A stretch of 45,477 nucleotides of DNA from a bacterium. GTDB taxonomy: Bacteria; Aerophobota; Aerophobia; Aerophobales; AE-B3A. Positions 1 through 45,477 of this stretch are shown piece after piece. The stretch is taken from NCBI GenBank assembly GCA_046760365.1, contig JBHIEA010000001.1, positions 1 through 45,477 of the forward strand. The letters are read 5' to 3'. The translations under genes were made by a program, and so were the position numbers. The notes under the pieces are model-generated. The model was given only the letters and a program-made list of their open reading frames with translations. It had not been told where the DNA came from and did no database searches. The stretch's first letter is position 1. Each line of letters begins with the position of its first letter.

Positions 1-59
1 GGTAGAGCACTGGACTGAAAATCCAGGTGTCGGCAGTTCGATTCTGCCCCTCGGCACCA
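1..59 (+). tRNA. tRNA-Phe (anticodon GAA), 5' part cut off by the window edge, CCA encoded
   Basis: Anticodon stem-loop CTGGA-CTGAAAA-TCCAG gives anticodon GAA. T-arm is GGCAG-TTCGATT-CTGCC. The 3' acceptor strand is followed by ACCA ending at 59. Confidence 0.85.
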
Positions 60-60
60 G

Positions 61-132
61 GCCGACGTAGCTCAATGGTAGAGCAGCTGATTCGTAATCA
101 GCAGGTTGTAGGTTCAAATCCTATCGTCGGCT
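61..132 (+). tRNA. tRNA-Thr (anticodon CGU)
   Basis: Complete cloverleaf. Acceptor GCCGACG/CGTCGGC, D-arm GCTC..GAGC, anticodon arm GCTGA-TTCGTAA-TCAGC (anticodon CGT), T-arm GTAGG-TTCAAAT-CCTAT, discriminator T. No encoded CCA. Confidence 0.9.
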
Positions 133-270
133 TCAGCAAAAACAGGCAAAAAATCTTTTGCTATTAAATCAGGTAGTCATAAATTTAGCCGAGGTGATAG
201 GCCTCGGCGTAAAAATCTTAAGGTAGAGTGTGTACGTGGTCTTAAGGCAATTTTTTAAGGGATTGTGGGT

Positions 271-2730
271 ATGAGTTTTGATTATCATCCTCGAGAAATT
301 GAGCAAAAATGGCAGAAAAGGTGGGAGAAGGAAGGTACCTTCGTCTGCCAAAAAAAGGAGGATCAGAAAAAATATTACCTTCTAGAGATGCTTCCTTATA
401 CTTCCGGGGGCATCCATATGGGACACGTACGAAATTATACCATGGGAGACGTGGTAGCTAGATATAAGAGGATGCAAGGTCACAATGTTCTTCATCCCAT
501 TGGATTTGATGCTTTTGGCCTTCCTGCTGAAAATGCCGCCATTGAGAAAAATATTCATCCCCGAGAATGGACCTACCGCAATATCGAAACTTTAAGAAAG
601 CAGCTCAAGCGCCTAGGATTTTCTTATGACTGGAAGCGAGAGCTCATTACCTCTGATGAACAGTATTATCGCTGGAATCAATGGTTTTTTTTGAAATTGT
701 ATGAAAAAGGCTTAGTTTACCGAAAAAAAGCTTCTGCTAATTGGTGTTCCCATTGCCGGACCGTGCTTGCCAATGAACAGGTAGAAAATGGTAGATGTTA
801 TCGGTGTGAGACCCCGATCCTGGAAAAAGAATTAAATCAGTGGTTTTTCAGGATTACCCAATATGCCGAGGAGCTTCTGGCTGATCTCGAAGATCTGGAG
901 AACTGGCCTCTTACCGTAAAAAAAATGCAGACCAATTGGATAGGGAAAAGCGTGGGGCTCGAGATCAAATTTAGATTGGCCGAGGACTCCACCGAGATTC
1001 CTGTCTTTACTACTCGTCCCGATACTATTTTTGGGGCCACCTATCTGGTTCTTTCTCCAGAGCACCCACTGGTAGAGAAAATTACCAGAAGAAAGCCGGA
1101 AATAAAGCCGGTGGTGGAAAAGATGAGGCTTGAGGCACCAACCAGAGGAGAGATTAAAAAAGAAGGGATTCCCACCGGCTCTGAGGCTATAAATCCAGCA
1201 AATGAAGAGAGAATACCGATCTGGATAGCCAATTATGTACTTATCCAGTACGGAACCGGAGCCATTATGGCTGTCCCTGCCCATGATGAGCGAGACTTTG
1301 AATTTGCCAAAAAGTATAATCTTCCCCTCAGAGTAGTTGTTCGCCCTTCTGGTTCTAATCTTGATGAAAAAAATATAAAGGAAGCTTACCTGGAAGAAGG
1401 GAAAATGGTCAACTCAGAGCAGTTTAATGGCCTCTCGAGTCAGGCAGCGAGAAAGAAGATGAGCCTCTGGATGCAGAAGAAGGGAATAGCTACCCCCAAG
1501 GTTAACTATAAACTGCGAGATTGGTGCATTTCTCGCCAGAGATATTGGGGAACGCCGATCCCCATGATTCATTGCCCGGAATGTGGAGTGGTACCGGTTC
1601 CTGAGAAGGACCTTCCCGTGGTTCTGCCTTGGAATGTTAAAATCACCACCAGAGGAGTATCCCCTTTGAGTAAGGTTTCCTCCTTTGTCAGGTGTAAGTG
1701 CCCTCAGTGCAAGCAGGATGCCAGACGGGATACCGATACCATGGACACCTTTGTTGACTCTTCCTGGTATTTTTTAAGATATGCCAGTAAAAGACATGAT
1801 AAGATTTGTTTTGACTCTGATGAAGTTAATTATTGGATGCCCGTAGATCAGTATATCGGAGGAGTCGAACACGCTATCCTTCATCTGTTGTATTCTCGTT
1901 TCTTTACCAAGGTTTTGCGAGACTTACGACTTATCCAAGTGGGAGAGCCATTCAAAAGGTTGTTTACTCAAGGAATGGTAATAAAAGACGGAGCCAAGAT
2001 GTCTAAATCTAAAGGGAATGTAGTGGAGCCAGAAGAGATAATCAGAAGATATGGAGTCGATACTTTGCGAGGGTTTATCTTGTTTGCCGCTCCTCCTCAG
2101 CTTGATTTGGATTGGAAAGAGGAAGGATTAGAAGGAATAGAAAGATTCTTAAAAAGGGTGTGGAAGATCGCTAATGAATTATCTGGGGCAAGCTTTTCCG
2201 GTGATTTTAGAGAAATTTATCGTGGTCCGCAGGAACTCAACCAAAAAGAAAGAATTCTTCAGCACCAGGTACATAAGACGATAAAAAAAGTGAGTGAGGA
2301 TATTGAGCTCCGGTTTCACTTTAATACTGCTCTTGCCTCCCTTATGGAACTGGTTAATTTTCTTTACCAATATCCGGATAGAGACGCCCTAATTTATCAA
2401 GAGGCCCTTAGTATCCTGGTTCTTCTTCTCTCACCCTTTACTCCCCATATCTGTGAGGAGTTATGGCAGAAGATGGGCAATGAAAAAAGTCTGACCTTTC
2501 ACCCCTGGCCTTCTTACCGAGAAGATGCCCTCAAGAAAGAGGAAATCACCATCGTAATTCAGATTAATGGGAAGCTGCGAGACAAGATTCTAGTCTCGAG
2601 GGCTATGGTAAAAGAGGAAATTGAGAATGAGGTCTTGCGACGAGAAAAAGTAAGAAGATACCTTCAAGGTAAAGGGATTAAGAAGCTAATTTGGGTTCCT
2701 CATAAATTGGTGAATATTGTGGCTAGATAG
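271..2730 (+). CDS. leuS: leucyl-tRNA synthetase
   Basis: The ~820-aa ORF has the class-I HMGH (HIGH) and KMSKS motifs and the typical N-terminus (EIEQKWQKRW). ATG 271 is preferred over GTG 265 because AAGGGA lies about 9 nt upstream. Confidence 0.95.
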   Translation: MSFDYHPREIEQKWQKRWEKEGTFVCQKKEDQKKYYLLEMLPYTSGGIHMGHVRNYTMGDVVARYKRMQGHNVLHPIGFDAFGLPAENAAIEKNIHPREWTYRNIETLRKQLKRLGFSYDWKRELITSDEQYYRWNQWFFLKLYEKGLVYRKKASANWCSHCRTVLANEQVENGRCYRCETPILEKELNQWFFRITQYAEELLADLEDLENWPLTVKKMQTNWIGKSVGLEIKFRLAEDSTEIPVFTTRPDTIFGATYLVLSPEHPLVEKITRRKPEIKPVVEKMRLEAPTRGEIKKEGIPTGSEAINPANEERIPIWIANYVLIQYGTGAIMAVPAHDERDFEFAKKYNLPLRVVVRPSGSNLDEKNIKEAYLEEGKMVNSEQFNGLSSQAARKKMSLWMQKKGIATPKVNYKLRDWCISRQRYWGTPIPMIHCPECGVVPVPEKDLPVVLPWNVKITTRGVSPLSKVSSFVRCKCPQCKQDARRDTDTMDTFVDSSWYFLRYASKRHDKICFDSDEVNYWMPVDQYIGGVEHAILHLLYSRFFTKVLRDLRLIQVGEPFKRLFTQGMVIKDGAKMSKSKGNVVEPEEIIRRYGVDTLRGFILFAAPPQLDLDWKEEGLEGIERFLKRVWKIANELSGASFSGDFREIYRGPQELNQKERILQHQVHKTIKKVSEDIELRFHFNTALASLMELVNFLYQYPDRDALIYQEALSILVLLLSPFTPHICEELWQKMGNEKSLTFHPWPSYREDALKKEEITIVIQINGKLRDKILVSRAMVKEEIENEVLRREKVRRYLQGKGIKKLIWVPHKLVNIVAR

Positions 2731-2751
2731 GACACAAAAGGGGAAGCTTAG

Positions 2752-3264
2752 ATGTGGAACCTCACCCGAGAAGAGCAAACGGTTCTCATTTTCATATTAG
2801 GAGCATTTTTGGTAGGAATGGGGATAAAACTCTTGGGAGGTATTCCTCGGACTCGAAGTTCTTCTTTACCTACTTCTAACAGTTTGGTCAAAGTAAAAAT
2901 AAGCGGAGCAGTGAGAGAGCCAGGTTGGTATAGTTTGTCTGAAGGAAGCCTGGTTATTGAGGCAGTGAAGAAAGCAGGGGGAGCCCTTCCTCAGGCAGAT
3001 TTAACGAGACTCAATTTAGGTTCTCGGTTAAAGGACGAGGATGAAATCTGGATTCCGGGAGAGAAGATCGACATTAACCGAGCCTCTCCTCGTGAACTTA
3101 CCTATCTTCCCGGCATTGGCCCGGTCCTGGCGCAAAGAATTGTGGCCCATCGGGAAGAAAAGGGACCATTTCAGGACTTATCTGAGCTTCTAAGAGTCCC
3201 GGGAATTGGTAAACTAAAGCTAGAGAAAATTAAGGAGAAAATCTTTCTGGAAAAGAAGGACTAA
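2752..3264 (+). CDS. comEA: ComEA-family competence protein (N-terminal TM, SLBB-like domain, C-terminal helix-hairpin-helix DNA-binding repeats)
   Basis: C-terminus INRASPRELTYLPGIGPVLAQRIVAHREEKGPF...LLRVPGIGKLKLEKIK is a classic tandem HhH. A single N-terminal hydrophobic segment is present. Confidence 0.85.
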   Translation: MWNLTREEQTVLIFILGAFLVGMGIKLLGGIPRTRSSSLPTSNSLVKVKISGAVREPGWYSLSEGSLVIEAVKKAGGALPQADLTRLNLGSRLKDEDEIWIPGEKIDINRASPRELTYLPGIGPVLAQRIVAHREEKGPFQDLSELLRVPGIGKLKLEKIKEKIFLEKKD

Positions 3265-3265
3265 T

Positions 3266-3524
3266 CTGGAGAATAGCTTTCAATATCTTGTCGGTATCAG
3301 CTAGGTCAGCAAAGATATAGTCTGGATTGAAAACCACCAATTTTAAAGGATTCATTTAATCGCAGCTTCCTTAACTTATCCCTGCCAATGGGTTCTAAAT
3401 TTCCCGTAACGAGACCCACCATTACATTTTTCTGTTCCAGTATCTTTAAGAATTTTCTTACTCCGGCTCCGGGCAGCGCCTTAGCCTGGCTCCTGCCAAC
3501 CATTTTTTTGAATGATCTGACCAT
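3266..3524 (-). pseudogene. HAD-superfamily hydrolase remnant (N-terminally truncated, internally deleted and frameshifted)
   Basis: The 72-aa ORF contains ALPGAGVRKFLKILEQKNVMVGLVTGNLEPIGRDKL...IGGFQS, which resembles the HAD cap/motif II region and GGFGSD. After a frameshift the next frame reads DYIFADLADTDKILKAIL, a typical C-terminal end of these HAD proteins. There is no DxDGT motif I and roughly 60 aa are missing between the two pieces. Confidence 0.4.
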
Positions 3525-3647
3525 TACTCCTTTTCAGGCATTTAATTTTCTTTCATTTTTCTTAACTTTGCCCCCCACTCTTCTTTGATAAAAAACTCTT
3601 TGCCTAATATAACAGATGAGAACTAAAAGGCAAGAAAGTCCGGAGAC

Positions 3648-3678
3648 TTGACATATTACAAATAATAACTCATATAAT
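3648..3678 (+). promoter_or_regulatory. sigma-70-like promoter for the GH1 leader (TTGACA ... TATAAT)
   Basis: Perfect TTGACA at 3648-3653 and perfect TATAAT at 3673-3678. The spacer is 19 nt, which is long; the alternative -10 CATATA gives 17 nt. Confidence 0.4.
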
Positions 3679-3756
3679 AAAACCGATTCGATGACTACCG
3701 AATTTACAGTTAGGTGACTCGAAAGGGCCTCGGCCACTGTGGTCGGCAGGTACCCC

Positions 3757-3793
3757 GGAGGAAGGAGACTTTGTACCTTCCTCTTTCATTTTT
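3757..3793 (+). terminator. intrinsic terminator inside the 5' leader of the GH1 gene (attenuator)
   Basis: GGAGGAAGG (3757-3765) pairs with CCTTCCTC (3776-3783) across a 10-nt loop, followed by TTTCATTTTTC. It ends about 30 nt before the start codon at 3825. Confidence 0.65.
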
Positions 3794-3809
3794 CATTCAA
3801 TTCGCTTAA

Positions 3810-5177
<1,368 letters not shown>

Positions 5178-5420
5178 ATCCTCTGGACCTTGACCTTTGG
5201 AAATTAATCTTCTCTTAATCACCTAGCTGACAAAAGAAAGCCTATGTGAACTCTGGTTCCCTAATCTTTGATGAAACTAGGAACTCAAAAGATGATAAAG
5301 GCCAGTATCCGTGGTACAGAGGAATGTTCCTCATACGTCCTTTCCTTATATAGCACTTCTCGTTGGTGCTATTTTTCTGAGTGGTAGCCCCATTAGAGAA
5401 ATTTCTCGGCAAAAAGGGGG

Positions 5421-5449
5421 TTGACAAAAAATAAAATTGTATTATAAAT
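5421..5449 (+). promoter_or_regulatory. sigma-70-like promoter upstream of the LacI-family gene
   Basis: TTGACA at 5421-5426, a 16-17 nt spacer, then TATAAA/ATAAAT at 5443-5449. Confidence 0.4.
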
Positions 5450-5460
5450 ACCTAGGAAAA

Positions 5461-5474
5461 TGAAAACGTTTCTT
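5461..5474 (+). promoter_or_regulatory. LacI/CcpA-type operator (TGAAAACGTTTCTT) just downstream of the promoter
   Basis: Matches 12 of 14 positions of the generic TGNAANCGNTTNCA palindrome and has an AAACGTTT core. It lies 12 nt after the putative -10. Confidence 0.5.
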
Positions 5475-5604
5475 TTCTCATCCAGCGGAGAAAGTTGCTG
5501 AAAATGAGGCAGATTTCCTCTAAACCGGCCCTAATAAAGCAAAATATCAAGCAAAAATAGGAAACGTTATTACCAAATACATTTCTTGAAGAGGAGGAGC
5601 CAGA

Positions 5605-6615
5605 GTGACAGTGACGATTCGAGATGTGGCTAAGCGAGCGGGGGTATCGATATCCACAGCTTCAAGAGCTCTGAATAATAGCGGACCGGTTAAGAATGAG
5701 ACCAAGGTGAGAGTATTAAAAGCAGCAAAGGAAATTAACTACAGCCCTAATGCTATAGCCCGGGGTCTGGTTACCAGAAGAACAGGAAACATAGGTTTTA
5801 TACTTCCTAGCAGCGTTAAGGGTAGTACGTCTAATCCTTTCTATTCCAGGGTTTTCGAGGGAATCGAGGCTGAAACAAGAGAAAGAAATTACCATCTCAT
5901 ATTTTCTGTTTTTGATGAGAAGGAAAAGGATTTGCCCAGAATGGTTGAGCAGAAAAATATAGATGCGGTTATTCTTGCCAGTAAGATCGATGAAGAATTT
6001 ATCCTAAAACTTGAACAGGGAGACATACCATTGGTATTGGTAGATCATGCCATAAGCGGAAAAAATGTAGATTCTGTAGTAATTGACAATTTTAACGGTG
6101 CCTGCAAGGCGGTCAATCATCTTATGAAATTAGGTCATCGAAGAATTGGTTATATAAGAGGGCCGCAAGATAGACCGAGCTTCATACAAAGGTTTGAGGG
6201 ATATAAGGAGACACTAAGGAGGGCAGGATTAGAATACGATGAAAGGATAATTTGGGAGTCAGATTTGGATTTCGACGATGCTTATAAAGTCATGAAAAGA
6301 AAGATAAAAATTCACTCTTTTCCAGGTGCTATTTTTGCTGCCACCGATATAATTGCTCTGGCTGCTGCAAAGGCTATCCGAGAGCAAGGATTAAGAATAC
6401 CCGAAGATGTGAGCTTAGTGGGATTTGATGACATCCTGCAGGCAAAGCAGGCTCGCCCAAGTCTGACTACTATAAGGGTATTCAAGCGAGAGTTGGGACG
6501 AACAGCGGTAAGAAAAGCCCTGGAGAGCATAAATAATATTGCTAAAAAACCTACTCAAACAGTGATTCTAACGGAATTAGTGGTTCGAGATTCCACGGGG
6601 CCACCTAAGCTCTGA
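5605..6615 (+). CDS. LacI-family transcriptional repressor
   Basis: N-terminal HTH TIRDVAKRAGVSISTASRALNN followed by a periplasmic-binding-protein-like sugar-binding core. GTG start with GAGGAGGAG upstream. Confidence 0.92.
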   Translation: MTVTIRDVAKRAGVSISTASRALNNSGPVKNETKVRVLKAAKEINYSPNAIARGLVTRRTGNIGFILPSSVKGSTSNPFYSRVFEGIEAETRERNYHLIFSVFDEKEKDLPRMVEQKNIDAVILASKIDEEFILKLEQGDIPLVLVDHAISGKNVDSVVIDNFNGACKAVNHLMKLGHRRIGYIRGPQDRPSFIQRFEGYKETLRRAGLEYDERIIWESDLDFDDAYKVMKRKIKIHSFPGAIFAATDIIALAAAKAIREQGLRIPEDVSLVGFDDILQAKQARPSLTTIRVFKRELGRTAVRKALESINNIAKKPTQTVILTELVVRDSTGPPKL

Positions 6616-6723
6616 ATCTTCAAGGAGGATTACCGGTTTAAAATGGGGGACGATGCTCTCTACTAGTGGAGTAAAGGTAGAGACCCTCGGTAATCCCGAA
6701 AGCAAAAATATTCTACAAGGAGG

Positions 6724-6737
6724 TGAAAACGTTTCCA
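6724..6737 (+). promoter_or_regulatory. LacI-type operator TGAAAACGTTTCCA upstream of the sugar ABC operon
   Basis: All constrained positions of TGNAANCGNTTNCA are satisfied. It lies 94 nt upstream of the binding-protein start codon. Confidence 0.6.
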
Positions 6738-6830
6738 AAAAATCGGGAAGTCGTGGAGGAGGATTTTGTTTTATGAGAAACAAGGTCAGAAGAAGAAAAG
6801 ATTTAAGAGTCAAAGGAGGAGATTAAGACA

Positions 6831-8084
6831 ATGTTCAAGAAGATTATGTTATTTATATTGGTAGGCGTTTTTCTCTGTGCAGGATTCGGCTGGGCTGGGG
6901 AGACCATAACCTTTTGGACCATGCCTAATGCTCCTGATGAGCCCTACCTAGATTGGTTGAAGCAGGCAGCGGCTGATTTCAAGGCCATGACTGACATTAC
7001 CGTTGAGTACGAGATAGTTGGGTGGGGTGATGCATGGCCCAAGATATCAATGGCGCTTATTGAACCAATATGTGATGTGTCTCAGGTTGGTACGACCTGG
7101 AATCCCCAGTTTGCTGCAACCGGCGGATTGGAGCGTCTTGATATTGGCCAATTTGGTGGGGCCGATAGCTTCATGACGGCAAACTTAGAGTCCACCACCT
7201 ACAAAGGTGATTTCTATGGTATTCCTTGGTTTGCCGAAACAAGGTGTTTGTTCTATAATAAAGATATGTTTGAGGCAGCAGGAGCAACCCCGCCAACGAC
7301 ATGGGATGAGGTAATGTCTGCTGGAGAGAAAATCGTTGGGAAGTTCGGTAAAGGCAGGGCATTTGCTATGGCTGGAACCAATGCCTGGGATCTTCTCCAC
7401 AACTGGGCTATACTTTTGTGGCAAGCCGGAGGAAGCCTCTTGAGTGCTGACAACAAGAAAGCAACTCTCAATAGCGAGGCTGGAGTCAAAGCGATGAAGT
7501 GGTATGTGGATCTGGTAAGGACAGGGCTAGCAGATCCAGCGTGTGCTGAATATAATCAACCACAGGCTGACTCTGCTTTCATAAATGGTAACGCTGCCAT
7601 GTGCTATATGGGACCATGGAATATTGCCAATATCGAGCACGAGAATCCTACCCTGAACTACGGCGTTGTTGAGCCTCCGCTAGGTCCGGTCGGGCAAGCT
7701 GCTTTCTCAGGTGGAAGTAATCTGGTCATTTTCGCCAACAGTGAACACAAGAAAGCTGCAAAAGCCTGGATAAGCTACCTGATAAGCAAACAAGTTCTCG
7801 TTGACTATACCAAGAACCTGACCCACATGTTGCCAGCAAAACTTGTGGCTTTTAAGGATCCCTACTATGAGACGGGTGTCTGGAAAGTCTTTAAGAAGAC
7901 TCTGTCCTATGCTACCGCTTACCCTCCATTGGGAGTTTGGGGAGATATTGAAAACGCAGTGGTGGGTGAGTTCAAGAATGTTCTAACTGCCTATATCAAT
8001 GGAGAGTATACGGAAGATACTGCTAAGGAATACCTGGATAGGGCCGCTGCGGCAATTGACAGGGCTTTGGCGAAAGAGAAATAG
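6831..8084 (+). CDS. ABC transporter extracellular sugar-binding protein (CUT1 / SBP family 1)
   Basis: 417 aa with an N-terminal signal-like hydrophobic segment and the typical family-1 layout (ITFW...DAW..., GIPWFAETRCLFYNKDMF). It is followed by two MalF/MalG-type permeases. Confidence 0.88.
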   Translation: MFKKIMLFILVGVFLCAGFGWAGETITFWTMPNAPDEPYLDWLKQAAADFKAMTDITVEYEIVGWGDAWPKISMALIEPICDVSQVGTTWNPQFAATGGLERLDIGQFGGADSFMTANLESTTYKGDFYGIPWFAETRCLFYNKDMFEAAGATPPTTWDEVMSAGEKIVGKFGKGRAFAMAGTNAWDLLHNWAILLWQAGGSLLSADNKKATLNSEAGVKAMKWYVDLVRTGLADPACAEYNQPQADSAFINGNAAMCYMGPWNIANIEHENPTLNYGVVEPPLGPVGQAAFSGGSNLVIFANSEHKKAAKAWISYLISKQVLVDYTKNLTHMLPAKLVAFKDPYYETGVWKVFKKTLSYATAYPPLGVWGDIENAVVGEFKNVLTAYINGEYTEDTAKEYLDRAAAAIDRALAKEK

Positions 8085-8129
8085 GCTTTACCTCCTATCA
8101 GTCTATCTCAGAGGAGGCAATTTTGGTTT

Positions 8130-8181
8130 GAAGAGAGGAAACGGCCAAATCCTGAAGAAAGGAAAGGCTGTTCCTCTCTTC
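8130..8181 (+). other. intercistronic stem-loop after the binding-protein gene
   Basis: GAAGAGAGGAAACGGCC ... GGCTGTTCCTCTCTTC form long imperfect arms. No convincing U-tract follows. Confidence 0.45.
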
Positions 8182-8338
8182 ACTTTGCTTGTTCGCTAAA
8201 AACCAAGCTAAGAGCAATGAAGGAAAGAAAAACAGGCGTTCCTTGTAATCACCATGCGCGCTTGAACGAATTATCCTGACGAATTGGTAAAGGGCCGCAG
8301 ACCTTAGCAGCTAGACTGGGCAGTTGGAGGAAAGGCAT

Positions 8339-9271
8339 TTGAAAAAGCCCCAAGATAATGGAAGTTTATTAGCGCAAGTAAAAAAAAACGCAGTCGCCTA
8401 CTACCTACTCATTCCTGCTCTAATTTGCATGACTCTGGTTCATATTCTTCCTATGCTATGGGGACTTACTATTAGTTTTACTGGTCTTGATATATATACC
8501 GTGGCTGACTGGACCAAGGCTCCATTTGTAGGGATCAGTAATTATCTAGAGGGCTTGGATGCGAATAGTCCCACCGGGGGCCGTTTCCTGCGTTCTTTGT
8601 GGAATATAACCTACTACGGAATTGTGGTTATCTCTTTAGGTTATTTTATCGGTCTGGGGGTAGCTCTGGTCTTAAACCAGAACTTTGTGGGAAGAACAAT
8701 TGTCAGAGGAATAGTACTTCTTCCTTATATTATTCCAGACGCAGTATCTTATAGTGTTTGGCGGTTTATGTTTCAGGCTAGAATAGGCATAGTGAACAAA
8801 TACTTACTAGCTTGGGGTTGGATTTCAGAGCCAAAGATCTGGTTAGTCGGGGATAGGGCTATTTACGCGGTGACGGTGGCCAGTATTTGGAAAGGATGGC
8901 CCTTTACCTGTTTAATACTCCTGGCGGGATTGCAGTCTGTTCCTTCTGAGTTGTATGATGCAGCTAAGATTGATGGGGCTTCACTCTGGCAGCGATTCAG
9001 GTTTATTACCTTCCCCCTTCTTATGCCGGTAACTACCGTTCTCGTGCTTCTCTCGGTTTTGTGGAATTTCAATGCCTTTAATCAATTTTACGTATTGTTG
9101 GGTAGAGATCCGGGTATTGCCGCAGATGTTCCCTCTACTCTTATTTTAAGGGAGGCTTTTGAGTCTTTCCATTACGGAATTGGCTCAGCCATGTCAGTGG
9201 TTTTGATGGGTATTATGCTCGTCTTTACCATATTCTACGTTAAGAAAATCCGGCCGGCAGAAGCGGGATAG
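8339..9271 (+). CDS. sugar ABC transporter permease (MalF-like)
   Basis: Multi-TM protein with the EAA loop YDAAKIDGASLWQRFRFITFPLL. TTG 8339 is preferred because GGAGGAAAGG lies immediately upstream; the ORF track opens at TTG 8324. Confidence 0.88.
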   Translation: MKKPQDNGSLLAQVKKNAVAYYLLIPALICMTLVHILPMLWGLTISFTGLDIYTVADWTKAPFVGISNYLEGLDANSPTGGRFLRSLWNITYYGIVVISLGYFIGLGVALVLNQNFVGRTIVRGIVLLPYIIPDAVSYSVWRFMFQARIGIVNKYLLAWGWISEPKIWLVGDRAIYAVTVASIWKGWPFTCLILLAGLQSVPSELYDAAKIDGASLWQRFRFITFPLLMPVTTVLVLLSVLWNFNAFNQFYVLLGRDPGIAADVPSTLILREAFESFHYGIGSAMSVVLMGIMLVFTIFYVKKIRPAEAG

Positions 9272-10146
9272 TGAATAGAAAGATTACCAGAAAGATGAAA
9301 AGAGTGCTTTTGTACCTTATGGTAGTCATTATTTTAATATCGGTGCTGATACCTTTTGTTTGGATGGTCTCTGGTTCTTTTAAGACCAGGCTGGAGATTC
9401 AGGCATCAGACATTAAAATAGCGGGCAAGGAACCTAGCTGGATACCCCGCAGGCCTACTCTGAATAATTATAAGATGGTAAACAAGGAGGTTAAGATACT
9501 GAATTACTTTAGAAATAGCATAATCATAAGTCCTGGAACCATGTTCTTTTGTGTTCTTATCGCCGTTCTCGCTGGCTACTCTGTCTCTCGTTTTGCTTTT
9601 CCCGGTAGAACTGTCTATACCGTTTCGATATTGTCCACTCAGATGTTTCCCGGAATCCTTTTCCTCATTCCTTACTTTGTGATGTTTGTCTGGATAAGAA
9701 AAAACATAGGCCTTCCCATGAGAAATACTTATTGGGGGATGATTTTTACCTATACCTCTTTTGCTCTTCCCTTTTCTATCTGGATTCTGAGAGGTTACTT
9801 TAATACCATTCCGAGAGAGATAGATGAACAGGCCCAGATTGATGGATGTACTCGGCTAGGAGCTCTTTTTAGGGTCATAATTCCCTTAGCCAAGCCGGGC
9901 ATCACCGCAGTGGGCATATACGGGTTTATTATGGCCTGGAATGAGATATTGTTTGCCACTGTACTTACAGGAAAGGACACGACGACGGTGGCTATCGGCC
10001 TTCTGAAATATATCACCGCGCAAGAGGCCCGCTGGGGTGGAATGATGGCTGCTTGTGTATTGGTGAGTCTTCCAGTACTGGCATTTTTTACAGTATTGCA
10101 GAGGCAATTTGTTCGTGGCTTAGTTACTGGGGCGACAAAGGGGTAA
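9271..10146 (+). CDS. sugar ABC transporter permease (MalG-like)
   Basis: Multi-TM protein with the EAA loop EQAQIDGCTRLGALFRVIIPLAKPG. The GTG start overlaps the upstream stop by 1 nt. Confidence 0.9.
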   Translation: MNRKITRKMKRVLLYLMVVIILISVLIPFVWMVSGSFKTRLEIQASDIKIAGKEPSWIPRRPTLNNYKMVNKEVKILNYFRNSIIISPGTMFFCVLIAVLAGYSVSRFAFPGRTVYTVSILSTQMFPGILFLIPYFVMFVWIRKNIGLPMRNTYWGMIFTYTSFALPFSIWILRGYFNTIPREIDEQAQIDGCTRLGALFRVIIPLAKPGITAVGIYGFIMAWNEILFATVLTGKDTTTVAIGLLKYITAQEARWGGMMAACVLVSLPVLAFFTVLQRQFVRGLVTGATKG

Positions 10147-10257
10147 TATTAATGGGGCGAATGTTCCCCCGGTCTGTTGGTCCGCCCATTTCTCCGCGTC
10201 TCAGTCCTAACTATTGGCAGGACTTAGAATCCGTGACAAAAACTCTAAGGTGAGGGC

Positions 10258-12735
10258 GTGTTGGAAAGGAGTAACAGGAAAAAAGGAATAGCAACAAACC
10301 CCTATGGATACTTTGATGATGTAAATAAGGAATACGTTATTACTCGGCCTGATACGCCCCTACCCTGGATAAACTACTTAGGCTGCGAGAGATACTTCGG
10401 TATCATCTCTAATACGGCCGGAGGTTACAGTTTCTACCTGGACGCCAGGCTACGCCGTCTAACCCGTTATCGTTACAACAACATCCCTCATGATATAGGT
10501 GGTCGCTACCTATACATCAAAGAAGGTGATACGATTTGGAATCCCGGATGGAAGCCGACTCGAACCTCGTTAGATGGTTACTCCTGTCGTCATGGTATGG
10601 GCTATACAGTGATCAAGGGCCATAAGAACGGTGTGGAAGCTGAGCTTACTTACTTTGTGCCCTTGGGCGAGGATATGGAGATATGGAAGGTAAAACTAAC
10701 TAACAATACGGCACAAGAGAAAGTGCTAACTCTTTTCTCGTTTGTTGAATTTTGTCTCTGGGACGCCATGGATGATATGACTAACTTCCAGCGCAACCTT
10801 AGTACAGGCGAGGTAGAAGTAGAAGCTGGTACTATCTTCCACAAAACAGAATATCGGGAGCGGCGAAACCACTATGCCTATTTTACCTGCAGCCAAAGGG
10901 TAGATGGGTTCGATACCAGTCGGGATGCCTTTATTGGTTTTCATAACGGATTTGAGACTCCTGAGGCAGTCATGAAGGGAAAATGCACCGGATCTATTGC
11001 TAACGGCTGGGCTCCAGTCGGTGCTCACCAACTCAACATTACACTCAAACCGGCCAAGACAAAGCGACTCCACTTTGTACTGGGCTATATGGAAAACAAA
11101 GATGATGAAAAGTTCTCCGCTCCAGACGTTATCAATAAGGAAGGCTTCTATGCTAAAATGAAAGCCTATAAAACCAACAAAGCCGTAGACAGAGGGTTTA
11201 ACAAAGTCAGGGTATACTGGACCGAACTGCTTGGTCGATACAAGGTAGAGATAGATAATGAACATGTAGCACGTATGGTCAATGTCTGGAACCAGTACCA
11301 GTGTATAGTGACCTTCAACCTGTCGCGTTCCGCGTCCTTATATGAGTCAGGGATTGGTCGTGGAATAGGCTTTCGGGATTCCAATCAGGATCTACTCGGT
11401 GCTGTGCACATGGTTCCAGAGGGGGCTCGGCAGCGAATTCTGGATCTTGCCACTGTTCAGCTTTCTAACGGCGCTTGCTACCATCAGTATCAGCCCCTGA
11501 CCAGGAAGGGGAATGAAGAGATAGGCGGTGGATTTAATGACGACCCTTTGTGGTTGGTTGTCTCCACTTGCGCCTACATTAAAGAGACGGGCGACTTTTC
11601 CATCCTGGACGAGCTGGTTAGCTATTCGGATTCACCTAAAAGCAAAGCCACTATTTTTCAGCACCTTTGTCTTTCAATGGAACACACCCTGAAAAACTTA
11701 GGACCACATCATCTTCCTCTCATTGGCCATGCTGACTGGAACGATTGCCTGAACTTGAATTGTTTTTCAAAAACACCGGGAGAAAATTTCCAGACGGCCC
11801 AAGATATGAGCAATGGAGTTGCGGAATCGGTAATGATTGCTGGCTTATTTCTTTATAGTTGCTGGGAACTAATAGCACTCTGTCGCGAGACCGGCGCTGA
11901 AGACAAAGCTGAAAAACTTCAAAAGGGATACGAGCTTATAAAAAAGGCTACCGGGACCTATGGTTGGGATGGTGAATGGTTCCTGCGGGCCTACGATTAC
12001 TCTGGGGCAAAGGTGGGGTCCAAAGAACGTGAGGAGGGAAAGATATTTATTGAACCCCAGGGCTGGTGTATCATGGGCGGTGTCGGCTTAGAAGATGGTC
12101 GAGCCCGGAAGGCGTTGGATAGTGTAGAAGAATACTTATCTACGCCTCAGGGAATCCTTTTGCACCAGCCTGCCTATTCCCAGTACTACCTAAACTTAGG
12201 AGAGATTTCTTCCTATCCACCAGGATACAAAGAAAATGCGGGGATTTTCTGCCATGCTAATCCCTGGATCTGCATCGCCGAAACTATCCTGGGAAACGGT
12301 GACAAAGCCCTTGACTATTACCTGCGTATCTGTCCCAGCACCAAGGAAAACCTTATAGAAACCTATCGCTGTGAACCGTACTGTTATGCTCAGGTAATTA
12401 CAGGTCGAGACGCACCTAACTTCGGTGAGGCCAAAAACTCCTGGCTAACTGGCACGGCAGCCTGGAGCTTTGTGGCTATTTCCCAGGCTATTTTAGGTAT
12501 TAAACCTGAGTATAAGGGACTGTTGATCGACCCTTGCATTCCCAAAGACTGGAGAGAATACAAGATTACCCGAGTCTATCGTGGCGTTACCTACCGCATC
12601 GCAGTCCGCAATCCGAATAAGGTTAGTAAGGGAATTAAGCAACTAATAATAAATGGGAAGTCAGTAGGGGGGAATTTAATCCCCTATAAACCAGAAGAGA
12701 GGGAGGTGAAGGTTACTGTAGTCTTGGGCAGCTAA
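10258..12735 (+). CDS. GH94 disaccharide phosphorylase (cellobiose / laminaribiose / chitobiose phosphorylase type)
   Basis: 825 aa. The N-terminus YGYFDDVNKEYVITRPDTPLPWINYLG is typical of cellobiose phosphorylases, and the conserved GIGFRDSNQDLLG motif is present. The size fits the disaccharide phosphorylases rather than the cellodextrin enzymes. Confidence 0.9.
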   Translation: MLERSNRKKGIATNPYGYFDDVNKEYVITRPDTPLPWINYLGCERYFGIISNTAGGYSFYLDARLRRLTRYRYNNIPHDIGGRYLYIKEGDTIWNPGWKPTRTSLDGYSCRHGMGYTVIKGHKNGVEAELTYFVPLGEDMEIWKVKLTNNTAQEKVLTLFSFVEFCLWDAMDDMTNFQRNLSTGEVEVEAGTIFHKTEYRERRNHYAYFTCSQRVDGFDTSRDAFIGFHNGFETPEAVMKGKCTGSIANGWAPVGAHQLNITLKPAKTKRLHFVLGYMENKDDEKFSAPDVINKEGFYAKMKAYKTNKAVDRGFNKVRVYWTELLGRYKVEIDNEHVARMVNVWNQYQCIVTFNLSRSASLYESGIGRGIGFRDSNQDLLGAVHMVPEGARQRILDLATVQLSNGACYHQYQPLTRKGNEEIGGGFNDDPLWLVVSTCAYIKETGDFSILDELVSYSDSPKSKATIFQHLCLSMEHTLKNLGPHHLPLIGHADWNDCLNLNCFSKTPGENFQTAQDMSNGVAESVMIAGLFLYSCWELIALCRETGAEDKAEKLQKGYELIKKATGTYGWDGEWFLRAYDYSGAKVGSKEREEGKIFIEPQGWCIMGGVGLEDGRARKALDSVEEYLSTPQGILLHQPAYSQYYLNLGEISSYPPGYKENAGIFCHANPWICIAETILGNGDKALDYYLRICPSTKENLIETYRCEPYCYAQVITGRDAPNFGEAKNSWLTGTAAWSFVAISQAILGIKPEYKGLLIDPCIPKDWREYKITRVYRGVTYRIAVRNPNKVSKGIKQLIINGKSVGGNLIPYKPEEREVKVTVVLGS

Positions 12736-12824
12736 ACGGAAAAGGAGATCGCGGTAGATTCTGGGTATAAGACCAACTCATATCTTAATTTCTCTTTACC
12801 ACCAAATCCAAAAGAAAGGGCTTT

Positions 12825-12852
12825 TTGACACAACCCACTTTTTAGCTAAGAT
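12825..12852 (+). promoter_or_regulatory. sigma-70-like promoter of the cold-shock gene
   Basis: TTGACA at 12825-12830, a 16-nt spacer, then TAAGAT at 12847-12852. Confidence 0.35.
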
Positions 12853-12892
12853 GACAGTGATCTATGGAAATCCTCTAAAAAGGAGACTCAAA

Positions 12893-13108
12893 ATGGCCAA
12901 AGGCACAATAAGAAGATTAATGAGAAATCGAGGTTATGGATTTATCACCACCGAGGATGGAAAAGATATATTCTTCCATCGAACTGCCCTTCGAGACCTA
13001 AGGTTCGATTCCTTGAAAGAAGGACAATCAGTAGAGTTTGAAGTTGAGGAAGAATCCAGAGGTCCTCGCGCGGTGAACATAAGGTCATCTGAAAAGACCG
13101 AAGACTAA
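12893..13108 (+). CDS. cold-shock domain protein (CspA family) with a short acidic C-terminal tail
   Basis: GYGFITTEDGKDIFFH carries the RNP1/RNP2-like motifs. ATG 12893 has AAGGAG 8 nt upstream. The ORF-track start at 12851 overlaps the putative -10. Confidence 0.88.
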   Translation: MAKGTIRRLMRNRGYGFITTEDGKDIFFHRTALRDLRFDSLKEGQSVEFEVEEESRGPRAVNIRSSEKTED

Positions 13109-13250
13109 CAATCTAAGACATCGCTAAATCCAGCGGCACCACACTTTCACCAATTTTTCAACCCCGTAATCGAACAGTCTATCAAGAGGAGATAGCTATC
13201 GAGAATCTCAAATTACTAGAGATACAAGATAGAAGACTGGAGCTGACTAT

Positions 13251-14180
13251 ATGAGTAAAGAAGATCTCGCCATTGGGGGCCAGGCAGTTATTGAGGGGGT
13301 GATGATGCGTGGTCCAAAGTCTTTCACCATTGCTCTGAGACAGGCGGATGGGGGTATCCTGGTAAGAAAGAATTCCTATATTGCTATGACCAAAAGAAAG
13401 AGATGGTTAGATATTCCCATCCTCAGAGGGGCTATAGTTCTAGTGGAGTCTTTATATCTGGGCATAAAAGCCTTAACCTTTTCAGCAGATCTGGCTATGG
13501 AGGATAAGGTGGCGGAAGCTACCAGCCAAGCTGATCATGAAATAGAATCGATGGACAAGGCATTTGGTACCCTTTGGCCTATTCTGATGGTGGTTGTGGG
13601 TCTTGGTTTGGGTATATTACTGTTTTTTTATCTTCCCTTAATCATCACCGATTTTCTCGGCATCAAAAAGGGGGTGCTTTTTAATCTGGTGGACGGAATG
13701 GTGAGAATGGGCATTTTTTTGATGTATATTTGGGCCATCGGCCTCTGGAAAGAAACCAGAAGAATATTTGAGTATCATGGGGCGGAACACAAAAGTATCG
13801 CTACCTTTGAGGCAGGCGAAGAGCTCACAATAAACAATGCTAAAAAACACACCACTGTTCATACCCGATGCGGTACCAGTTTCCTACTCGTGGTGATGAT
13901 CGTGAGTATCGGCATTTTCATTTTCCTGGGAAGGCCGACCTCCTTAGCCGAGCGCTTAATCAGATTTCTCTTTATTCCATTGATTGGTGGCATCTCATAT
14001 GAAATAATAAAAATCTCCTCCCGCTCTGACAATAGATTCATTCAGCTATTAGTTAAGCCGGGTCTTTGGCTACAGAAAATCACCACCCGCGAGCCCGATA
14101 ACGATCAACTGGAAGTGGCTATAGTGGCTTTAAAGGAAGCTCTGGGGAAACCCAAGGCTCAATCCGAAAGTTCCTGGTAA
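13251..14180 (+). CDS. DUF1385-family membrane protein (YqhQ-like)
   Basis: N-terminus GGQAVIEGVMMRG and the EYHGAEHK motif are characteristic of DUF1385. Several TM segments are present. Confidence 0.8.
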   Translation: MSKEDLAIGGQAVIEGVMMRGPKSFTIALRQADGGILVRKNSYIAMTKRKRWLDIPILRGAIVLVESLYLGIKALTFSADLAMEDKVAEATSQADHEIESMDKAFGTLWPILMVVVGLGLGILLFFYLPLIITDFLGIKKGVLFNLVDGMVRMGIFLMYIWAIGLWKETRRIFEYHGAEHKSIATFEAGEELTINNAKKHTTVHTRCGTSFLLVVMIVSIGIFIFLGRPTSLAERLIRFLFIPLIGGISYEIIKISSRSDNRFIQLLVKPGLWLQKITTREPDNDQLEVAIVALKEALGKPKAQSESSW

Positions 14181-14201
14181 TAAATGAAGGTGGTAGCGGA
14201 T

Positions 14202-15146
14202 ATGTCGAAGGAGAAACCCATACTGGTACTGGGCGGCATCAATATGGATTTTGTGGTGAGGGCAGAAAGAGTCCCTAAACCAGGAGAAACGCTCATAGGC
14301 TCTGACTTTTCTAAGATTCCGGGAGGTAAAGGAGCCAACCAGGCGGTTTCAATTGCCCGACTTGGAGGAAAGGCGGTCTTCGCCGGATGCGTAGGGGCCG
14401 ATCCTCTAGGAGAAGAGTTAAAACAAGGGCTGGAGAAAGAAAAGGTAGTCACAGACTGTGTTACCGTGGATAAGAAGGAGCACTCAGGGGTTACGGTGAT
14501 CATTATCAACAAGGATGGAGACAACAGTATCGTTCTGGACCCTGGAGCAAATATGAAATTTTCTCCCCAAAGGGCAGCTCTTCTTAAAGAGATTCTTCCC
14601 CGGGTAAGTATTGTCCTGGCCCAGCTTGAAGTACCGGTGACCACAGTTGACTTCATTTTTGGTGAAGCCAAGAGGCTTGGAATAACTACTGTTCTTGACG
14701 CAGGTCCAGCCAGATCCCTACCTTTATCGCTCCTTCAAAATACTGACATTCTCTCTCCCAATGAGACCGAACTTGAAGCTTTACTCAAGCGAGAGGTAAA
14801 AGACCTAGCAGAGGCCCAAAAAGGAGCAGAAGAGCTTGTTGGCTGGGGAGTAAAAGCTGTCATTTTGAAACTGGGAGAGAAAGGCTCGTATCTTTTAAGC
14901 CCTAAGAAAAGATCTTATTTCCCTGCTGTCAAGGTAAAGGTTGTGGATACGACTGCTGCTGGAGATGCTTTTATGGGTGCCTTATGTTTGGGTTTTAGTC
15001 AAGGTAGGTCCCTTCCTCAGGCCATAGAATTTGCCAATTTGGCAGGAGCATCGGCGGTCACCAAAATGGGTGCTCAGCCCTCACTCCCTACCCAGGAAGA
15101 AATGTGCAAATTGAGAAGAAATCTCATTACTCAAGAATGTAGATAA
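14202..15146 (+). CDS. rbsK: ribokinase (PfkB family)
   Basis: GGKGANQAV and DTTAAGDAF signature motifs. ATG 14202 (MSKEKPILVLGG) is preferred over 14184 because GAAGGTGG lies 7-9 nt upstream. Confidence 0.88.
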   Translation: MSKEKPILVLGGINMDFVVRAERVPKPGETLIGSDFSKIPGGKGANQAVSIARLGGKAVFAGCVGADPLGEELKQGLEKEKVVTDCVTVDKKEHSGVTVIIINKDGDNSIVLDPGANMKFSPQRAALLKEILPRVSIVLAQLEVPVTTVDFIFGEAKRLGITTVLDAGPARSLPLSLLQNTDILSPNETELEALLKREVKDLAEAQKGAEELVGWGVKAVILKLGEKGSYLLSPKKRSYFPAVKVKVVDTTAAGDAFMGALCLGFSQGRSLPQAIEFANLAGASAVTKMGAQPSLPTQEEMCKLRRNLITQECR

Positions 15147-15352
15147 GACGTTCTGCTTCGCTCGGGTGTGCTGATCTTCTCATTTCCAGGTAATGAATGG
15201 GCGCTTTGTACTCAGCCTTACCATGAAACCCGAGGTTAAACGTGAAGTGAATAAGATAACAAACCTGCCAAAGATACCCACCTCATGAAAGGAAGACCTG
15301 AGAATTGTCAGCAACGAGAAGGAAAGAAGAAAGTCCCCCAATCCCCGAATTA

Positions 15353-15381
15353 TTGACAGAATCAAGAATCTGGGATATAGT
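15353..15381 (+). promoter_or_regulatory. sigma-70-like promoter upstream of comEC
   Basis: TTGACA at 15353-15358, a 17-nt spacer, then TATAGT at 15376-15381. Confidence 0.4.
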
Positions 15382-15426
15382 AACCATTGGCCAAAAGGAC
15401 GAAGGAGAATTTATCCTCACCCCCTG

Positions 15427-16986
15427 ATGAATAAACCCATTGTTGGACTAACCCTTTTCTTCATAGCAGGAATAGTCTTAGGAAGGTATCTTTCCCTACC
15501 CTTTCTTTTCCTCTACTTAACTTTTCTCTTACTCTTCGGCCTCTCGGTTATTTTCTACCTTAAGAAAAGAAAAAGGCTGGTTGCGTATCTTTTGTTTTCT
15601 CTTACCATTTTGGCAGGCAGCCTCTATTTTGGCTATGCCTATTTTCCTCATTCTCCTTCTCATATTATTAACTTTACCTCTTCTAAAAAGGCCCTCGAAA
15701 TAAGCGGAAGAGTGATTAATCGTCCCCAGTTAAAGGGAAAAAGAGTGCAATTTATCATGGAGGTAGAAAAAATAGGTTCTGAAAATAGATCCCAGAAGAT
15801 AGGCGGAAAAAAAGAAGACGGTTTGTCAGAAAAAATAGAAAAAAAAGTGGAAGGAAAGGTCTGGGTGATAAGCTATTTTCCCCTCATCAACTACGATTAT
15901 GGGGATGAGGTTAGGCTTAAGGGAAAGCTAACCTTACCTAAAGGAGGAAAGGGGGCAGAATTTGATTGGCAAAGATACCTGTCTTATCAAGGGATCTGGG
16001 TGGAGCTACGCACCGGAAAAGTGGACCTGGTAAAAAAAGGTCGGGGAAATCCTTTGATGAAGTGGGCCTACCGGAGCCGAGATTGGATGGTGAGATTAAT
16101 AGAGCACAGCTTACCTCAGCCAGAATCTTTTATCTTAAAGGCTATCATGTTGGGAGATAAGGACTCTCTTCCGGCTGTGGTTAAAGATAAGTTCCTTAAA
16201 ACCGGTACCGGCCATATCCTAGTGGTGAGTGGTCTCCATGTGGGATTGGTCTTGTTTATCCTTTTTGTTTTTTTCAGGACTCTGGGATTTTCCTTTAAAT
16301 TGACCTCTCTTCTGGCTGTACCTTTCCTGGCATATTATGCAGTTCTCACAGGCCTTCGACCTCCGGTGCTCAGGGCAACTTTAATGGCAGGGGTAGGACT
16401 GGCCTGCCTTTTGATCAACCGAGATATCTCTCCTCTGGTGATCCTTAGTCTTGCCGCCCTTTTTATTCTTATCTTAAGTCCCCTTTCTCTTTTCACCGCC
16501 AGCTTTCAGCTCTCCTTTATCGCGGTGGGAGGAATAATCTATCTTACCCCTCAACTAGAAGAAAGATTTAAAAAAATGCCGCTCTGGTTAAGAAGATCTT
16601 TAGCTATTACCTTAGCGGCGCAACTTTCGGTTCTTCCACTCCTCGCCTTTTATTTTCATCGAATTCCTTTTATTGGTCTTCTAACCAATCTCCTTATTGC
16701 TCCCCTGGTGACAATTATCCTAGCTTTAGGATTCTTTAGCCTGGCATTAGGGTTGATAACCCTGGGAGGAGCCCAGATAATTGCCAATCCCAATTGGCTA
16801 GCTCTTACTGGCCTTTTGTGGCTGGTTAACTTTTTCTCTTTTTCTCGATCGAGAGCAATTTCCAATTTAGTCTGTCCCCAGGTGGGTGCTTTCTCCCCAA
16901 TTATTTTGATCATCTACTATGGCGGACTGGGCTTCTTGCCTTATCTTTTTAAAATTTCAAAAAGCTCTAGTCAGCTAGAAAAATAA
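15427..16986 (+). CDS. comEC: ComEC/Rec2-family competence channel protein, short form (DUF4131 + Competence domain, no metallo-beta-lactamase domain)
   Basis: 519-aa polytopic protein. An OB-like insertion follows the first TM segments, and GHILVVSGLHVG is typical of the Competence domain. The ORF ends right after the TM bundle. Confidence 0.8.
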   Translation: MNKPIVGLTLFFIAGIVLGRYLSLPFLFLYLTFLLLFGLSVIFYLKKRKRLVAYLLFSLTILAGSLYFGYAYFPHSPSHIINFTSSKKALEISGRVINRPQLKGKRVQFIMEVEKIGSENRSQKIGGKKEDGLSEKIEKKVEGKVWVISYFPLINYDYGDEVRLKGKLTLPKGGKGAEFDWQRYLSYQGIWVELRTGKVDLVKKGRGNPLMKWAYRSRDWMVRLIEHSLPQPESFILKAIMLGDKDSLPAVVKDKFLKTGTGHILVVSGLHVGLVLFILFVFFRTLGFSFKLTSLLAVPFLAYYAVLTGLRPPVLRATLMAGVGLACLLINRDISPLVILSLAALFILILSPLSLFTASFQLSFIAVGGIIYLTPQLEERFKKMPLWLRRSLAITLAAQLSVLPLLAFYFHRIPFIGLLTNLLIAPLVTIILALGFFSLALGLITLGGAQIIANPNWLALTGLLWLVNFFSFSRSRAISNLVCPQVGAFSPIILIIYYGGLGFLPYLFKISKSSSQLEK

Positions 16987-17130
16987 ACCCGTCCCCATCT
17001 TCTCTTTGAGGTGAGCCATGCAAATATACCATATCTTACGAAAAGGGAGAAGGCAGGTGTCGTCTAGAGAGACGTCCACGTTAATGTTAGCCAGAGAGCA
17101 GCGCTCGTTCTTGAGCCAGGCTAACTCAGA

Positions 17131-18345
17131 ATGAACTCGAAGTTAAAGTTAAAAAGAAAAAGGCTACTCCAGGAGATAAGCCCTAATGTTATCCTTCTGG
17201 GAGTGGTTAGTCTTCTTACTGATATTAGTAGTGAGATGATTCATCCTCTACTTCCCATGTTCATCGTTGCTTTGGGAGGGGGAGGAATGGTAGTAGGGCT
17301 AATTGGGGGATTGGGGGATAGTCTGGCCAGCATTTTAAAAGTCTTTGCCGGCTTCTGGTCGGATAGGTCCGGGAAAAGAAAACCCTTTATCTTCATGGGG
17401 TATCTATTATCCTCCTTATCTAAAATCTTTTTGGCTCTTTGTTTAGTCTGGCAGCATATATTTGTCCTAAGAGCAGTGGAAAGAGTGGGCAAGGGCCTTA
17501 GAACAGCTCCCCGGGACGCTATTATCGCTGATTCTACTCTTAAGCTAAGAGGTAAAGCTTTTGGGCTTCATCGAGCTATGGATACTCTGGGAGCCATTGG
17601 GGGCTCAGCAGCTACCTTTCTTCTCTTTTATTTTTTAAGGTTTGATTTTAAGCCAATCTTTCTGCTGGCGGGAGCGGTGGGGATCTCTGCCTTAATTCCT
17701 CTTTTTTGGGTAAAGGAAAAAAGAAAAGAGGCCCGCAAGATTTCTTTAAAGATAAGTCTTTCGGGAGTTTCGAGACCCTTGAGATGGTTTATCCTGGTAG
17801 CTACTCTTTTTGCCCTGGGTAACTTTAGTTACATGTTCTTTCTTCTTAGAATAAAAGAGATGGTAGGGGATCCGAGGTGGTCAGTAGCCTTGCCAGTACT
17901 TTACTACATCTGGTTTAATGCTGTCTATACTGCCTTTTCCGTCCCCCTGGGTGCTCTTTCAGATATTATTGGAAGAAAACCCGTCCTTATTCTGGGATAT
18001 CTTCTTTATGGGCTGGTTTGTCTAGGATTTATCTGGGCCGGCTCCTGGGCCGCCTTTGTTCTCCTTTTTGCCCTCTACGGCATGGTCTATGCCTCAATTG
18101 ATCTAGGGCAAAGAGCCTTGGCCTCAGATCTATCCGGGAGAGACTCTCGAGGCATAGCTTTAGGTACTTTTCATACTTCAATTGGTTTGGCTGCCTTGCC
18201 AGCTAACCTGGTAGCCGGAATCTTTTGGCAGCGGGTCGGTCCCCACTCAAGCTTTGCCTATGGGGCAGGGATGAGTGGGCTGGCGGTTCTCTTATTTTTA
18301 ATTATAGGAGTAGAGCAGAGACTTCAGCTCAGAGGAAAGAGTTAA
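17131..18345 (+). CDS. MFS transporter
   Basis: 404 aa with about 12 hydrophobic segments and an MFS loop motif GFWSDRSGKRKP between TM2 and TM3. Confidence 0.8.
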   Translation: MNSKLKLKRKRLLQEISPNVILLGVVSLLTDISSEMIHPLLPMFIVALGGGGMVVGLIGGLGDSLASILKVFAGFWSDRSGKRKPFIFMGYLLSSLSKIFLALCLVWQHIFVLRAVERVGKGLRTAPRDAIIADSTLKLRGKAFGLHRAMDTLGAIGGSAATFLLFYFLRFDFKPIFLLAGAVGISALIPLFWVKEKRKEARKISLKISLSGVSRPLRWFILVATLFALGNFSYMFFLLRIKEMVGDPRWSVALPVLYYIWFNAVYTAFSVPLGALSDIIGRKPVLILGYLLYGLVCLGFIWAGSWAAFVLLFALYGMVYASIDLGQRALASDLSGRDSRGIALGTFHTSIGLAALPANLVAGIFWQRVGPHSSFAYGAGMSGLAVLLFLIIGVEQRLQLRGKS

Positions 18346-18403
18346 AAAGAGGATAACCTTAGAAGATAAAATTTAGCTAGAGTAGTTGCCAATTTCTCGG
18401 GGG

Positions 18404-18431
18404 TTGACAAAATACAGGTTGTGTATAGAAT
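18404..18431 (+). promoter_or_regulatory. sigma-70-like promoter of the glycine riboswitch transcript
   Basis: TTGACA at 18404-18409, a 16-nt spacer, then TAGAAT at 18426-18431. Confidence 0.45.
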
Positions 18432-18467
18432 TCAGAATGGTTGAAAATATGGTATGGCTAGAGGGCG

Positions 18468-18651
18468 ATTAAGGGAGAGACCAGAAACATCTGGCGCCGA
18501 AGGGGCAATCCTTAACTCCAAACTCTCAGGCAAAAGGACCTTAATTAGCTAGCTCTCTGGAGAAGCTTTCCTTAAATCTGATCAAGGAAAGAACCGAAGG
18601 GGCAGTCTTGCCTTGGTAGGCAAGACGAATCTCTCAGGTAAAAGGACAGAG
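18468..18651 (+). promoter_or_regulatory. tandem glycine riboswitch (two aptamers)
   Basis: Aptamer 1 has P1 ATTAAGG/CCTTAAT, GGAGAG, CTGGCGCCGAAGGGGCAA and CTCTCAGGCAAAAGGAC. Aptamer 2 has CTCTGGAGAA, ACCGAAGGGGCA and CTCTCAGGTAAAAGGACAGAG. These are the canonical conserved cores of the gcvT glycine riboswitch class. Confidence 0.92.
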
Positions 18652-18689
18652 GGCACGACACCCATCAAGTTGTCGTGTCCTCTTTTTTA
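18648..18689 (+). terminator. intrinsic terminator (expression platform of the glycine riboswitch)
   Basis: AGAGGGCACGACA (18648-18660) pairs with TGTCGTGTCCTCT (18671-18683), giving 13 bp with one G-U, then TTTTTT. Its 5' arm overlaps the 3' strand of aptamer-2 P1 (CAGAG). Confidence 0.85.
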
Positions 18690-18717
18690 TTGAGGATGAA
18701 GATACAGAGATTACTAG

Positions 18718-18930
18718 AGGGATAGGAATTTCAATAATTTCTCTGAATTGTTATCAAGTAAACCTCAGCAGACCAGATATCAGAAAAAAGAGGGGAGGCC
18801 TGCTCTCTCATGCCCTGAGCGGACGGGCAGAGTGCCGAAAGGCAGCGAGAGTCGGCTTTGCCGATCGAGCCGTCGAGGGGGGCATTCCGAAGGAATCGGC
18901 GAAGCCCTATTTCCCCCTCGAGTATCTTGT
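18718..18930 (+). repeat. unclassified ~200-nt intergenic repeat / candidate structured RNA, copy 1 (213 nt)
   Basis: Hand-aligned to 41621-41814 with about a dozen substitutions over ~186 alignable positions plus indels of 22, 4 and 1 nt. It contains hairpins AATAATT/AATTGTT, TGCC-GAAA-GGCA, TCGGC-TTT-GCCGA and ATTCC-GAA-GGAAT, and an 8-bp helix CGAGGGGG/CCCCCTCG. Confidence 0.85.
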
Positions 18931-18945
18931 GAGGGAGGGGCACCA

Positions 18946-20139
18946 ATGCAAATTGCAAGAAGAATGGGAAGACTAGGGACTGAAACTGCATTTGAAGTTT
19001 TGGCACAGGTAAATAGGCTCAAAGCAGAAGGCCAAGATATTATAAGTTTTGCTTTAGGAGAGCCTGATTTTGATACCCCTACGAATATTAAAGATGCAGC
19101 AATGAAGGCAATTACTGATGGTTATACTCATTACAGTCCCTCGGCTGGAATCCTTCCTTTGAGAGAGTCGATTGCGCACTACATTTCTGATACCAGAGGC
19201 ATGGGGGTGGAACCTGATGAGGTAGTGGTTACTCCCGGGGCAAAACCAATAATTTTTGATAGCATCCTTTCCTGTGTTAATGAAGGGGATGAGGTGATAT
19301 ATCCCAACCCGGGATTTCCCATCTATGAATCGGTTATAGACTTCTTAGGGGCAAAACCAGTTCCTCTTCCCCTTTTGGAAGAGAAAAACTTCAGTTTTGA
19401 TCCAGAGGATCTCAGGAGGAGAATAAGCCCCAGAACGAGGATGATCATTCTCAATTCTCCCCACAATCCCACCGGTGGCATCTTAAGTCAGGATGATCTG
19501 GAAACTATTGCTGAAATAGCTATGAAAAATGATCTGTGGATTTTGTCTGACGAGGTCTACTCTAAGATTATCTATGACGGGAAGTTTCAAAGTATCATTT
19601 CTATCCCGGGGATGAAGGAGAGAACGATTCTGGTGGATGGTTTTTCTAAGACTTATGCTATGACTGGCTGGCGATTGGGATTTGGCATAATGAAGAAGGA
19701 GTTGGCCGTAGATATTGCCAGAATAGAGACCAACGTTGATTCCTGTACGGCAACTTTTACCCAGTATGCGGGAATAGAGGCCCTGAAAGGTCCGCAGGAT
19801 GAATCTTCAGCCATGATAGCTGAATTTCAGAGAAGGCGAGATCTCATCTATGAGGAATTGAATGACATCGAGGGAATAAAGTGTCTGAAGCCGAAAGGAG
19901 CTTTTTACATATACCCAAATGTAACCGAGGCTTGCCGGAATCTAGATTTGGGTGACTCAAAGGAGCTTCAACAATATCTATTACACCGCGCAAAGGTAGC
20001 GGTATTGGCAAGAAGCTGTTTTGGCAGGCGAAACGAAGGGGAGAAAGAGGAATATATCAGATTGTCTTATGCGACTTCCAGAAAAAACATAATCGAAGGA
20101 GTAAAAAAAATTAAAAAAGCTATTGAATCTAAGTCTTAG
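18946..20139 (+). CDS. class-I PLP aminotransferase (aspartate/alanine aminotransferase type)
   Basis: 398 aa starting MQIARRMGRLGTETAFEV. Motifs are GEPDFDTP, NSPHNPTG and the PLP-lysine motif SKTYAMTGWRLGF. The SD GAGGGAGGGG lies 6 nt upstream. The longer ORF-track start (18748) runs through the non-coding repeat. Confidence 0.9.
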   Translation: MQIARRMGRLGTETAFEVLAQVNRLKAEGQDIISFALGEPDFDTPTNIKDAAMKAITDGYTHYSPSAGILPLRESIAHYISDTRGMGVEPDEVVVTPGAKPIIFDSILSCVNEGDEVIYPNPGFPIYESVIDFLGAKPVPLPLLEEKNFSFDPEDLRRRISPRTRMIILNSPHNPTGGILSQDDLETIAEIAMKNDLWILSDEVYSKIIYDGKFQSIISIPGMKERTILVDGFSKTYAMTGWRLGFGIMKKELAVDIARIETNVDSCTATFTQYAGIEALKGPQDESSAMIAEFQRRRDLIYEELNDIEGIKCLKPKGAFYIYPNVTEACRNLDLGDSKELQQYLLHRAKVAVLARSCFGRRNEGEKEEYIRLSYATSRKNIIEGVKKIKKAIESKS

Positions 20140-20174
20140 GCAAAATGTCAGATTTAGCTCACAGGAATTGATTC

Positions 20175-23100
20175 ATGGAAAAGAGACAGTTTTCATCAAA
20201 GGAAGCCTCCTCAGGAAAACGCGATCCGGCTTACTCAAATTTTCTCTTGGAGGAAAATCTCTCTGAGGTAGACCCTGATACGGACCTTATCATCGGTTTT
20301 GAGGAAGACCGGCAAGCCAAAAAGCTTATCCTCATTCCTTCCGAAAGCATCTGCCCCAAAGCTGTCCGCCAGGCCCTGGGCTCGGTCTTCACTAGCCTCT
20401 ATGCGGAAGGATATCCCCCCTTAAGAATGACCAGGGACGAAGAATCTCTGTTATTAGATTTCAAGGATCAGCTTGCCCACTGCCGACGCTATGCCGATAG
20501 ACGATTTTACAAAGGAGGTGAGTACGCCAATTTTGTTGAAGCTTTAGCCCAGAGGCGGGCCGCCCAATGCTTTGCTACCGATAACAGTCCCAATGCTCCC
20601 CTAAAGGTTGGGGCTGATCAAATATTTGTCAATGTACAACCTCTCTCCGGAGCAGCGGCTAATAACTCTGTGTATGAGGCTTTTGTTGAACCTGGTGATA
20701 CGGTTATGGGTATGGCTTTAGCCCATGGAGGCCATCTAACCCACGGCAGTGAGTTCAATCGATCCGGCAAGCGCTATCATATCGTTTCCTATGGAGTTAG
20801 TGAAGAAACCGGCAGATTAGATTATGAGGTGATCAAAAGGCTGGCCATCGAGCATAAACCAAAAATGATCATTGCCGGCTATACCTCCTATCCCTGGGCC
20901 CCTGACTGGCAGAAGTTCAGAGAGATTGCTGACAGTGTGGGAGCTATACTCTTCGCTGATATTGCTCATCCCGCGGGACTGGTGATTGCGGGGCAATATC
21001 CAAGTCCAGTTGGTTATGCTGACGTCATTACCTTAACCACTCATAAAACGCTCTGTGGTCCCCGTGGTGCAGTTATTTTGACTACCGATGAGGAAAAGGC
21101 CCAAAGAATAGACAATGCCGTCTTTCCTGGCGAGCAGGGGGGGCCTCACGTTAATAAGTTTGCCGCTATGGCGGTAGCTTTTAAGATTGCCCAAACAAAA
21201 AAGTTCAAAAAACTTCAAGAAAAAATTGTAGAAAATGCGCAGGTTCTGGTCTCTTCTCTTAAGAGGCGAGGCTTAGAGATAGCCTATGGAGGGACAAATA
21301 CTCACCTTTTGGTAATCGATCTAAGGGCTGTTAAAGCCAGGACGGGCTTTCCTCTAAAGGGTGAAATAGCTGCTCGCATCCTGGATCTTTGCGGCCTGGT
21401 GGTTAATAAGAACACTATTCCTGGTGATGAGACAGCCGCCGAGGCCAGCGGTGTCCGTCTGGGAACCCCCTGGATTACTCAGCGAGGACTAGGGAAAAAG
21501 GAGATAAAGAAGTTAGCCGAACTTATTCACCGGGTTATCACCAGGATTCAGCCTTTTAGCTACACAGGGCTGAAAGGGGATCTACCCCGAGGAAAGATAG
21601 ATTTAGAGACTCTTGAAGAAGTAAGACAGGAAGTAGCGGAACTGACCCAGACAGCCAAGGCTGAGACTTCCACCCATGAGCGAGCGGCTAAGCTTGGGTA
21701 TCCCCATTATGATGTTCCCGCAAAGCCTTCGGTAAAAAAGACCAGCTTACTTACGCAGCACCGGAAGCTGGGGGGGAAAATCGTCGAAAATAACGGTTGG
21801 GAAATGCCCATTCATTATGAAAATTTTACCGAAGAACTTAAAGCCGCCCGGATGACAGCGGTCATTTTCGACCTCGGCGACATGGGACTACTGAAGGTAA
21901 GTGGAGAAAGGGCCAAGCCCTTTCTCCAAGGGGTGTCTACCAAAAATCTAGCCGAGCTTAAGCCGGGAGAGTTCCTGCGTTCTTTTCTTCTGGACTCACA
22001 AGCTCAACTCATCGACGAGGTTTCTATTCTCTATTTAAATTGTGATAATAGTGGTAGAGACCATTATTTGGTAGTGACCAATCCGTCCCAGACTGAAAAG
22101 GTAAAGTCGTGGCTGCGGGGACTTTCCGACGGATATATTACTTTCGACCCCGATGATATATTTGCCAAAATTGAAGGACCAGCAGTAGTGGAGGACTTAG
22201 GAGAGACTGTTGAAAAAGGGTCACGCAGGATGGGAATAGCTTTGTACGGACCAAATTCTTCCAAAATCCTCAGGAAAATAGACTCTTCTTTGGGGAATCT
22301 TAAGAAATTTAATTTCCGGCAAGCGAAGATCGGACAAATCCAAGCCATCATCTCCCGAACCGGCTATACCAAGGACTCCTTAGGATTTGAATTCTATATC
22401 CACCCAAACGACGCCATCAAGCTCTGGAATCTACTTTTAAGACAAGGAAGGGAGTTTGGCATTAGGCCAGCCGGGCTTTTGACCAGAAATCATTTGCGCT
22501 CAGAAGCAGGTCCGCCTTCCCATGAAGATCCTAAATTCAAAACTCCCGGGCTTTCTCTATATAAGGCTCACCCCTCTCATTTTCATCTTTCAAAGCCTTA
22601 TTTTATTGGACAAAAGACTATTGATAAAGCGCTAGGATCCTTGGTAGCGAAAGAGGAGTTTCAATATAAGGAAGAGAAAGGGAAGCTAAGACAAAGTCCT
22701 CTGTATGATGAGCATTTGAAACTAGGGGCTAAGTTTGTTAAGTTTACCGGTTGGAAGATGCCTGTTTGTTACACCAGTATTAATGAGGAGCACCGGGCAG
22801 TAAGAGAGACAGCCGGGCTTTTTGATGTAGCCCATATGGGAGTAATAGAAATTGCGGGTGAGCACGCTGCCAGTTTCCTGGATACCGTTTCTACTAACTA
22901 CGTGCGATGGTTAAAAGATGGGCAATCTCAGTACGCCTACCTTCTCGATCCTGATGGCAATATCCTGGATGACGTTATGATCTATCGCCGCCATTGCCAT
23001 CGATATATGATGGTGGTCAATGCCGTTAATGAGCCCAAGATCTGGGCCTGGCTACGCGCTGTCAACTCCAAAAAATTTCTCATAGATCGAGACCATCCCA

Positions 23101-23921
23101 ATAAAGAGATTGAAGGAAAAGCGGTTCTCAGGAATCTAAAAGAGGCCTCATCCGGAAGGGATCAAAAAGTTGATCTGGCTCTCCAGGGCCCTAGTTCACT
23201 CTCCATATTACAGAAATTGGCAAAAGAGAAAGAGCTGAAGGGAAAATTAGCCAGAATTAGGAAAAATGAATTCCTGGAGGTTGAGCTTTCCGGAATTGAG
23301 ATGATAATTTCCCGGAGCGGTTATACCGGCGAAGATGTTGGCTATGAGCTTTATCTACATCCTGAAAACGCTACTCTCATTTGGAACCTGCTTTTAAGAG
23401 AGGGCAAAGATTTTGGCATTAAACCCTCTGGTCTGGGGGCCCGAGATTCAACCAGGATTGAAGCTGGTCTACCCTTATACGGACATGAGCTGGCTGGCAA
23501 ATACGGTATTACTCCTACTGAGGCTGGTTATGGGGCATTTGTTAAACTTCACAAACCCTACTTTATCGGGAAAAAGCGCCTTTTGAAAAGGCAACAGAGG
23601 AAAATGGAGATTATTCGTTTCAAGATGAAATCTAAAGGTATCAGAATGGTAAAATCAGAAGATCCCATCGTTGATGAAAAAGGCCAATACATTGGGAGAG
23701 TTACCAGTTGTGCTTTGGTGGGTGGGATTCAGCTTGGACTGGCTTATGTGGATAAAGATTTCGCAGAGGAAGGAAGAAAAATCGGAATATTTATTCTTCC
23801 GCGAGGAGGAAAATTTCTTCCAGAGGTCCCTAAAGATGAACTGATCAGAGGAGATAGGGTACTTCTTCACGAAGAAGCTATAGTCTTAAGCCGCTTCCCT
23901 GAAAAAAACAGCAGGATCTAG
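20175..23921 (+). CDS. three-domain fusion: divergent serine hydroxymethyltransferase-like domain + truncated GcvT-like domain + complete GcvT (aminomethyltransferase) domain
   Basis: Residues ~40-500 are SHMT-fold (SES..YAEGYP, GGHLTHG, TTHKTLCGPRG). Residues ~523-815 are GcvT-like (GWEMPIHY, FDLGDMGLLKVSG). Residues ~841-1248 are a canonical GcvT (GWKMPVCY, FDVAHMGVIEIAG, C-terminal barrel). Internal repeats pair up as KPYFIGQKT/KPYFIGKKR and LWNLLLRQGREFGIRPAGL/IWNLLLREGKDFGIKPSGL. Confidence 0.88.
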   Translation: MEKRQFSSKEASSGKRDPAYSNFLLEENLSEVDPDTDLIIGFEEDRQAKKLILIPSESICPKAVRQALGSVFTSLYAEGYPPLRMTRDEESLLLDFKDQLAHCRRYADRRFYKGGEYANFVEALAQRRAAQCFATDNSPNAPLKVGADQIFVNVQPLSGAAANNSVYEAFVEPGDTVMGMALAHGGHLTHGSEFNRSGKRYHIVSYGVSEETGRLDYEVIKRLAIEHKPKMIIAGYTSYPWAPDWQKFREIADSVGAILFADIAHPAGLVIAGQYPSPVGYADVITLTTHKTLCGPRGAVILTTDEEKAQRIDNAVFPGEQGGPHVNKFAAMAVAFKIAQTKKFKKLQEKIVENAQVLVSSLKRRGLEIAYGGTNTHLLVIDLRAVKARTGFPLKGEIAARILDLCGLVVNKNTIPGDETAAEASGVRLGTPWITQRGLGKKEIKKLAELIHRVITRIQPFSYTGLKGDLPRGKIDLETLEEVRQEVAELTQTAKAETSTHERAAKLGYPHYDVPAKPSVKKTSLLTQHRKLGGKIVENNGWEMPIHYENFTEELKAARMTAVIFDLGDMGLLKVSGERAKPFLQGVSTKNLAELKPGEFLRSFLLDSQAQLIDEVSILYLNCDNSGRDHYLVVTNPSQTEKVKSWLRGLSDGYITFDPDDIFAKIEGPAVVEDLGETVEKGSRRMGIALYGPNSSKILRKIDSSLGNLKKFNFRQAKIGQIQAIISRTGYTKDSLGFEFYIHPNDAIKLWNLLLRQGREFGIRPAGLLTRNHLRSEAGPPSHEDPKFKTPGLSLYKAHPSHFHLSKPYFIGQKTIDKALGSLVAKEEFQYKEEKGKLRQSPLYDEHLKLGAKFVKFTGWKMPVCYTSINEEHRAVRETAGLFDVAHMGVIEIAGEHAASFLDTVSTNYVRWLKDGQSQYAYLLDPDGNILDDVMIYRRHCHRYMMVVNAVNEPKIWAWLRAVNSKKFLIDRDHPNKEIEGKAVLRNLKEASSGRDQKVDLALQGPSSLSILQKLAKEKELKGKLARIRKNEFLEVELSGIEMIISRSGYTGEDVGYELYLHPENATLIWNLLLREGKDFGIKPSGLGARDSTRIEAGLPLYGHELAGKYGITPTEAGYGAFVKLHKPYFIGKKRLLKRQQRKMEIIRFKMKSKGIRMVKSEDPIVDEKGQYIGRVTSCALVGGIQLGLAYVDKDFAEEGRKIGIFILPRGGKFLPEVPKDELIRGDRVLLHEEAIVLSRFPEKNSRI

Positions 23922-24058
23922 AATTAAGTAAAGAGTTTAAAGAAGGCATGGATAAGAGGGAGGAGTTGACAGCGGGAATGAGAGAGTAAGGTGTCAGTTT
24001 AGGATTCGGGAAAAAGAGGTAAGGTATCTCTCAAGAACAGCAAAGAGGAGATTACTAA

Positions 24059-26119
24059 ATGCCAATTATGGATTCTAAGACAGGAAAGATAAGAAGGGAA
24101 TATAAAATGGAAGAATTGACAGAGAAAGTGAGGCAAATGAGAGCTTATAATATGGTTAGTCTTACTGCGGCTGGCTCAGGACACACCGGGGGGACTCTGT
24201 CAATTATGGATATTGCCGCCGCCTTATATCTCAAAAAAATAAGACATGACCCCAAAAATCCTCATTGGGAAGATCGGGACAGAGTTTTCTGGTCTACCGG
24301 TCACAAAGCTCCGGCTCTTTATGTAGCTTTGGGTGAAGCAGGTTATTTTCCAGTAAAAGAAGTGGTGAAGTTAAGGAAATTATGGTCTGGTTTTGAAGGT
24401 CATCCCCATAGATTGAGACTACCCGGAGTTGAGCTTTCCGCAGGATCTTTAGGGCAGGGTCTGGGGGTGGCCGTAGGTTGTGCACTTAATGCTAAATTAG
24501 AAGGGGAAAACTACCAAGTGTATTCCATTAATGGAGATGGAGAACTTGATGAGGGTTCTATCTGGGAGGCCGTAATGTGTGCTGCTCATTATAAGTTAGA
24601 CAACCTGGTATGTATTGTTGACAGAAATGGCTTGCAAATTGATGGCCCCACCGAGGAAGTCATGAGATTGGAATCTCTGGCTGATAAATGGAGAGCCTTT
24701 GGATGGAATACTATTTCAATAGACGGTCATAATATGGAAGAGATCCTGGATGCCCTTGATGAAGCGGAGAAGGTGAAAGGAAAACCATCAGTAATAATCG
24801 CTAAAACCACCAAAGGAAAAGGCGTTTCCTATGCTGAGAATGTAGTAGGTTATCACGGTATCGCTCCTAAAGATGGAAGATCAGGCAATGAGTCATTGGA
24901 CCAGGCCTTAGAGGACATAGGAGATGCGTCTTTTACTAAAGATAAAGTAGATAGACTACTAAAAATTGCTGATGATTACCAAAACCAAGTGAATAAGAAG
25001 GTAGAAGCTTCCATGCCTAGCTTTAGCAGAAATTACTGGTGGAATTCAGCTAATCGAATGAAAGTTGAGATGGATGCTACCCGAAATGGCTTTGGTAGGG
25101 CTATAGAAAAATTAGGCCGAGATAAAAGAGTGGTGGCATTGGGGGCTGATATTACCAGTTCCATAAGGATGGATAGATTCTACGCCCAACATCCCGAGAG
25201 GAAAAAGAGGTTTTTCAGCATGGGGATAGCTGAGGCTAATATGGCTCTGGTTGCCTCTGGTTTAGCCAAAGAGGGGAAAATACCATTTATTGGGTCCTAC
25301 GGAGTTTTCGCAACCGGTAGAAATTGGGATCAGCTAAGAACTACCGTATGTTATAACAACTTCAATGTAAAAGTTGCCGATGCTCATGGTGGTATTTCAG
25401 TGGGGCCAGATGGAGCTACCCATCAAGCATTGGAGGAAATTACCAACATCTGCTATTTACCCAATATGCATATGGCCATCCCTTGTGATTCAATTGAGAC
25501 CGAAAAAGCGACAGAATTTATTGCTTTCATTGAGGGACCTGCGGTGGTTAGGTACGCCAGGGAAGCAACTCCCGTGGTGACCACCAAGGATACTCCCTAT
25601 GAGTTTGGTTTAGCCAATATAATAAGATACCGAGGTGAGAAAAAAAAATTCATCGAGGCATTTGAGGTAAAGCTCTCCCCCGGTTATGAATCAGAAAATG
25701 AAGATTTAACGGTAATTGCCTGTGGACCTATGGTGCCGGAAGCAATGAGGGCGGCTTACATTTTAAAAGAAGAATACGGAATTGAGGCAAGAATACTAAA
25801 CGTCCATACAGTTAAGCCAATCGATAAGAAGGCAGTTGTAAAAGCAGCGGAAGAAACAGGTATCATCATAACTGCGGAGGAACACCAGGTTGGCGGTTTT
25901 GGAAATATTGTTGCGGGAGTGATAGCACAGGGTAAGAGATATGATGCACCCCTGTTAATGGATATGGTGGGGGTGGAGGATAAGTTTGGTGAATCTGGAC
26001 AACCCTGGGAGTTGATGAAGACATTCGGATTAACGGCTGAGCACATTGCAAAAAAAGCCAAAAATTTATACGATCAAAAAAATAGAAATAGCCTGCATGT
26101 TGATAGAAAAGGAGTTTAA
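24059..26119 (+). CDS. tkt: transketolase, single polypeptide made of the N-terminal and C-terminal halves of the split type
   Basis: N-terminal half has GSGHTGGTLS and the ThDP motif NGDGELDEGSIWEA. A ~50-aa linker follows. The C-terminal half has the Pyr domain (FFSMGIAEANM) and a C-terminal domain. AGGAG lies 8 nt upstream. Confidence 0.88.
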   Translation: MPIMDSKTGKIRREYKMEELTEKVRQMRAYNMVSLTAAGSGHTGGTLSIMDIAAALYLKKIRHDPKNPHWEDRDRVFWSTGHKAPALYVALGEAGYFPVKEVVKLRKLWSGFEGHPHRLRLPGVELSAGSLGQGLGVAVGCALNAKLEGENYQVYSINGDGELDEGSIWEAVMCAAHYKLDNLVCIVDRNGLQIDGPTEEVMRLESLADKWRAFGWNTISIDGHNMEEILDALDEAEKVKGKPSVIIAKTTKGKGVSYAENVVGYHGIAPKDGRSGNESLDQALEDIGDASFTKDKVDRLLKIADDYQNQVNKKVEASMPSFSRNYWWNSANRMKVEMDATRNGFGRAIEKLGRDKRVVALGADITSSIRMDRFYAQHPERKKRFFSMGIAEANMALVASGLAKEGKIPFIGSYGVFATGRNWDQLRTTVCYNNFNVKVADAHGGISVGPDGATHQALEEITNICYLPNMHMAIPCDSIETEKATEFIAFIEGPAVVRYAREATPVVTTKDTPYEFGLANIIRYRGEKKKFIEAFEVKLSPGYESENEDLTVIACGPMVPEAMRAAYILKEEYGIEARILNVHTVKPIDKKAVVKAAEETGIIITAEEHQVGGFGNIVAGVIAQGKRYDAPLLMDMVGVEDKFGESGQPWELMKTFGLTAEHIAKKAKNLYDQKNRNSLHVDRKGV

Positions 26120-26199
26120 GCTTTTGCTGGTCTAGACAGATTTTCTCAACAAAATTAGGTTAAAAAATCCTCTTGAAAGCATCTCTTAAGGAGAATAGA

Positions 26200-26586
26200 T
26201 TGTATTCAAAAGATTTAAAGTATACCGAAACTCACGAGTGGGTAAAAGTCGATAGGGGCTTTGTTACCGTAGGCATTACCGATTTCGCCACCAAACAGCT
26301 AACAGACCTTGTCTATGTAGAACTTCCCATGATAGGGGAAAAAGTTACCCGAGGCTCCTCCTTGGGAGTTATAGAGTCGGTCAAAGCTGTCTCTGATTTG
26401 TACTCCCCCGTAAGTGGAACCATAGTCGAGGTAAATGAGAAATTATCTAAAGAACCAGAAATAGTAACTCAAGATCCTTACGGTGAAGGGTGGATGATCA
26501 AGATAAAGATAGAGGATCCCGCTGAACTAGATACTTTGATGGATTCAGAGGAATATGAGGACCTGGTAAGGAAGGAAAAAAAGTGA
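26200..26586 (+). CDS. gcvH: glycine cleavage system H protein
   Basis: Lipoyl-lysine motif ESVKAVSDLYSPVSG and N-terminus DLKYTETHEWV. TTG 26200 is preferred because AAGGAGA lies 5-6 nt upstream; the ORF track opens at TTG 26173. Confidence 0.9.
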   Translation: MYSKDLKYTETHEWVKVDRGFVTVGITDFATKQLTDLVYVELPMIGEKVTRGSSLGVIESVKAVSDLYSPVSGTIVEVNEKLSKEPEIVTQDPYGEGWMIKIKIEDPAELDTLMDSEEYEDLVRKEKK

Positions 26587-27929
26587 TTCCCTATATTCCC
26601 AATACCGAAGAAGACCAAAAGGAGATGCTAAAAGAGATAGGAGCTGGGTCCATAGAAGACCTGTTCGATAGTATCCCTCAGAATTTACTACTAAAAAACG
26701 ACCTCAGTCTTCCCTCATCGATGTCAGAGATGGAGCTAGTTAATGAGCTTAAGGGTCTATCTCGAAAAAACACCAATTTAGATGAATACGTCTCTTTTCT
26801 GGGAGCAGGAAGTTATGATCATTTTATCCCTTCCCTGGTTGATCATCTCTCCGGCAGGTCCGAATTTTATACCTCTTACACTCCCTATCAGGCAGAGGCC
26901 AGTCAGGGAATCCTGCAAGCCACTTATGAATATCAAAGCCTTATCTGCGAGCTTTTTCAAATGGATGTCTGTAATGCCTCGCTTTATGAGGGGGCAACCG
27001 CCTTGGCTGAGGCAGTCATCCTGGCTCATAGGGTTAATCATCGCCAGAAAGTGTTAGTAGCTAAAACTCTTCACCCAGAGTATCGTCAGGTTCTCACCAC
27101 CTATATAAAGAAAACCTTGGGTCTGTCTATAATAGAGATAGACTACGAGGATGGGGTGACGGATCTTACTAAATTAGAAGAAACGATTGATAAAGATACA
27201 AGCTGCGTGGTCATCCAGAATCCTAACTTTTTTGGTTGTCTGGAGAAAGTTAACGGAATAGAAAAAATTACCCACCGAGCTGGTTCTTTATACATTGTCT
27301 CGGTGGATCCCATATCCTTAGGGATGCTTATTCCTCCGGCAGAGTACCATGCCGATATCGCCGTAGGCGAAGGACAAGCCTTGGGAGGTAAACTTAATTT
27401 CGGAGGACCATATTTAGGAATTTTTACGTCTAAGACCGAATTCTTGAGAAAAATGCCGGGGAGAATCGTGGGAGAGACCATCGATAAAAAGGGAAGAAGA
27501 GGATTCGTCTTAACCTTACAAACTAGAGAACAGCATATACGGAGAGAACGGGCAACCTCAAATATCTGTACCAACCAGGCTCTGAATGCTTTGAGAGCTA
27601 CCATATACCTCTCCACCCTGGGAGAGGAAGGGTTGGCTCAGGTAGCTAATCTGTGTCTGCAAAAATCACATTACGCCGCTAAGAGAATTTACCAGATTCC
27701 TGGATTTGAGCCTACCTTTGCCAGTCCCTTTTTTAAAGAATTCGCGGTAAGATGTCCCCTCTCGCCTCATAAGATAAATAAGCTGCTCTGGGACAATAAG
27801 ATCCTGGGGGGATTTGACCTGGGAAGATTTTCCCCAGAACTGGAGAATTCCTTATTATTCAGCGTAACTGAAAAAAGAACCCGGGAGGAGATCGATAAAC
27901 TCACCCTGCTTTTGGAAGATATGGTATGA
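26583..27929 (+). CDS. gcvPA: glycine dehydrogenase (decarboxylating) subunit 1
   Basis: 448 aa with the typical N-terminus IPYIPNTEEDQKEMLKEIG. The GTG start overlaps the gcvH stop by 4 nt. Confidence 0.92.
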   Translation: MIPYIPNTEEDQKEMLKEIGAGSIEDLFDSIPQNLLLKNDLSLPSSMSEMELVNELKGLSRKNTNLDEYVSFLGAGSYDHFIPSLVDHLSGRSEFYTSYTPYQAEASQGILQATYEYQSLICELFQMDVCNASLYEGATALAEAVILAHRVNHRQKVLVAKTLHPEYRQVLTTYIKKTLGLSIIEIDYEDGVTDLTKLEETIDKDTSCVVIQNPNFFGCLEKVNGIEKITHRAGSLYIVSVDPISLGMLIPPAEYHADIAVGEGQALGGKLNFGGPYLGIFTSKTEFLRKMPGRIVGETIDKKGRRGFVLTLQTREQHIRRERATSNICTNQALNALRATIYLSTLGEEGLAQVANLCLQKSHYAAKRIYQIPGFEPTFASPFFKEFAVRCPLSPHKINKLLWDNKILGGFDLGRFSPELENSLLFSVTEKRTREEIDKLTLLLEDMV

Positions 27930-29386
27930 GAGAGCCTCTAATATTTGAGAAAACTAGGCCAGAAAGAAGCGGATGTTTGCTTCCTGAGTGTGACGTCGAG
28001 AAGGAGGATCTGGAAAAGCTGGTCCCTAAAAAATATCTCCGCCAAGGTAGTTTAGGCTTGCCCCAGGTAAGTGAGCCCGATTTGGTGCGTCATTTCGTGC
28101 GGCTCTCTCAGCAAAATGTGGGGGTAGATACCAATTTTTATCCCCTGGGGTCCTGCACTATGAAGTACAATCCTAAGGTAAACGAGGATATGGCCCAGCT
28201 ACCGGGCTTTACCAGAGTCCACCCCTATCAGCCTGAGGCTGGGGTACAGGGAATCCTGCAGCTACTTTATGAAATGGAAAAGCTTCTATGTGAGATATCC
28301 GGGATGGATAGGGTGTCACTACAGCCAGCCGCTGGAGCTCATGGGGAGCTTACTAGTTTAATGATGATAAAGGCTTACTATGAGGATAAAAAAGAAAAAA
28401 GAGATATCGTCCTTATACCCGACTCTGCTCACGGGACCAATCCTGCTAGTTCTCGCGTCTGTGGATTTCGAACGGTAGAGGTAAAATCGAATAAAGAGGG
28501 AGGAATAGATTTACCTGACCTAAAGGGGAAGACGAGCAGAAAAGTAGCTGCTTTAATGGTTACTATTCCCAACACCCTGGGTCTATTTGAGAGAAATATC
28601 CTCAAGGCTGCCCAAATTGTCCATGATAGGGGTGGCTTTCTTTACCTAGACGGAGCCAATCTCAATGCCCTCTTAGGAATAGTTAAACCGTCTGAAATGG
28701 GAATAGATATAATGCACTTTAATCTCCACAAGACTTTTTCCACCCCTCATGGAGGAGGAGGCCCCGGTTCGGGACCGGTGGGTGCAAAAGGAAAGCTCAC
28801 CCACTATTTACCGACTCCTATAGTAGAAAAAGATACTCAAGGCTATTATCTTGAATATGCTAGACCCAAATCTGTAGGAAGGGTTCGATCTTTTTATGGG
28901 AATATCGAGGTCATCATAAAAGCATACTGTTATCTTAGATCTTTGGGGAAAGAAGGATTAAAGAAGATAAGCCATAATGCCGTCTTGAATGCCAATTACC
29001 TCATGAAACGACTAAAAAAGTTCTTCTATCTTCCTTATGATGGGCCCTGTATGCATGAGTTTGTCCTCTCGGCAGAAGACGGAAAGTTGAACGGTGTAAA
29101 AGCCTTGGACATTGCTAAACGCCTTTTGGACTTCGGCTTTCATCCTCCTACCATATATTTTCCCTTAATAGTGAAAGAGGCTTTGATGATTGAGCCTACC
29201 GAGACCGAGTCCAAGGAAACCCTGGATGAGTTTGTATCTTGTATGATTCAAATTAGACGCGAGATGGAAGAGGATCCCTCTTTGATTAAGCAGGCTCCTC
29301 ATAACTTGTCCATTGGGCGGCTGGATGAGGTAAAGGCAGCTAAAGAGCTGAAGTTAAGATGGAAACAAAAAGAGAGTGGCGATTGA
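27926..29386 (+). CDS. gcvPB: glycine dehydrogenase (decarboxylating) subunit 2
   Basis: 486 aa with the PLP-lysine region HFNLHKTFSTPHGGGGPG. The ATGA overlap with gcvPA indicates translational coupling. Confidence 0.92.
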   Translation: MREPLIFEKTRPERSGCLLPECDVEKEDLEKLVPKKYLRQGSLGLPQVSEPDLVRHFVRLSQQNVGVDTNFYPLGSCTMKYNPKVNEDMAQLPGFTRVHPYQPEAGVQGILQLLYEMEKLLCEISGMDRVSLQPAAGAHGELTSLMMIKAYYEDKKEKRDIVLIPDSAHGTNPASSRVCGFRTVEVKSNKEGGIDLPDLKGKTSRKVAALMVTIPNTLGLFERNILKAAQIVHDRGGFLYLDGANLNALLGIVKPSEMGIDIMHFNLHKTFSTPHGGGGPGSGPVGAKGKLTHYLPTPIVEKDTQGYYLEYARPKSVGRVRSFYGNIEVIIKAYCYLRSLGKEGLKKISHNAVLNANYLMKRLKKFFYLPYDGPCMHEFVLSAEDGKLNGVKALDIAKRLLDFGFHPPTIYFPLIVKEALMIEPTETESKETLDEFVSCMIQIRREMEEDPSLIKQAPHNLSIGRLDEVKAAKELKLRWKQKESGD

Positions 29387-30090
29387 TTGATTCTGGTTAT
29401 CGAGATGCTTATACCAATATGGCTATAGACGAGGCCGTATTCCTCATGAGAGAGAAACTGGGCCTTCCTTCTACCCTTCGATTCTATGGCTGGAAACCAG
29501 CGGCTATCTCTATCGGTTACTTTCAGAGAATAGAAGATCCTTCCTTAAAAGAATATAAGAGACAAAGACTAACCATTGTCAGGCGCTTCACCGGAGGAGG
29601 CGCGATATTGCATAGAGGTGAGATCACCTATTCTTTAGCTTGCTCTGCCCATGAATTTGCTGCCTTTAGAGAGATTATAAAAACACAAAAGCTCGTTCAT
29701 GAGGCTATAATCCTCGGTCTACAAAATCTGGGGATGAAGGCCGAGTTAAAAAGAAAGAAGATTAAAAGACCCAATCCCTATTTTTGTTTTGTCTATCCCT
29801 CAAAATACGATGTGGTTGAAGCCGGAAGAAAGATTGTGGGAAGCGCCCAAAGGAGAAAAAATAGAGCCTTTTTTCAACACGGATCGATTTTAATAGACAA
29901 TAAGATTACCCCTAAAGGTATCAAAGAGAAAAAAGATAGGGAGAAAATTATAGACAGCCTCATCTGGGGATTTGAGAAAAAACTTGGGATAAGACTATTG
30001 CCTGGCCAGTTAACCAAAGAAGAGGTGAAACTATCCCATAAATTAAAGAAGGCTAGATACAGCACCCGAAGTTGGAATTATCGAAGATAG
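29359..30090 (+). CDS. lipoate-protein ligase / octanoyltransferase family protein (catalytic domain only)
   Basis: 243 aa with RRFTGGGAILH and the KIVGSAQRR lysine motif of the LplA/LipM/LipB fold. It overlaps the gcvPB 3' end by 28 nt. Confidence 0.8.
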   Translation: METKREWRLIDSGYRDAYTNMAIDEAVFLMREKLGLPSTLRFYGWKPAAISIGYFQRIEDPSLKEYKRQRLTIVRRFTGGGAILHRGEITYSLACSAHEFAAFREIIKTQKLVHEAIILGLQNLGMKAELKRKKIKRPNPYFCFVYPSKYDVVEAGRKIVGSAQRRKNRAFFQHGSILIDNKITPKGIKEKKDREKIIDSLIWGFEKKLGIRLLPGQLTKEEVKLSHKLKKARYSTRSWNYRR

Positions 30091-30155
30091 ACACGATTTT
30101 CTTCATTTAGACTCATGTTTTTGACTTTTTTAAACGGCTAAAATTTCGGCGAGGG

Positions 30156-30361
30156 ATGAAATTTGCCGAAACAGTAGAAAAATTAGAAACAAGGCTGCCC
30201 AAAATTGCCCGCGATATTACCGATAATAAAGCAGACCAAGATGATTTATTGCAGGAAGGGTGGCTTTATTTATAGAAGAGAGACAAAAACTCGAGAATAA
30301 ATCGACATCTTATGTTTTGAGGGGCTGTTATTTTCGATTCATTGATTATCATAGCAGCTAA
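30156..30361 (+). pseudogene. sigma-70-family factor remnant (region 2 only, in-frame stop plus frameshift)
   Basis: The first frame reads MKFAETVEKLETRLPKIARDITDNKADQDDLLQEGWLYL then stops at 30273. The next frame continues IEERQKLENKSTSYVLRGCYFRFIDYHSS and stops at 30361. The DLLQEG...STSY...IDY pattern resembles sigma-70 regions 2.1-2.3. No region 4 follows. Confidence 0.4.
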
Positions 30362-30766
30362 CAGATTAAATTCGGCCGTTTGACAAAGGAAGAATCTTCC
30401 AATAAGATGATGTTCAAGACCCGCTTTATTAGCGGGAAACGGACGTAGAGCTTATCCCGGGTTTTCAGATATCTTGAATGGCGGAAAGGGGGTTTTATTA
30501 ATGAGCTTGAAAATTTATGGTTTGCCGACAGGCTCTACATACGCTCCGCTTGCTAGCACCATCCTTAATGGGGGATTTTCCCCGACATTGGACAGGCGAG
30601 ACTTAATTCCTCGGGGTTATGACGAGTCAACGAAGTTTTCTGATGGCTCAATAGGTCCAGGAGTTGAATCCTGCCTTTATTGAAGGAAGCCGATATCGTC
30701 GTTCCGGGGCACGACTGGGAGTTTTTTGAAAGATTCCCCGGTGGAAAAATAGGCTAGGAGGCGTAG

Positions 30767-32812
30767 ATGTACAGGTTGAGCACAGACGTGGGGGGAACTT
30801 TTACCGATGGGGTCCTGCTCGATGAGAGTAATGGAATGATCAAGATAAGCAAGGTCTCTTCCACCCCTAAGAATCCTGCCCTTGGCACTATTGAATGCAT
30901 GGAGAGATTCGAGATTCCTCTGGGCGAAGTTTCTTTCTTGGTTCATGGAACTACTGTGGTGATCAATGCCTTGCTTGAGGGTAAGGGTGCAAAGACAGGC
31001 TTGATCACTACAAAGGGGTTCAGGGATGTGCTGGAAATTGGTCGAAGCAACCGGACCCAGATGTACAACGCCCTTTATAAGAAGCCCACCCCCCTTGTCC
31101 CAAGATACCTCAGACTCGAGATCAAAGAAAGGATGGGAGGGAACGGGGAGGCGTTGGCTCCTCTGGCCATCGATGATCTTGCCAAGATCATCGAGCATTT
31201 GCGCAAGGAAAACGTCCAATCAATAGCAGTCTGTCTCGTCAACGCCTATGCCAATCCCAAACATGAGCGGGAGATAGGCGGGCTGTTGGACAAGCAGTAT
31301 CCTGAGGCAACCGTATCCCTCTCACACAATATTACCAGACGGTACTACGAATATGAACGGACTAGCACCACTGTCCAGAATGCGTATGTGATGCCAGTAG
31401 TGCGAACGTACCTGGGAAGCCTGGAAGAGGAGCTTGCAAAACGCCGCTTTCAAAGCATCTTGCAAATCATGCAGTCCAATGGGGGTATCATGACGTCCGC
31501 CGTTGCCAGGGACATGCCTATCTCAATGGTCGAATCAGGCCCCGTGGCTGGCGCGATCGGAGGAGCCCAGCTGGCCAGCATGATCGGATATAGCAACGTT
31601 ATCACCTACGACATGGGAGGTACCACCGCTAAGACCTCCATTATCAGGGAAGGATTGCCGGAGACCACAGATCAATATCTGGTCGAGGAGCGTCCCATCC
31701 TGCTCCCTGTAGTTGATATGCGCGAGATTGGGGCTGGTGGGGGGAGTATCGCCTGGATTGATGAGGCGGGAGCCCTACATGTGGGGCCACGAAGTGCTGG
31801 AGCTGAGCCAGGTCCAGCATGCTATATCCAAGGTGGCACAGAACCTACAGTGACGGATGCGGATCTACAGTTGGGTATCTTGGACCCAGACTATTTCCTG
31901 GGGGGTGAGAAGCATATCTCGCCCGAGCTTAGCCATAAAGCCATAGAAAAGGTCGCTCGTTATTTTGACATCAGCGTTGATGAGGCAGCATTGGGCATCG
32001 TCAAGATTGTCAACAACAACATGTCGGGGTTATTGCAGTCCGTGACGGTTAAACGCGGGTATGATCCGAGAGAATTTGCCATGGTCGCATTTGGCGGGGC
32101 AGGACCCACTCATGCTGCCGCCATCGCCAGGGAGCTGAATATCCCAACAGTTATTGTTCCACCGTCTCCTGGAGTATTCTCTGCCTGGGGGATGTTGATG
32201 GCAGACCTGAGGCATGACTTTAGCCAGACTTACATCACTTCCGTCGATCAGGCCGATATGGAATCAATAAATGGTATATTCAGAGAGTTGGAAGTGCGGG
32301 TAAAGGATCTCTTCGAGCGTGAGAATATCTCCGATGAGAAGATAGTAGTGAGCCACGAAATGGACCTCAGGTATTATGGGCAGGAGCACACATTGAGTGT
32401 TCCGGCTCCTTCTAAACCTACCGATGCTGATAAGGCCATACTAGAGGACAGGTTTGATAACCTTCATCTTAAGGTGTACGGCCATAACGCTCCCCAGGAG
32501 CCTAAGGAGGTTGTCTCGCTCAAGGTCACAGGTATTGGTAAGGTAAGAAAACCCGTTTTGCAGAGTATTGAGTGCGGAAGTGAGACGCCTGCGTCAGAGT
32601 CCAGGGTGGGAGTAAGAAAAGTCTACCTGGGAGGCAGCAGGCATCAGGAATTCAGCATCTATCAGCGCAATAAACTTCGGGCAGGAAACATCATACCAGG
32701 CCCGGCCATTATTGAAGAGCCAACTTCGACTACTGTGGTCGAAAAGGGCCAGATTTGCTCGGTAGACCAATATGGCAGTCTCATCATTGCTCTGAATGAG
32801 GAGGGAGAATGA
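30767..32812 (+). CDS. hyuA: hydantoinase/oxoprolinase family protein, A subunit
   Basis: 681 aa with the N-terminus RLSTDVGGTFTD typical of HyuA/OplA ATP-dependent lactam hydrolases. Confidence 0.9.
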   Translation: MYRLSTDVGGTFTDGVLLDESNGMIKISKVSSTPKNPALGTIECMERFEIPLGEVSFLVHGTTVVINALLEGKGAKTGLITTKGFRDVLEIGRSNRTQMYNALYKKPTPLVPRYLRLEIKERMGGNGEALAPLAIDDLAKIIEHLRKENVQSIAVCLVNAYANPKHEREIGGLLDKQYPEATVSLSHNITRRYYEYERTSTTVQNAYVMPVVRTYLGSLEEELAKRRFQSILQIMQSNGGIMTSAVARDMPISMVESGPVAGAIGGAQLASMIGYSNVITYDMGGTTAKTSIIREGLPETTDQYLVEERPILLPVVDMREIGAGGGSIAWIDEAGALHVGPRSAGAEPGPACYIQGGTEPTVTDADLQLGILDPDYFLGGEKHISPELSHKAIEKVARYFDISVDEAALGIVKIVNNNMSGLLQSVTVKRGYDPREFAMVAFGGAGPTHAAAIARELNIPTVIVPPSPGVFSAWGMLMADLRHDFSQTYITSVDQADMESINGIFRELEVRVKDLFERENISDEKIVVSHEMDLRYYGQEHTLSVPAPSKPTDADKAILEDRFDNLHLKVYGHNAPQEPKEVVSLKVTGIGKVRKPVLQSIECGSETPASESRVGVRKVYLGGSRHQEFSIYQRNKLRAGNIIPGPAIIEEPTSTTVVEKGQICSVDQYGSLIIALNEEGE

Positions 32813-34563
32813 AGATAGATCCCATAACTCTAGAGGTTATCCGCAATCGGCTGATCGCGGCGAGCCGTGATATCAGGAGGACTGTAGAAAGGGCAGCCTA
32901 TAGCCCCGTGCTCTATGAGGTGGTTGACTTTAGCTGCGGGATCCTGGACAGTGAGGCGAACCTCGTGGCCGAGACTCCAGGACTACCTATATTTCTTGCA
33001 AATTTGGACTATGCTGTTGAGTCGACGTACAATACACTCGGACGCGATAACTTGAAATCCGGGGACGTCATCCTATGCAACGATCCTTACAACGGAGGGG
33101 GAACACACTGCCCTGATCTGGTTGTTTTATGTCCGACTTTCTATAGGGGCGGGATCCGTGGGTGGGCAGCCTTCCGCGGCCACACCGTCGATATGGGAGG
33201 AATTTACCCAGGAGGATGGTATAGCAACACCACCGAGGTATTCCAGGAAGGATTTCGCCTGCCTCCGGTCAAGATCATGGTGGAAGGTGAGCCAAATGAA
33301 GACGTATTCCGGTTAATCAGGGCCAATGGTCGCGTACCCGATGCTGTGTTAGGTGACATTCGCGCTATGATCGCCGCCACACGAACCGGGAGCAAACGCT
33401 TCTCTGAGATCATCGACGACTATGGCCTTGACGTGACGCTGGGGGCCCTTCAAGAGATTCTGGATCAAGGAGAAAGAATGGCCCGGGCGGCCATCCGCCG
33501 CATTCCCAATGGAACTTATGCTGCAGAGGCCTTTCTCGACGGTGATGGTAACGACGATGCGCCGCTGGACGAAAAGCTGCGGCTGAAAGTCACTATAACC
33601 GTAGAAAATGAGGAAATGACCATCGACTTTACCGGAACCGATCGTCAATGCCGCGGCCCCATGAATGTCCCGGAGCCATCAACTATATCTTCCGCCCGGT
33701 ACGGATTCAAGATTGTGACCACCCCCGATCTACCCAGCAATAAGGGTTTTTTCCGCCCGTTGAAGGTTATCATCCCGGACGGGAGTCTCCTGAAGGCCGA
33801 GTTCCCGGCTGCATGTGCGATGTGGCCGGCACCCACCACTACGATTCCGGATTTGATTCTGAAGGCGCTGTCCCCAGCGATGCCGGATCGAGTGAGGGCG
33901 GGTCACTTCGGCGATTCCATGGCGAATTTCATCTATGGGACAGATCCAAGGACGGGCAAGTACTATGTCTGTGCGGAGGGAGATGCCGGCGGATACGGAG
34001 GAAAGCCCGATGATGATGGAGAGCCAGCCCTCTTCTCAATGGACTTGGGGGACACCTACAACGTGCCGTCCGAAGTCGAGGAGGTGAGATTCCCCTGGCG
34101 CGTGGAACGATTCGAGCTTCGTCAGGACTCTGGGGGGGCTGGAAAGTTTCGCGGTGGTCTAGGAGTCCGTCGAGATTACCGAATTATTGGTCATAAGGCG
34201 GGACTCACAGTGACGACGGACCGGGTTAAATATACGCCGCCATGGGGTCTCTTTGGTGGAAAAGCAGGCAAACCAAGCATTACAGTTGTGTATCGAAACG
34301 ACGGTAGCGAAGAGCGCTGGCGGAAGATCTCCAACCTGCCCCTCGCGCCAAATGACGTGGTGAGCTTTCAGACCGGTGGGGGAGGAGGCTATGGCTCACC
34401 CCTCGAGAGAGACCCGGAGAAAGTTCTCCTTGATGTGATAAATGGATACGTATCCTTGCAGAAGGCCAAGGAGGAATATGGAGTCGTAATTGACGAGGAT
34501 AAAATGAAAATAGACGTTAAAGCTACCAGACAATTGCGAGATAATATGAAGAAAGCAGGCTGA
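32809..34563 (+). CDS. hyuB: hydantoinase/oxoprolinase family protein, B subunit
   Basis: 584 aa with the N-terminus DPITLEVIRNRLIAASRDI typical of HyuB. It has a 4-nt overlap with hyuA. Confidence 0.9.
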   Translation: MKIDPITLEVIRNRLIAASRDIRRTVERAAYSPVLYEVVDFSCGILDSEANLVAETPGLPIFLANLDYAVESTYNTLGRDNLKSGDVILCNDPYNGGGTHCPDLVVLCPTFYRGGIRGWAAFRGHTVDMGGIYPGGWYSNTTEVFQEGFRLPPVKIMVEGEPNEDVFRLIRANGRVPDAVLGDIRAMIAATRTGSKRFSEIIDDYGLDVTLGALQEILDQGERMARAAIRRIPNGTYAAEAFLDGDGNDDAPLDEKLRLKVTITVENEEMTIDFTGTDRQCRGPMNVPEPSTISSARYGFKIVTTPDLPSNKGFFRPLKVIIPDGSLLKAEFPAACAMWPAPTTTIPDLILKALSPAMPDRVRAGHFGDSMANFIYGTDPRTGKYYVCAEGDAGGYGGKPDDDGEPALFSMDLGDTYNVPSEVEEVRFPWRVERFELRQDSGGAGKFRGGLGVRRDYRIIGHKAGLTVTTDRVKYTPPWGLFGGKAGKPSITVVYRNDGSEERWRKISNLPLAPNDVVSFQTGGGGGYGSPLERDPEKVLLDVINGYVSLQKAKEEYGVVIDEDKMKIDVKATRQLRDNMKKAG

Positions 34564-34578
34564 AGGAGGGTGCTTAGC

Positions 34579-35697
34579 TTGCGGAGGAGAAGAGCGCAAG
34601 TCTACCAGGACAGGATCCTAAAGGCTCAAAAGCTAATGGCCAATTTGGATCTTGATTTGATGGTGCTCTTCCCCAGCTCGAACATGCTGTATCTCAGTGG
34701 TTTCTATGATGAGCCTGGCGAGCGCATGCTCCTTCTTCTTGTGCCGCGGGAAGGGAATCCCGTGTTCCTTGCTCCGGAGCTCTATGGGGAGCAAATCAAA
34801 CAAAAATCGCCTTTTCGGGACGTCCGCATCTGGAAGGATTCTCATGATCCAACGGACCTCCTACAGCGAACGGTGGTGGACTTCGGGCCGGCGGATGCCA
34901 GAGTCCTTGTGGATGATGGAATGTGGGCTGTATTTTTTCTCATGCTAAGGGAAGTGTTGCCAAAGGCTAGCTTTTCCTTGGCTTCTTGGATTATGGCCCC
35001 CTTGAGAATGCAGAAAACTTCTCATGAGATTCGTTGCCTGGAAAAAGCCGGCGCCGTGGCCGATGAAGCCTTCGAGGAGGTTATCCGGTCTAGGCTTTGC
35101 GGGATGACCGAGCTCACTCTGGCCACGGCTCTCGAGGAGGCCATGAAGAAAAGGGGAGCAGAGAAGATCGGGTTTGAAACATTGGTAGCCTCAGGCCCCA
35201 ATAGTGCACTCCCTCACCATCGGGCTGGCCAGAGGAGAATCGAGCCGGGGGATGTGATTATCTTGGATTATGGATGCCGAATCGGGGGTTACTGCTCGGA
35301 CATCACACGCACGATCGTCTGCAGGGAAGCCTCGAAGGAAATCCAGGCTATCTACGAGATCGTTGAGAGAGCTCAGGAGAAGGCCGTACGAGCAGTAAAG
35401 GTTGGGGTTAGTGCTGAGGAGGTAGATCGGGCAGCGCGTCAGGAGATAGCTAAGGCCGGCTATGATGAGCGGTTCATCCATCGGACCGGTCACGGTATCG
35501 GTCTTGACGTACATGAGGAACCATACATTACTCAGGGAAATCATCTTGACCTTCAAGAGGGTATGACGTTCTCCGTGGAACCAGGGATCTACCTACCGGG
35601 ACGATTTGGCATCCGCATTGAGGATATTGTGGTGGTGACGCAAACGGGCGTACAACGCATGAATCGTTGCACACATACTTTACAGATCGTCGAGTGA
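34579..35697 (+). CDS. M24-family Xaa-Pro aminopeptidase/dipeptidase (creatinase-like N-terminal domain + pita-bread catalytic domain)
   Basis: Metal-ligand motifs DYGCRIGGYCSDITRT, HRTGHGIGLDVHEEP and FSVEPGIY...IRIED. TTG 34579 is preferred because AAGGAGG lies 9 nt upstream; the ORF track opens at GTG 34570. Confidence 0.88.
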   Translation: MRRRRAQVYQDRILKAQKLMANLDLDLMVLFPSSNMLYLSGFYDEPGERMLLLLVPREGNPVFLAPELYGEQIKQKSPFRDVRIWKDSHDPTDLLQRTVVDFGPADARVLVDDGMWAVFFLMLREVLPKASFSLASWIMAPLRMQKTSHEIRCLEKAGAVADEAFEEVIRSRLCGMTELTLATALEEAMKKRGAEKIGFETLVASGPNSALPHHRAGQRRIEPGDVIILDYGCRIGGYCSDITRTIVCREASKEIQAIYEIVERAQEKAVRAVKVGVSAEEVDRAARQEIAKAGYDERFIHRTGHGIGLDVHEEPYITQGNHLDLQEGMTFSVEPGIYLPGRFGIRIEDIVVVTQTGVQRMNRCTHTLQIVE

Positions 35698-35872
35698 GTG
35701 AAATTAGATCTTGGCAAAGGAAGAATCAAAACTTAGGCTGGAAGGAGGTGAAAAGCAGGTAGGTCTGTAATTCGGACGACGAAAGTTTTCCAAAAAAGGA
35801 AAAGCATTAAGTAGCTGAATCTCTTTTTAGAGAGTAGCAGGGAAAGATGAACCAAGTCTTTAGTAGGAGGCG

Positions 35873-37492
35873 ATGATGGTGAAAAAATGGAGATATTTAA
35901 GTCTGCTTGTGGTGGCGCTGGTCATTGGATTCTTTGGTCTGGCAGGGGCACAAGTCGAGAACGTGGCGGTTATCAACGGTATGCCGGTAATACTCCCCGA
36001 TCCGGGTGTGGCCATGGACTGGTACGATACCCAGGTGGTGTATAACCTCTATAGCCCGCTAATCTACCCGACGCCGGAAGGAAAGCTAAGGCCCCACCTC
36101 GCGCAGAATTGGGAGGCGGTAGATGGTAAACTCGACCATTGGCGCTTTACCCTAAGGCCCGGAGTCAAATTCCACGATGGTAGTGAGCTTACAGCCGAGG
36201 ATGTCGTCTTCTCAATGAACAGGCTTGTGGCTATGGGGAAGGGCTACTCAGGCACGCTGGGAAAGGTAACTGCGACGGCCATTAGCAAGTACGTGTTCGA
36301 TCTTACCTTAGAGAAGCCTAATGCTGTATTTCCAGAGACTCTAACGCTGTTCTGGCCTCTGAATAAGGATCTGGTGCTCGAAAACATACAGCCTGGTGAC
36401 TATGGCGAGTTCGGAGATTATGGACAGGCGTGGCTGAGCGAGCATGATGCAGGATCCGGCCCCTACACGATGGTAAGCCACAGCCCGGGTGAGCGATTGG
36501 AAGCCGTAAGATTTGAAGACTATTTCCTTGGTTGGGAGAATTGGGGACCAGATGAAGTCCCTATAGAGAGACTCATCTTCATCATGGAGTACGAAACTGC
36601 GACATTGATGCTCTTGCTTAAAACTGGTCAACTAGATCTAGAGGCCAATGGCGGTTTTAGCAGAGGAACGTTCAAGGAAATTGTGGACACGGAAGGCATC
36701 CACCTAAACGAGGTTTGGCCTGAAGATTGGACTGTGTGGATGAATACTGCTGTGCCGCCTACCGATGATGTGCATTTCAGAAGAGCCATTCAGTATGCTT
36801 ACGATTACGAAGGCATACAAGCGGAGTACGCGCCCTTTGGTGCCCGAGAAGCCGGAGTCATCGCGTCAGCGCTACCTGGATACATACCGATTCCTCCACA
36901 GCCACGGCGGCAAGACCTGAAGAAGGCAAGGGAAGAGCTGGCACTGTCAAAGTATGACCCTAAAGAGGTGACGGTTCTCTACCACTATTGTGCGGGCCTT
37001 GAGGCCGAAGAGGAAATCGGCCTACAATTGCAGGCAGATTTGGCTAAGTTAGGAATAAAGCTCGAGATAGCTGGCCCTCCGTGGCCCCAGTACTCGGCAG
37101 AGTGTGCAGCCCCGGATACAACTCCAAATCTCACAATCTTCCTGTTCCCTATTGTTTATCCATCACCAGATTCCTTCATGCGCTATATGTACCATCCTGA
37201 TAATGTTGGAGGGATTTACGCGGCTCACTGGTACGCAGATGAAGAGATTGGCGAGCTCATTGATCAGTCACGGCGAACTTTGGATTTTGAGGCAAGACTT
37301 GACATATACAGGCTACTCCAAGAAAAGATAGCGTCTCACGCTCTCGCATTTTACCCATATGAAATTCCTATGCTGTTCACCAGCCAAGATTATCTCATCG
37401 GCCCCAAAGAGAAGTTTCCCATTGTAGGTCCTACGGCCAATATGCACAACTGGCGGATCAATCTGACAATGAAAGAGAAACTGCGTGGTTAG
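35873..37492 (+). CDS. peptide/nickel-type ABC transporter substrate-binding protein (SBP family 5)
   Basis: 539 aa with a signal-like N-terminus and family-5 hallmarks (LRPGVKFHDGSELTAEDVVFS). It is followed by DppBCDF-like genes. Confidence 0.88.
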   Translation: MMVKKWRYLSLLVVALVIGFFGLAGAQVENVAVINGMPVILPDPGVAMDWYDTQVVYNLYSPLIYPTPEGKLRPHLAQNWEAVDGKLDHWRFTLRPGVKFHDGSELTAEDVVFSMNRLVAMGKGYSGTLGKVTATAISKYVFDLTLEKPNAVFPETLTLFWPLNKDLVLENIQPGDYGEFGDYGQAWLSEHDAGSGPYTMVSHSPGERLEAVRFEDYFLGWENWGPDEVPIERLIFIMEYETATLMLLLKTGQLDLEANGGFSRGTFKEIVDTEGIHLNEVWPEDWTVWMNTAVPPTDDVHFRRAIQYAYDYEGIQAEYAPFGAREAGVIASALPGYIPIPPQPRRQDLKKAREELALSKYDPKEVTVLYHYCAGLEAEEEIGLQLQADLAKLGIKLEIAGPPWPQYSAECAAPDTTPNLTIFLFPIVYPSPDSFMRYMYHPDNVGGIYAAHWYADEEIGELIDQSRRTLDFEARLDIYRLLQEKIASHALAFYPYEIPMLFTSQDYLIGPKEKFPIVGPTANMHNWRINLTMKEKLRG

Positions 37493-37510
37493 TGGAGGTA
37501 GGGACTGGGG

Positions 37511-37543
37511 AGGGCGAGAGCAAGATGGTAGGCTTCTCGCCTT
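37511..37543 (+). other. intercistronic stem-loop after the family-5 binding-protein gene
   Basis: GGCGAGA (37513-37519) pairs with TCTCGCC (37535-37541), with flanking wobble pairs. There is no strong U-tract. Confidence 0.35.
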
Positions 37544-37703
37544 CCTGTGTTTATATGAGGATGATGTTCGAACGGTATGTGTTAAAAAGGCCGAGGTCGT
37601 GCAAACACAAGATGACCTGGGGTAGTCACTAACGGGAACGGCGGCAAGGAAGCTACCGCGGAGGATTTTGAGGAGGCTGTAAGGACATTGTCTGGAGGGC
37701 AGG

Positions 37704-38723
37704 TTGGGTAAATACATTGTTCTGAGACTCTTACAATCACTTTTTGTTTTGTTCGGTCTTTCTCTGCTCATTTTCTTCATTGCCAGAGTCATGCCAGGTG
37801 ATCCGGCTCGCGTAGCGCTAGGATCTCTTGCCACACACGAGCAGGTTCAGAACCTCAGGGAAGAGATGCATCTAGACAAGCCTTTTCCCATTCAATACTA
37901 CTTTTGGCTCAGGTCCCTGCTACGGGGGGATCTGGGGAGATCCTTGTACACGCGGCGGCCAGTGACTACGGATCTGAAGGCGTATATACCTGCGACCCTG
38001 GAGCTGATTCTCATTTCATTTCTTATGTCGCTAGTCATAGGTCAAGTAACAGGAGTTCTTGCGGGATATTTCAGGAACTCCTGGTTTGACGGCCTGTCCC
38101 GGCTGATCTCATATGTTGGGATTGCCACGCCGGCTTTTGCGGTGGCTATCTTTCTCCTGTTGATTTTCACCTATATTCTGAATCTCGCTCCTGCCGTAGG
38201 AAGACTTAGCCTGGCAGTAGCGCCTCCATCTCGAATAACCGGCTTTCTCATTCTTGACAGTCTGATAGCCGGGAAATTGGGCACCGCTCTGGAGGGACTC
38301 AGGCATGTCCTTCTACCCGCTGCAAGCCTGGCGGTAGCTAATATAGCACAGGAGGGCAGGATTACTCGCACCTCCATAGCTGAGAATCTGCAGAAGGACT
38401 ACGTGACTGCTCATACAGTATACGGCATTCCCAGGTGGTCTATTCTCTTCAAATACCTCTTAAGACCGTCGCTCATACCAACTGTGTCAGTAATGGGTCT
38501 AGCTTTCGCTTATCAACTATCTAACGCCTTTCTTGTGGAGCTGGTATTTATGTGGCCGGGATTCTCCCGCTACGCAGTTACCGTAATGCTGAATAAAGAC
38601 CTTAATGCCATTGTTGCAGTAGTTCTGGTCATAGGAGTTGCCTTCTCCGTGGTGAATGTCGTTGTTGATATTGTAGTTTCTTTTCTTGATCCCAGGGTCC
38701 GTCTGCAAAGGGCAGGAGGATAA
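37704..38723 (+). CDS. peptide ABC transporter permease (DppB/OppB-like)
   Basis: N-terminus YIVLRLLQSLFVLFGLSLLIFFIARVMPGDP is typical of DppB. About 6 TM segments are present. Confidence 0.9.
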   Translation: MGKYIVLRLLQSLFVLFGLSLLIFFIARVMPGDPARVALGSLATHEQVQNLREEMHLDKPFPIQYYFWLRSLLRGDLGRSLYTRRPVTTDLKAYIPATLELILISFLMSLVIGQVTGVLAGYFRNSWFDGLSRLISYVGIATPAFAVAIFLLLIFTYILNLAPAVGRLSLAVAPPSRITGFLILDSLIAGKLGTALEGLRHVLLPAASLAVANIAQEGRITRTSIAENLQKDYVTAHTVYGIPRWSILFKYLLRPSLIPTVSVMGLAFAYQLSNAFLVELVFMWPGFSRYAVTVMLNKDLNAIVAVVLVIGVAFSVVNVVVDIVVSFLDPRVRLQRAGG

Positions 38724-38726
38724 GTC

Positions 38727-39617
38727 TTGTCGAAAAAAGAGCTTCTTTTTGCTGCTTTGGCCAGGAAAAGAGTCAGTCTCTCCAAAGCATGGTACAAATT
38801 CTCTCGAAATCCTCTTTCCGTCCTAGGGCTAGTCATTCTCTTCTCAGTCATTCTTGCTGCTATTCTCGCCCCACATATTACCCCCTACCCTGAGCATGCC
38901 GGAGCATTTACAAACTTTCGCCAATCGAGTCTGCCCCCAAGCCTGACCCACTTTTTTGGAACCGACACTGTGGGTAGGGATATATTTACCCGCGTTATTT
39001 TCGGATACCGCTTTTCTTTGGTCTTAGCGGTTGTTGTTCTTAGCTTGAGCGTCCCTCCGGGTGTGATCCTGGGCCTCATTGCCGGATACTATCAGCGCAG
39101 GCGGATCGAGATTGCGATTATGCGCATCACGGATGTCTTCCTGGCCGTTCCTCCTCTAGTCTTAGCCCTGGCCATAACTGTAATGTTAAGTCCTAATCTG
39201 TTTAATCAAATGATGGCCATATCGCTTATGTGGTGGCCTTGGTACTGCAGGTTAGTTTACTCAGTTACGACCTCACTGCGTAACGAGTACTTTGTGCGCG
39301 AAGCAGAGCTCACCGGAGCGAGCAAAGCGCATATCCTGCTTAGGGAAATCCTTCCCAATTGTATAGCTCCCATTTTGACGAAGATGACTTTGGATGCGGG
39401 TTTTGTCATAACAGTTGGCGCATCCTTAAGTTTCATCGGTCTCGGAGTACAGCCACCTAAGCCTGGCCTGGGAACGATGGTGGCGGATGGAGCGAAGAGG
39501 CTGCCCGCCGAATGGTGGATGGCGGTGTTCCCGGCACTGGCCATTGTGGTTGTCATATTGGCGTTCAATCTTGTAGGGGATGGCCTCCGGGATATGTTTG
39601 CTGTCGAGGAAGTGTAA
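38727..39617 (+). CDS. peptide ABC transporter permease (DppC/OppC-like)
   Basis: HFFGTDTVGRDIFTRVIFG motif plus a BPD_transp_1-like core. TTG start with AGGAGGA 5 nt upstream. Confidence 0.9.
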   Translation: MSKKELLFAALARKRVSLSKAWYKFSRNPLSVLGLVILFSVILAAILAPHITPYPEHAGAFTNFRQSSLPPSLTHFFGTDTVGRDIFTRVIFGYRFSLVLAVVVLSLSVPPGVILGLIAGYYQRRRIEIAIMRITDVFLAVPPLVLALAITVMLSPNLFNQMMAISLMWWPWYCRLVYSVTTSLRNEYFVREAELTGASKAHILLREILPNCIAPILTKMTLDAGFVITVGASLSFIGLGVQPPKPGLGTMVADGAKRLPAEWWMAVFPALAIVVVILAFNLVGDGLRDMFAVEEV

Positions 39618-39625
39618 CTTGTAAA

Positions 39626-40609
39626 ATGACACCACTATTAGAAATAAAAAACTTACACGTACGGTTCAGAGTTTTCGAGGGAGAGCTGAAGGTACTGAAT
39701 GGGGTGGATATGGTAATCAGTGAGGGAGAGAAGGTCGGCTTGGTGGGGGAAACAGGGTGCGGAAAGACAACCACGGTGAAGTCGGTACTGCGGGTTCTCC
39801 CTACTCCTCCGGCAAGGATTGCAGGCGGCGAGATCCTCTACCGGGGAAAGGACGTTCTTAAGATGAAGCCCGGCGAGATACGAAGACTCAGAAAGGGAGA
39901 GATGAGCGCCATATTTCAGGACCCCCTGGCAGCCCTTAATCCCGTCTTCACAGTTGGCCATCAACTGCATGATGTTATCAAATATTCGTCCATAGCGCAC
40001 GAAGGGAAACACCTGTCCAAGAAGGAGATAAGAGCTCGATCCATTGCTGCGCTCAAGGAAACCGGTATGCCAGACTCAGAAAGGATTCTGACCAACTATC
40101 CCGTACAATTGAGTGGTGGAATGAGACAGAGGGTCTGTATCAGTGAGGCTCTTAGCAGTGCGTCTAGGCTTCTCATGGCTGATGAGCCTACTACAAATCT
40201 CGACGTCACAATACAAGCCCAGATCCTGAGGCGATTGCATGAACTGGTTGCTAGGAGGGGACCTTCGATACTATTGATAAGCCATTCGCTGGGTGTGGTA
40301 AGGAATTTGACAGAGCGGGTATACATTATGTACGCCGGAAACATTGTGGAGGTGGCTGGAACAAAGGATCTGTTTGCTGATCCGTCGCATCCCTATACGA
40401 AGGCATTGTTGAAGAGTGTTCCGAAGCTAACGGGTGAGGGTATAAGTCAGGGTATTCGAGGAAGAATTCCGAATTACCTTAACCCCCCCGAGGGGTGCCG
40501 ATTCCATCCTAGATGCGACCATGCGATGCCAATTTGCCAAAAGGAAAGACCCGGCCTCTTCAGCCTCCGAGATGCCCATAGGGTCGCTTGCTTTCTTTAT
40601 GGGAGATGA
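39626..40609 (+). CDS. peptide ABC transporter ATP-binding protein (DppD/OppD-like)
   Basis: Walker A GETGCGKT, signature LSGGMRQR, Walker B LLMADEPT, and the C-terminal oligopeptide-type extension PSHPYTKALL. ATG 39626 (MTPLLEIKNL) is chosen; the ORF-track start 39512 overlaps dppC in another frame. Confidence 0.9.
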   Translation: MTPLLEIKNLHVRFRVFEGELKVLNGVDMVISEGEKVGLVGETGCGKTTTVKSVLRVLPTPPARIAGGEILYRGKDVLKMKPGEIRRLRKGEMSAIFQDPLAALNPVFTVGHQLHDVIKYSSIAHEGKHLSKKEIRARSIAALKETGMPDSERILTNYPVQLSGGMRQRVCISEALSSASRLLMADEPTTNLDVTIQAQILRRLHELVARRGPSILLISHSLGVVRNLTERVYIMYAGNIVEVAGTKDLFADPSHPYTKALLKSVPKLTGEGISQGIRGRIPNYLNPPEGCRFHPRCDHAMPICQKERPGLFSLRDAHRVACFLYGR

Positions 40610-41577
40610 GCCTTTTGTCAGAAGAGATACTCACTGTTGAAGGTCTGAAGAAGTTCTTCGTTACCAAACAGGGAACAGTGCGGGCAGTCAATAGCGTCAG
40701 TTTCTCGGTAAGGCAGGGTGAGATCTGCGGGCTTGTGGGCGAATCCGGCTCAGGCAAGACCACTGTAGCTCATACTCTTGTGGGAATTTATGCACCTACC
40801 GGAGGAAGAGTCTTTTTCAAGGGACAGAGCATAGGCAGCCTCTTCAATGAACGAGCCAAGTCTTTGAAGAAGGACATCCGGATCGTCTTTCAGGACCCGG
40901 GATCGTCTCTAAATCCCAGACGGAATATTAAGCAAATCTTGGAGTTGCCCCTCAAGGTGCATGGCATCTGCGGTAATAACGACCGGATGGAAAGGGTGAT
41001 GGAACTCTTGAGAATGGTGGAATTGCCACCGGAGGACTACATGTACAAATATCCGCAGGCGATCGGCGGGGGAGAGAAGCAGATGGTGGCGATCGCCAGG
41101 GCCCTTGCCTCTAATCCCTCCTTTGTGGTCTTGGATGAGCCGACCTCAGCCCTGGACGTCTCGGTTCAGGCCAAGATCATCAACTTGCTGATGCAACTCA
41201 GGGAGAAGTTCGACCTTACGTATCTTTTCATCACTCATGACCTATCCCTGATGCGGAACATTGCCAGCAGGGTCGTAATCATGTACCTGGGGAAGATCAG
41301 CGAGGTTGCCCCTACGGTGGAGTTCTTCCAGAATCCATTCCATCCTTATACGAAGATGCTGCTCTCCTCGATACCGGCGGTCTCTGATGAGGAAGAGGAC
41401 CTCAAGCCGAAGGAGGTAATCTCTAAGGGAGAGATTCCGAGCCCGGTTAACATCCCGCCGGGGTGCAGTTTCCACCTGCGATGTCCCGAGAAGATGAACA
41501 TCTGCTCTCGGGTTGACCCGATGATGGCAAAGGTAGGAGAGGAACACACTGTCAGGTGTCATCTATTTACGGAATGA
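40606..41577 (+). CDS. peptide ABC transporter ATP-binding protein (DppF/OppF-like)
   Basis: Walker A GESGSGKT, Walker B VVLDEPTS, and C-terminal FHPYTKMLL. ATG 40606 forms an ATGA overlap with the upstream stop. Confidence 0.9.
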   Translation: MSLLSEEILTVEGLKKFFVTKQGTVRAVNSVSFSVRQGEICGLVGESGSGKTTVAHTLVGIYAPTGGRVFFKGQSIGSLFNERAKSLKKDIRIVFQDPGSSLNPRRNIKQILELPLKVHGICGNNDRMERVMELLRMVELPPEDYMYKYPQAIGGGEKQMVAIARALASNPSFVVLDEPTSALDVSVQAKIINLLMQLREKFDLTYLFITHDLSLMRNIASRVVIMYLGKISEVAPTVEFFQNPFHPYTKMLLSSIPAVSDEEEDLKPKEVISKGEIPSPVNIPPGCSFHLRCPEKMNICSRVDPMMAKVGEEHTVRCHLFTE

Positions 41578-41620
41578 AATACGCGGGACAACACGGCTAT
41601 TATCGGCTGCGTCTATTTAA

Positions 41621-41814
41621 AGGTATCGGAATGTCAATAATTTCTATGAGTTGTTATGAAGTAAACCTCAGCAGACTAGATATCAGAAAGAAAAAAGAGG
41701 GGAGGCCTGCTCTCTCACGCCCTGAGCGAACGACCATCGGCTTTGCCGATGGAGCCGTCGAGGGGGAATTCCAAAGGAATCGGCGAAGCCCTATTTCCCC
41801 CTCGAGTATCTTGT
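41621..41814 (+). repeat. unclassified ~200-nt intergenic repeat / candidate structured RNA, copy 2 (194 nt)
   Basis: Same orientation as 18718-18930 and near-identical to it. It lacks the 22-nt GAAA hairpin segment and instead has a longer CCATCGGC-TTT-GCCGATGG stem. Confidence 0.85.
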
Positions 41815-42010
41815 TGGCTCATATATTCAGGCGATTTTTTGTGCATGAAGAAAGTGAAGCTAAGAATAAGGCCGGAGGGGGGTGAGTGGGTAGCCAGGCC
41901 ATTAGCTGGGAAATAAAAGAAGATTTTCGAAAAAGAGAAGTGTCGTAAGATCAATTTCTGTTGGGGGAGTTTTCAGACAAAATGGACTAGGTTAATAAGG
42001 AGGAGGGAAA

Positions 42011-43315
42011 GTGAAGAAAACAAGCAAAAGCATTTTGATGTTGATGTCAATTATCTTGGGAGTAAGTGTAATGGCTTATGCTGCCGAGCCTGTCACCATT
42101 ACTTTTATGGGATGGGGTAGTCCTCTCGAGAGAGCGAATGTCGAAGAGGGCGTGAAGGTATTTAATCAGAAACATCCTGAGATTAATGTCAAGTGGATAC
42201 ATGTTCCGGCAGACTATGAAACCAAGCTGTTTACCATGGTGGCAGGGGGTACCGCACCAGACGTATTTTGGGGAGGAATAGACTTTTATCGAGAATACGC
42301 TTATCGAGGTCTACTACTAGATATTACTGATCAGGTGAAGAATGATCCTATAATAGGTAAACCAGGCTATTTCATCGAACCATGGGAAGAGGAAAGATGT
42401 GCTATAGAAGGACGTTGGTACGGGATAGGTTCTTGCTGGACCCTAATCCATATGTTTTACAATAAGGAGGTCTTTGATGAGGCAGGAGCAGAGTATCCAC
42501 CTGTGGATCCCGATAAGGCCTGGGACTGGAGCCATTTTGTAGAAATTGCTCAAAAGCTAACCTCTAAGGCCGATTCCAAATGGGGAGCCTACATTCCAAC
42601 AGCTTGGTGGATGCCGTACGATCCTTTCATAGCTTCCAATGGAGGTGAGTACGTCAACAAAGAAGGGAAGGTTGCTCTGGATGAACCCGAAGCAGTGGAG
42701 GCATTACAGCAAATAGCGGACCTTACCAATAAGGTACAGGTAGCTCCTCATGCAGTAGACTTGCAGGAGTTAGGACTGGGCGCTTGGCAGATGTTAGCCA
42801 CCGGTCGCCTTGGGATGCTAGTTGATGGGTCTTGGGCCCTCCAAGATATTAGTAAGCTTGATTTCGAGTTTGGTTGCGCAGCTTTGCCTAAGTTTAAGGT
42901 GCCGGTTACTACCATGCAAGCACATTTGCATGTTATACACAAGGACACAAAACACCCTAAGGAAGCGTGGGAATTCTTGAGGTTCCTGGCCAGCGATTAC
43001 TATCAGCTGAGCTTATGTAAGGTAGGATTATGGCTACCTAGTCACAGCAGCCTCTTTACCCCTGAGGGACTTAAACAGTGGATAACTCCTGAAGTCCATC
43101 CAGAAGGCTATGCTAAGTTGATCGCCAAGTATATGGACAAATATGCGAGGATTCTCTACATGCCTATAGGATGGCGAAAAGCAAGTTGGTCCATAATTTT
43201 CCCGGGGTTGGAGCCGCTTTGGCTCGGTAAGAAGACTGCTCAAGAATGTGTAAACGAGATGGTGCCAAAAGCTAACGCAACCTTAGCCAAGGAGTTAAAG
43301 AGAATCAAAGGATAG
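42011..43315 (+). CDS. ABC transporter extracellular sugar-binding protein (CUT1 / SBP family 1)
   Basis: 434 aa with a signal peptide-like N-terminus and ITFMGWGSP...APDVFW typical of family 1. GTG start with AGGAGGAGGG upstream. Confidence 0.88.
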   Translation: MKKTSKSILMLMSIILGVSVMAYAAEPVTITFMGWGSPLERANVEEGVKVFNQKHPEINVKWIHVPADYETKLFTMVAGGTAPDVFWGGIDFYREYAYRGLLLDITDQVKNDPIIGKPGYFIEPWEEERCAIEGRWYGIGSCWTLIHMFYNKEVFDEAGAEYPPVDPDKAWDWSHFVEIAQKLTSKADSKWGAYIPTAWWMPYDPFIASNGGEYVNKEGKVALDEPEAVEALQQIADLTNKVQVAPHAVDLQELGLGAWQMLATGRLGMLVDGSWALQDISKLDFEFGCAALPKFKVPVTTMQAHLHVIHKDTKHPKEAWEFLRFLASDYYQLSLCKVGLWLPSHSSLFTPEGLKQWITPEVHPEGYAKLIAKYMDKYARILYMPIGWRKASWSIIFPGLEPLWLGKKTAQECVNEMVPKANATLAKELKRIKG

Positions 43316-43365
43316 ACCTGGGGCTTGGTTTGAATATTTGGGAGATAACGCTAAATAGCGTTTTC

Positions 43366-43408
43366 CTATCACTGGGGAGACTCTGGAAAGTGGTCTACCC
43401 AGTGATAG
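43366..43408 (+). other. strong intercistronic stem-loop after the second sugar-binding-protein gene
   Basis: A perfect 11-bp stem CTATCACTGGG / CCCAGTGATAG plus an inner AGAC/GTCT. No U-tract follows. A small hairpin AACGCT-AAAT-AGCGTT plus TTTT lies at 43347-43364. Confidence 0.55.
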
Positions 43409-43449
43409 ATTCTGTAGTTCTGAATTGAAAGGAGAGGGAAACCGCCTAG

Positions 43450-44370
43450 ATGGAAAAGAGGTTATTTGATAACCGGGAGCGGTTGAACAAAGGCTCCCTA
43501 AGCCGGAAAAGAATCACTGCTGGATATCTATTTATTTCTCCTATCCTTTTAGGAATGTTAATCTGGCTTGTCTTTCCGATGTCTTTTTCTCTTTGGTTAA
43601 GTGGCCATGAGTGGGACTTGATATCTGAGCCCAGTTTCATCGGCCTGGGTAATTTCAAGGAGGTATTATCCGATGAACTTTTCTGGCAGTCCCTTAAGGT
43701 GACGCTTTACTTTTCAGGAGTTTCTGTCCCTCTTTCTCTAATCACTGCCTTCCTAGTTGCCTTGCTCTTAAACATAGAGATAAAGGGAAGGAGTGTATTC
43801 CGAGCCCTTTACTATCTTCCGAGCGTCATTCCTGTAGTAGCTAATTGCGTTTTGTGGGTCTGGATACTTAACTCAGAGTTTGGGCTTCTCAATTTTTTTC
43901 TGAGCAAGCTGGGCTTATCGAAAGTTTTGTGGTTACAAGAGCCTAAGTGGACTATGCCAGCATTAATCATTATGAGTCTGTGGGGAATAGGACCTCTAGT
44001 AGTCCTTTACTTAGCTGGTTTGCAAGGCATTTCTCGGCAACTTTATGAGGCGGCAGAAATAGACGGAGCTAACTGGGGAAATAAATTCCTTTTTATCACA
44101 ATACCAATGATGTCGCCGGTTATATTCTTTAATTTGATAATAGGGCTCATCAATGCATTTCAGACCTTTACTCAAGCATATATTATGACTCAAGGAGGAC
44201 CTCAGAATGCTACTTTGTTTTATGTGTTCTATCTTTACCAAAACGCCTTCCAATGGATGAGGATGGGCTATGCCTGTGCATTGGCTTGGATTTTGTTTGC
44301 CACTATTTTGATTTGCACCCTATTCATATTTAGACACTTCGAAAGATTGGTCTATTATGCGGGAACATGA
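43450..44370 (+). CDS. sugar ABC transporter permease (MalF-like)
   Basis: EAA loop YEAAEIDGANWGNKFLFITIPMM and 6 TM segments. Confidence 0.9.
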   Translation: MEKRLFDNRERLNKGSLSRKRITAGYLFISPILLGMLIWLVFPMSFSLWLSGHEWDLISEPSFIGLGNFKEVLSDELFWQSLKVTLYFSGVSVPLSLITAFLVALLLNIEIKGRSVFRALYYLPSVIPVVANCVLWVWILNSEFGLLNFFLSKLGLSKVLWLQEPKWTMPALIIMSLWGIGPLVVLYLAGLQGISRQLYEAAEIDGANWGNKFLFITIPMMSPVIFFNLIIGLINAFQTFTQAYIMTQGGPQNATLFYVFYLYQNAFQWMRMGYACALAWILFATILICTLFIFRHFERLVYYAGT

Positions 44371-45248
44371 GGAGAGATAAAGTAAGAATTATGAAGGGAG
44401 ATAGGAGAACACAGATTCAGATATTGGCTTTAAGTAGGCGAGTTTTGGTCAGGTTGGTTCTTTGCGCAGGGGCGGTGATAATGTTAGCGCCCTTTTTTTG
44501 GTTGGCTTCCAGTTCCCTTAAAGATTTAAGTAAGATATGGCTGTTTCCTCCCCAATGGATACCCAATCCCATAAGATGGGATAACTATTCTAAAGCTCTA
44601 ACAACTATGCCCTTTCTCCTTTTCTTTAAGAACACCATAATTATTATCCTCTTTGTAGAATTGGGAACACTTGTTTCGGCTTCTTTATGTGCTTACGGCT
44701 TTACTTTCTGTCGCTTTCCCGGCAGGAATTTTATCTTCTTTGTGGTTTTAAGCACGATGATGCTCCCCTACGCAGTAATCATTATCCCCACATATATTAT
44801 GTGGAAGTACCTTCGTGGCATCGATACTTTCTACCCCTTGATTGTACCAGCTTTTTTTGGGGGAGGGGCATTTAATATCTTCTTATTGCGGCAATTCTTC
44901 AGGACTCTTCCTCCTGCGTTAATCGATGCCGCTCGGATAGATGGTTGCTCGGAATTAGGCATTCATGCAAGGATAGTAATACCTTTATCTAAGCCAGCTT
45001 TAGCCACAATAGGTGTTTTTACTTTCATGTGGCACTGGAATGATTTCTTGGCACCACTAGTTTATCTATCTACTCCAGAGAAATTTACTGTCTCCTTGGG
45101 TTTGGCTTCTTTTCAGGGCCTATATAGTACGCAATGGGGTTACCTGATGGCTGCTGCTACAGTAGTCACTATTCCAGTTGTTCTGGTCTTCTTCTTTGCC
45201 CAAAGGTATTTTGTGGAGGGGATAACCTTAACCGGAATGAAAGGTTAA
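44367..45248 (+). CDS. sugar ABC transporter permease (MalG-like)
   Basis: EAA loop IDAARIDGCSELGIHARIVIPLSKPA. ATGA overlap with the upstream gene. Confidence 0.9.
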   Translation: MRRDKVRIMKGDRRTQIQILALSRRVLVRLVLCAGAVIMLAPFFWLASSSLKDLSKIWLFPPQWIPNPIRWDNYSKALTTMPFLLFFKNTIIIILFVELGTLVSASLCAYGFTFCRFPGRNFIFFVVLSTMMLPYAVIIIPTYIMWKYLRGIDTFYPLIVPAFFGGGAFNIFLLRQFFRTLPPALIDAARIDGCSELGIHARIVIPLSKPALATIGVFTFMWHWNDFLAPLVYLSTPEKFTVSLGLASFQGLYSTQWGYLMAAATVVTIPVVLVFFFAQRYFVEGITLTGMKG

Positions 45249-45274
45249 AAACTCCTAAAACTGGAGGATTCAAT

Positions 45275-45477
45275 ATGTCAACTAAACGTTTAGAATCACG
45301 AAGAATTTCTTGGCAGGATGCGGGGATTGTGTCTACAATGAATAGTCCTTTCTGCAAGTTGAAGCCTATCCCTATTAGAGCTGTGCGAATGAACACAGGT
45401 TTTTGGAAACCTCGAATAGATACGATCGCAACAGTTACTCTAAAAAAGCAGCTACAAGAAATCCGAAAAAGTGGTGT
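45275..45477 (+). CDS. 5' part of a glycoside hydrolase gene, probably GH127/DUF1680-like (beta-L-arabinofuranosidase family); truncated by the window end
   Basis: ATG at 45275 with GGAGGA 7 nt upstream. The N-terminus ...IPIRAVRMNTGFWKPRIDT...TLKKQL resembles the V.L..G.F..R opening of DUF1680 proteins. Only 67 codons are visible. Confidence 0.5.
   Translation, partial: MSTKRLESRRISWQDAGIVSTMNSPFCKLKPIPIRAVRMNTGFWKPRIDTIATVTLKKQLQEIRKSG

Follow-up and report, generated by a model that had tools for sequence, protein, structure and literature searches.

The window, the whole stretch of 45,477 nt that we analysed, carries the gcv operon behind a tandem glycine riboswitch, which has its own promoter (TTGACA-16-TAGAAT at 18404-18431) and an intrinsic terminator. 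Between this terminator and the SD of the first gene, which encodes an aminotransferase, lies a non-coding segment of 212 nt (copy 1, a long form), and a second copy of 193 nt is found on the same strand further downstream (Table 1). Copy 1 begins 29 nt past the terminator T-run, as the original prediction had stated, and its 3′ end is 16 nt from the ATG (18946), where that prediction gave 15 nt. Within refined limits the two copies share 175 matches and 14 mismatches (92.6% identity) with gaps of 4, 22 and 1 nt, in agreement with the same-orientation repeat, about a dozen substitutions and indels of 22, 4 and 1 nt counted earlier. The limits of copy 1 were set by the empty orthologous site in a related genome (L062, see below) and by the family alignment; the unrefined alignment limits were 18714/18718-18929/30 and 41618/41621-41813/14. 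Shuffled versions of the window contained 0 matches to element fragments of 18 or 25 nt.

The two copies have no reading frame in common and the ORFs that run across copies of the family use different frames; a protein-coding reading was rejected on these grounds, and the earlier call of a non-coding segment stands. A sequence scan of copy 1 found no promoter-like or terminator-like site inside it. We therefore dropped the idea that the element carries a promoter or terminator and, with the riboswitch promoter lying upstream, agree with the original prediction that the segment belongs to the glycine-controlled leader. Rfam 15, searched at the gathering threshold and at E≤10, returned only the glycine riboswitch and tRNAs and left the element unmatched, just as the claim that it fits no known RNA family would have it.

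Table 1. Features of the glycine-riboswitch leader, of copy 1 and of copy 2 in the window
Feature	Position	Strand	Remarks
Tandem glycine riboswitch (Rfam RF00504/RF03166)	18458-18653	+	Rfam match; context, outside the element
Intrinsic terminator of the riboswitch	stem 18649-18682, T-run to 18688	+	same riboswitch-terminator arrangement in L062, L063 and L065
Left flank TTACTAG, target side	18711-18717	+	CACTAC at this place in the empty ortholog
Copy 1, long form of the very probably mobile repeat	18718-18929	+	from alignment with copy 2; between riboswitch terminator and first-gene SD
5′ terminus AGGGAT (family consensus AGGTAT) and AT-rich 5′ domain	18718-18790	+	without conserved or stable structure
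Insert of 21-22 nt with TGCC-GAAA-GGCA hairpin	18824-18844	+	private to copy 1; absent from copy 2 and all 67 loci
Hairpin TCGGC-TTT-GCCGA	18852-18864	+	in an optional ~30-nt module missing from several members; also complementary to 18895-18906
Conserved 3′ core	18873-18921	+	9-bp helix 18873-81/18913-21 enclosing two mini-hairpins
Mini-hairpins of the 3′ core	ATTCC-GAA-GGAAT 18884-96; GGC-GAA-GCC 18898-18906	+	
Invariant 21-mer GGAATCGGCGAAGCCCTATTT	18892-18912	+	inside the 3′ core
3′-terminal heptamer TATCTTG	18923-18929	+	mimicked by left flanks of family members
SD (GAGGGAGGGG) and aminotransferase ATG (18946), first gcv-operon gene	18932-18948	+	native right flank, intact
Copy 2	41621-41813	+	oppF-like ABC ATPase gene ends 43 nt upstream; gene for a sugar-type solute-binding protein begins 197 nt downstream

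Distribution of the repeat

The 21-mer of the 3′ core, chosen because it was invariant among the four copies first in hand, was found in 56 JGI metagenome contigs. With the window and two other loci included, 61 copies were available, which clustered by flank into ~37 distinct insertion sites. So many unrelated sites exclude a recent segmental duplication, and they contradict the operon-specific RNA that the original prediction implied. A 3′ 22-mer scanned against genome contigs gave one match only, also the single GTDB match, in a MAG labelled uncultured Clostridia (L001) whose contig ends inside a copy, 13 nt upstream of ribBA; the same 22-mer had no match in metagenomes because it spans the variable C-run. 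A six-frame peptide query against the protein collection likewise gave a single match, to a pilX-like ORF (L005) that reads through a copy at its 5′ end, so that its N-terminus is the translated copy. Viral contigs returned 0 matches for the 22-mer and 21-mer patterns, blastn against plasmids and phages found no match to the element, and a profile nhmmer search over 535 kb of related loci found no diverged copies, solo ends or autonomous element. The density is 2 copies per 45 kb in the window and 0 in 63 kb from three relatives. One locus keeps its insertion across 9 samples whose flanks are 79-100% identical. Three Logan contigs encode an aminotransferase identical to the window's, and each of them begins within the element, at its final 29 nt; the element is a point at which short-read assemblies are interrupted.

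Anatomy of the element

Both termini are kept in all copies, and the interior between them is modular, ranging from almost nothing to >140 nt within a family size range of ~75-250 nt. The 5′ end reads AGGTAT(C/A)GG. The 3′ end is a 9-10-bp GC helix (TCGAGGGGGG/CCCCCCTCGA) around two mini-hairpins, followed by (A/G)TATCTT(G/A), or by TATGTTC in one sub-lineage; since the copies were gathered through the 3′ 21-mer, the constancy of this 3′ core is partly circular. The 3′ hairpin ends 8 nt upstream of the terminal motif, and the last 4 nt of the element are CTTG in copy 1 and CTTA, GTTC, TTTG or CTCG in other copies. Long forms consist of the AT-rich 5′ domain, an A-run with GAGGGGAG and the optional 30-nt module flanked by CTCGAGC/ATCGAGC; they vary by modules of 30, ~22 and ~60 nt, the middle region occurs as two alternative alleles in the family, and one copy (L021) has a private insert of ~60 nt. 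In four others (L008, L038, L044 and L052) a second kind of 5′ part is joined to a REP-like hairpin. Separately, a REP-like repeat (GGTAGCCGCAMCCTWWAGGKTRCG) with a GTAG-type unit adjoins some family copies.

Mini forms of ~75-100 nt (L020, L026, L047, L050 and L051) keep both ends and little beyond the hairpin, whose arms are extended. At two of these loci (L020 and L047) they are near-perfect palindromes with 17-nt arms (CAAGATACTCGAGGGGG...), the arms being the hairpin stem itself. In long forms the ends make a 7-9-nt imperfect pair, AAGGTAT/ATATCTT. With this short pair in the long forms and 17-nt-stem palindromes in the mini forms, the earlier statement that terminal inverted repeats are lacking holds only in part.

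Empty sites and target sequence

Comparison with related genomes allowed us to place the insertion in the gcv leader. In Ca. Aerophobetes bacterium Ae_b3b (L062) the aminotransferase is 88% identical, and the gcv gene order, tandem riboswitch and terminator are the same, but the leader has a 46-nt spacer with no element; it reads ...cctcttttttattaaggatgaatatatctagagcacTAC/GGATGGAGGtagaccaATG (the slash marks the junction), with CACTAC directly to the left of the junction. In the window the junctions read ...TTACTAG/element/TGAGGGAGG..., or, letter by letter, ...gagatTACTAG/AGGGATAGG...GAGTATCTTG/TGAGGGAGGggcaccaATG. From the empty Ae_b3b and the filled window site it follows that the element is an insertion at the 5′ edge of the SD made without duplication, and an orthologous leader that lacks it speaks against the leader RNA implied by the original prediction. 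Relatives at 78% identity (L065-L067) also lack the element in this leader, and the window aminotransferase is ~71% identical to Atribacterota proteins. A relative at 85% identity (L063) holds a different repeat in the same spacer.

Two further comparisons were available. One copy (L013) occupies a site that is empty at two other loci (L048 and L019; GCCAATTTAC/AAAGATG). Without the element, the lspA and lgt genes share an overlap of 20 nt; with it, the final 8 codons of lspA are replaced by the insertion, whose 3′ end is 4 nt from the lgt ATG. The third pair is a filled site (L039) and a locus without an element there (L044; GCTAG/AGAAGAGG). None of the three filled/empty pairs has a target duplication >1 nt, the compared sites being 88-96% identical and the junctions uncertain by about ±3 nt, and the absence of flanking duplications noted earlier is borne out. 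Copies that interrupt coding sequence, which the original prediction had taken to indicate a purely selfish element, do occur, in that copies intrude into the lspA 3′ end and the pilX-like 5′ end.

For the target, 23 left flanks were put in register on the first letter of AGGTAT. All of them (23/23) have T at position -3, position -2 is T in 16/23 and A in 5/23, position -1 is never T and position -4 is T or C in 17/23; further out, A stands at -6 in 16/22 and T at -7 in 13/22. The flank is summarized as NT[T/A]N, with CTTG, GTTC, TTTG and CTAG among its forms, and empty sites read TTAC/, CTAC/ and CTAG/ at the junction. Taken together, these base frequencies give a flank TAnYTT(R), like the 3′ end of the element itself, TATCTTG. 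The likeness spans 8-12 nt in single cases; at L006, ATATTTTA stands on either side of the copy, and the left flank at L059 is TTCAATATGTTC. Left flank and element end in the same base in 8/23 cases by hand count, which is about chance, and this lack of correlation indicates target mimicry rather than duplication. TA, TTR and TTA target duplications were rejected because the two sides are uncorrelated. Right flanks are mildly purine-rich only.

Orientation and neighbouring genes

Between co-directional genes, 21 insertions are in the sense orientation and 1 (L015) is antisense (two-sided binomial p ~1e-5). A co-oriented downstream gene is present at 30/37 sites; at 17 of these 30 the start codon lies ≤28 nt from the 3′ end of the element, with a mode of 13-23 nt and the native SD in between. 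Left gaps measure 2-450 nt, and a sign test of left against right gaps was not significant (~19 sites, hand count), so the proximity to start codons stems partly from short spacers. Sense orientation and SD proximity could reflect selection at the RNA level instead of target choice. In the window the + strand has positive GC skew throughout and carries all genes, and the directions of replication and transcription are consequently confounded.

The neighbours are unrelated housekeeping genes, among them gcv, ribBA, rplI, rpsF, acpP, lgt, argC, coaD and ABC transporters. Neither a transposase nor an autonomous partner was found beside any copy or in 535 kb of related loci, which for the copies themselves is what the original prediction had reported. 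The ORFs next to short copies were considered as transposases and rejected, all being housekeeping genes.

RNA structure

The original prediction described the segment as rich in helices present in both copies. The four listed helices do occur in both window copies; 'rich' overstates the case, since the z-scores are weak and the 5′ half resembles shuffles. MFE z-scores were -0.45 and -1.35 for the whole copies, whose folding energies were indistinguishable from shuffles, while the core reached -1.2 to -2.9, whichever strand was folded; the AT-rich 5′ half folded no better than shuffled sequence. A thermodynamic case for structure was rejected as not significant against shuffles. The GNRA hairpin, which had been read as an argument for + strand transcription, loses that role because it is private to copy 1 and absent from 67 loci.

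Among 42 distinct sequences in the alignment, 94.7% of the core helix is paired; it contains one covarying pair (C-G in 22, U-A in 17), and a second long-range helix contains another (14 versus 7). This covariation consists of two base pairs that largely separate two sub-lineages, and so of few events. On the + strand the core helix has 23 G.T against 11 A.C/C.A, an excess that is a weak hint of top-strand folding. RNAalifold found no conserved structure in the 5′ domain and a covariation term of -0.48 kcal/mol, so that covariation, which the original prediction had proposed as a check, comes to just those two pairs and this small term. The support for RNA structure is limited to the palindromic 3′ hairpin.

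One predicted alternative fold of 18850-18975 pairs CCCCCUC with the SD. It scores no better than shuffles and needs the optional module, and pairing between the C-rich arm and the SD is hypothetical.

Comparison with known elements

IS605-type transposons use a transposon-adjacent motif and a transposon-encoded motif, and gene-less derivatives of them, PATEs, exist (PMC10055086). Like PATEs (IS200/IS605, HUH Y1), the element is small, non-coding, multi-copy and free of target duplication; it is inserted directly 3′ of a TAM-like NT[T/A]N, carries a TEM-like CTTG at its own 3′ end with a subterminal hairpin nearby, is biased towards one orientation relative to genes and conserves only its ends. 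It differs in that flank mimicry extends over ~7-10 nt, not 4-5, in a possible short terminal inverted repeat and in that no cognate TnpA occurs in the fetched loci, and membership is therefore putative. An apparent further difference is the 5′ end, where no conserved or stable hairpin matches the one at the 3′ end; IS200/IS605 elements have similar hairpins at both ends.

The IS91 family also inserts without duplication, into a CTTG/GTTC target with T at position 2 that abuts one end, and has at the other end a GTTC/CTCG cleavage motif beside a single imperfect palindrome (PMC13181058). The likeness of our element to IS91, IS801 and IS1294 (HUH Y2, rolling circle; non-autonomous Helitrons by analogy) lies in duplication-free insertion, in the 4 nt left of AGGTAT, whose second letter is T at each of the 23 tabulated sites, and in 3′ ends of CTTG, GTTC, CTTA, TTTG or CTCG placed 8 nt past the hairpin; its members, moreover, are common at the 3′ end and differ upstream. 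The flank, however, is mostly TTTR/CTAG/TTAC and not strictly CTTG/GTTC, and the fetched loci contain no Y2 transposase. We know of no described bacterial miniature IS91 derivative.

With BOX of S. pneumoniae, ERIC/IRU and Correia elements the family shares a modular, hairpin-rich build and an interspersed position in transcribed intergenic regions, and such repeats can change mRNA stability or expression. There is no sequence similarity to any of them. Pneumococcal repeats are enriched between convergent genes, whereas the element lies mostly upstream of co-oriented genes and nearly always in sense; Correia elements have a duplication and a TA target, and the element has neither. In the pneumococcal trp leader, which has two T-box riboswitch motifs, a BOX element between them is transcribed along with the leader, and regulation still functions (PMC3049150); for a repeat inside a riboswitch leader this is a direct precedent. 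REP/BIME sequences are extragenic palindromes too, arranged in mosaics and mobilised by a HUH-type (RAYT) enzyme, but their unit, GTAG plus a short palindrome, is missing from the element, which is also much longer and has distinct, defined 5′ and 3′ termini.

Origin of the element

Taken together, the loci show a segment that is mobile or dispensable, duplication-free, orientation-biased, termini-dependent and target-selective. We are confident of its identity as a mobile repeat, and the fuller reading, that it is a copy of a small non-autonomous mobile DNA repeat family of Aerophobetes-like marine-sediment bacteria and not a component of the riboswitch system, is probable. As far as we have checked, the family was previously undescribed: it has no Rfam, plasmid or phage match, and our search of the Aerophobetes genome literature found no description of such repeats.

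How it moves is a more tentative matter. Mobilisation in trans by a HUH-type enzyme, following the 'peel-and-paste' logic of IS200/IS605 or the rolling-circle logic of IS91, is a reading to which we give somewhat less than an even chance, the enzyme class being drawn from junction anatomy only. The transposase would work on one DNA strand, recognise the subterminal hairpin and cleave 3′ of a short motif, and one-strand cleavage combined with a subterminal hairpin is the logic of HUH transposases. An asymmetric T-rich target (TAnYTTR and then purines) and purifying selection on insertions at other places would jointly steer the element to the 5′ edge of ribosome-binding sites. Such a target and such selection suffice to explain the sense orientation and the SD proximity, for which RNA-level selection is the main rival.

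At the gcv operon, the element would have landed in the 46-nt spacer between riboswitch terminator and SD and would be co-transcribed whenever glycine permits read-through, and the gcv mRNA would gain, ~10 nt ahead of its SD, a three-way hairpin rich in GC. With the terminator ahead of the insert and an undamaged SD behind it, the response to glycine should be retained; riboswitch control is probably unaffected by the insertion, whose influence would at most be on mRNA stability or translation.

The RNA-level rival takes the element to be a domesticated mobile 5′-UTR module, mobile in origin and kept because its RNA acts on the downstream gene, be it as a 5′-proximal stabilising stem-loop, as an RNase III/RNase E site or through an anti-SD-like CCCCCUC that competes for the native SD. 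The 21:1 sense bias and the sharp 13-23-nt mode between 3′ end and start codon fit this reading, as do the insertion kept at one locus in 9 samples, the two compensatory base pairs, the G.T excess and the alternative fold that occupies the SD, and Correia, ERIC and BOX elements are precedents for repeats that alter mRNA fate (PMC3049150, PMC10969869). Against it, strand-specific transposition predicts the sense bias equally, the covariation separates two sub-lineages by few events, folding energies are like those of shuffles, and the alternative fold requires a module that many copies lack. The downstream genes are also functionally unrelated, and orthologous genes manage without the element. 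We consider domestication unlikely.

Lower still we place a classical DDE-type MITE, that is, an IS deletion derivative with TIRs moved by cut-and-paste, whose duplication is very short or obscured. The near-perfect palindromes of the mini forms with their 17-nt arms would suit it, the AAGGTAT/ATATCTT pair of the long forms fits a short TIR, and conserved termini around a variable interior in a small, non-coding, multi-copy element are what one would look for. Against this, three filled/empty comparisons limit any duplication to ≤1 nt, the last bases of flank and element agree no more often than about chance, and neither the orientation bias nor an asymmetric target that mimics one end is expected of a symmetric TIR transposon; the reading is quite improbable.

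It is very improbable that the element is a gene-less IS605-type PATE encoding an omega RNA scaffold, whose guide would be the adjacent 3′ flank (SD/start) and which a TnpB/IscB-like protein would use in trans. PATEs 'often encode omega RNAs' that are acted on in trans (PMC10055086), and such a role would agree with the size of ~190-215 nt, with structure in a 3′ part whose end coincides with that of the element, with the sense orientation and with the TAM-like motif in the left flank. Yet TnpB/IscB was seen in none of the fetched loci, HEARO and other IS-associated Rfam models gave no match, short forms do without the interior, the part that would have to serve as scaffold, and the likeness of the 3′-end motif to the target motif makes self-targeting possible.

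Hardly credible any longer is the reading implied at the outset, a dedicated cis-regulatory structured RNA of the glycine leader, either a second sensor or a ribozyme. The element does sit inside the leader, several local hairpins are common to both window copies and no known family accounts for it; but it is absent from Ae_b3b and from the 78%-identity relatives, which keep riboswitch, terminator and operon, the same sequence stands before unrelated genes and in coding ends, its interior is dispensable and its GNRA hairpin is private to copy 1. The empty orthologous site refutes this reading in practice. Last, an integron attC was rejected because the ends do not fit RYYYAAC...GTTRRRY, and a group II intron domain V or a retron because there is no Rfam match and the element is too small.

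Implications

For annotation, the reading of copy 1 as a mobile repeat means that this long glycine-riboswitch leader combines a riboswitch with a transposon insertion and does not represent a novel composite regulatory RNA, and the element also explains why short-read assemblies of such genomes break at gene starts. The family unites duplication-free insertion, a target that mimics its 3′ end and near-exclusive sense orientation just upstream of ribosome-binding sites. Its placement thereby offers a natural test of strand-specific transposition versus RNA-level selection as determinants of where small repeats are located. A bolder proposal, which we regard as improbable, is that a bacterial miniature derivative of a rolling-circle or peel-and-paste (HUH) transposon whose ~7-10-nt target mimics its own 3′ end homes strand-specifically to the 5′ edge of ribosome-binding sites and seeds genes with an SD/anti-SD-like hairpin that tunes translation or mRNA stability; in a more extreme variant, the transcript would be a guide-RNA scaffold with the adjacent SD/start region as its guide. 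If this HUH-miniature proposal were true, a GC-rich hairpin would be common to many genes in an uncultured phylum, a riboswitch-controlled operon among them.

Element copies in coding sequence

Element copies were found to reach into protein-coding genes in two related contigs. In L005, a pilX-like open reading frame (354–1505; P0001, 383 aa) runs through a full element copy that begins approximately four codons into the frame. Between the element and the transmembrane segment, this frame has no start codon, indicating that the copy either is translated, as an inserted stretch of about 62 aa, or has inactivated the pilX-like gene. Comparison of L013 (10282–10451) with the related loci L048 and L019 revealed an element inserted within the 3′ end of lspA, where CSTGVPKISSGCY, encoded by the element, takes the place of the tail YKDVSDSF. 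The lgt ATG follows 4 nt after the end of the insertion, and the 20-nt overlap between lspA and lgt is therefore broken.

Repeats within and beside element copies

In a further copy, on the − strand of the related contig L021 (~936–1198), the middle module is interrupted by a nested insert (ttatattggagggggaaacatcccccgccaacgctcgctgcctcccccagttcaaaacagg) of about 60 nt, and the profile match to this copy was consequently split into two. We also observed a second, REP-like repeat family, in which GTAG precedes a short palindrome (GGTAGCCGCAMCCTWWAGGKTRCG). Members are present in nine related contigs (table), and none was found in the window; some directly adjoin the element or stand in place of its 5′ part. 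At window copy 2, the small hairpin on the left looks like a weak terminator, the T-rich tail of which makes up the left-flank motif of this copy.

The gcv leader and operon

Repeats appear to have landed recurrently in the spacer between the terminator and the Shine–Dalgarno sequence (SD) of the gcv leader. In the predicted minimum free energy (MFE) fold of window 18850–18975, GGCUUUGCCGAU is paired with AUCGGCGAAGCC and the C-run at 18913–18919 with the aminotransferase SD, as an alternative to the core hairpin of the element; this fold was no better than those of shuffled sequences (z = −0.59). In L063, a relative with 85% identity (Ga0315547_1000005, ~9870–10000), the spacer is occupied by a different insert, about 90 nt long, which includes gcttcgggactttgtccttcgcaatgacagg; a similar motif was also seen 5′ of the riboswitch promoter.

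Pfam matches identify the second riboswitch-controlled gene as a fusion of SHMT and GCV_T (aminomethyltransferase) of ~1230–1280 aa. A transketolase gene comes next, ahead of gcvH, gcvPA and gcvPB; both the fusion and the operon gene order are kept in Aerophobetes-like and more distant relatives.

Locations of genes, the copy 2 hairpin and REP-like repeats
Feature	Sequence	Position	Remark
tRNA gene	window	1–56	cut by contig end
tRNA gene	window	61–132	
leuS	window	265–2730	after two tRNA genes
SHMT/GCV_T fusion	window	20175–23921	operon gene 2
SHMT/GCV_T counterpart	L062	11230–14982	Ca. Aerophobetes Ae_b3b
SHMT/GCV_T counterpart	L063	11529–15365	
SHMT/GCV_T counterpart	L065	11303–14998	78%-identity relative
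Small hairpin (CGGCTATTATCGGCTG), then CGTCTATTTA	window	41594–41619	between oppF-like stop codon and copy 2, adjoining both
REP-like repeat	L008	588–611	
REP-like repeat	L013	300–323	
REP-like repeat	L014	1145–1168	
REP-like repeat	L035	14382–14405	
REP-like repeat	L037		
REP-like repeat	L038		
REP-like repeat	L045		
REP-like repeat	L049		
REP-like repeat	L052	3319–3342	

Strand organization

Throughout the window (1–45477), all open reading frames longer than 200 aa are read from the + strand, and each 5-kb bin shows positive GC skew, which indicates that the genes of this organism are very strongly co-oriented with replication.

Follow-up and report, generated by a model that had tools for sequence, protein, structure and literature searches.

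Two described types of glycine operon are among the closest counterparts of the locus analysed here. In operons of the Bacillus subtilis gcvT-gcvPA-gcvPB type, the genes for glycine cleavage are turned on through paired glycine aptamers joined to a terminator platform; PA and PB together make up the split P-protein, and the L-protein (dihydrolipoamide dehydrogenase) is encoded elsewhere. The glycine-induced gcs2 operon of Pseudomonas aeruginosa (gcvH2-gcvP2-glyA2-sdaA-gcvT2) is regulated by the protein GcsR and joins the cleavage system and SHMT to a serine dehydratase that yields pyruvate, so that glycine operons can include a serine-consuming enzyme (PMC4894688). The window, by which we mean the whole 45,477 nucleotide stretch of DNA that was analysed, comes from an uncultured Aerophobetes bacterium and contains an operon with features of both. 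Its seven co-directional genes (18946–30090, + strand) encode, in order, a class-I aminotransferase (AT), an SHMT-GcvT-like-GcvT fusion, a transketolase (TK), gcvH, gcvPA, gcvPB and a protein of the lipoate ligase family, and upstream of them are a promoter-like site and a tandem glycine riboswitch with its terminator. Open reading frame calling and Pfam and NCBIfam searches agree with the original prediction on the positions and strand of all seven, and its claim that they form one closely spaced unit under a glycine riboswitch of the ON type is borne out by the riboswitch/terminator layout and by intergenic gaps of 35, 137, 80, -4, -4 and -28 nt in gene order. The locus shares its split P-protein and its aptamer and terminator platform with the B. 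subtilis type and differs from it in its T-protein, which has SHMT and an additional GcvT-like domain as fusion partners, in the presence of gcvH and of a gene for lipoyl attachment, and in the embedded AT and TK, correctly recognised from the start as atypical for a gcv operon. Relative to gcs2, a riboswitch stands in place of GcsR, and AT and TK stand in the proposed role of the dehydratase; no serine dehydratase is found among the window open reading frames scanned. The noted absence of the L-protein from the window also stood, there being no Pyr_redox-type match among the open reading frames scanned (all but two small ones). L-proteins are commonly encoded away from other gcv genes, and this absence is therefore uninformative.

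A sigma-70-like promoter (TTGACA-16-TAGAAT, 11 of 12 matches; 18404–18431, + strand), with a matching site also ahead of the riboswitch in one relative (L001), lies upstream of the two-aptamer glycine riboswitch (18458–18653, + strand; RF00504 and RF03166). A glycine aptamer at 18462–18551 scores 65.5 bits against an RF00504 gathering score of 32; the tandem model RF03166 spans 18458–18653 with an E-value of 1.4e-14 but is under its own gathering score of 110, and the second aptamer is over the gathering score in the relatives L004, L006 and L009. The intrinsic terminator of the expression platform (18648–18690, + strand), a 13 bp hairpin with a U-run, is present in both the minimum-free-energy and the centroid folds (z = -5.0), and the 5' arm of the hairpin shares sequence with the 3' strand of P1 in aptamer 2. 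This arrangement is therefore that of an ON switch, and the predicted overlap implies that the riboswitch works as one. Inside the leader, downstream of the terminator and ahead of AT, is a 218 nt repeat element (18716–18933) that was absent from the original description and has a second copy at 41618–41816; it is an insertion and lies outside the pathway, and in relatives the spacing from riboswitch to AT is only about 80 nt.

Our best explanation of the operon as a whole, to which we give somewhat less than an even chance, is that it is glycine-induced, catabolic and assembled from two modules. The first, glycine cleavage with serine synthesis, is well supported. The 1248 aa fusion protein (20175–23921) contains an SHMT domain and two GCV_T stretches (Pfam). 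Its SHMT domain (20175–21659, + strand; NF000586, 433 bits against a cut-off of 335) has the PLP-lysine motif HKT at residue 290, and its C-terminal domain (22665–23921, + strand; TIGR00528, 391 against 236) is a full-length GcvT (T-protein) that matches PDB 1YX2 over the whole length (219 bits) and keeps the DD motif. The gcvH frame opens at 26173, and the likely start is a TTG at 26200 behind AAGGAG, giving an H-protein gene at 26200–26586 (+ strand; NF002270, 177 against 117) that encodes the lipoyl-lysine motif ESVKA. The genes gcvPA (26583–27929; NF001696, 652 bits against 364) and gcvPB (27926–29386; NF003346, 745 bits against 441) follow on the + strand. The last gene (29359–30090, + strand) encodes a 243 aa protein consisting of an LplA/LipB-family catalytic domain only (PF21948, 93 bits against 27) and is under every NCBIfam equivalog cut-off; by its sequence it is a lipoate-ligase/octanoyltransferase family member, a lipoate or octanoate transferase of LplA- or LipM-like type. 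GcvPA/PB, lipoyl-GcvH and the C-terminal GcvT domain would together split glycine into CO2, NH3 and methylene-THF, the LplA/LipM-like enzyme of the operon supplying GcvH with its lipoyl or octanoyl group, and the SHMT domain would join the C1 unit to a second glycine to form serine.

The TK gene (24059–26119, + strand) encodes a 686 aa protein of the human/split-TK type (NF004559, 624 bits against a cut-off of 488) that has all three TK domains (N-terminal, pyrimidine-binding and C-terminal). When it is aligned to human TKT, residues H37, H77, H110, H258, R318, S345, E366, H416, D424 and R474 are conserved and Q428 is replaced by H; to judge from this alignment it is a fully canonical TK that retains its catalytic and sugar-phosphate-binding residues. 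There is apparently one ortholog of this TK clade per genome, and the operon enzyme therefore probably also works in the ordinary pentose-phosphate pathway. That transketolases accept hydroxypyruvate has been established for decades and is exploited in biocatalysis; this donor reaction is irreversible and releases CO2. The Km values of known TKs for this donor are in the millimolar range, a point against our best explanation. To our knowledge hydroxypyruvate is the sole 2-oxoacid among the standard transketolase donors, and for that reason it is the simplest metabolite common to an alpha-aminotransferase and a TK.

The AT (397 aa; 18946–20139, + strand; Pfam Aminotran_1_2, E = 6e-68) is a class-I PLP aminotransferase of subgroup Ib, similar to aspartate (AspAT) and aromatic aminotransferases. 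It is under all 25 of the NCBIfam equivalog cut-offs shown (the top one is NF041091, with 355 bits against 550), and its closest PDB matches are 1DJU and 1GD9. All 136 members of the AT family share the PLP lysine, Arg361 and the GxKP lysine; the dicarboxylate-binding lysine (Lys109, pig numbering) and the alpha-carboxylate arginine are invariant in these members. These similarities place the enzyme in the aspartate/aromatic aminotransferase group, and its specificity is not readable from sequence. The known serine:glyoxylate and serine:pyruvate aminotransferases belong to class V; the AT has no Aminotran_5 match in Pfam and is unrelated to them. The suggestion that the AT acts on serine is thus unsupported, given its group, its best PDB matches and its retained dicarboxylate-binding lysine.

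In the second module as we infer it, the AT would take the place of the serine dehydratase of a GCS-GlyA-SdaA operon and would convert serine to hydroxypyruvate with 2-oxoglutarate as amino acceptor, and from hydroxypyruvate the TK would move a C2 unit onto an aldose phosphate with irreversible loss of CO2. The TK step would pull the unfavourable transamination, and carbon would enter the pentose-phosphate pool. Engineered cascades of a serine transaminase and a transketolase use the same two-enzyme chemistry (PMC8719814); the coupling markedly raises serine-to-hydroxypyruvate conversion in vitro, the decarboxylative TK step pulling the transamination, and these cascades differ from the proposed route in being in vitro biocatalytic systems with erythrulose as product. 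Serine is also transaminated to hydroxypyruvate in the serine cycle and in photorespiration, where it continues to glycerate (SGAT, HPR, glycerate kinase), and loci related to ours have reductase-like and glycerate-kinase-like genes; there, however, the aminotransferase is of class V, whereas here it is of class I, the proposed sink is TK and there is no reductase. Literature searches found no natural hydroxypyruvate-based transketolase pathway. The originally predicted route from glycine through serine and hydroxypyruvate to TK survives in part: it is plausible and has some comparative support, from the pairing of AT with TK and from a reductase-like gene where TK is missing (both below), but use of serine by the AT does not follow from its sequence relationships and the TK is a canonical, single-copy enzyme. 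A natural module of a class-I serine:2-oxoglutarate AT and a TK with hydroxypyruvate as its physiological C2 donor, shared by Aerophobetes, WOR-3, Zixibacteria, Elusimicrobia and Caldiserica, giving ATP-free, irreversible entry of serine carbon to the pentose-phosphate pool and extended to glycine by the Aerophobetes GCS-SHMT, is possible but doubtful. Were it true, chemistry known so far only from in vitro or engineered cascades would be natural, and it would be relevant to building synthetic pathways that assimilate C1 units and glycine; the route is a testable hypothesis of new glycine/serine carbon assimilation by anaerobic sediment bacteria.

The arrangement is conserved in Aerophobetes-type relatives. 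The order riboswitch-AT-fusion is present in six loci (L001, L004, L006, L007, L008 and L009), the riboswitch being ahead of AT in all six of the relatives scanned that include the region, and the fusion is followed by TK in 17 distinct loci. In relatives the gap from fusion to TK is about 16–19 nt and that from TK to gcvH about 10 nt, and in the L001/L007/L096 lineage the riboswitch unit consists of AT-fusion-TK alone, followed by unrelated hydroxyproline genes. On the other hand, TK is divergently transcribed, and so outside riboswitch control, in L009, L011 and L039, is also not behind the riboswitch in L134 (grouped with L039 as L039/L134), and has unrelated neighbours in L002, L010 and L012. 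The adjacency of AT and TK outlasts the TK inversion in L009, L011 and L039.

The link between AT and TK receives independent support from other phyla. This AT is next to TK in eight TK-centred loci outside Aerophobetes, and AT-centred look-ups in WOR-3-type genomes and Caldiserica found TK adjacent in five of five, in the orders Tal-TK-AT (most of them, with Tal for transaldolase and a 4 nt TK/AT overlap in L135) and RR-AT-RR-TK; among 32 loci with outgroup TKs (39–48% identity) this AT is present in none. The same AT subfamily adjoins the same TK clade, in several gene orders, in WOR-3, Zixibacteria, Elusimicrobia, Caldiserica and one Actinomycetes MAG, and the pair has no glycine riboswitch in these loci outside Aerophobetes. 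The transaldolase gene ahead of TK in WOR-3-type loci recalls tal-tkt pentose-phosphate operons, from which these loci differ in consistently adding a class-I AT directly after TK. We infer that the AT-TK pair is an older cross-phylum module that Aerophobetes joined to gcv genes under a glycine riboswitch. These same loci bear on the rival explanation that survives best, synteny without shared chemistry, which we think somewhat less likely than the two-module reading: TK would be the cell's pentose-phosphate enzyme and AT a general aspartate/aromatic aminotransferase in an old housekeeping Tal-TK-AT block, into which gcv genes and riboswitch were inserted in Aerophobetes, and serine would be processed by other enzymes of the cell, such as a serine dehydratase, whose genes lie elsewhere. 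It agrees with the canonical, single-ortholog TK, with the aspartate and aromatic enzymes as best matches of the AT, with the divergent or relocated TK of several Aerophobetes, and with the neighbours of the pair in other phyla, which are pentose-phosphate and nucleoside genes (transaldolase, DeoB, purine nucleoside phosphorylase and adenine deaminase), PolA, CoaE and NlpC genes in Zixibacteria, and an aspartokinase and a second AT nearby in WOR-3. Adjacency in at least five phyla and at least four gene orders, and in all of the AT-centred samples, would however be unusual for unrelated housekeeping genes, and no aromatic-pathway genes accompany the pair. In addition, in several relatives 10–20 nt separate TK from the T gene before it and from the H gene after it, so that a housekeeping TK would fall under glycine control, and AT-fusion-TK is the minimal riboswitch unit of the L001 lineage. 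Even with ordinary chemistry, the operon shows a riboswitch regulon capturing a central-metabolism gene.

Two relatives (L088 and L089) have the order GntR-AT-fusion-PA-PB followed by a dehydrogenase and RidA, with no TK within 9 kb. The top match of this dehydrogenase is the glyoxylate reductase PRK13243, phosphoglycerate dehydrogenase fits equally well, and it is under every equivalog cut-off. In Chloroflexi loci L083 and L107 the fusion adjoins a LarA-like 2-hydroxyacid racemase and a glycerate 2-kinase, inside whose gene the L107 locus stops, and L083 also has a non-orthologous split TK. These loci favour a second rival, in which AT converts serine to hydroxypyruvate or glycine to glyoxylate, a GRHPR-type dehydrogenase reduces the product to glycerate or glycolate, and glycerate kinase follows, as in the serine cycle or Thermococcus AGT/GyaR, with TK uninvolved; such a sink would be redox-balanced with NADH from the cleavage system. 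We think it unlikely, since the window and most Aerophobetes loci have TK, and their operons contain neither the reductase nor the kinase, the L088/L089 enzyme matches phosphoglycerate dehydrogenase just as well, and the cross-phylum pairing of AT and TK is left unexplained. Under our preferred two-module reading, a hydroxypyruvate/glyoxylate-reductase-like enzyme may be the sink in place of TK in this sister arrangement. It is highly improbable that TK is instead dihydroxyacetone-synthase-like, capturing formaldehyde that escapes from methylene-THF or the T-protein reaction with xylulose 5-phosphate as donor: dihydroxyacetone synthases are TK paralogs and the operon makes C1 units, but the SHMT-GcvT fusion argues for C1 channelling to serine, the phosphate-binding residues of ordinary TKs are kept, and the reading accounts neither for the presence of AT nor for its pairing with TK outside glycine operons.

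The SHMT-GcvT fusion is widespread yet uncharacterised, and this holds even if the chemistry of the operon is ordinary. Its middle, GcvT-like folate-binding domain (21660–22664, + strand) is less conserved and is without the C-terminal barrel; its match to PDB 1YX2 is only 110 bits and covers residues 4–243. In related fusions this middle domain is reduced to about 100–120 aa or is missing.

The region from 18.4 to 30.1 kb forms a single compact plus strand unit with seven genes after its leader, and the open reading frames, family models and riboswitch scan bear out the original prediction of co-directional, packed genes behind a glycine riboswitch. The first gene encodes a class-I aminotransferase (AT, 18946-20139), and the next two encode a 1248 aa fusion protein, in which SHMT is joined to a GcvT-like domain and a full GcvT (20175-23921), and a transketolase (TK, 24059-26119). 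These are followed by gcvH, whose likely start is a TTG at 26200 with AAGGAG ahead of it, by gcvPA and gcvPB, and by a last gene for a 243 aa LplA/LipM-like catalytic domain. The first three intergenic gaps are 35, 137 and 80 nt and the final three junctions overlap, while a promoter-like site (30380) and two terminator-like hairpins (30658 and 30702) part the operon from the genes downstream. GC content is even across the operon (41-49%), so we reject a recent foreign insertion of TK, and an internal promoter ahead of TK is rejected because a consensus scan of the 137 nt gap found no promoter-like site; by eye the gap has just one TTGACA with a poor -10. No L-protein (dihydrolipoamide dehydrogenase) gene is present among the window ORFs scanned, in agreement with the earlier reading, and this absence has no weight as evidence.

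The leader begins with a near-consensus promoter-like site, TTGACA-16-TAGAAT, found by consensus promoter scan at 18404-18431. It is followed by the riboswitch, whose first aptamer (18462-18551) scores 65.5 bits, above the Rfam gathering score, and whose whole tandem unit (18458-18653) was aligned in a sensitive scan. The 5' arm of a 13 bp hairpin with a U-run at 18648-18690, the putative terminator, overlaps the 3' strand of the aptamer 2 closing stem, the classic layout of an ON-switch; all of these elements are on the plus strand. Inserted between terminator and AT start is a 218 nt repeat (18716-18933), absent from the original description, with a second copy at 41618-41816, 5' of a solute-binding-protein gene (42011) and within a dubious 109 aa ORF. 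The repeat is about 200-218 nt long, AT-rich in its 5' part and GC-rich in its 3' part, and the copies are 84-97% identical, with 22 nt missing from copy 2. The terminator-to-AT spacing in relatives is only about 80 nt, whereas the window has this repeat-bearing leader, and no further copies were found among 134 fetched loci. An RNA element was rejected for lack of an Rfam match or significant fold, and a promoter because the consensus scan was empty.

The P and H subunits score above the curated equivalog cut-offs, and GcvH has the lipoyl-lysine motif. In the fusion, the SHMT part has its PLP lysine and the C-terminal GcvT is a full-length match to B. subtilis GcvT. The middle GcvT-like domain (21660-22664) is a weaker copy without the C-terminal barrel, and evolves more quickly than the flanking parts (57-81% identity among Aerophobetes). 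Related fusions of 1090-1120 aa lack it or keep only about 100 residues of it, so that it is probably structural or degenerate, a duplication serving as linker or scaffold. Such fusions are common in Aerophobetes, Anaerolineae/Chloroflexi and Actinobacteria MAGs, with more than 100 clusters (at 90% identity) that share 53-85% identity with the window protein and carry just the label GcvT in databases. A second fusion type of 931 aa, SHMT plus GcvT plus an aldehyde:ferredoxin-oxidoreductase C-terminal domain, is present in two related loci (L088, 3025-5820; L089, 104-2899), where it adjoins a GFO/IDH/MocA oxidoreductase just 5' of a GntR-AT-fusion cluster. In the part of the scheme that we regard as secure, glycine would induce synthesis of P, H, T and SHMT, which would convert two glycines to serine, CO2 and NH3; methylene-THF is presumably channelled by the fusion.

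The TK is above the cut-off of the curated transketolase model, among solved structures it is nearest to human TKT and to the split TK of Carboxydothermus, and all human TKT catalytic and phosphate-binding residues are kept, which marks it as a predicted genuine sugar-phosphate transketolase. Two TK paralogs in Aerophobetes were rejected, as TKs in the gcv context and elsewhere fall into one clade and each MAG gives a single hit. In a neighbour-joining tree the relocated copies are nested within this single clade, so TK appears to be a single ortholog that moved and not a dedicated paralog. The AT is below every equivalog cut-off; the solved structures nearest to it are the Pyrococcus aromatic/aspartate AT, AspATs from cyanobacteria and Thermus, and prephenate ATs. 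It retains the PLP lysine, the arginine for the alpha-carboxylate and the lysine for binding dicarboxylic substrates, and Glu/2-oxoglutarate or Asp/oxaloacetate is therefore probably among its substrate pairs. Prephenate aminotransferase is tentatively rejected as its identity, since the family has Gly at the position of Lys12 of Thermus AspAT, which we take to be the key residue for that activity.

By its TK homologues the window belongs to the candidate phylum Aerophobetes. One scan was anchored on TK in species-representative genomes and the other on the fusion in metagenomes; between them they gave 17 distinct loci, the window included, with TK as the next gene after the fusion. AT lies 5' of the fusion in all of these whose upstream region is present, and gcvH-PA-PB-Lpl (the last a lipoate-ligase-family gene) usually lies 3' of TK where sequence extends. 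Spacers are short in several loci, about 16-19 nt from fusion to TK and about 10 nt from TK to gcvH, so that co-transcription is hard to avoid there. The riboswitch is 5' of AT in six relatives (L001, L004, L006, L007, L008 and L009), and the neighbourhood is thus conserved. In the L001/L007/L096 lineage the riboswitch unit is only AT-fusion-TK, with hydroxyproline-type catabolic genes next, which argues that this trio is the conserved core. In L009 TK is divergent from riboswitch-AT-fusion, and it is divergent again in L011 and L039/L134. A GntR/FCD-family regulator gene takes the place of the riboswitch ahead of AT-fusion in L011, L039/L134, L088 and L089, all of one Aerophobetes sublineage, an RNA-to-protein regulator swap on the same operon; no riboswitch was found upstream in a locus of this type. 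In L108 and L117 gcvH is directly 3' of the fusion, in L099 methionine-synthase-like genes are, and in L002, L010 and L012 an 80% identical TK lies elsewhere, flanked by a LarA-like gene and argB. In L100 (4544-7053) a distant class-I/II aminotransferase-fold protein and a zinc alcohol-dehydrogenase-like protein precede the fusion and replace AT; these may be Kbl (2-amino-3-ketobutyrate CoA ligase) and threonine dehydrogenase, a pair that would turn threonine into glycine.

An AT homologue is close to TK in 18 of the 45 loci with a TK at least 53% identical to that of the window, and in eight of the 18, outside Aerophobetes, the two are directly adjacent. The orders include AT-TK in Elusimicrobia, TK-AT in Zixibacteria and transaldolase-TK-AT in a WOR-3 genome and an unclassified MAG (L040); the pair is also adjacent in an Actinomycetes MAG. 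No such AT lies near more distant TKs (39-48% identity; CPR, Planctomycetes and Bacillota; 0 of 32 loci). In a reverse search with the L040 AT, TK adjoins AT at all five homologue loci looked up (62-65% identical to the query); four are transaldolase-TK-AT, with a 4 nt TK/AT overlap in L135, and one Caldiserica locus is RR-AT-RR-TK-adenine deaminase-phosphopentomutase. No glycine riboswitch was found 5' of the pairs in L019, L024, L030, L040, L043, L049 and L064. This adjacency in both search directions indicates that AT-TK is an old module with at least four gene orders, which Aerophobetes merged with glycine cleavage genes.

An alpha-aminotransferase and a transketolase have essentially one possible common metabolite, hydroxypyruvate, which is the classical irreversible TK donor. 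In the window operon AT would occupy the place of a serine-consuming enzyme, and convert serine to hydroxypyruvate for use by TK; in the known parallel, the Pseudomonas gcs2 operon, that position is held by a serine dehydratase, reaching pyruvate (PMC4894688). Coupling of a serine transaminase with TK in vitro strongly raised serine conversion (PMC8719814). Given this chemistry, the cross-phylum linkage, the AT-fusion-TK core and a reductase-bearing sister arrangement (below), we tentatively favour the originally predicted route from glycine through serine and hydroxypyruvate to TK, which explains the module most economically. The main rival, which we consider somewhat less likely, is that TK is a plain pentose-phosphate enzyme and AT an Asp/aromatic AT of general function, their linkage being historical; in its favour TK is canonical, single-copy and divergent or relocated in some relatives, AT is of AspAT type, and the pair occurs elsewhere among pentose and nucleoside genes.

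Other neighbourhoods also hint at hydroxy-acid chemistry. In L088/L089 the order is GntR-AT-fusion-PA-PB, with an AT 72% identical to that of the window, then a 2-hydroxyacid dehydrogenase, RidA and a class-III AT; no TK was found within 9 kb. The dehydrogenase best matches glyoxylate reductase and phosphoglycerate dehydrogenase, in each case with a score under the cut-off. In two Anaerolineae-type Chloroflexi loci (L083, 12813-18545; L107, 13804-16213) the fusion is followed by a homologue of the LarA-like nickel-pincer 2-hydroxyacid racemase and faces a glycerate 2-kinase homologue, inside which the L107 locus stops; L083 has a GlcF/LutA-like Fe-S protein and a non-orthologous split TK beyond the kinase. 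The remaining Chloroflexi fusions examined stand alone. That the AT product is instead reduced to glycerate or glycolate, with TK a bystander, is improbable, and formaldehyde fixation by TK, as in dihydroxyacetone synthase, is more unlikely still.

The riboswitch-gcv arrangement is well known. Literature searches gave no description of an AT and TK embedded in such an operon, of the triple fusion or of the cross-phylum AT-TK module, none of Aerophobetes with glycine cleavage or with transketolase, and nothing relevant on a glycine riboswitch with transketolase or on an SHMT-GcvT fusion. A natural hydroxypyruvate-dependent transketolase pathway would be new biochemistry, and we see a fair, though less than even, chance that the operon marks one.

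Directly 3' of the operon (30767-41577) are genes for hydantoinase/oxoprolinase A and B, an M24 prolidase/creatinase-like peptidase and an Opp/Dpp-type peptide ABC transporter, and L001 has a hydroxyproline-type catabolic set and an aldehyde:ferredoxin oxidoreductase between TK and the same hydantoinase gene. By its gene content the neighbourhood seems suited to peptides rich in glycine, proline and hydroxyproline. We note that the TK clade also occurs in Bacteroidales and Atribacteria catabolic clusters (L032, L033, L034, L035, L016 and L017), beside a xylose-isomerase-like TIM barrel, a lactate/glycolate-permease-family transporter, an Ldh_2 dehydrogenase, a cyclophilin-like protein, and DHDPS-family and HpcH-family aldolases, which suggests roles beyond the standard pentose-phosphate pathway. 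The TIM barrel was rejected as a hydroxypyruvate isomerase, its match being only weak and IolO-like. One Bacteroidales MAG (DATKUO01) carries two TK copies.

Follow-up and report, generated by a model that had tools for sequence, protein, structure and literature searches.

A Probable Bifunctional Serine Hydroxymethyltransferase/T-Protein with a Degenerate Internal T-Protein Module, Encoded in a Glycine Riboswitch Operon

Introduction

Bifunctional enzymes of folate metabolism for which channelling has been proposed or shown include DHFR-TS, formiminotransferase-cyclodeaminase, and FolD. A second group of fused folate enzymes is formed by dimethylglycine oxidase/dehydrogenase, sarcosine oxidase alpha, and TMAO demethylase. 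In these proteins, a single folate module of the GcvT fold is joined to the oxidase or demethylase from which the one-carbon unit originates, so that the reactive intermediate passes to THF inside the same protein. Glycine cleavage genes can be regulated by a glycine riboswitch that acts through a terminator platform, classically as an ON switch, as for gcvT of Bacillus subtilis. The canonical THF contacts of the T-protein HsGcvT are M56, D101, Y197, E204, and R233, and the C-terminal barrel of the T-protein closes the folate cavity and bears a polyglutamate patch (PMC9551070). The GcvT fold can also work non-catalytically, as in YgfZ and Iba57, which have lost the canonical THF contacts (PMC9551070).

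In this report, we describe a protein in which a serine hydroxymethyltransferase (SHMT) is followed by two GcvT-like modules, T1 and T2. The protein is encoded in a 45,477-nucleotide stretch of bacterial DNA (GCA_046760365.1, JBHIEA010000001.1:1-45477), hereafter the window. As in the oxidase and demethylase fusions, which are structural and sequence neighbors of both T1 and T2, the GcvT fold is combined with a partner enzyme. Here, however, the partner SHMT is one that consumes the folate-bound unit, and the T module is present twice, once in a degenerate form. Like DHFR-TS, formiminotransferase-cyclodeaminase, and FolD, the fusion combines two consecutive folate-dependent activities in one polypeptide, but it differs from them in its folds and its chemistry, and channelling is hypothetical here. 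To our knowledge, none of these three enzymes has one of its partners duplicated as a pseudo-enzyme spacer. No paper on the SHMT-T1-T2 fusion was found in the literature, nor biochemical data for any member, and the fusion appears never to have been studied.

Results and Discussion

Architecture of the Fusion Protein. The features found in and around the fusion gene are collected in Table 1. The sequence-only reading of the window had proposed that a single uninterrupted ORF joins three domains, and this is borne out by the translation and by scans with Pfam and NCBIfam profiles, which support both the SHMT fold and the first GcvT-like module. The order of the modules is SHMT, T1 (a GcvT fold without the C-terminal barrel), and T2 (an apparently complete GcvT). 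The Pfam scores of the whole protein are 396.8 bits for SHMT (PF00464, cutoff of 27) and 419.7 bits for GCV_T (PF01571) in two stretches, with a weak match to GCV_T_C at residues 1147-1207. The NCBIfam scores are 454 bits for the GcvT profile NF001567 (cutoff of 300), 391 bits for the GcvT profile TIGR00528 (cutoff of 235.85), and 432.8 bits for the SHMT profile NF000586 (cutoff of 335). All of the motifs quoted in the earlier reading are found in the translation, namely, TTHKTLCGPRG, SES, FDLGDMG, and three pairs of motifs shared by the T modules; the T2 counterpart of FDLGDMG is FDVAHMG. The two T-like modules had been called paralogues, and their identity of 37% over 305 residues (E = 7e-67) is indeed far beyond chance. 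The AlphaFold model of the whole chain of a 1197-residue homolog, 57% identical to the window protein, has a pLDDT of 90.2 and a pTM of 0.89, and this prediction implies that the modules pack as a compact multimodule body.

Table 1. Features of the fusion gene and its operon in the window
Feature	Position	Strand	Basis or remark
Promoter-like TTGACA-16-TAGAAT, upstream of riboswitch	18404..18431	+	11/12 consensus match only
Glycine riboswitch aptamer 1 (RF00504)	18462..18551	+	65.5 bits vs gathering 32, E 1.7e-11
Probable second (tandem) glycine aptamer	18552..18653	+	RF03166 score below cutoff; orthologous loci
Intrinsic-terminator hairpin and U-run (expression platform)	18648..18695	+	overlaps 3' end of aptamer region
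Class I/II (AspAT-like) aminotransferase, first operon gene	18946..20139	+	start from ortholog lengths
SHMT-T1-T2 fusion ORF	20175..23921	+	1248 aa, ATG start, uninterrupted
SHMT module, aa 1-505	20175..21689	+	Pfam, NCBIfam, alignment to solved SHMTs
SHMT 24-aa insertion, aa 86-109, YAEGYP...YYGG active-site loop	20430..20501	+	alignment gap
PLP lysine K291, in TTHKTLCGPRG	21045-21047	+	translation and alignment
T1, aa 527-815, GcvT domains 1 and 2, no C-terminal barrel	21753..22619	+	Pfam, alignment, model
T1 Glu615 at catalytic-Asp position	22017-22019	+	alignment
T1 loop motif W646..LSD652GY654..F657D658..D661...K665..G668P669	22110..22181	+	family alignment
T2, aa 838-1248, apparently complete GcvT	22686..23921	+	NCBIfam, alignment to solved T-proteins
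T2 catalytic Asp D933	22971-22973	+	alignment via 3A8K D97N
Transketolase within operon	24059..26119	+	NF004559 624 bits vs cutoff 488
gcvH (H-protein)	26173..26586	+	
gcvPA (P-protein subunit 1)	26583..27929	+	
gcvPB (P-protein subunit 2)	27926..29386	+	
Lipoate-protein ligase-like (LplA/B catalytic domain)	29359..30090	+	below NCBIfam cutoffs

SHMT Module. The SHMT region of the homolog model superimposes on solved SHMTs with TMt values of 0.93-0.97. The module shares with GlyA from B. stearothermophilus (1KKJ) and E. coli (1DFO) the fold-type I PLP fold, for which the homolog model gives a TMt of 0.96, as well as the TTHK lysine and the catalytic and folate residues. In 82 family sequences, E78 (YAEGYP), H187 (GGH), D262, H265, K291 (TTHK), R297, N413, and R428 were found to be invariant. 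The equivalence of residues in the window protein to E57, Y65, H126, D200, H203, R235, N347, and R363, the catalytic and folate residues of E. coli SHMT, was assigned by motif alignment. From the profile scores, this conservation, and the fit of the homolog model, the SHMT module is predicted to be catalytically competent. It differs from GlyA in having SES (residues 56-58) in place of SEN, a 12-residue insertion near residues 135-146, a C-terminal extension of ~40 residues that continues into the linker (residues ~455-505 together), and an insertion in the YAEGYP...YYGG loop. The latter, previously estimated at ~25 residues, is 24 residues long and lies between YAEGYP and RFYKGGEY in the HMMER alignment with solved SHMTs. 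Members of the fusion family have this insertion in common, and the homolog model predicts it to be helical. The long-SHMT profile NF010094 (PRK13580) is matched in part (309 bits; cutoff of 735), and the loop insertion and the C-terminal extension may come from a long-SHMT lineage rather than having evolved for the fusion.

C-Terminal Module T2. T2 had been described as a complete canonical aminomethyltransferase, in agreement with a score above the GcvT equivalog cutoff and an alignment with solved T-proteins that extends across the barrel as far as residue 347 of the 364 in 1WOO. Scanned alone, T2 gave 256 bits with GCV_T and 23.6 bits with GCV_T_C, just below the cutoff of 25.9, and the T2 region of the homolog model contains a beta-rich C-terminal domain. 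The catalytic Asp was located through the D97N entry 3A8K. This residue (D933) and the THF contacts M888, Y1050, E1058, and R1090 are among the 14 motif positions of T2, each of which is invariant in 86 of 86 sequences. The module is thus conserved as would be expected of a catalytically competent T-protein. With the stand-alone GcvT proteins of T. maritima (1WOO), B. subtilis (1YX2), and E. coli (3A8I), T2 shares the five canonical THF contacts with the catalytic Asp, the gcvH-gcvPA-gcvPB neighborhood under a glycine riboswitch, and probably the three-domain layout, but its chain continues from SHMT and a truncated T paralogue that are covalently joined to its N-terminal side. Relative to the solved T-proteins, T2 has an additional C-terminal extension, and both T1 and T2 contain an insertion of ~20-30 residues after domain 2.

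Middle Module T1. The first T-like module had been reported to lack the barrel and to carry a degenerate motif, and both observations stand. When residues 506-838 were scanned alone, GCV_T was matched with 170 bits (E = 7.7e-50) over profile positions 3-234 of 255, no match to GCV_T_C was obtained, and only about 25 residues separate the KPYFIGQ sequence of T1 from the start of T2. The His of the SHM motif, which is Asp in FDLGDMG, is replaced by Asp in 83 of 86 sequences, and GYTGE is not conserved. T1 of the window protein keeps the equivalents of Met56, Tyr197, Glu204, and Arg233, with a conservative change of the catalytic Asp to Glu. In the full class of T1 modules, DD is found in 73 of 86 sequences, the Arg233 equivalent and a second Arg in 83 each, and the Glu204 equivalent as Glu in 62 (acidic in 72). 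In the mini class, which makes up 91 of the 212 family members (about 40%), T1 is cut to one subdomain; the Asp is kept in only 26 of 91 members, and 82-84 of the 91 have lost the Tyr/Glu/Arg folate contacts by deletion. Every fusion retains at least the T1 core that bears the loop motif W..LSDGY..FD..D...K..GP, the sole feature of T1 conserved universally across the full and mini classes (G668 in 210 and P669 in 211 of 212).

The fraction of invariant positions is 7.8% for T1 versus 23% for the T2 core. The values of dN/dS were determined to be 0.16-0.25, 0.15-0.19, and 0.08-0.13 for T1, T2, and SHMT, respectively, and T1 is under purifying selection. The model of T1 (pLDDT of 88.9) matches domains 1 and 2 of the T-proteins 1YX2 and 1WOO with a TMq of 0.76 and a TMt of 0.70; that the TMt reaches only 0.70 to full T-proteins is consistent with the missing third domain. 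YgfZ and Iba57 are distant structural matches of T1 and set a precedent for a non-catalytic GcvT fold, but T1 is far closer to true T-proteins (TMq of 0.76 versus ~0.5 for Iba57 and YgfZ), lacks the third domain, and exists solely as an internal module of the fusion. Across the family, the folate and catalytic residues of T1 have not been conserved, and the mini class has lost them by deletion; what has been kept is a new loop motif. The best reading of T1 is therefore an adaptor of T origin without a catalytic role, not a second enzyme.

It was also considered that T1 is a non-catalytic folate- or ligand-binding module, which would either anchor a captive folate moving back and forth between the T2 and SHMT sites or act as a folate/glycine sensor that regulates the enzyme. 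The residues kept in the full class, the purifying selection, and the rigid packing of T1 in the whole-chain homolog model are in favor of this proposal. However, the mini class is entirely without these residues, and therefore ligand binding cannot be the family-wide function; the cavity is also incomplete without the barrel. We consider this explanation doubtful. It is unlikely that T1 is a second active T-protein, which would give the polypeptide two aminomethyltransferase sites in addition to SHMT. Although T1 passes the Pfam threshold for GCV_T, has a T-protein-like fold in the model, is under purifying selection, and in the window protein retains four of the contact residues with a conservative Asp to Glu change, it has no C-terminal barrel, its motif His and GYTGE are lost, its fraction of invariant positions is low, and the fusion persists in the 91 members from which the folate-contact half of T1 has been deleted. 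Given the folate-site signature retained in the full class, residual folate binding, or even activity, might persist in T1 of the window protein.

Operon and Glycine Riboswitch. A putative promoter, the glycine riboswitch, and the terminator are followed in the operon by the genes for the aminotransferase, the fusion, and transketolase, and then by gcvH, gcvPA, gcvPB, and the lipoate ligase-like gene. The link to glycine cleavage that was drawn from the fusion itself is thereby strengthened on both sides of the gene. The tandem-type riboswitch model RF03166 spans positions 18458-18653 with 70.3 bits, under its cutoff of 110, and a second RF00504 aptamer is above threshold in the orthologous loci L009 and L011. 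The riboswitch is conserved, in that it also precedes this operon in the orthologous loci L004, L008, L009, and L011. The terminator has a 13-bp stem (dG of -22.7 kcal/mol; z of -3.98) followed by UUUUUUAUU. The TTG start of the aminotransferase at 18748, which was obtained from ORF calling, is probably spurious, with ATG 18946 as the probable start. In Aerophobetes loci, the aminotransferase is also directly upstream of the fusion and the position of the transketolase is conserved. No gene for an L-protein is encoded within the window.

Genes for gcvH/PA/PB are located within 10 kb of the fusion in 19 of 40 related loci with enough flanking sequence, and adjacent gcvH/P genes are absent from about half of these 40 informative loci. 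A tblastn screen of the window and the 19 loci detected no separate gcvT. No riboswitch was detected in those loci of the Chloroflexota type and of the mini class that were tested. Because of these two differences, regulation is concluded to differ between lineages, and perhaps the partners do too.

The loci without adjacent gcvH/P, a mini-class copy that adjoins a methyltransferase of the MttB family (L002), and the wide reuse of the GcvT fold in demethylases would fit T modules that, like those of DmdA, DMGO, SoxA, and Tdm, take a one-carbon unit from another donor (e.g., methylamine or betaine-derived) onto THF for SHMT. This is very unlikely, however, with T2 scoring above the curated GcvT equivalog cutoffs but falling far short of those for DmdA, SoxA, Tdm, and LigM, with gcvH-PA-PB adjacent in the window and in 19 of 40 loci that show no separate gcvT, and with a glycine riboswitch in the operon.

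Distribution of the Fusion. At least 120 full-length homologs with identities of 53-85% were found, and the architecture occurs in about 70 protein clusters (50%-identity representatives). In the genomes of GTDB species, tblastn confirmed 457 stretches with the T1 motif; among the 80 of these loci that are listed, SHMT and T2 flank the motif on a single strand as far as the contigs extend. All of the listed sources are MAGs, and hundreds of genomes from uncultured Aerophobetes and Chloroflexota contain the fusion. The initial impression of a non-standard, unannotated architecture was not upheld: the fusion is already present in NCBI, labelled only "GcvT", and it occurs in hundreds of MAG species. 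Although the window comes from a metagenome-assembled contig, the chance that a chimeric join or frameshift has artificially fused glyA and gcvT is negligible, and this reading is effectively refuted, because independent assemblies share the continuous ORF (L005-L011, for example, at 82-85% amino acid identity), which is collinear in hundreds of assemblies from several phyla at identities of 42% to 90%, and because purifying selection acts on the junction regions. The architecture is confirmed, and the ORF is taken to encode one real polypeptide.

Conclusions

We favor, as the probable explanation, a bifunctional SHMT/T-protein that is glycine-induced in this lineage and in which T1 is a non-catalytic, T-derived adaptor. 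T1 would have arisen by duplication of the T module, after which the barrel was lost along with some of the active site, and would now serve mainly as a rigidly packed adaptor between SHMT and T2, with its conserved function residing in the loop motif. Together with GcvH and GcvPA/PB, whose genes follow immediately, the fusion would provide the T-protein function. In this lineage, glycine would switch on the gene string via the riboswitch with its terminator platform, and the direction of flux proposed here follows from the classical ON-switch behavior of such elements. When glycine is abundant, the P- and H-proteins would pass the aminomethyl group to T2 to give 5,10-methylene-THF and NH3, and the SHMT module would then combine the methylene-THF with a second glycine to form serine and regenerate THF. 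The net reaction would be 2 Gly → Ser + CO2 + NH3 + 2[H]. Channelling of the folate from the T to the SHMT site is plausible, as it would be in keeping with the chemistry, with an operon inducible by glycine, and with the compactness of the predicted structure.

Domain Architecture of the Fusion

The gene encodes one polypeptide in which SHMT and a T-protein, both intact, flank a second T copy that is degenerate yet under constraint. It is accompanied by signals for co-transcription with the genes of the H and P proteins, controlled by a glycine sensor. The function that we favor, and consider reasonably likely, is that of a bifunctional SHMT/T-protein that acts with the H and P proteins and in which the middle module, T1, is a non-catalytic adaptor.

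As proposed in the sequence-only reading, three domains are joined in a single uninterrupted frame that is continuous in the window. In a domain scan the Pfam family SHMT was matched with 396.8 bits and GCV_T with a total of 419.7 bits over two stretches, and the match to GCV_T_C was weak. The NCBIfam cutoffs were passed for GcvT (TIGR00528, 391 bits vs 235.85; NF001567, 454 vs 300) and for SHMT (NF000586, 432.8 bits vs 335). When the middle segment (aa 506-838) was scanned separately, GCV_T was matched with 170 bits (E = 7.7e-50, profile positions 3-234 of 255) and there was no barrel match, in agreement with the earlier description of a first T-like module without the C-terminal barrel. The C-terminal segment, T2, gave a full GCV_T match of 256 bits and a GCV_T_C score of 23.6 bits vs the cutoff of 25.9, and its alignment to solved T-proteins runs through the third domain. 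T1 and T2 share 37% identity across 305 residues (E = 7e-67) and were correctly called clear paralogues. Every motif quoted in that reading was found in the translation, and the SHMT insertion of about 25 aa near YAEGYP was determined to be 24 aa long (aa 86-109), between YAEGYP and RFYKGGEY, in a HMMER alignment with solved SHMTs. By sequence, SHMT and T2 are ordinary members of the SHMT and GcvT families. Candidate stand-alone relatives with the SHMT insertion or the T2 insertion were rejected; the short representatives were fragments of fusions, with T1 at the end or the tail of T1 at the start.

Features of the window and their coordinates
Feature	Coordinates	Strand	Remarks
Two tRNA genes	1-132		first truncated by window edge
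Cellobiose/beta-glucoside utilization cluster	3825-12735		GH1 beta-glucosidase, LacI regulator, sugar ABC transporter, GH94 cellobiose phosphorylase
Near-consensus promoter	18404-18431		5' of aptamer
Glycine riboswitch aptamer	18462-18551		between preceding MFS gene and aminotransferase; Rfam 65.5 bits vs 32
13-bp hairpin + U-run	18648-18695		dG -22.7 kcal/mol, z -3.98; overlaps end of aptamer region
Leader	18696-18945		about 250 nt, partly G+C-rich; between riboswitch terminator and aminotransferase start
Probable aminotransferase start (ATG)	18946		
SHMT-T1-T2 fusion	20175-23921	+	1248 aa, estimated mass ~138 kDa; SHMT aa 1-505, T1 aa 527-815, T2 aa 838-1248
Transketolase	24059-26119	+	downstream of fusion
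Block of raised G+C	~30767-41577		G+C rises from ~0.42-0.45 to 0.50-0.55

Catalytic Residues

The residues that define SHMT were found to be invariant in 82 family members at 42-85% identity: the Glu of YAEGYP, the His of GGH, D262/H265, the PLP lysine Lys291, R297, N413, and R428. We take these to correspond to E57, H126, D200/H203, K229, R235, N347, and R363 of the E. coli enzyme. The SHMT part of a homolog model superimposed on solved SHMTs with a TMt of ~0.96. For the T modules, the canonical THF contacts of the GcvT fold are Met56, Asp101, Tyr197, Glu204, and Arg233 in human GcvT (PMC9551070). The catalytic Asp of T-proteins is the second of the "DD" pair, since a single D-to-N difference separates PDB entry 3A8I from 3A8K, the latter titled "ETD97N". 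In T2, the five THF/catalytic positions and nine further motif positions are invariant in 86 of 86 sequences, in agreement with the earlier description of this module as a canonical aminomethyltransferase.

Degeneration and Retention of T1

The degeneracy claimed for the first T-like module was also recovered. The motif His is replaced by Asp in 83 of 86 T1 sequences, the Met is retained in 43 of 86, and the GYTGE motif is lost. The catalytic position holds Asp in 73 of 86 sequences and Glu in 12, including the window protein (E615). The folate-contact Tyr and Glu are retained in 55 and 62 of the 86, respectively. Only 7.8% of T1 positions are invariant, compared with 28% for SHMT and 23% for the T2 core. 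Although T1 has the GcvT fold, it falls short of a T-protein in three defining features: the barrel is absent, as are the SHM and GYTGE motifs, and the window copy lacks the catalytic Asp. It should not be filed as a T-protein. T1 is nearer to T2 (203 bits) than to any solved T-protein (≤108 bits), and T2 has an insertion of similar length and different sequence at the place where T1 carries one. Both observations fit an origin of the pair by internal duplication.

Between SHMT and T2, segment lengths fall into two groups, 284-367 aa and 200-229 aa. T1 is whole in the full class of fusions and is cut to one subdomain in the mini class, which accounts for 91 of 212 proteins. Of the 91 mini proteins, 82-84 have lost the folate contacts Tyr, Glu, and Arg by deletion, and only 26 have Asp at the catalytic position. 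With module HMMs, T1 positions ~40-148 (window aa ~570-678; T-protein domain 2 and the following loop) were found in every fusion, and no direct SHMT-T2 join was found among them. A T1-specific loop motif is conserved in full and mini proteins alike: W646..LSD652GY654..F657D658..D661...K665..G668P669. It lies within an insertion relative to canonical T-proteins; G668, P669, and D652 are retained in 210, 211, and 203 of 212 sequences, respectively.

Two other roles for T1 have to be weighed against these counts. That T1 anchors or senses folate is a reading that overlaps with the favored model in the full class only; with the folate contacts deleted from most mini proteins, we consider it unlikely. 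That T1 is a second active T site is improbable, given the missing barrel, the loss of the motif His and of GYTGE, and the deletions in the mini class.

T1 was also examined for selection and structure. Relative to seven close orthologs (related loci L005-L011) for which dS was unsaturated, dN/dS was 0.16-0.25 for T1, 0.15-0.19 for the T2 core, and 0.08-0.13 for SHMT; T1 is thus under purifying selection. The window T1 modeled alone gave a pLDDT of 88.9 and a pTM of 0.88, and its best structural matches were the genuine T-proteins 1YX2 and 1WOO (TMq 0.76, TMt 0.70), the shortfall in TMt being as expected from the missing third domain. A natural homolog of 1197 aa with the same architecture, 57% identical to the window protein, was modeled as a whole chain with a mean pLDDT of 90.2 and a pTM of 0.89, and only the SHMT-T1 linker and the extreme C-terminus were of low confidence. 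This pTM implies that the three modules would adopt a defined compact arrangement. The conserved T1 loop reached a pLDDT of 91-95 in the homolog chain vs ~70-88 in the isolated window T1; because two different proteins are compared, this hints only weakly that the loop may be stabilized by contacts with the other modules. A fold search with the whole chain returned SHMT matches only (TMq ≤0.34), and no solved structure spans more than one-third of the chain.

Genomic Context

The fusion is followed on the same strand by transketolase, gcvH, gcvPA, gcvPB, and a lipoate-ligase-like gene and is preceded by an AspAT-like aminotransferase. No separate gcvT was found in the gene string of the window, and the fusion therefore fills the T-protein slot. 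The order aminotransferase, fusion, transketolase, gcvH, PA, PB, LplA is common to the Aerophobetes loci. Among 40 related loci with at least 4 kb of downstream sequence, gcvH/PA/PB lie within 10 kb of the fusion in 19; the full class contributes 8 of its 25 loci, and the mini class 11 of its 15. Beside these counts, and the gcvH and gcvP genes of the window itself, it is very improbable that the T modules are served by a one-carbon donor other than the glycine cleavage system.

The tandem-type glycine riboswitch model extends the aptamer match to 18653 with a score under its threshold. The riboswitch is kept before the same aminotransferase-fusion string in four Aerophobetes loci, two of them with the tandem form, whereas a search of 14 Chloroflexota-type or mini-class loci found none. 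When a glycine riboswitch with a terminator platform precedes a gcvT operon, it is classically an ON switch through which cells dispose of excess glycine, as in Bacillus subtilis. If the riboswitch is an ON switch here as well, the operon would be a glycine-consuming device. No Rfam family was matched in the leader that follows the terminator; in the related loci L009 and L011, the second aptamer lies just ~80 nt from the aminotransferase. The aminotransferase start at TTG 18748 in the ORF list is probably spurious.

The placement of transketolase inside a riboswitch-controlled gcv operon, with the AspAT-like aminotransferase as first gene, is seen in an Aerophobetes clade (the window, L004, L006-L011, and L035). 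A split transketolase lies ~4 kb from the fusion in some Chloroflexota loci (L003, L034, and L039), and that of L003 adjoins a glycerate kinase (MOFRL) and a GlcF-like Fe-S protein. Speculatively, these neighbors and the aminotransferase may point to further metabolism of serine by way of hydroxypyruvate or glycerate. In L002, the mini-class fusion has a GntR regulator and an aminotransferase upstream and an MttB-family methyltransferase gene 3' of it (13610-15070 of that locus), within which a borderline pyrrolysine insertion element was found (PYLIS_3, 14575-14672; 38.3 bits vs the gathering score of 38).

Elsewhere in the window, the block of raised G+C contains HyuA/HyuB-type hydantoinase/oxoprolinase genes, a prolidase- or creatinase-like peptidase (Creatinase_N + M24), and an Opp-type peptide ABC transporter. 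The block may represent an island for amino-acid or peptide catabolism, acquired laterally, that adjoins the gcv operon. The Aerophobetes are described as saccharolytic, and the beta-glucoside cluster fits this description.

Distribution

The earlier statement that this is not a standard annotated architecture has to be corrected. No description of the fusion was found in literature searches, but the protein is in NCBI and is widespread; the identical entry, from a 45,477-bp MAG contig, bears just the name "glycine cleavage system aminomethyltransferase GcvT". Full-length homologs at 53-85% identity number at least 120 and come from MAGs labeled Aerophobetes, Anaerolineae/Chloroflexota, or Actinobacteria and from metagenomes. 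An exhaustive search gave ~70 fusion clusters of at least 1000 aa as 50%-identity representatives. When a narrow alignment of the T1-specific motif served as the probe, tblastn confirmed 457 stretches in GTDB species genomes, of which 80 loci were listed and inspected. All 80 are from MAGs (Aerophobetes, several Chloroflexota classes, Acetothermia, Poribacteria, and a few Thermoplasmata/Methanomassiliicoccales bins), and in all listed loci with enough contig the motif sits between SHMT and a complete T module on one strand. A second homolog search, seeded with an Ardenticatenia copy, returned MAG and metagenome sources and no cultured host; every carrier seen is uncultured. The fusion is not an assembly artefact, and with this recurrence on record the chance that the long ORF is one is negligible.

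Copies at 52-62% identity to the window modules in Thermoplasmata/Methanomassiliicoccales-labeled bins (L074, on the Methanomassiliicoccales chromosome CP070739.1; L048; and L079) suggest either inter-domain transfer or mis-binning. The MAG SOJT01 (Aerophobetes E44_bin3) carries the fusion on three contigs (L005, L010, and L013), and mini-T1 copies with an aminotransferase upstream and without the riboswitch occur in Aerophobetes MAGs (L017 and L054) and in an unclassified bin (L071). The Aerophobetes lineage may thus have more than one paralogue of the fusion. The homologs P0019 and P0096, for both of which the longest contig measures 17867 bp, were considered as two paralogues sharing one contig; this was rejected, the contig of P0096 holding only one fusion.

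Functional Implications

In the bifunctional SHMT/T-protein that we favor, T2 would take the aminomethyl-lipoyl arm of GcvH and release 5,10-methylene-THF and NH3, and the SHMT module would join the methylene unit to a second glycine to give serine and return THF. The net reaction would be 2 Gly → Ser + CO2 + NH3 + 2[H]. T1 would contribute no catalysis, its conserved loop presumably forming the interface between modules, and folate may be handed over between the SHMT and T2 sites through physical proximity. The channeling suggested in the sequence-only reading would be chemically sensible. A further-reaching version, to which we give little weight, is a self-contained glycine-to-serine converter in which folate is held captive on a compact SHMT-T1-T2 body and cycles between T2, where methylene is loaded from aminomethyl-H-protein, and SHMT, where it is unloaded onto the second glycine. 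T1 and its W..LSDGY..FD..K..GP loop would be the hand-over interface or tunnel, and the aminotransferase and transketolase of the operon might pass serine via hydroxypyruvate into sugar-phosphate metabolism. If true, this would be an undescribed route of glycine assimilation in Aerophobetes.

The fusion brings no new chemistry. Its near conceptual relatives are the GcvT-fold folate modules fused to oxidases or demethylases (DMGO, DMGDH, SoxA, and Tdm), the non-folate GcvT-fold proteins YgfZ and Iba57, and bifunctional folate enzymes, all of which differ in having neither the pairing of SHMT with a T-protein nor a degenerate T spacer. Whether the glycine decarboxylase complex passes methylene-THF directly to SHMT is an old debate, for example in plant photorespiration. 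A natural covalent fusion of SHMT and T-protein, widespread in Chloroflexota and Aerophobetes, offers a testable model for this coupling and could be used as it stands in engineered glycine/serine or reductive-glycine modules. T1 would be a clean case of a pseudo-enzyme domain that arose by internal duplication and that purifying selection maintains as a structural adaptor. In the databases, the protein already appears under a name that conceals half of its function. Thousands of entries named just "GcvT" or "glycine hydroxymethyltransferase" would be bifunctional, and therefore glyA or gcvT may be wrongly scored as missing in metabolic reconstructions of uncultured lineages.

Follow-up and report, generated by a model that had tools for sequence, protein, structure and literature searches.

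The window analysed here is a 45,477-nt stretch of genomic DNA whose genes all lie on one strand, and it contains two copies of a small element arranged as direct repeats (Table 1). Copy 2, with a length of 197 bases, follows an oligopeptide-type ABC transporter ATPase gene (dppF-like) and precedes a sugar-binding protein gene (SBP_bac_1). More specifically, the open reading frame (ORF) of the ATPase ends at 41577, which is 43 nt before the start assigned to the copy by an earlier, sequence-only reading; homology to copy 1 begins 40 nt after the ORF, and the sugar-binding gene starts at 42011, 196 nt after the copy. Copy 1 is placed between the terminator of a tandem glycine riboswitch and the ribosome-binding site (RBS) of an aminotransferase gene (ATG at 18946). 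Because a strong sigma-70 promoter, the riboswitch and its terminator all lie upstream, copy 1 falls inside a transcribed leader. The proposal that copy 2 repeats an element in an unrelated context is thus confirmed, by repeat search, by MAFFT alignment and by the flanking ATPase and sugar-binding genes.

Table 1. Positions of the two element copies, of the parts of copy 2 and of the leader features preceding copy 1.
Feature	Positions	Strand	Basis or remark
Sigma-70 promoter TTGACA-16-TAGAAT, upstream of copy 1	18404-18431	+	promoter scan
Tandem glycine riboswitch, upstream of copy 1	18458-18653	+	Rfam search
Terminator hairpin and T-run, upstream of copy 1	about 18650-18688	+	
Copy 1, same architecture with private GAAA-hairpin insertion	18715-18930	+	R1 covariance model, 88.4 bits
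Copy 2, full-length	41618-41814	+	R1 covariance model, 81.7 bits, E 1.3e-19 at 41753-41815
P0 5' strand AAGGTAT (partner: 3' terminus GTATCTT, 41806-41812)	41620-41626	+	RNAalifold
Module A hairpin AATAATT-TCTATG-AGTTGTT	41636-41655	+	94% paired in family, one double change
G-tract GAGGGGAG, then GGCCTGCTCTCTCA	41697-41717	+	alignment
Variable-region hairpin CCATCGGC-TTT-GCCGATGG	41734-41752	+	8 bp here, 5 bp in all other copies
3' core three-way junction, P1 TCGAGGGGG/CCCCCTCGA	41758-41805	+	
P2 ATTCC-AAA-GGAAT	41768-41780	+	
P3 GGC-GAA-GCC	41782-41790	+	
Junction CTATTT	41791-41796	+	

The alignment resolves the pair into four blocks of 75, 44, 30 and 53 nt, with 88, 95, 97 and 96% identity respectively, separated by indels of 4, 22 and 1 nt. 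The block at the 3' end, AAGGAATCGGCGAAGCCCTATTTCCCCCTCGAGTATCTTGT (about 41 nt), is the same in both copies, as the sequence-only reading had stated. Within the window, the 13-nt hairpin ATTCCGAAGGAAT occurs with at most one mismatch in copy 1 and copy 2 only; shuffled sequences give an expectation of 0.07 matches, and 0 of 100 shuffles contained two or more. A coding origin was considered since an ORF (18748-20139) spans copy 1 in frame with the aminotransferase gene, and was rejected: the indels between copies (22, 4, 1 and 29 nt) are not multiples of three, therefore no reading frame is conserved. The promoter scan found no sigma-70-like site in or just before either copy. An extended -10 candidate, TGTTATCAA, located in the 5' part of the element (module A, described below), was dropped because it varies across copies.

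Searches with exact words place the pair in a larger family. A 22-mer of the 3' block matches a single contig among 185,579 species representatives, namely that of an uncultured 'Clostridia' metagenome-assembled genome (L001), and this contig stops within the element, 12 nt upstream of ribBA. A conserved 20-mer has exact matches at 39 metagenome loci from marine subsurface and salt-marsh sediments. Thirty-seven of these loci, representing about 30 distinct sites, are homologous around the 20-mer, and the remaining two (L002 and L021) are alike in the 20-mer alone. With a covariance model built on the 65-nt core (R1), matches to the full-length core reach 63-96 bits, and one additional copy without the exact word was recovered. 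Because the family sequences were all found through the exact 20-mer, the invariance of the core partly reflects selection bias.

Carriers of the element are all close relatives of the window organism. The nearest named lineage is Candidatus Aerophobetes, to whose proteins the leucyl-tRNA synthetase (LeuRS) of the window is 65-69% identical. The element is about 160-250 nt long, non-coding and multicopy, with several copies per contig or per sample. In addition, Logan short-read contigs carrying the aminotransferase and sugar-binding genes of the window all start within the core, which is the signature of a multicopy repeat. Rfam 15 has no family matching either copy at gathering score (at E up to 10 only noise was returned, E >= 1.5), and nothing in Rfam matched on the elements in 20 related loci. 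BLAST against plasmids and phages gave no match, and a word scan of viral contigs returned none. Among relatives, 48 kb from three (L054, L055 and L059) contain no copy, and those with 82-86% identity in ribosomal protein L9 have zero copies in 33 kb. Another relative (L056) carries a different repeat of ~230 nt in two copies, both upstream of genes and both containing the exact ATTCCGAAGGAAT hairpin.

The breadth of the family bears on the possibility that copy 2 is an independent small-RNA gene, or that the pair is a private segmental duplication of this genome. The position of copy 2 between operons, away from a start codon, and a T-run about 30 nt downstream of it would suit these readings. 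Yet the roughly 30 further loci in other contigs and organisms refute a private duplication; and, against a small RNA, no promoter-like site is found in or before the element, no hairpin adjoins the T-run and most copies abut an RBS. We regard both readings as extremely improbable.

Alignment of the family defines a modular architecture. At its 5' end the element has a terminus, T-W-N-AGGTAT, followed by module A (about 75 nt, containing the hairpin AAUAAUU/AAUUGUU), an A-run and a G-tract, GAGGGGAGCA. Next comes helix Pa (GGCYCGA...UCGRGCC), which encloses either a 5-nt loop alone or one of several insertions: GCUCGAGCGAAGCGAGAG with the hairpin UCGGC-UUU-GCCGA, a CUCUC...GAGAG variant, an 80-nt insertion in L014, or the GAAA hairpin specific to copy 1. 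The 3' part is a constant three-way junction composed of P1 (UCGAGGGGGG/CCCCCCUCGA), P2 (AUUCC-GAA-GGAAU), P3 (GGC-GAA-GCC) and the junction strand CUAUUU. The tail, GUAUCUU, pairs with the 5' terminus to form P0, which closes the element. A long-range helix, CAGATATC/GAGTATCTTG, that appeared in single-sequence folds was dropped since many copies have A.C there without compensation and the termini pair instead.

Variation is largely a matter of exchanged or missing parts. An alternative 5' module, module B, is found in L003, L024, L029, L037 and L008; 5'-truncated copies with an intact 3' end and varying breakpoints occur at L018, L036, L034 and L038; and L031, with an inverted repeat of 17 nt, represents a minimal form. 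In place of Pa, L027 has GGCC-GAA-GGCC and L051 has GC-GUAA-GC. In L051, a relative whose LeuRS is 66% identical, the homologue is simpler and located 44 nt before a start codon, in the order GGGGGAGCA, GC-GUAA-GC, GUUGAGGGGG, AAUGC-GAA-GCAUU, CCCCCUCAA; both P3 and the CUAUUU junction are missing from it.

On the 18 full-length copies, 93.5% of cells are paired as predicted, compared to at most 54% when the partners are slid; on 34 cores, the figure is 96%. P0 is paired in 84% of cases. Compensatory changes occur in two helices: in P1, C-G becomes U-A in 7 cores and G-C becomes A-U in 1 core, and in Pa, U-A becomes C-G in 3 full-length copies. These amount to only about 3-4 independent events, the C-G to U-A change in P1 and the change in Pa being found in one subfamily. 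The stability of single-sequence folds is unremarkable, with z of -0.9 to -1.9 on both strands. Overall, the element keeps a maintained secondary structure, for which the compensatory changes give real but thin support. As a strand test, G.U and A.C were counted in the core and stand at 13 to 7, a weak excess that does not discriminate between selection on the structure in RNA and in DNA.

Against this background, copy 2 is the most diverged full-length member of the family, with 82% identity to the consensus, a value partly deflated by local misalignment. About 8-10 of its private substitutions are true, the most of any copy, whereas most copies have 0-3. They include alignment columns 142-148 and 163, a G to A change in the P2 loop, where 33 of 34 cores have G, a C to G change in the 3' strand of Pa (TCGAGCC to TGGAGCC) and CGACCA in place of GCGAGAG. 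Through the last two changes the small variable-region hairpin grows to 8 bp and pairing kept by the rest of the family is lost, the extension doing away with the GAGAG strand. Two derived characters are common to the window copies, namely CCTCAGCAGAC and the hexamer GCCTGC, which is inverted relative to the family's GCAGGC and found in no other copy; the copies are therefore related within the lineage of this genome.

These data allow the differences between the two copies, which the sequence-only reading had taken to be structure-aware, to be polarised. The individual observations hold: the 8-bp stem of copy 2 faces TCGGC/GCCGA in copy 1, the loop changes TCTCTG to TCTATG and GAA to AAA are present, and the change from AATTGTT to AGTTGTT indeed gives U-G in place of U-A, within a hairpin that is well paired family-wide (U.G in copy 2 and L025, U-A in the others). 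The 22-nt segment with the GAAA-capped hairpin (TGCC-GAAA-GGCA, 18833-18844) is indeed absent from copy 2, but it was not lost there; it is a private insertion of copy 1, and copy 2 has the usual length. The broader claim stands in part. The high overall pairing, the compensatory changes in two helices and the location of the variable region within a covarying helix agree with it.

We call copy 2 decaying because it has the most private substitutions, some at otherwise invariant positions, and displaced because of its distance from both the dppF-like stop and the next gene. At the closest relative of the sugar-binding gene (95% identity), similarity to the window extends 150 nt upstream and is followed by a different sequence and differing synteny; copy 2 therefore lies at a synteny breakpoint. 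No clean comparison for an empty site of copy 2 was obtained, since this sole close relative is non-syntenic. Copy 2 is most likely a displaced, decaying passenger in a 3' UTR or intergenic RNA and not an independent regulator.

Elsewhere in the family, placement relative to genes is strict. Among loci flanked by co-directional genes, roughly 18 distinct ones carry the element in sense and 1 (L009/L017) in antisense orientation. In the divergent intergenic regions of L022 and L026, the 3' end faces the adjacent gene start. Of about 29 distinct loci, 13-15 have 12-30 nt between the 3' end of the element and a start codon equipped with a Shine-Dalgarno sequence; on the 5' side, gaps vary from 0 to 370 nt. 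The genes that follow are functionally unrelated (acpP, rplI, gltX, lgt, murJ, argC, ilvD, ribBA, aminotransferases, an ADP-forming CoA ligase and a tRNA), and unrelated contexts, proposed for the window pair, are thus the rule across the family.

Such positioning invites a regulatory interpretation, in which the element would be a conserved RNA that regulates in cis (as a riboswitch sensing a global signal, as an RNA thermometer, or as the binding site of a global RNA-binding protein or RNase), with the 3' junction as its aptamer or site. It would act on the adjacent RBS as the G-tracts, the C-tract CCCCCCUC and the Shine-Dalgarno sequence compete with one another. Consistent with this are the strict sense position directly upstream of the Shine-Dalgarno, the invariance of loops and junction in 34 copies, the covariation of P1 and Pa, and minimum-free-energy folds in which the upstream GAGGGG alternatively pairs with the C-tract. 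The layout of G-tract, Pa, G-C stem and GAA hairpin also recurs in L051 at its more distant position from the start. On the other side, the invariance is biased by the exact-word search, the downstream genes have no common function, the core is not more conserved than neighbouring coding DNA, the L051 homologue lacks P3 and the junction strand, the relatives with 82-86% L9 identity have no element at orthologous sites, and the Rfam search up to an E of 10 produced no match. Moreover, the predicted accessibility of the RBS with the real versus a shuffled element changed in no consistent direction over 13 loci, which counts against an action on the RBS and led us to drop RBS sequestration or insulation as a mechanism. 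We consider conserved cis-regulation very unlikely. A dedicated riboswitch or ribozyme in particular is unlikely because of the unrelated downstream genes, the empty orthologous sites and the loss of the junction in L051.

A related idea combines regulation with mobility. The constant 3' module, made up of the G/C-tract stem, the GAA-capped hairpins and the terminal pairing, could be a portable functional leader. It might be a new RNA signal in cis (for instance a structure for processing or for stabilising the 5' end, or the site of a lineage-specific RNA-binding protein or RNase), spread by a mobile element and fixed 12-30 nt upstream of many housekeeping starts for a benefit to expression. 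We consider this improbable.

Information on how the element behaves comes from the rplI locus. The order rpsF-ssb-rpsR-rplI is syntenic in relatives, and the rpsR-rplI spacer is hypervariable. Two relatives with 82-86% L9 identity (L054 and L055) have a clean empty site upstream of rplI, where both read ...GAGTGTAGGCTTTGCGAGAGGGTAGGGTATG (...TTTCCTGAGTAATTGAGTGTAGGCTTTGCGAGAGGGTAGGGTATG). In L012 and L005 the site is filled, the whole ~165-nt element lying between GTGTAGGTT and GTGAAAGGGTAGA-ATG, 16 nt before the ATG; both flanks are conserved between empty and filled sites. No target-site duplication was consistent across 18 junction pairs, and the rplI empty site allows TT at most. The termini AAGGTAT and GTATCTT offer about 7 bp and are complementary only when two fixed G.T positions are counted as pairs. 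No parent insertion sequence was found, and in 60 loci no 5' module was separated from its core by an ORF.

Strains whose rplI DNA is 95-99% identical nevertheless differ in the 5' module of the element, with module A in L005 and L012 versus module B in L003, L024 and L029. The core is 91-98% identical across these strains, which does not exceed the conservation of the gene. Where L034 has a truncated core at the CoA-ligase locus, distant relatives carry a TTGACA-17-TATAAT promoter and a hairpin resembling an attenuator. The element is gained or lost as a block and recombines with other copies: given the empty rplI site, the exchange of 5' modules and the contig breaks within the element, it behaves as mobile, recombining DNA.

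Recombination between the two copies might delete the 22.7 kb that they bracket, as the sequence-only reading proposed. In the window itself, a block with a GC content of 50-55% (42-46% elsewhere) contains the hydantoinase/oxoprolinase and dpp genes. Copy 2 lies at its right edge, and its left edge is near 31 kb, not at copy 1.

These results separate the two halves of the sequence-only reading. A functional RNA, as a specific claim, is not supported: the clean empty rplI site in two relatives is an outcome that had been named beforehand as refuting it, and the 5'-module swaps in close strains, a core evolving no more slowly than the gene, unrelated downstream genes and a junction not kept in L051 all count against it. 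The alternative offered at the same time, mobile DNA or a substrate for recombination, is the better-supported half.

The element might even be purely selfish DNA. In that case its hairpins or cruciforms would be recognised in trans by a REP/RAYT, IS200/IS605 or MITE-type transposase, the RNA would have no role, the sense bias would reflect insertion with respect to the replication strand, and the position before genes would reflect target preference. The clean empty site and the gain or loss of the whole block fit this reading, as do the complementary termini and the 17-nt inverted-repeat version in L031. Compensatory changes from C-G to T-A fit hairpins in DNA equally well, the G.U excess is weak, and the same genomes contain the REP-like module B (GTAG followed by a GC-rich palindrome). 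Gene and replication orientation are, furthermore, confounded, because the genes of the window are all on one strand. Other observations are at odds with purely selfish DNA. G.U pairs are fixed in P0 (16 of 18 copies) and in the module A hairpin (12 of 18), and these are mismatches in DNA and on the opposite strand; in the divergent regions of L022 and L026 the 3' end still points toward the adjacent gene start. No transposase gene was seen adjoining any copy or in the annotated loci. On balance, we judge a purely selfish origin unlikely.

Several better-known structures were set aside on their defining features. For integron attC sites, the copies are scattered before housekeeping genes without forming arrays and lack GTTRRRY/RYYYAAC ends; group II intron domain V, hammerhead ribozymes and IS200/605 ends or omega-RNA were dropped because their defining features are absent from the sequence.

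The element thus belongs to a lineage-restricted family of small, non-coding, mosaic interspersed repeats, of which copy 2 is probably a decaying member. In the reading that we consider probable, the family also has a putative role in leader RNA, by analogy with known repeats. Under this proposal, the element would be carried into mRNA leaders and intercistronic RNA, where its self-contained fold could affect how fast the mRNA decays or how well the next cistron is translated, as in BOX, ERIC and Correia elements. Tolerance of the fold, or a benefit from it, would explain the placement.

For a candidate phylum represented solely by metagenomes, the analysis contributes a repeat family. This family accounts for breaks in short-read assemblies before many genes and marks hot spots of rearrangement between strains. 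Copy 1, between the glycine riboswitch and the gene, is a natural experiment on a structured insertion in a regulated leader. Should the placement stem from function rather than from a bias of insertion, the 3' junction would amount to a compact leader module that can be transferred. As it stands, the family is a well-characterised instance of a familiar phenomenon with no new mechanism, and what sets it apart is the strict placement and the insertion in a riboswitch leader.

The family is previously undescribed and of a familiar kind, resembling BOX, ERIC and Correia elements. Like REP/BIME sequences, it is a mosaic of short GC-rich palindromic units. REPs are usually found at the 3' ends of genes. 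No RAYT gene is present among the Pfam-annotated genes of the 45-kb window and related loci. Module B fits the REP definition (GTAG and a palindrome, GTAGCCGCACCC-TTTA-GGGTGCG), although it stands apart as a module of its own, which some copies have joined to the core; the core itself differs from REP in that it begins GTCGAGGGGGG, not GTAG, and forms a branched junction.

Correia elements of Neisseria and ERIC/IRU sequences of enterobacteria, both MITEs that act on mRNA once transcribed, share with the element a multicopy nature and presence/absence polymorphism between strains. Long RNA hairpins and effects on the stability and expression of co-transcribed genes are documented for them (PMC3049150, PMC2649163). 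They are simple long hairpins, whereas the element ends in a branched three-way junction. Correia elements are further marked by terminal inverted repeats of 26 nt, a duplication of TA, promoters that point outward and an IHF site; the element showed none of these.

Further parallels are with BOX of Streptococcus pneumoniae (boxA-boxB(n)-boxC), which, without sequence similarity to the element, is likewise small, non-coding and modular, with constant ends and a variable middle, and is likewise intergenic, confined to a narrow lineage and endowed with extensive predicted RNA structure. BOX has recognised terminal inverted repeats, target duplications and a proposed mobilising insertion sequence, while the element has minimal termini, and neither a duplication nor a partner was found for it. 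Its near-exclusive sense orientation and its 12-30 nt spacing are stricter than described for BOX (PMC3049150). BOX elements consist of modules and are transcribed along with their neighbours, and one lies between two T-box riboswitches (PMC3049150); a BOX inside a riboswitch leader parallels the situation of copy 1 (PMC3049150).

Copy 1 of the mosaic intergenic repeat is inserted in the leader of the glycine operon, between the riboswitch expression platform and the regulated aminotransferase/glycine-cleavage operon. An open frame (window 18748-20139) starts inside this copy and runs in frame into the aminotransferase gene. Because indels between copies destroy any common frame, this open frame is probably due to chance. 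A single 1248-aa ORF (window 20175-23921) contains two enzyme domains, and this serine hydroxymethyltransferase/T-protein fusion is also called on independent short-read (Logan) contigs (L041).

Copy 2 coincides with the right edge of a block (window 31500-41600) encoding hydantoinase/oxoprolinase A and B and a dpp-type ABC transporter. The G+C content of this block, 50-55% compared to 42-46% in the remaining window, suggests acquired DNA. The sugar operon (window 42011-45248) may be laterally acquired, judging from matches to its sugar-binding protein (L044/L045): a single relative shows 95% identity, and the next matches reach at most 53%, the named ones being Chloroflexi-type MAGs. About 150 nt 5' of the sugar-binding gene are kept in the 95% relative and may be the site of the gene's promoter or operator.

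Features of the operon leader, fusion ORF and comparison loci
Feature	Location	Strand	Detail
Sigma-70 promoter	within window 18404-18688		near-consensus, TTGACA-16-TAGAAT; upstream of glycine riboswitch
Tandem glycine riboswitch	window 18458-18653		span of tandem model; Rfam Glycine, 65.5 bits
Terminator	within window 18404-18688		3' of tandem riboswitch
Serine hydroxymethyltransferase domain	residues 106-451		1248-aa ORF
Glycine-cleavage T-protein domain	residues 843-1121		1248-aa ORF
ADP-forming CoA-ligase leader	L051 3600-3760	-	distant relative
ADP-forming CoA-ligase leader	L052 20050-20160		distant relative
~230-nt repeat, first copy	L056 9610-9840	+
~230-nt repeat, second copy	L056 5080-5300	-
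Module B	L033 6051-6135
Module B	L003 548-611
Module B	L024 326-389
Module B	L029 6829-6888
Module B	L037 3279-3332
Module B	L049 9786-9815

Comparison loci reveal further arrangements of the repeat. One copy (L014 1031-1100, -) carries in its variable region an extra insertion of ~80 nt with its own G5/C5 hairpin (GGAGGGGGAAACAUCCCCC), which shows that the segment enclosed by helix Pa can tolerate large additions. In distant relatives (L051, L052), the ADP-forming CoA-ligase gene is preceded by a TTGACA-17-TATAAT promoter and then by a conserved hairpin and U-run leader (CUCCGUGC...GCACGGAG UUUUUU) that looks like an attenuator; at locus L034, a truncated repeat core stands in place of this leader. 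In a relative whose LeuRS is 71% identical, a fragment resembling core helices P2/P3 (AUUCC-GUAA-GGAAU and GUC-GAA-GAC; L049 9560-9605) sits in a tRNA gene cluster spacer upstream of leuS.

A relative with 76% L9 identity (L056) harbors two copies of a distinct ~230-nt repeat, both upstream of genes (rplI, purH). In each copy the exact ATTCCGAAGGAAT / ATTCCTTCGGAAT hairpin is present twice, as an inverted pair, so this hairpin is a building block common to several repeat families of the clade.

Module B, the alternative 5' module, is found both by itself and joined to the 3' core, and a compensated variant (GCAACC/GGTTGC) occurs at locus L008. Composed of GTAG and GC-rich palindromes, for example GGGTAGCCGCACCC-TTTA-GGGTGCGCAGGC-TAAA-GCCTGCGACTACC, it looks like a REP or REPIN element.
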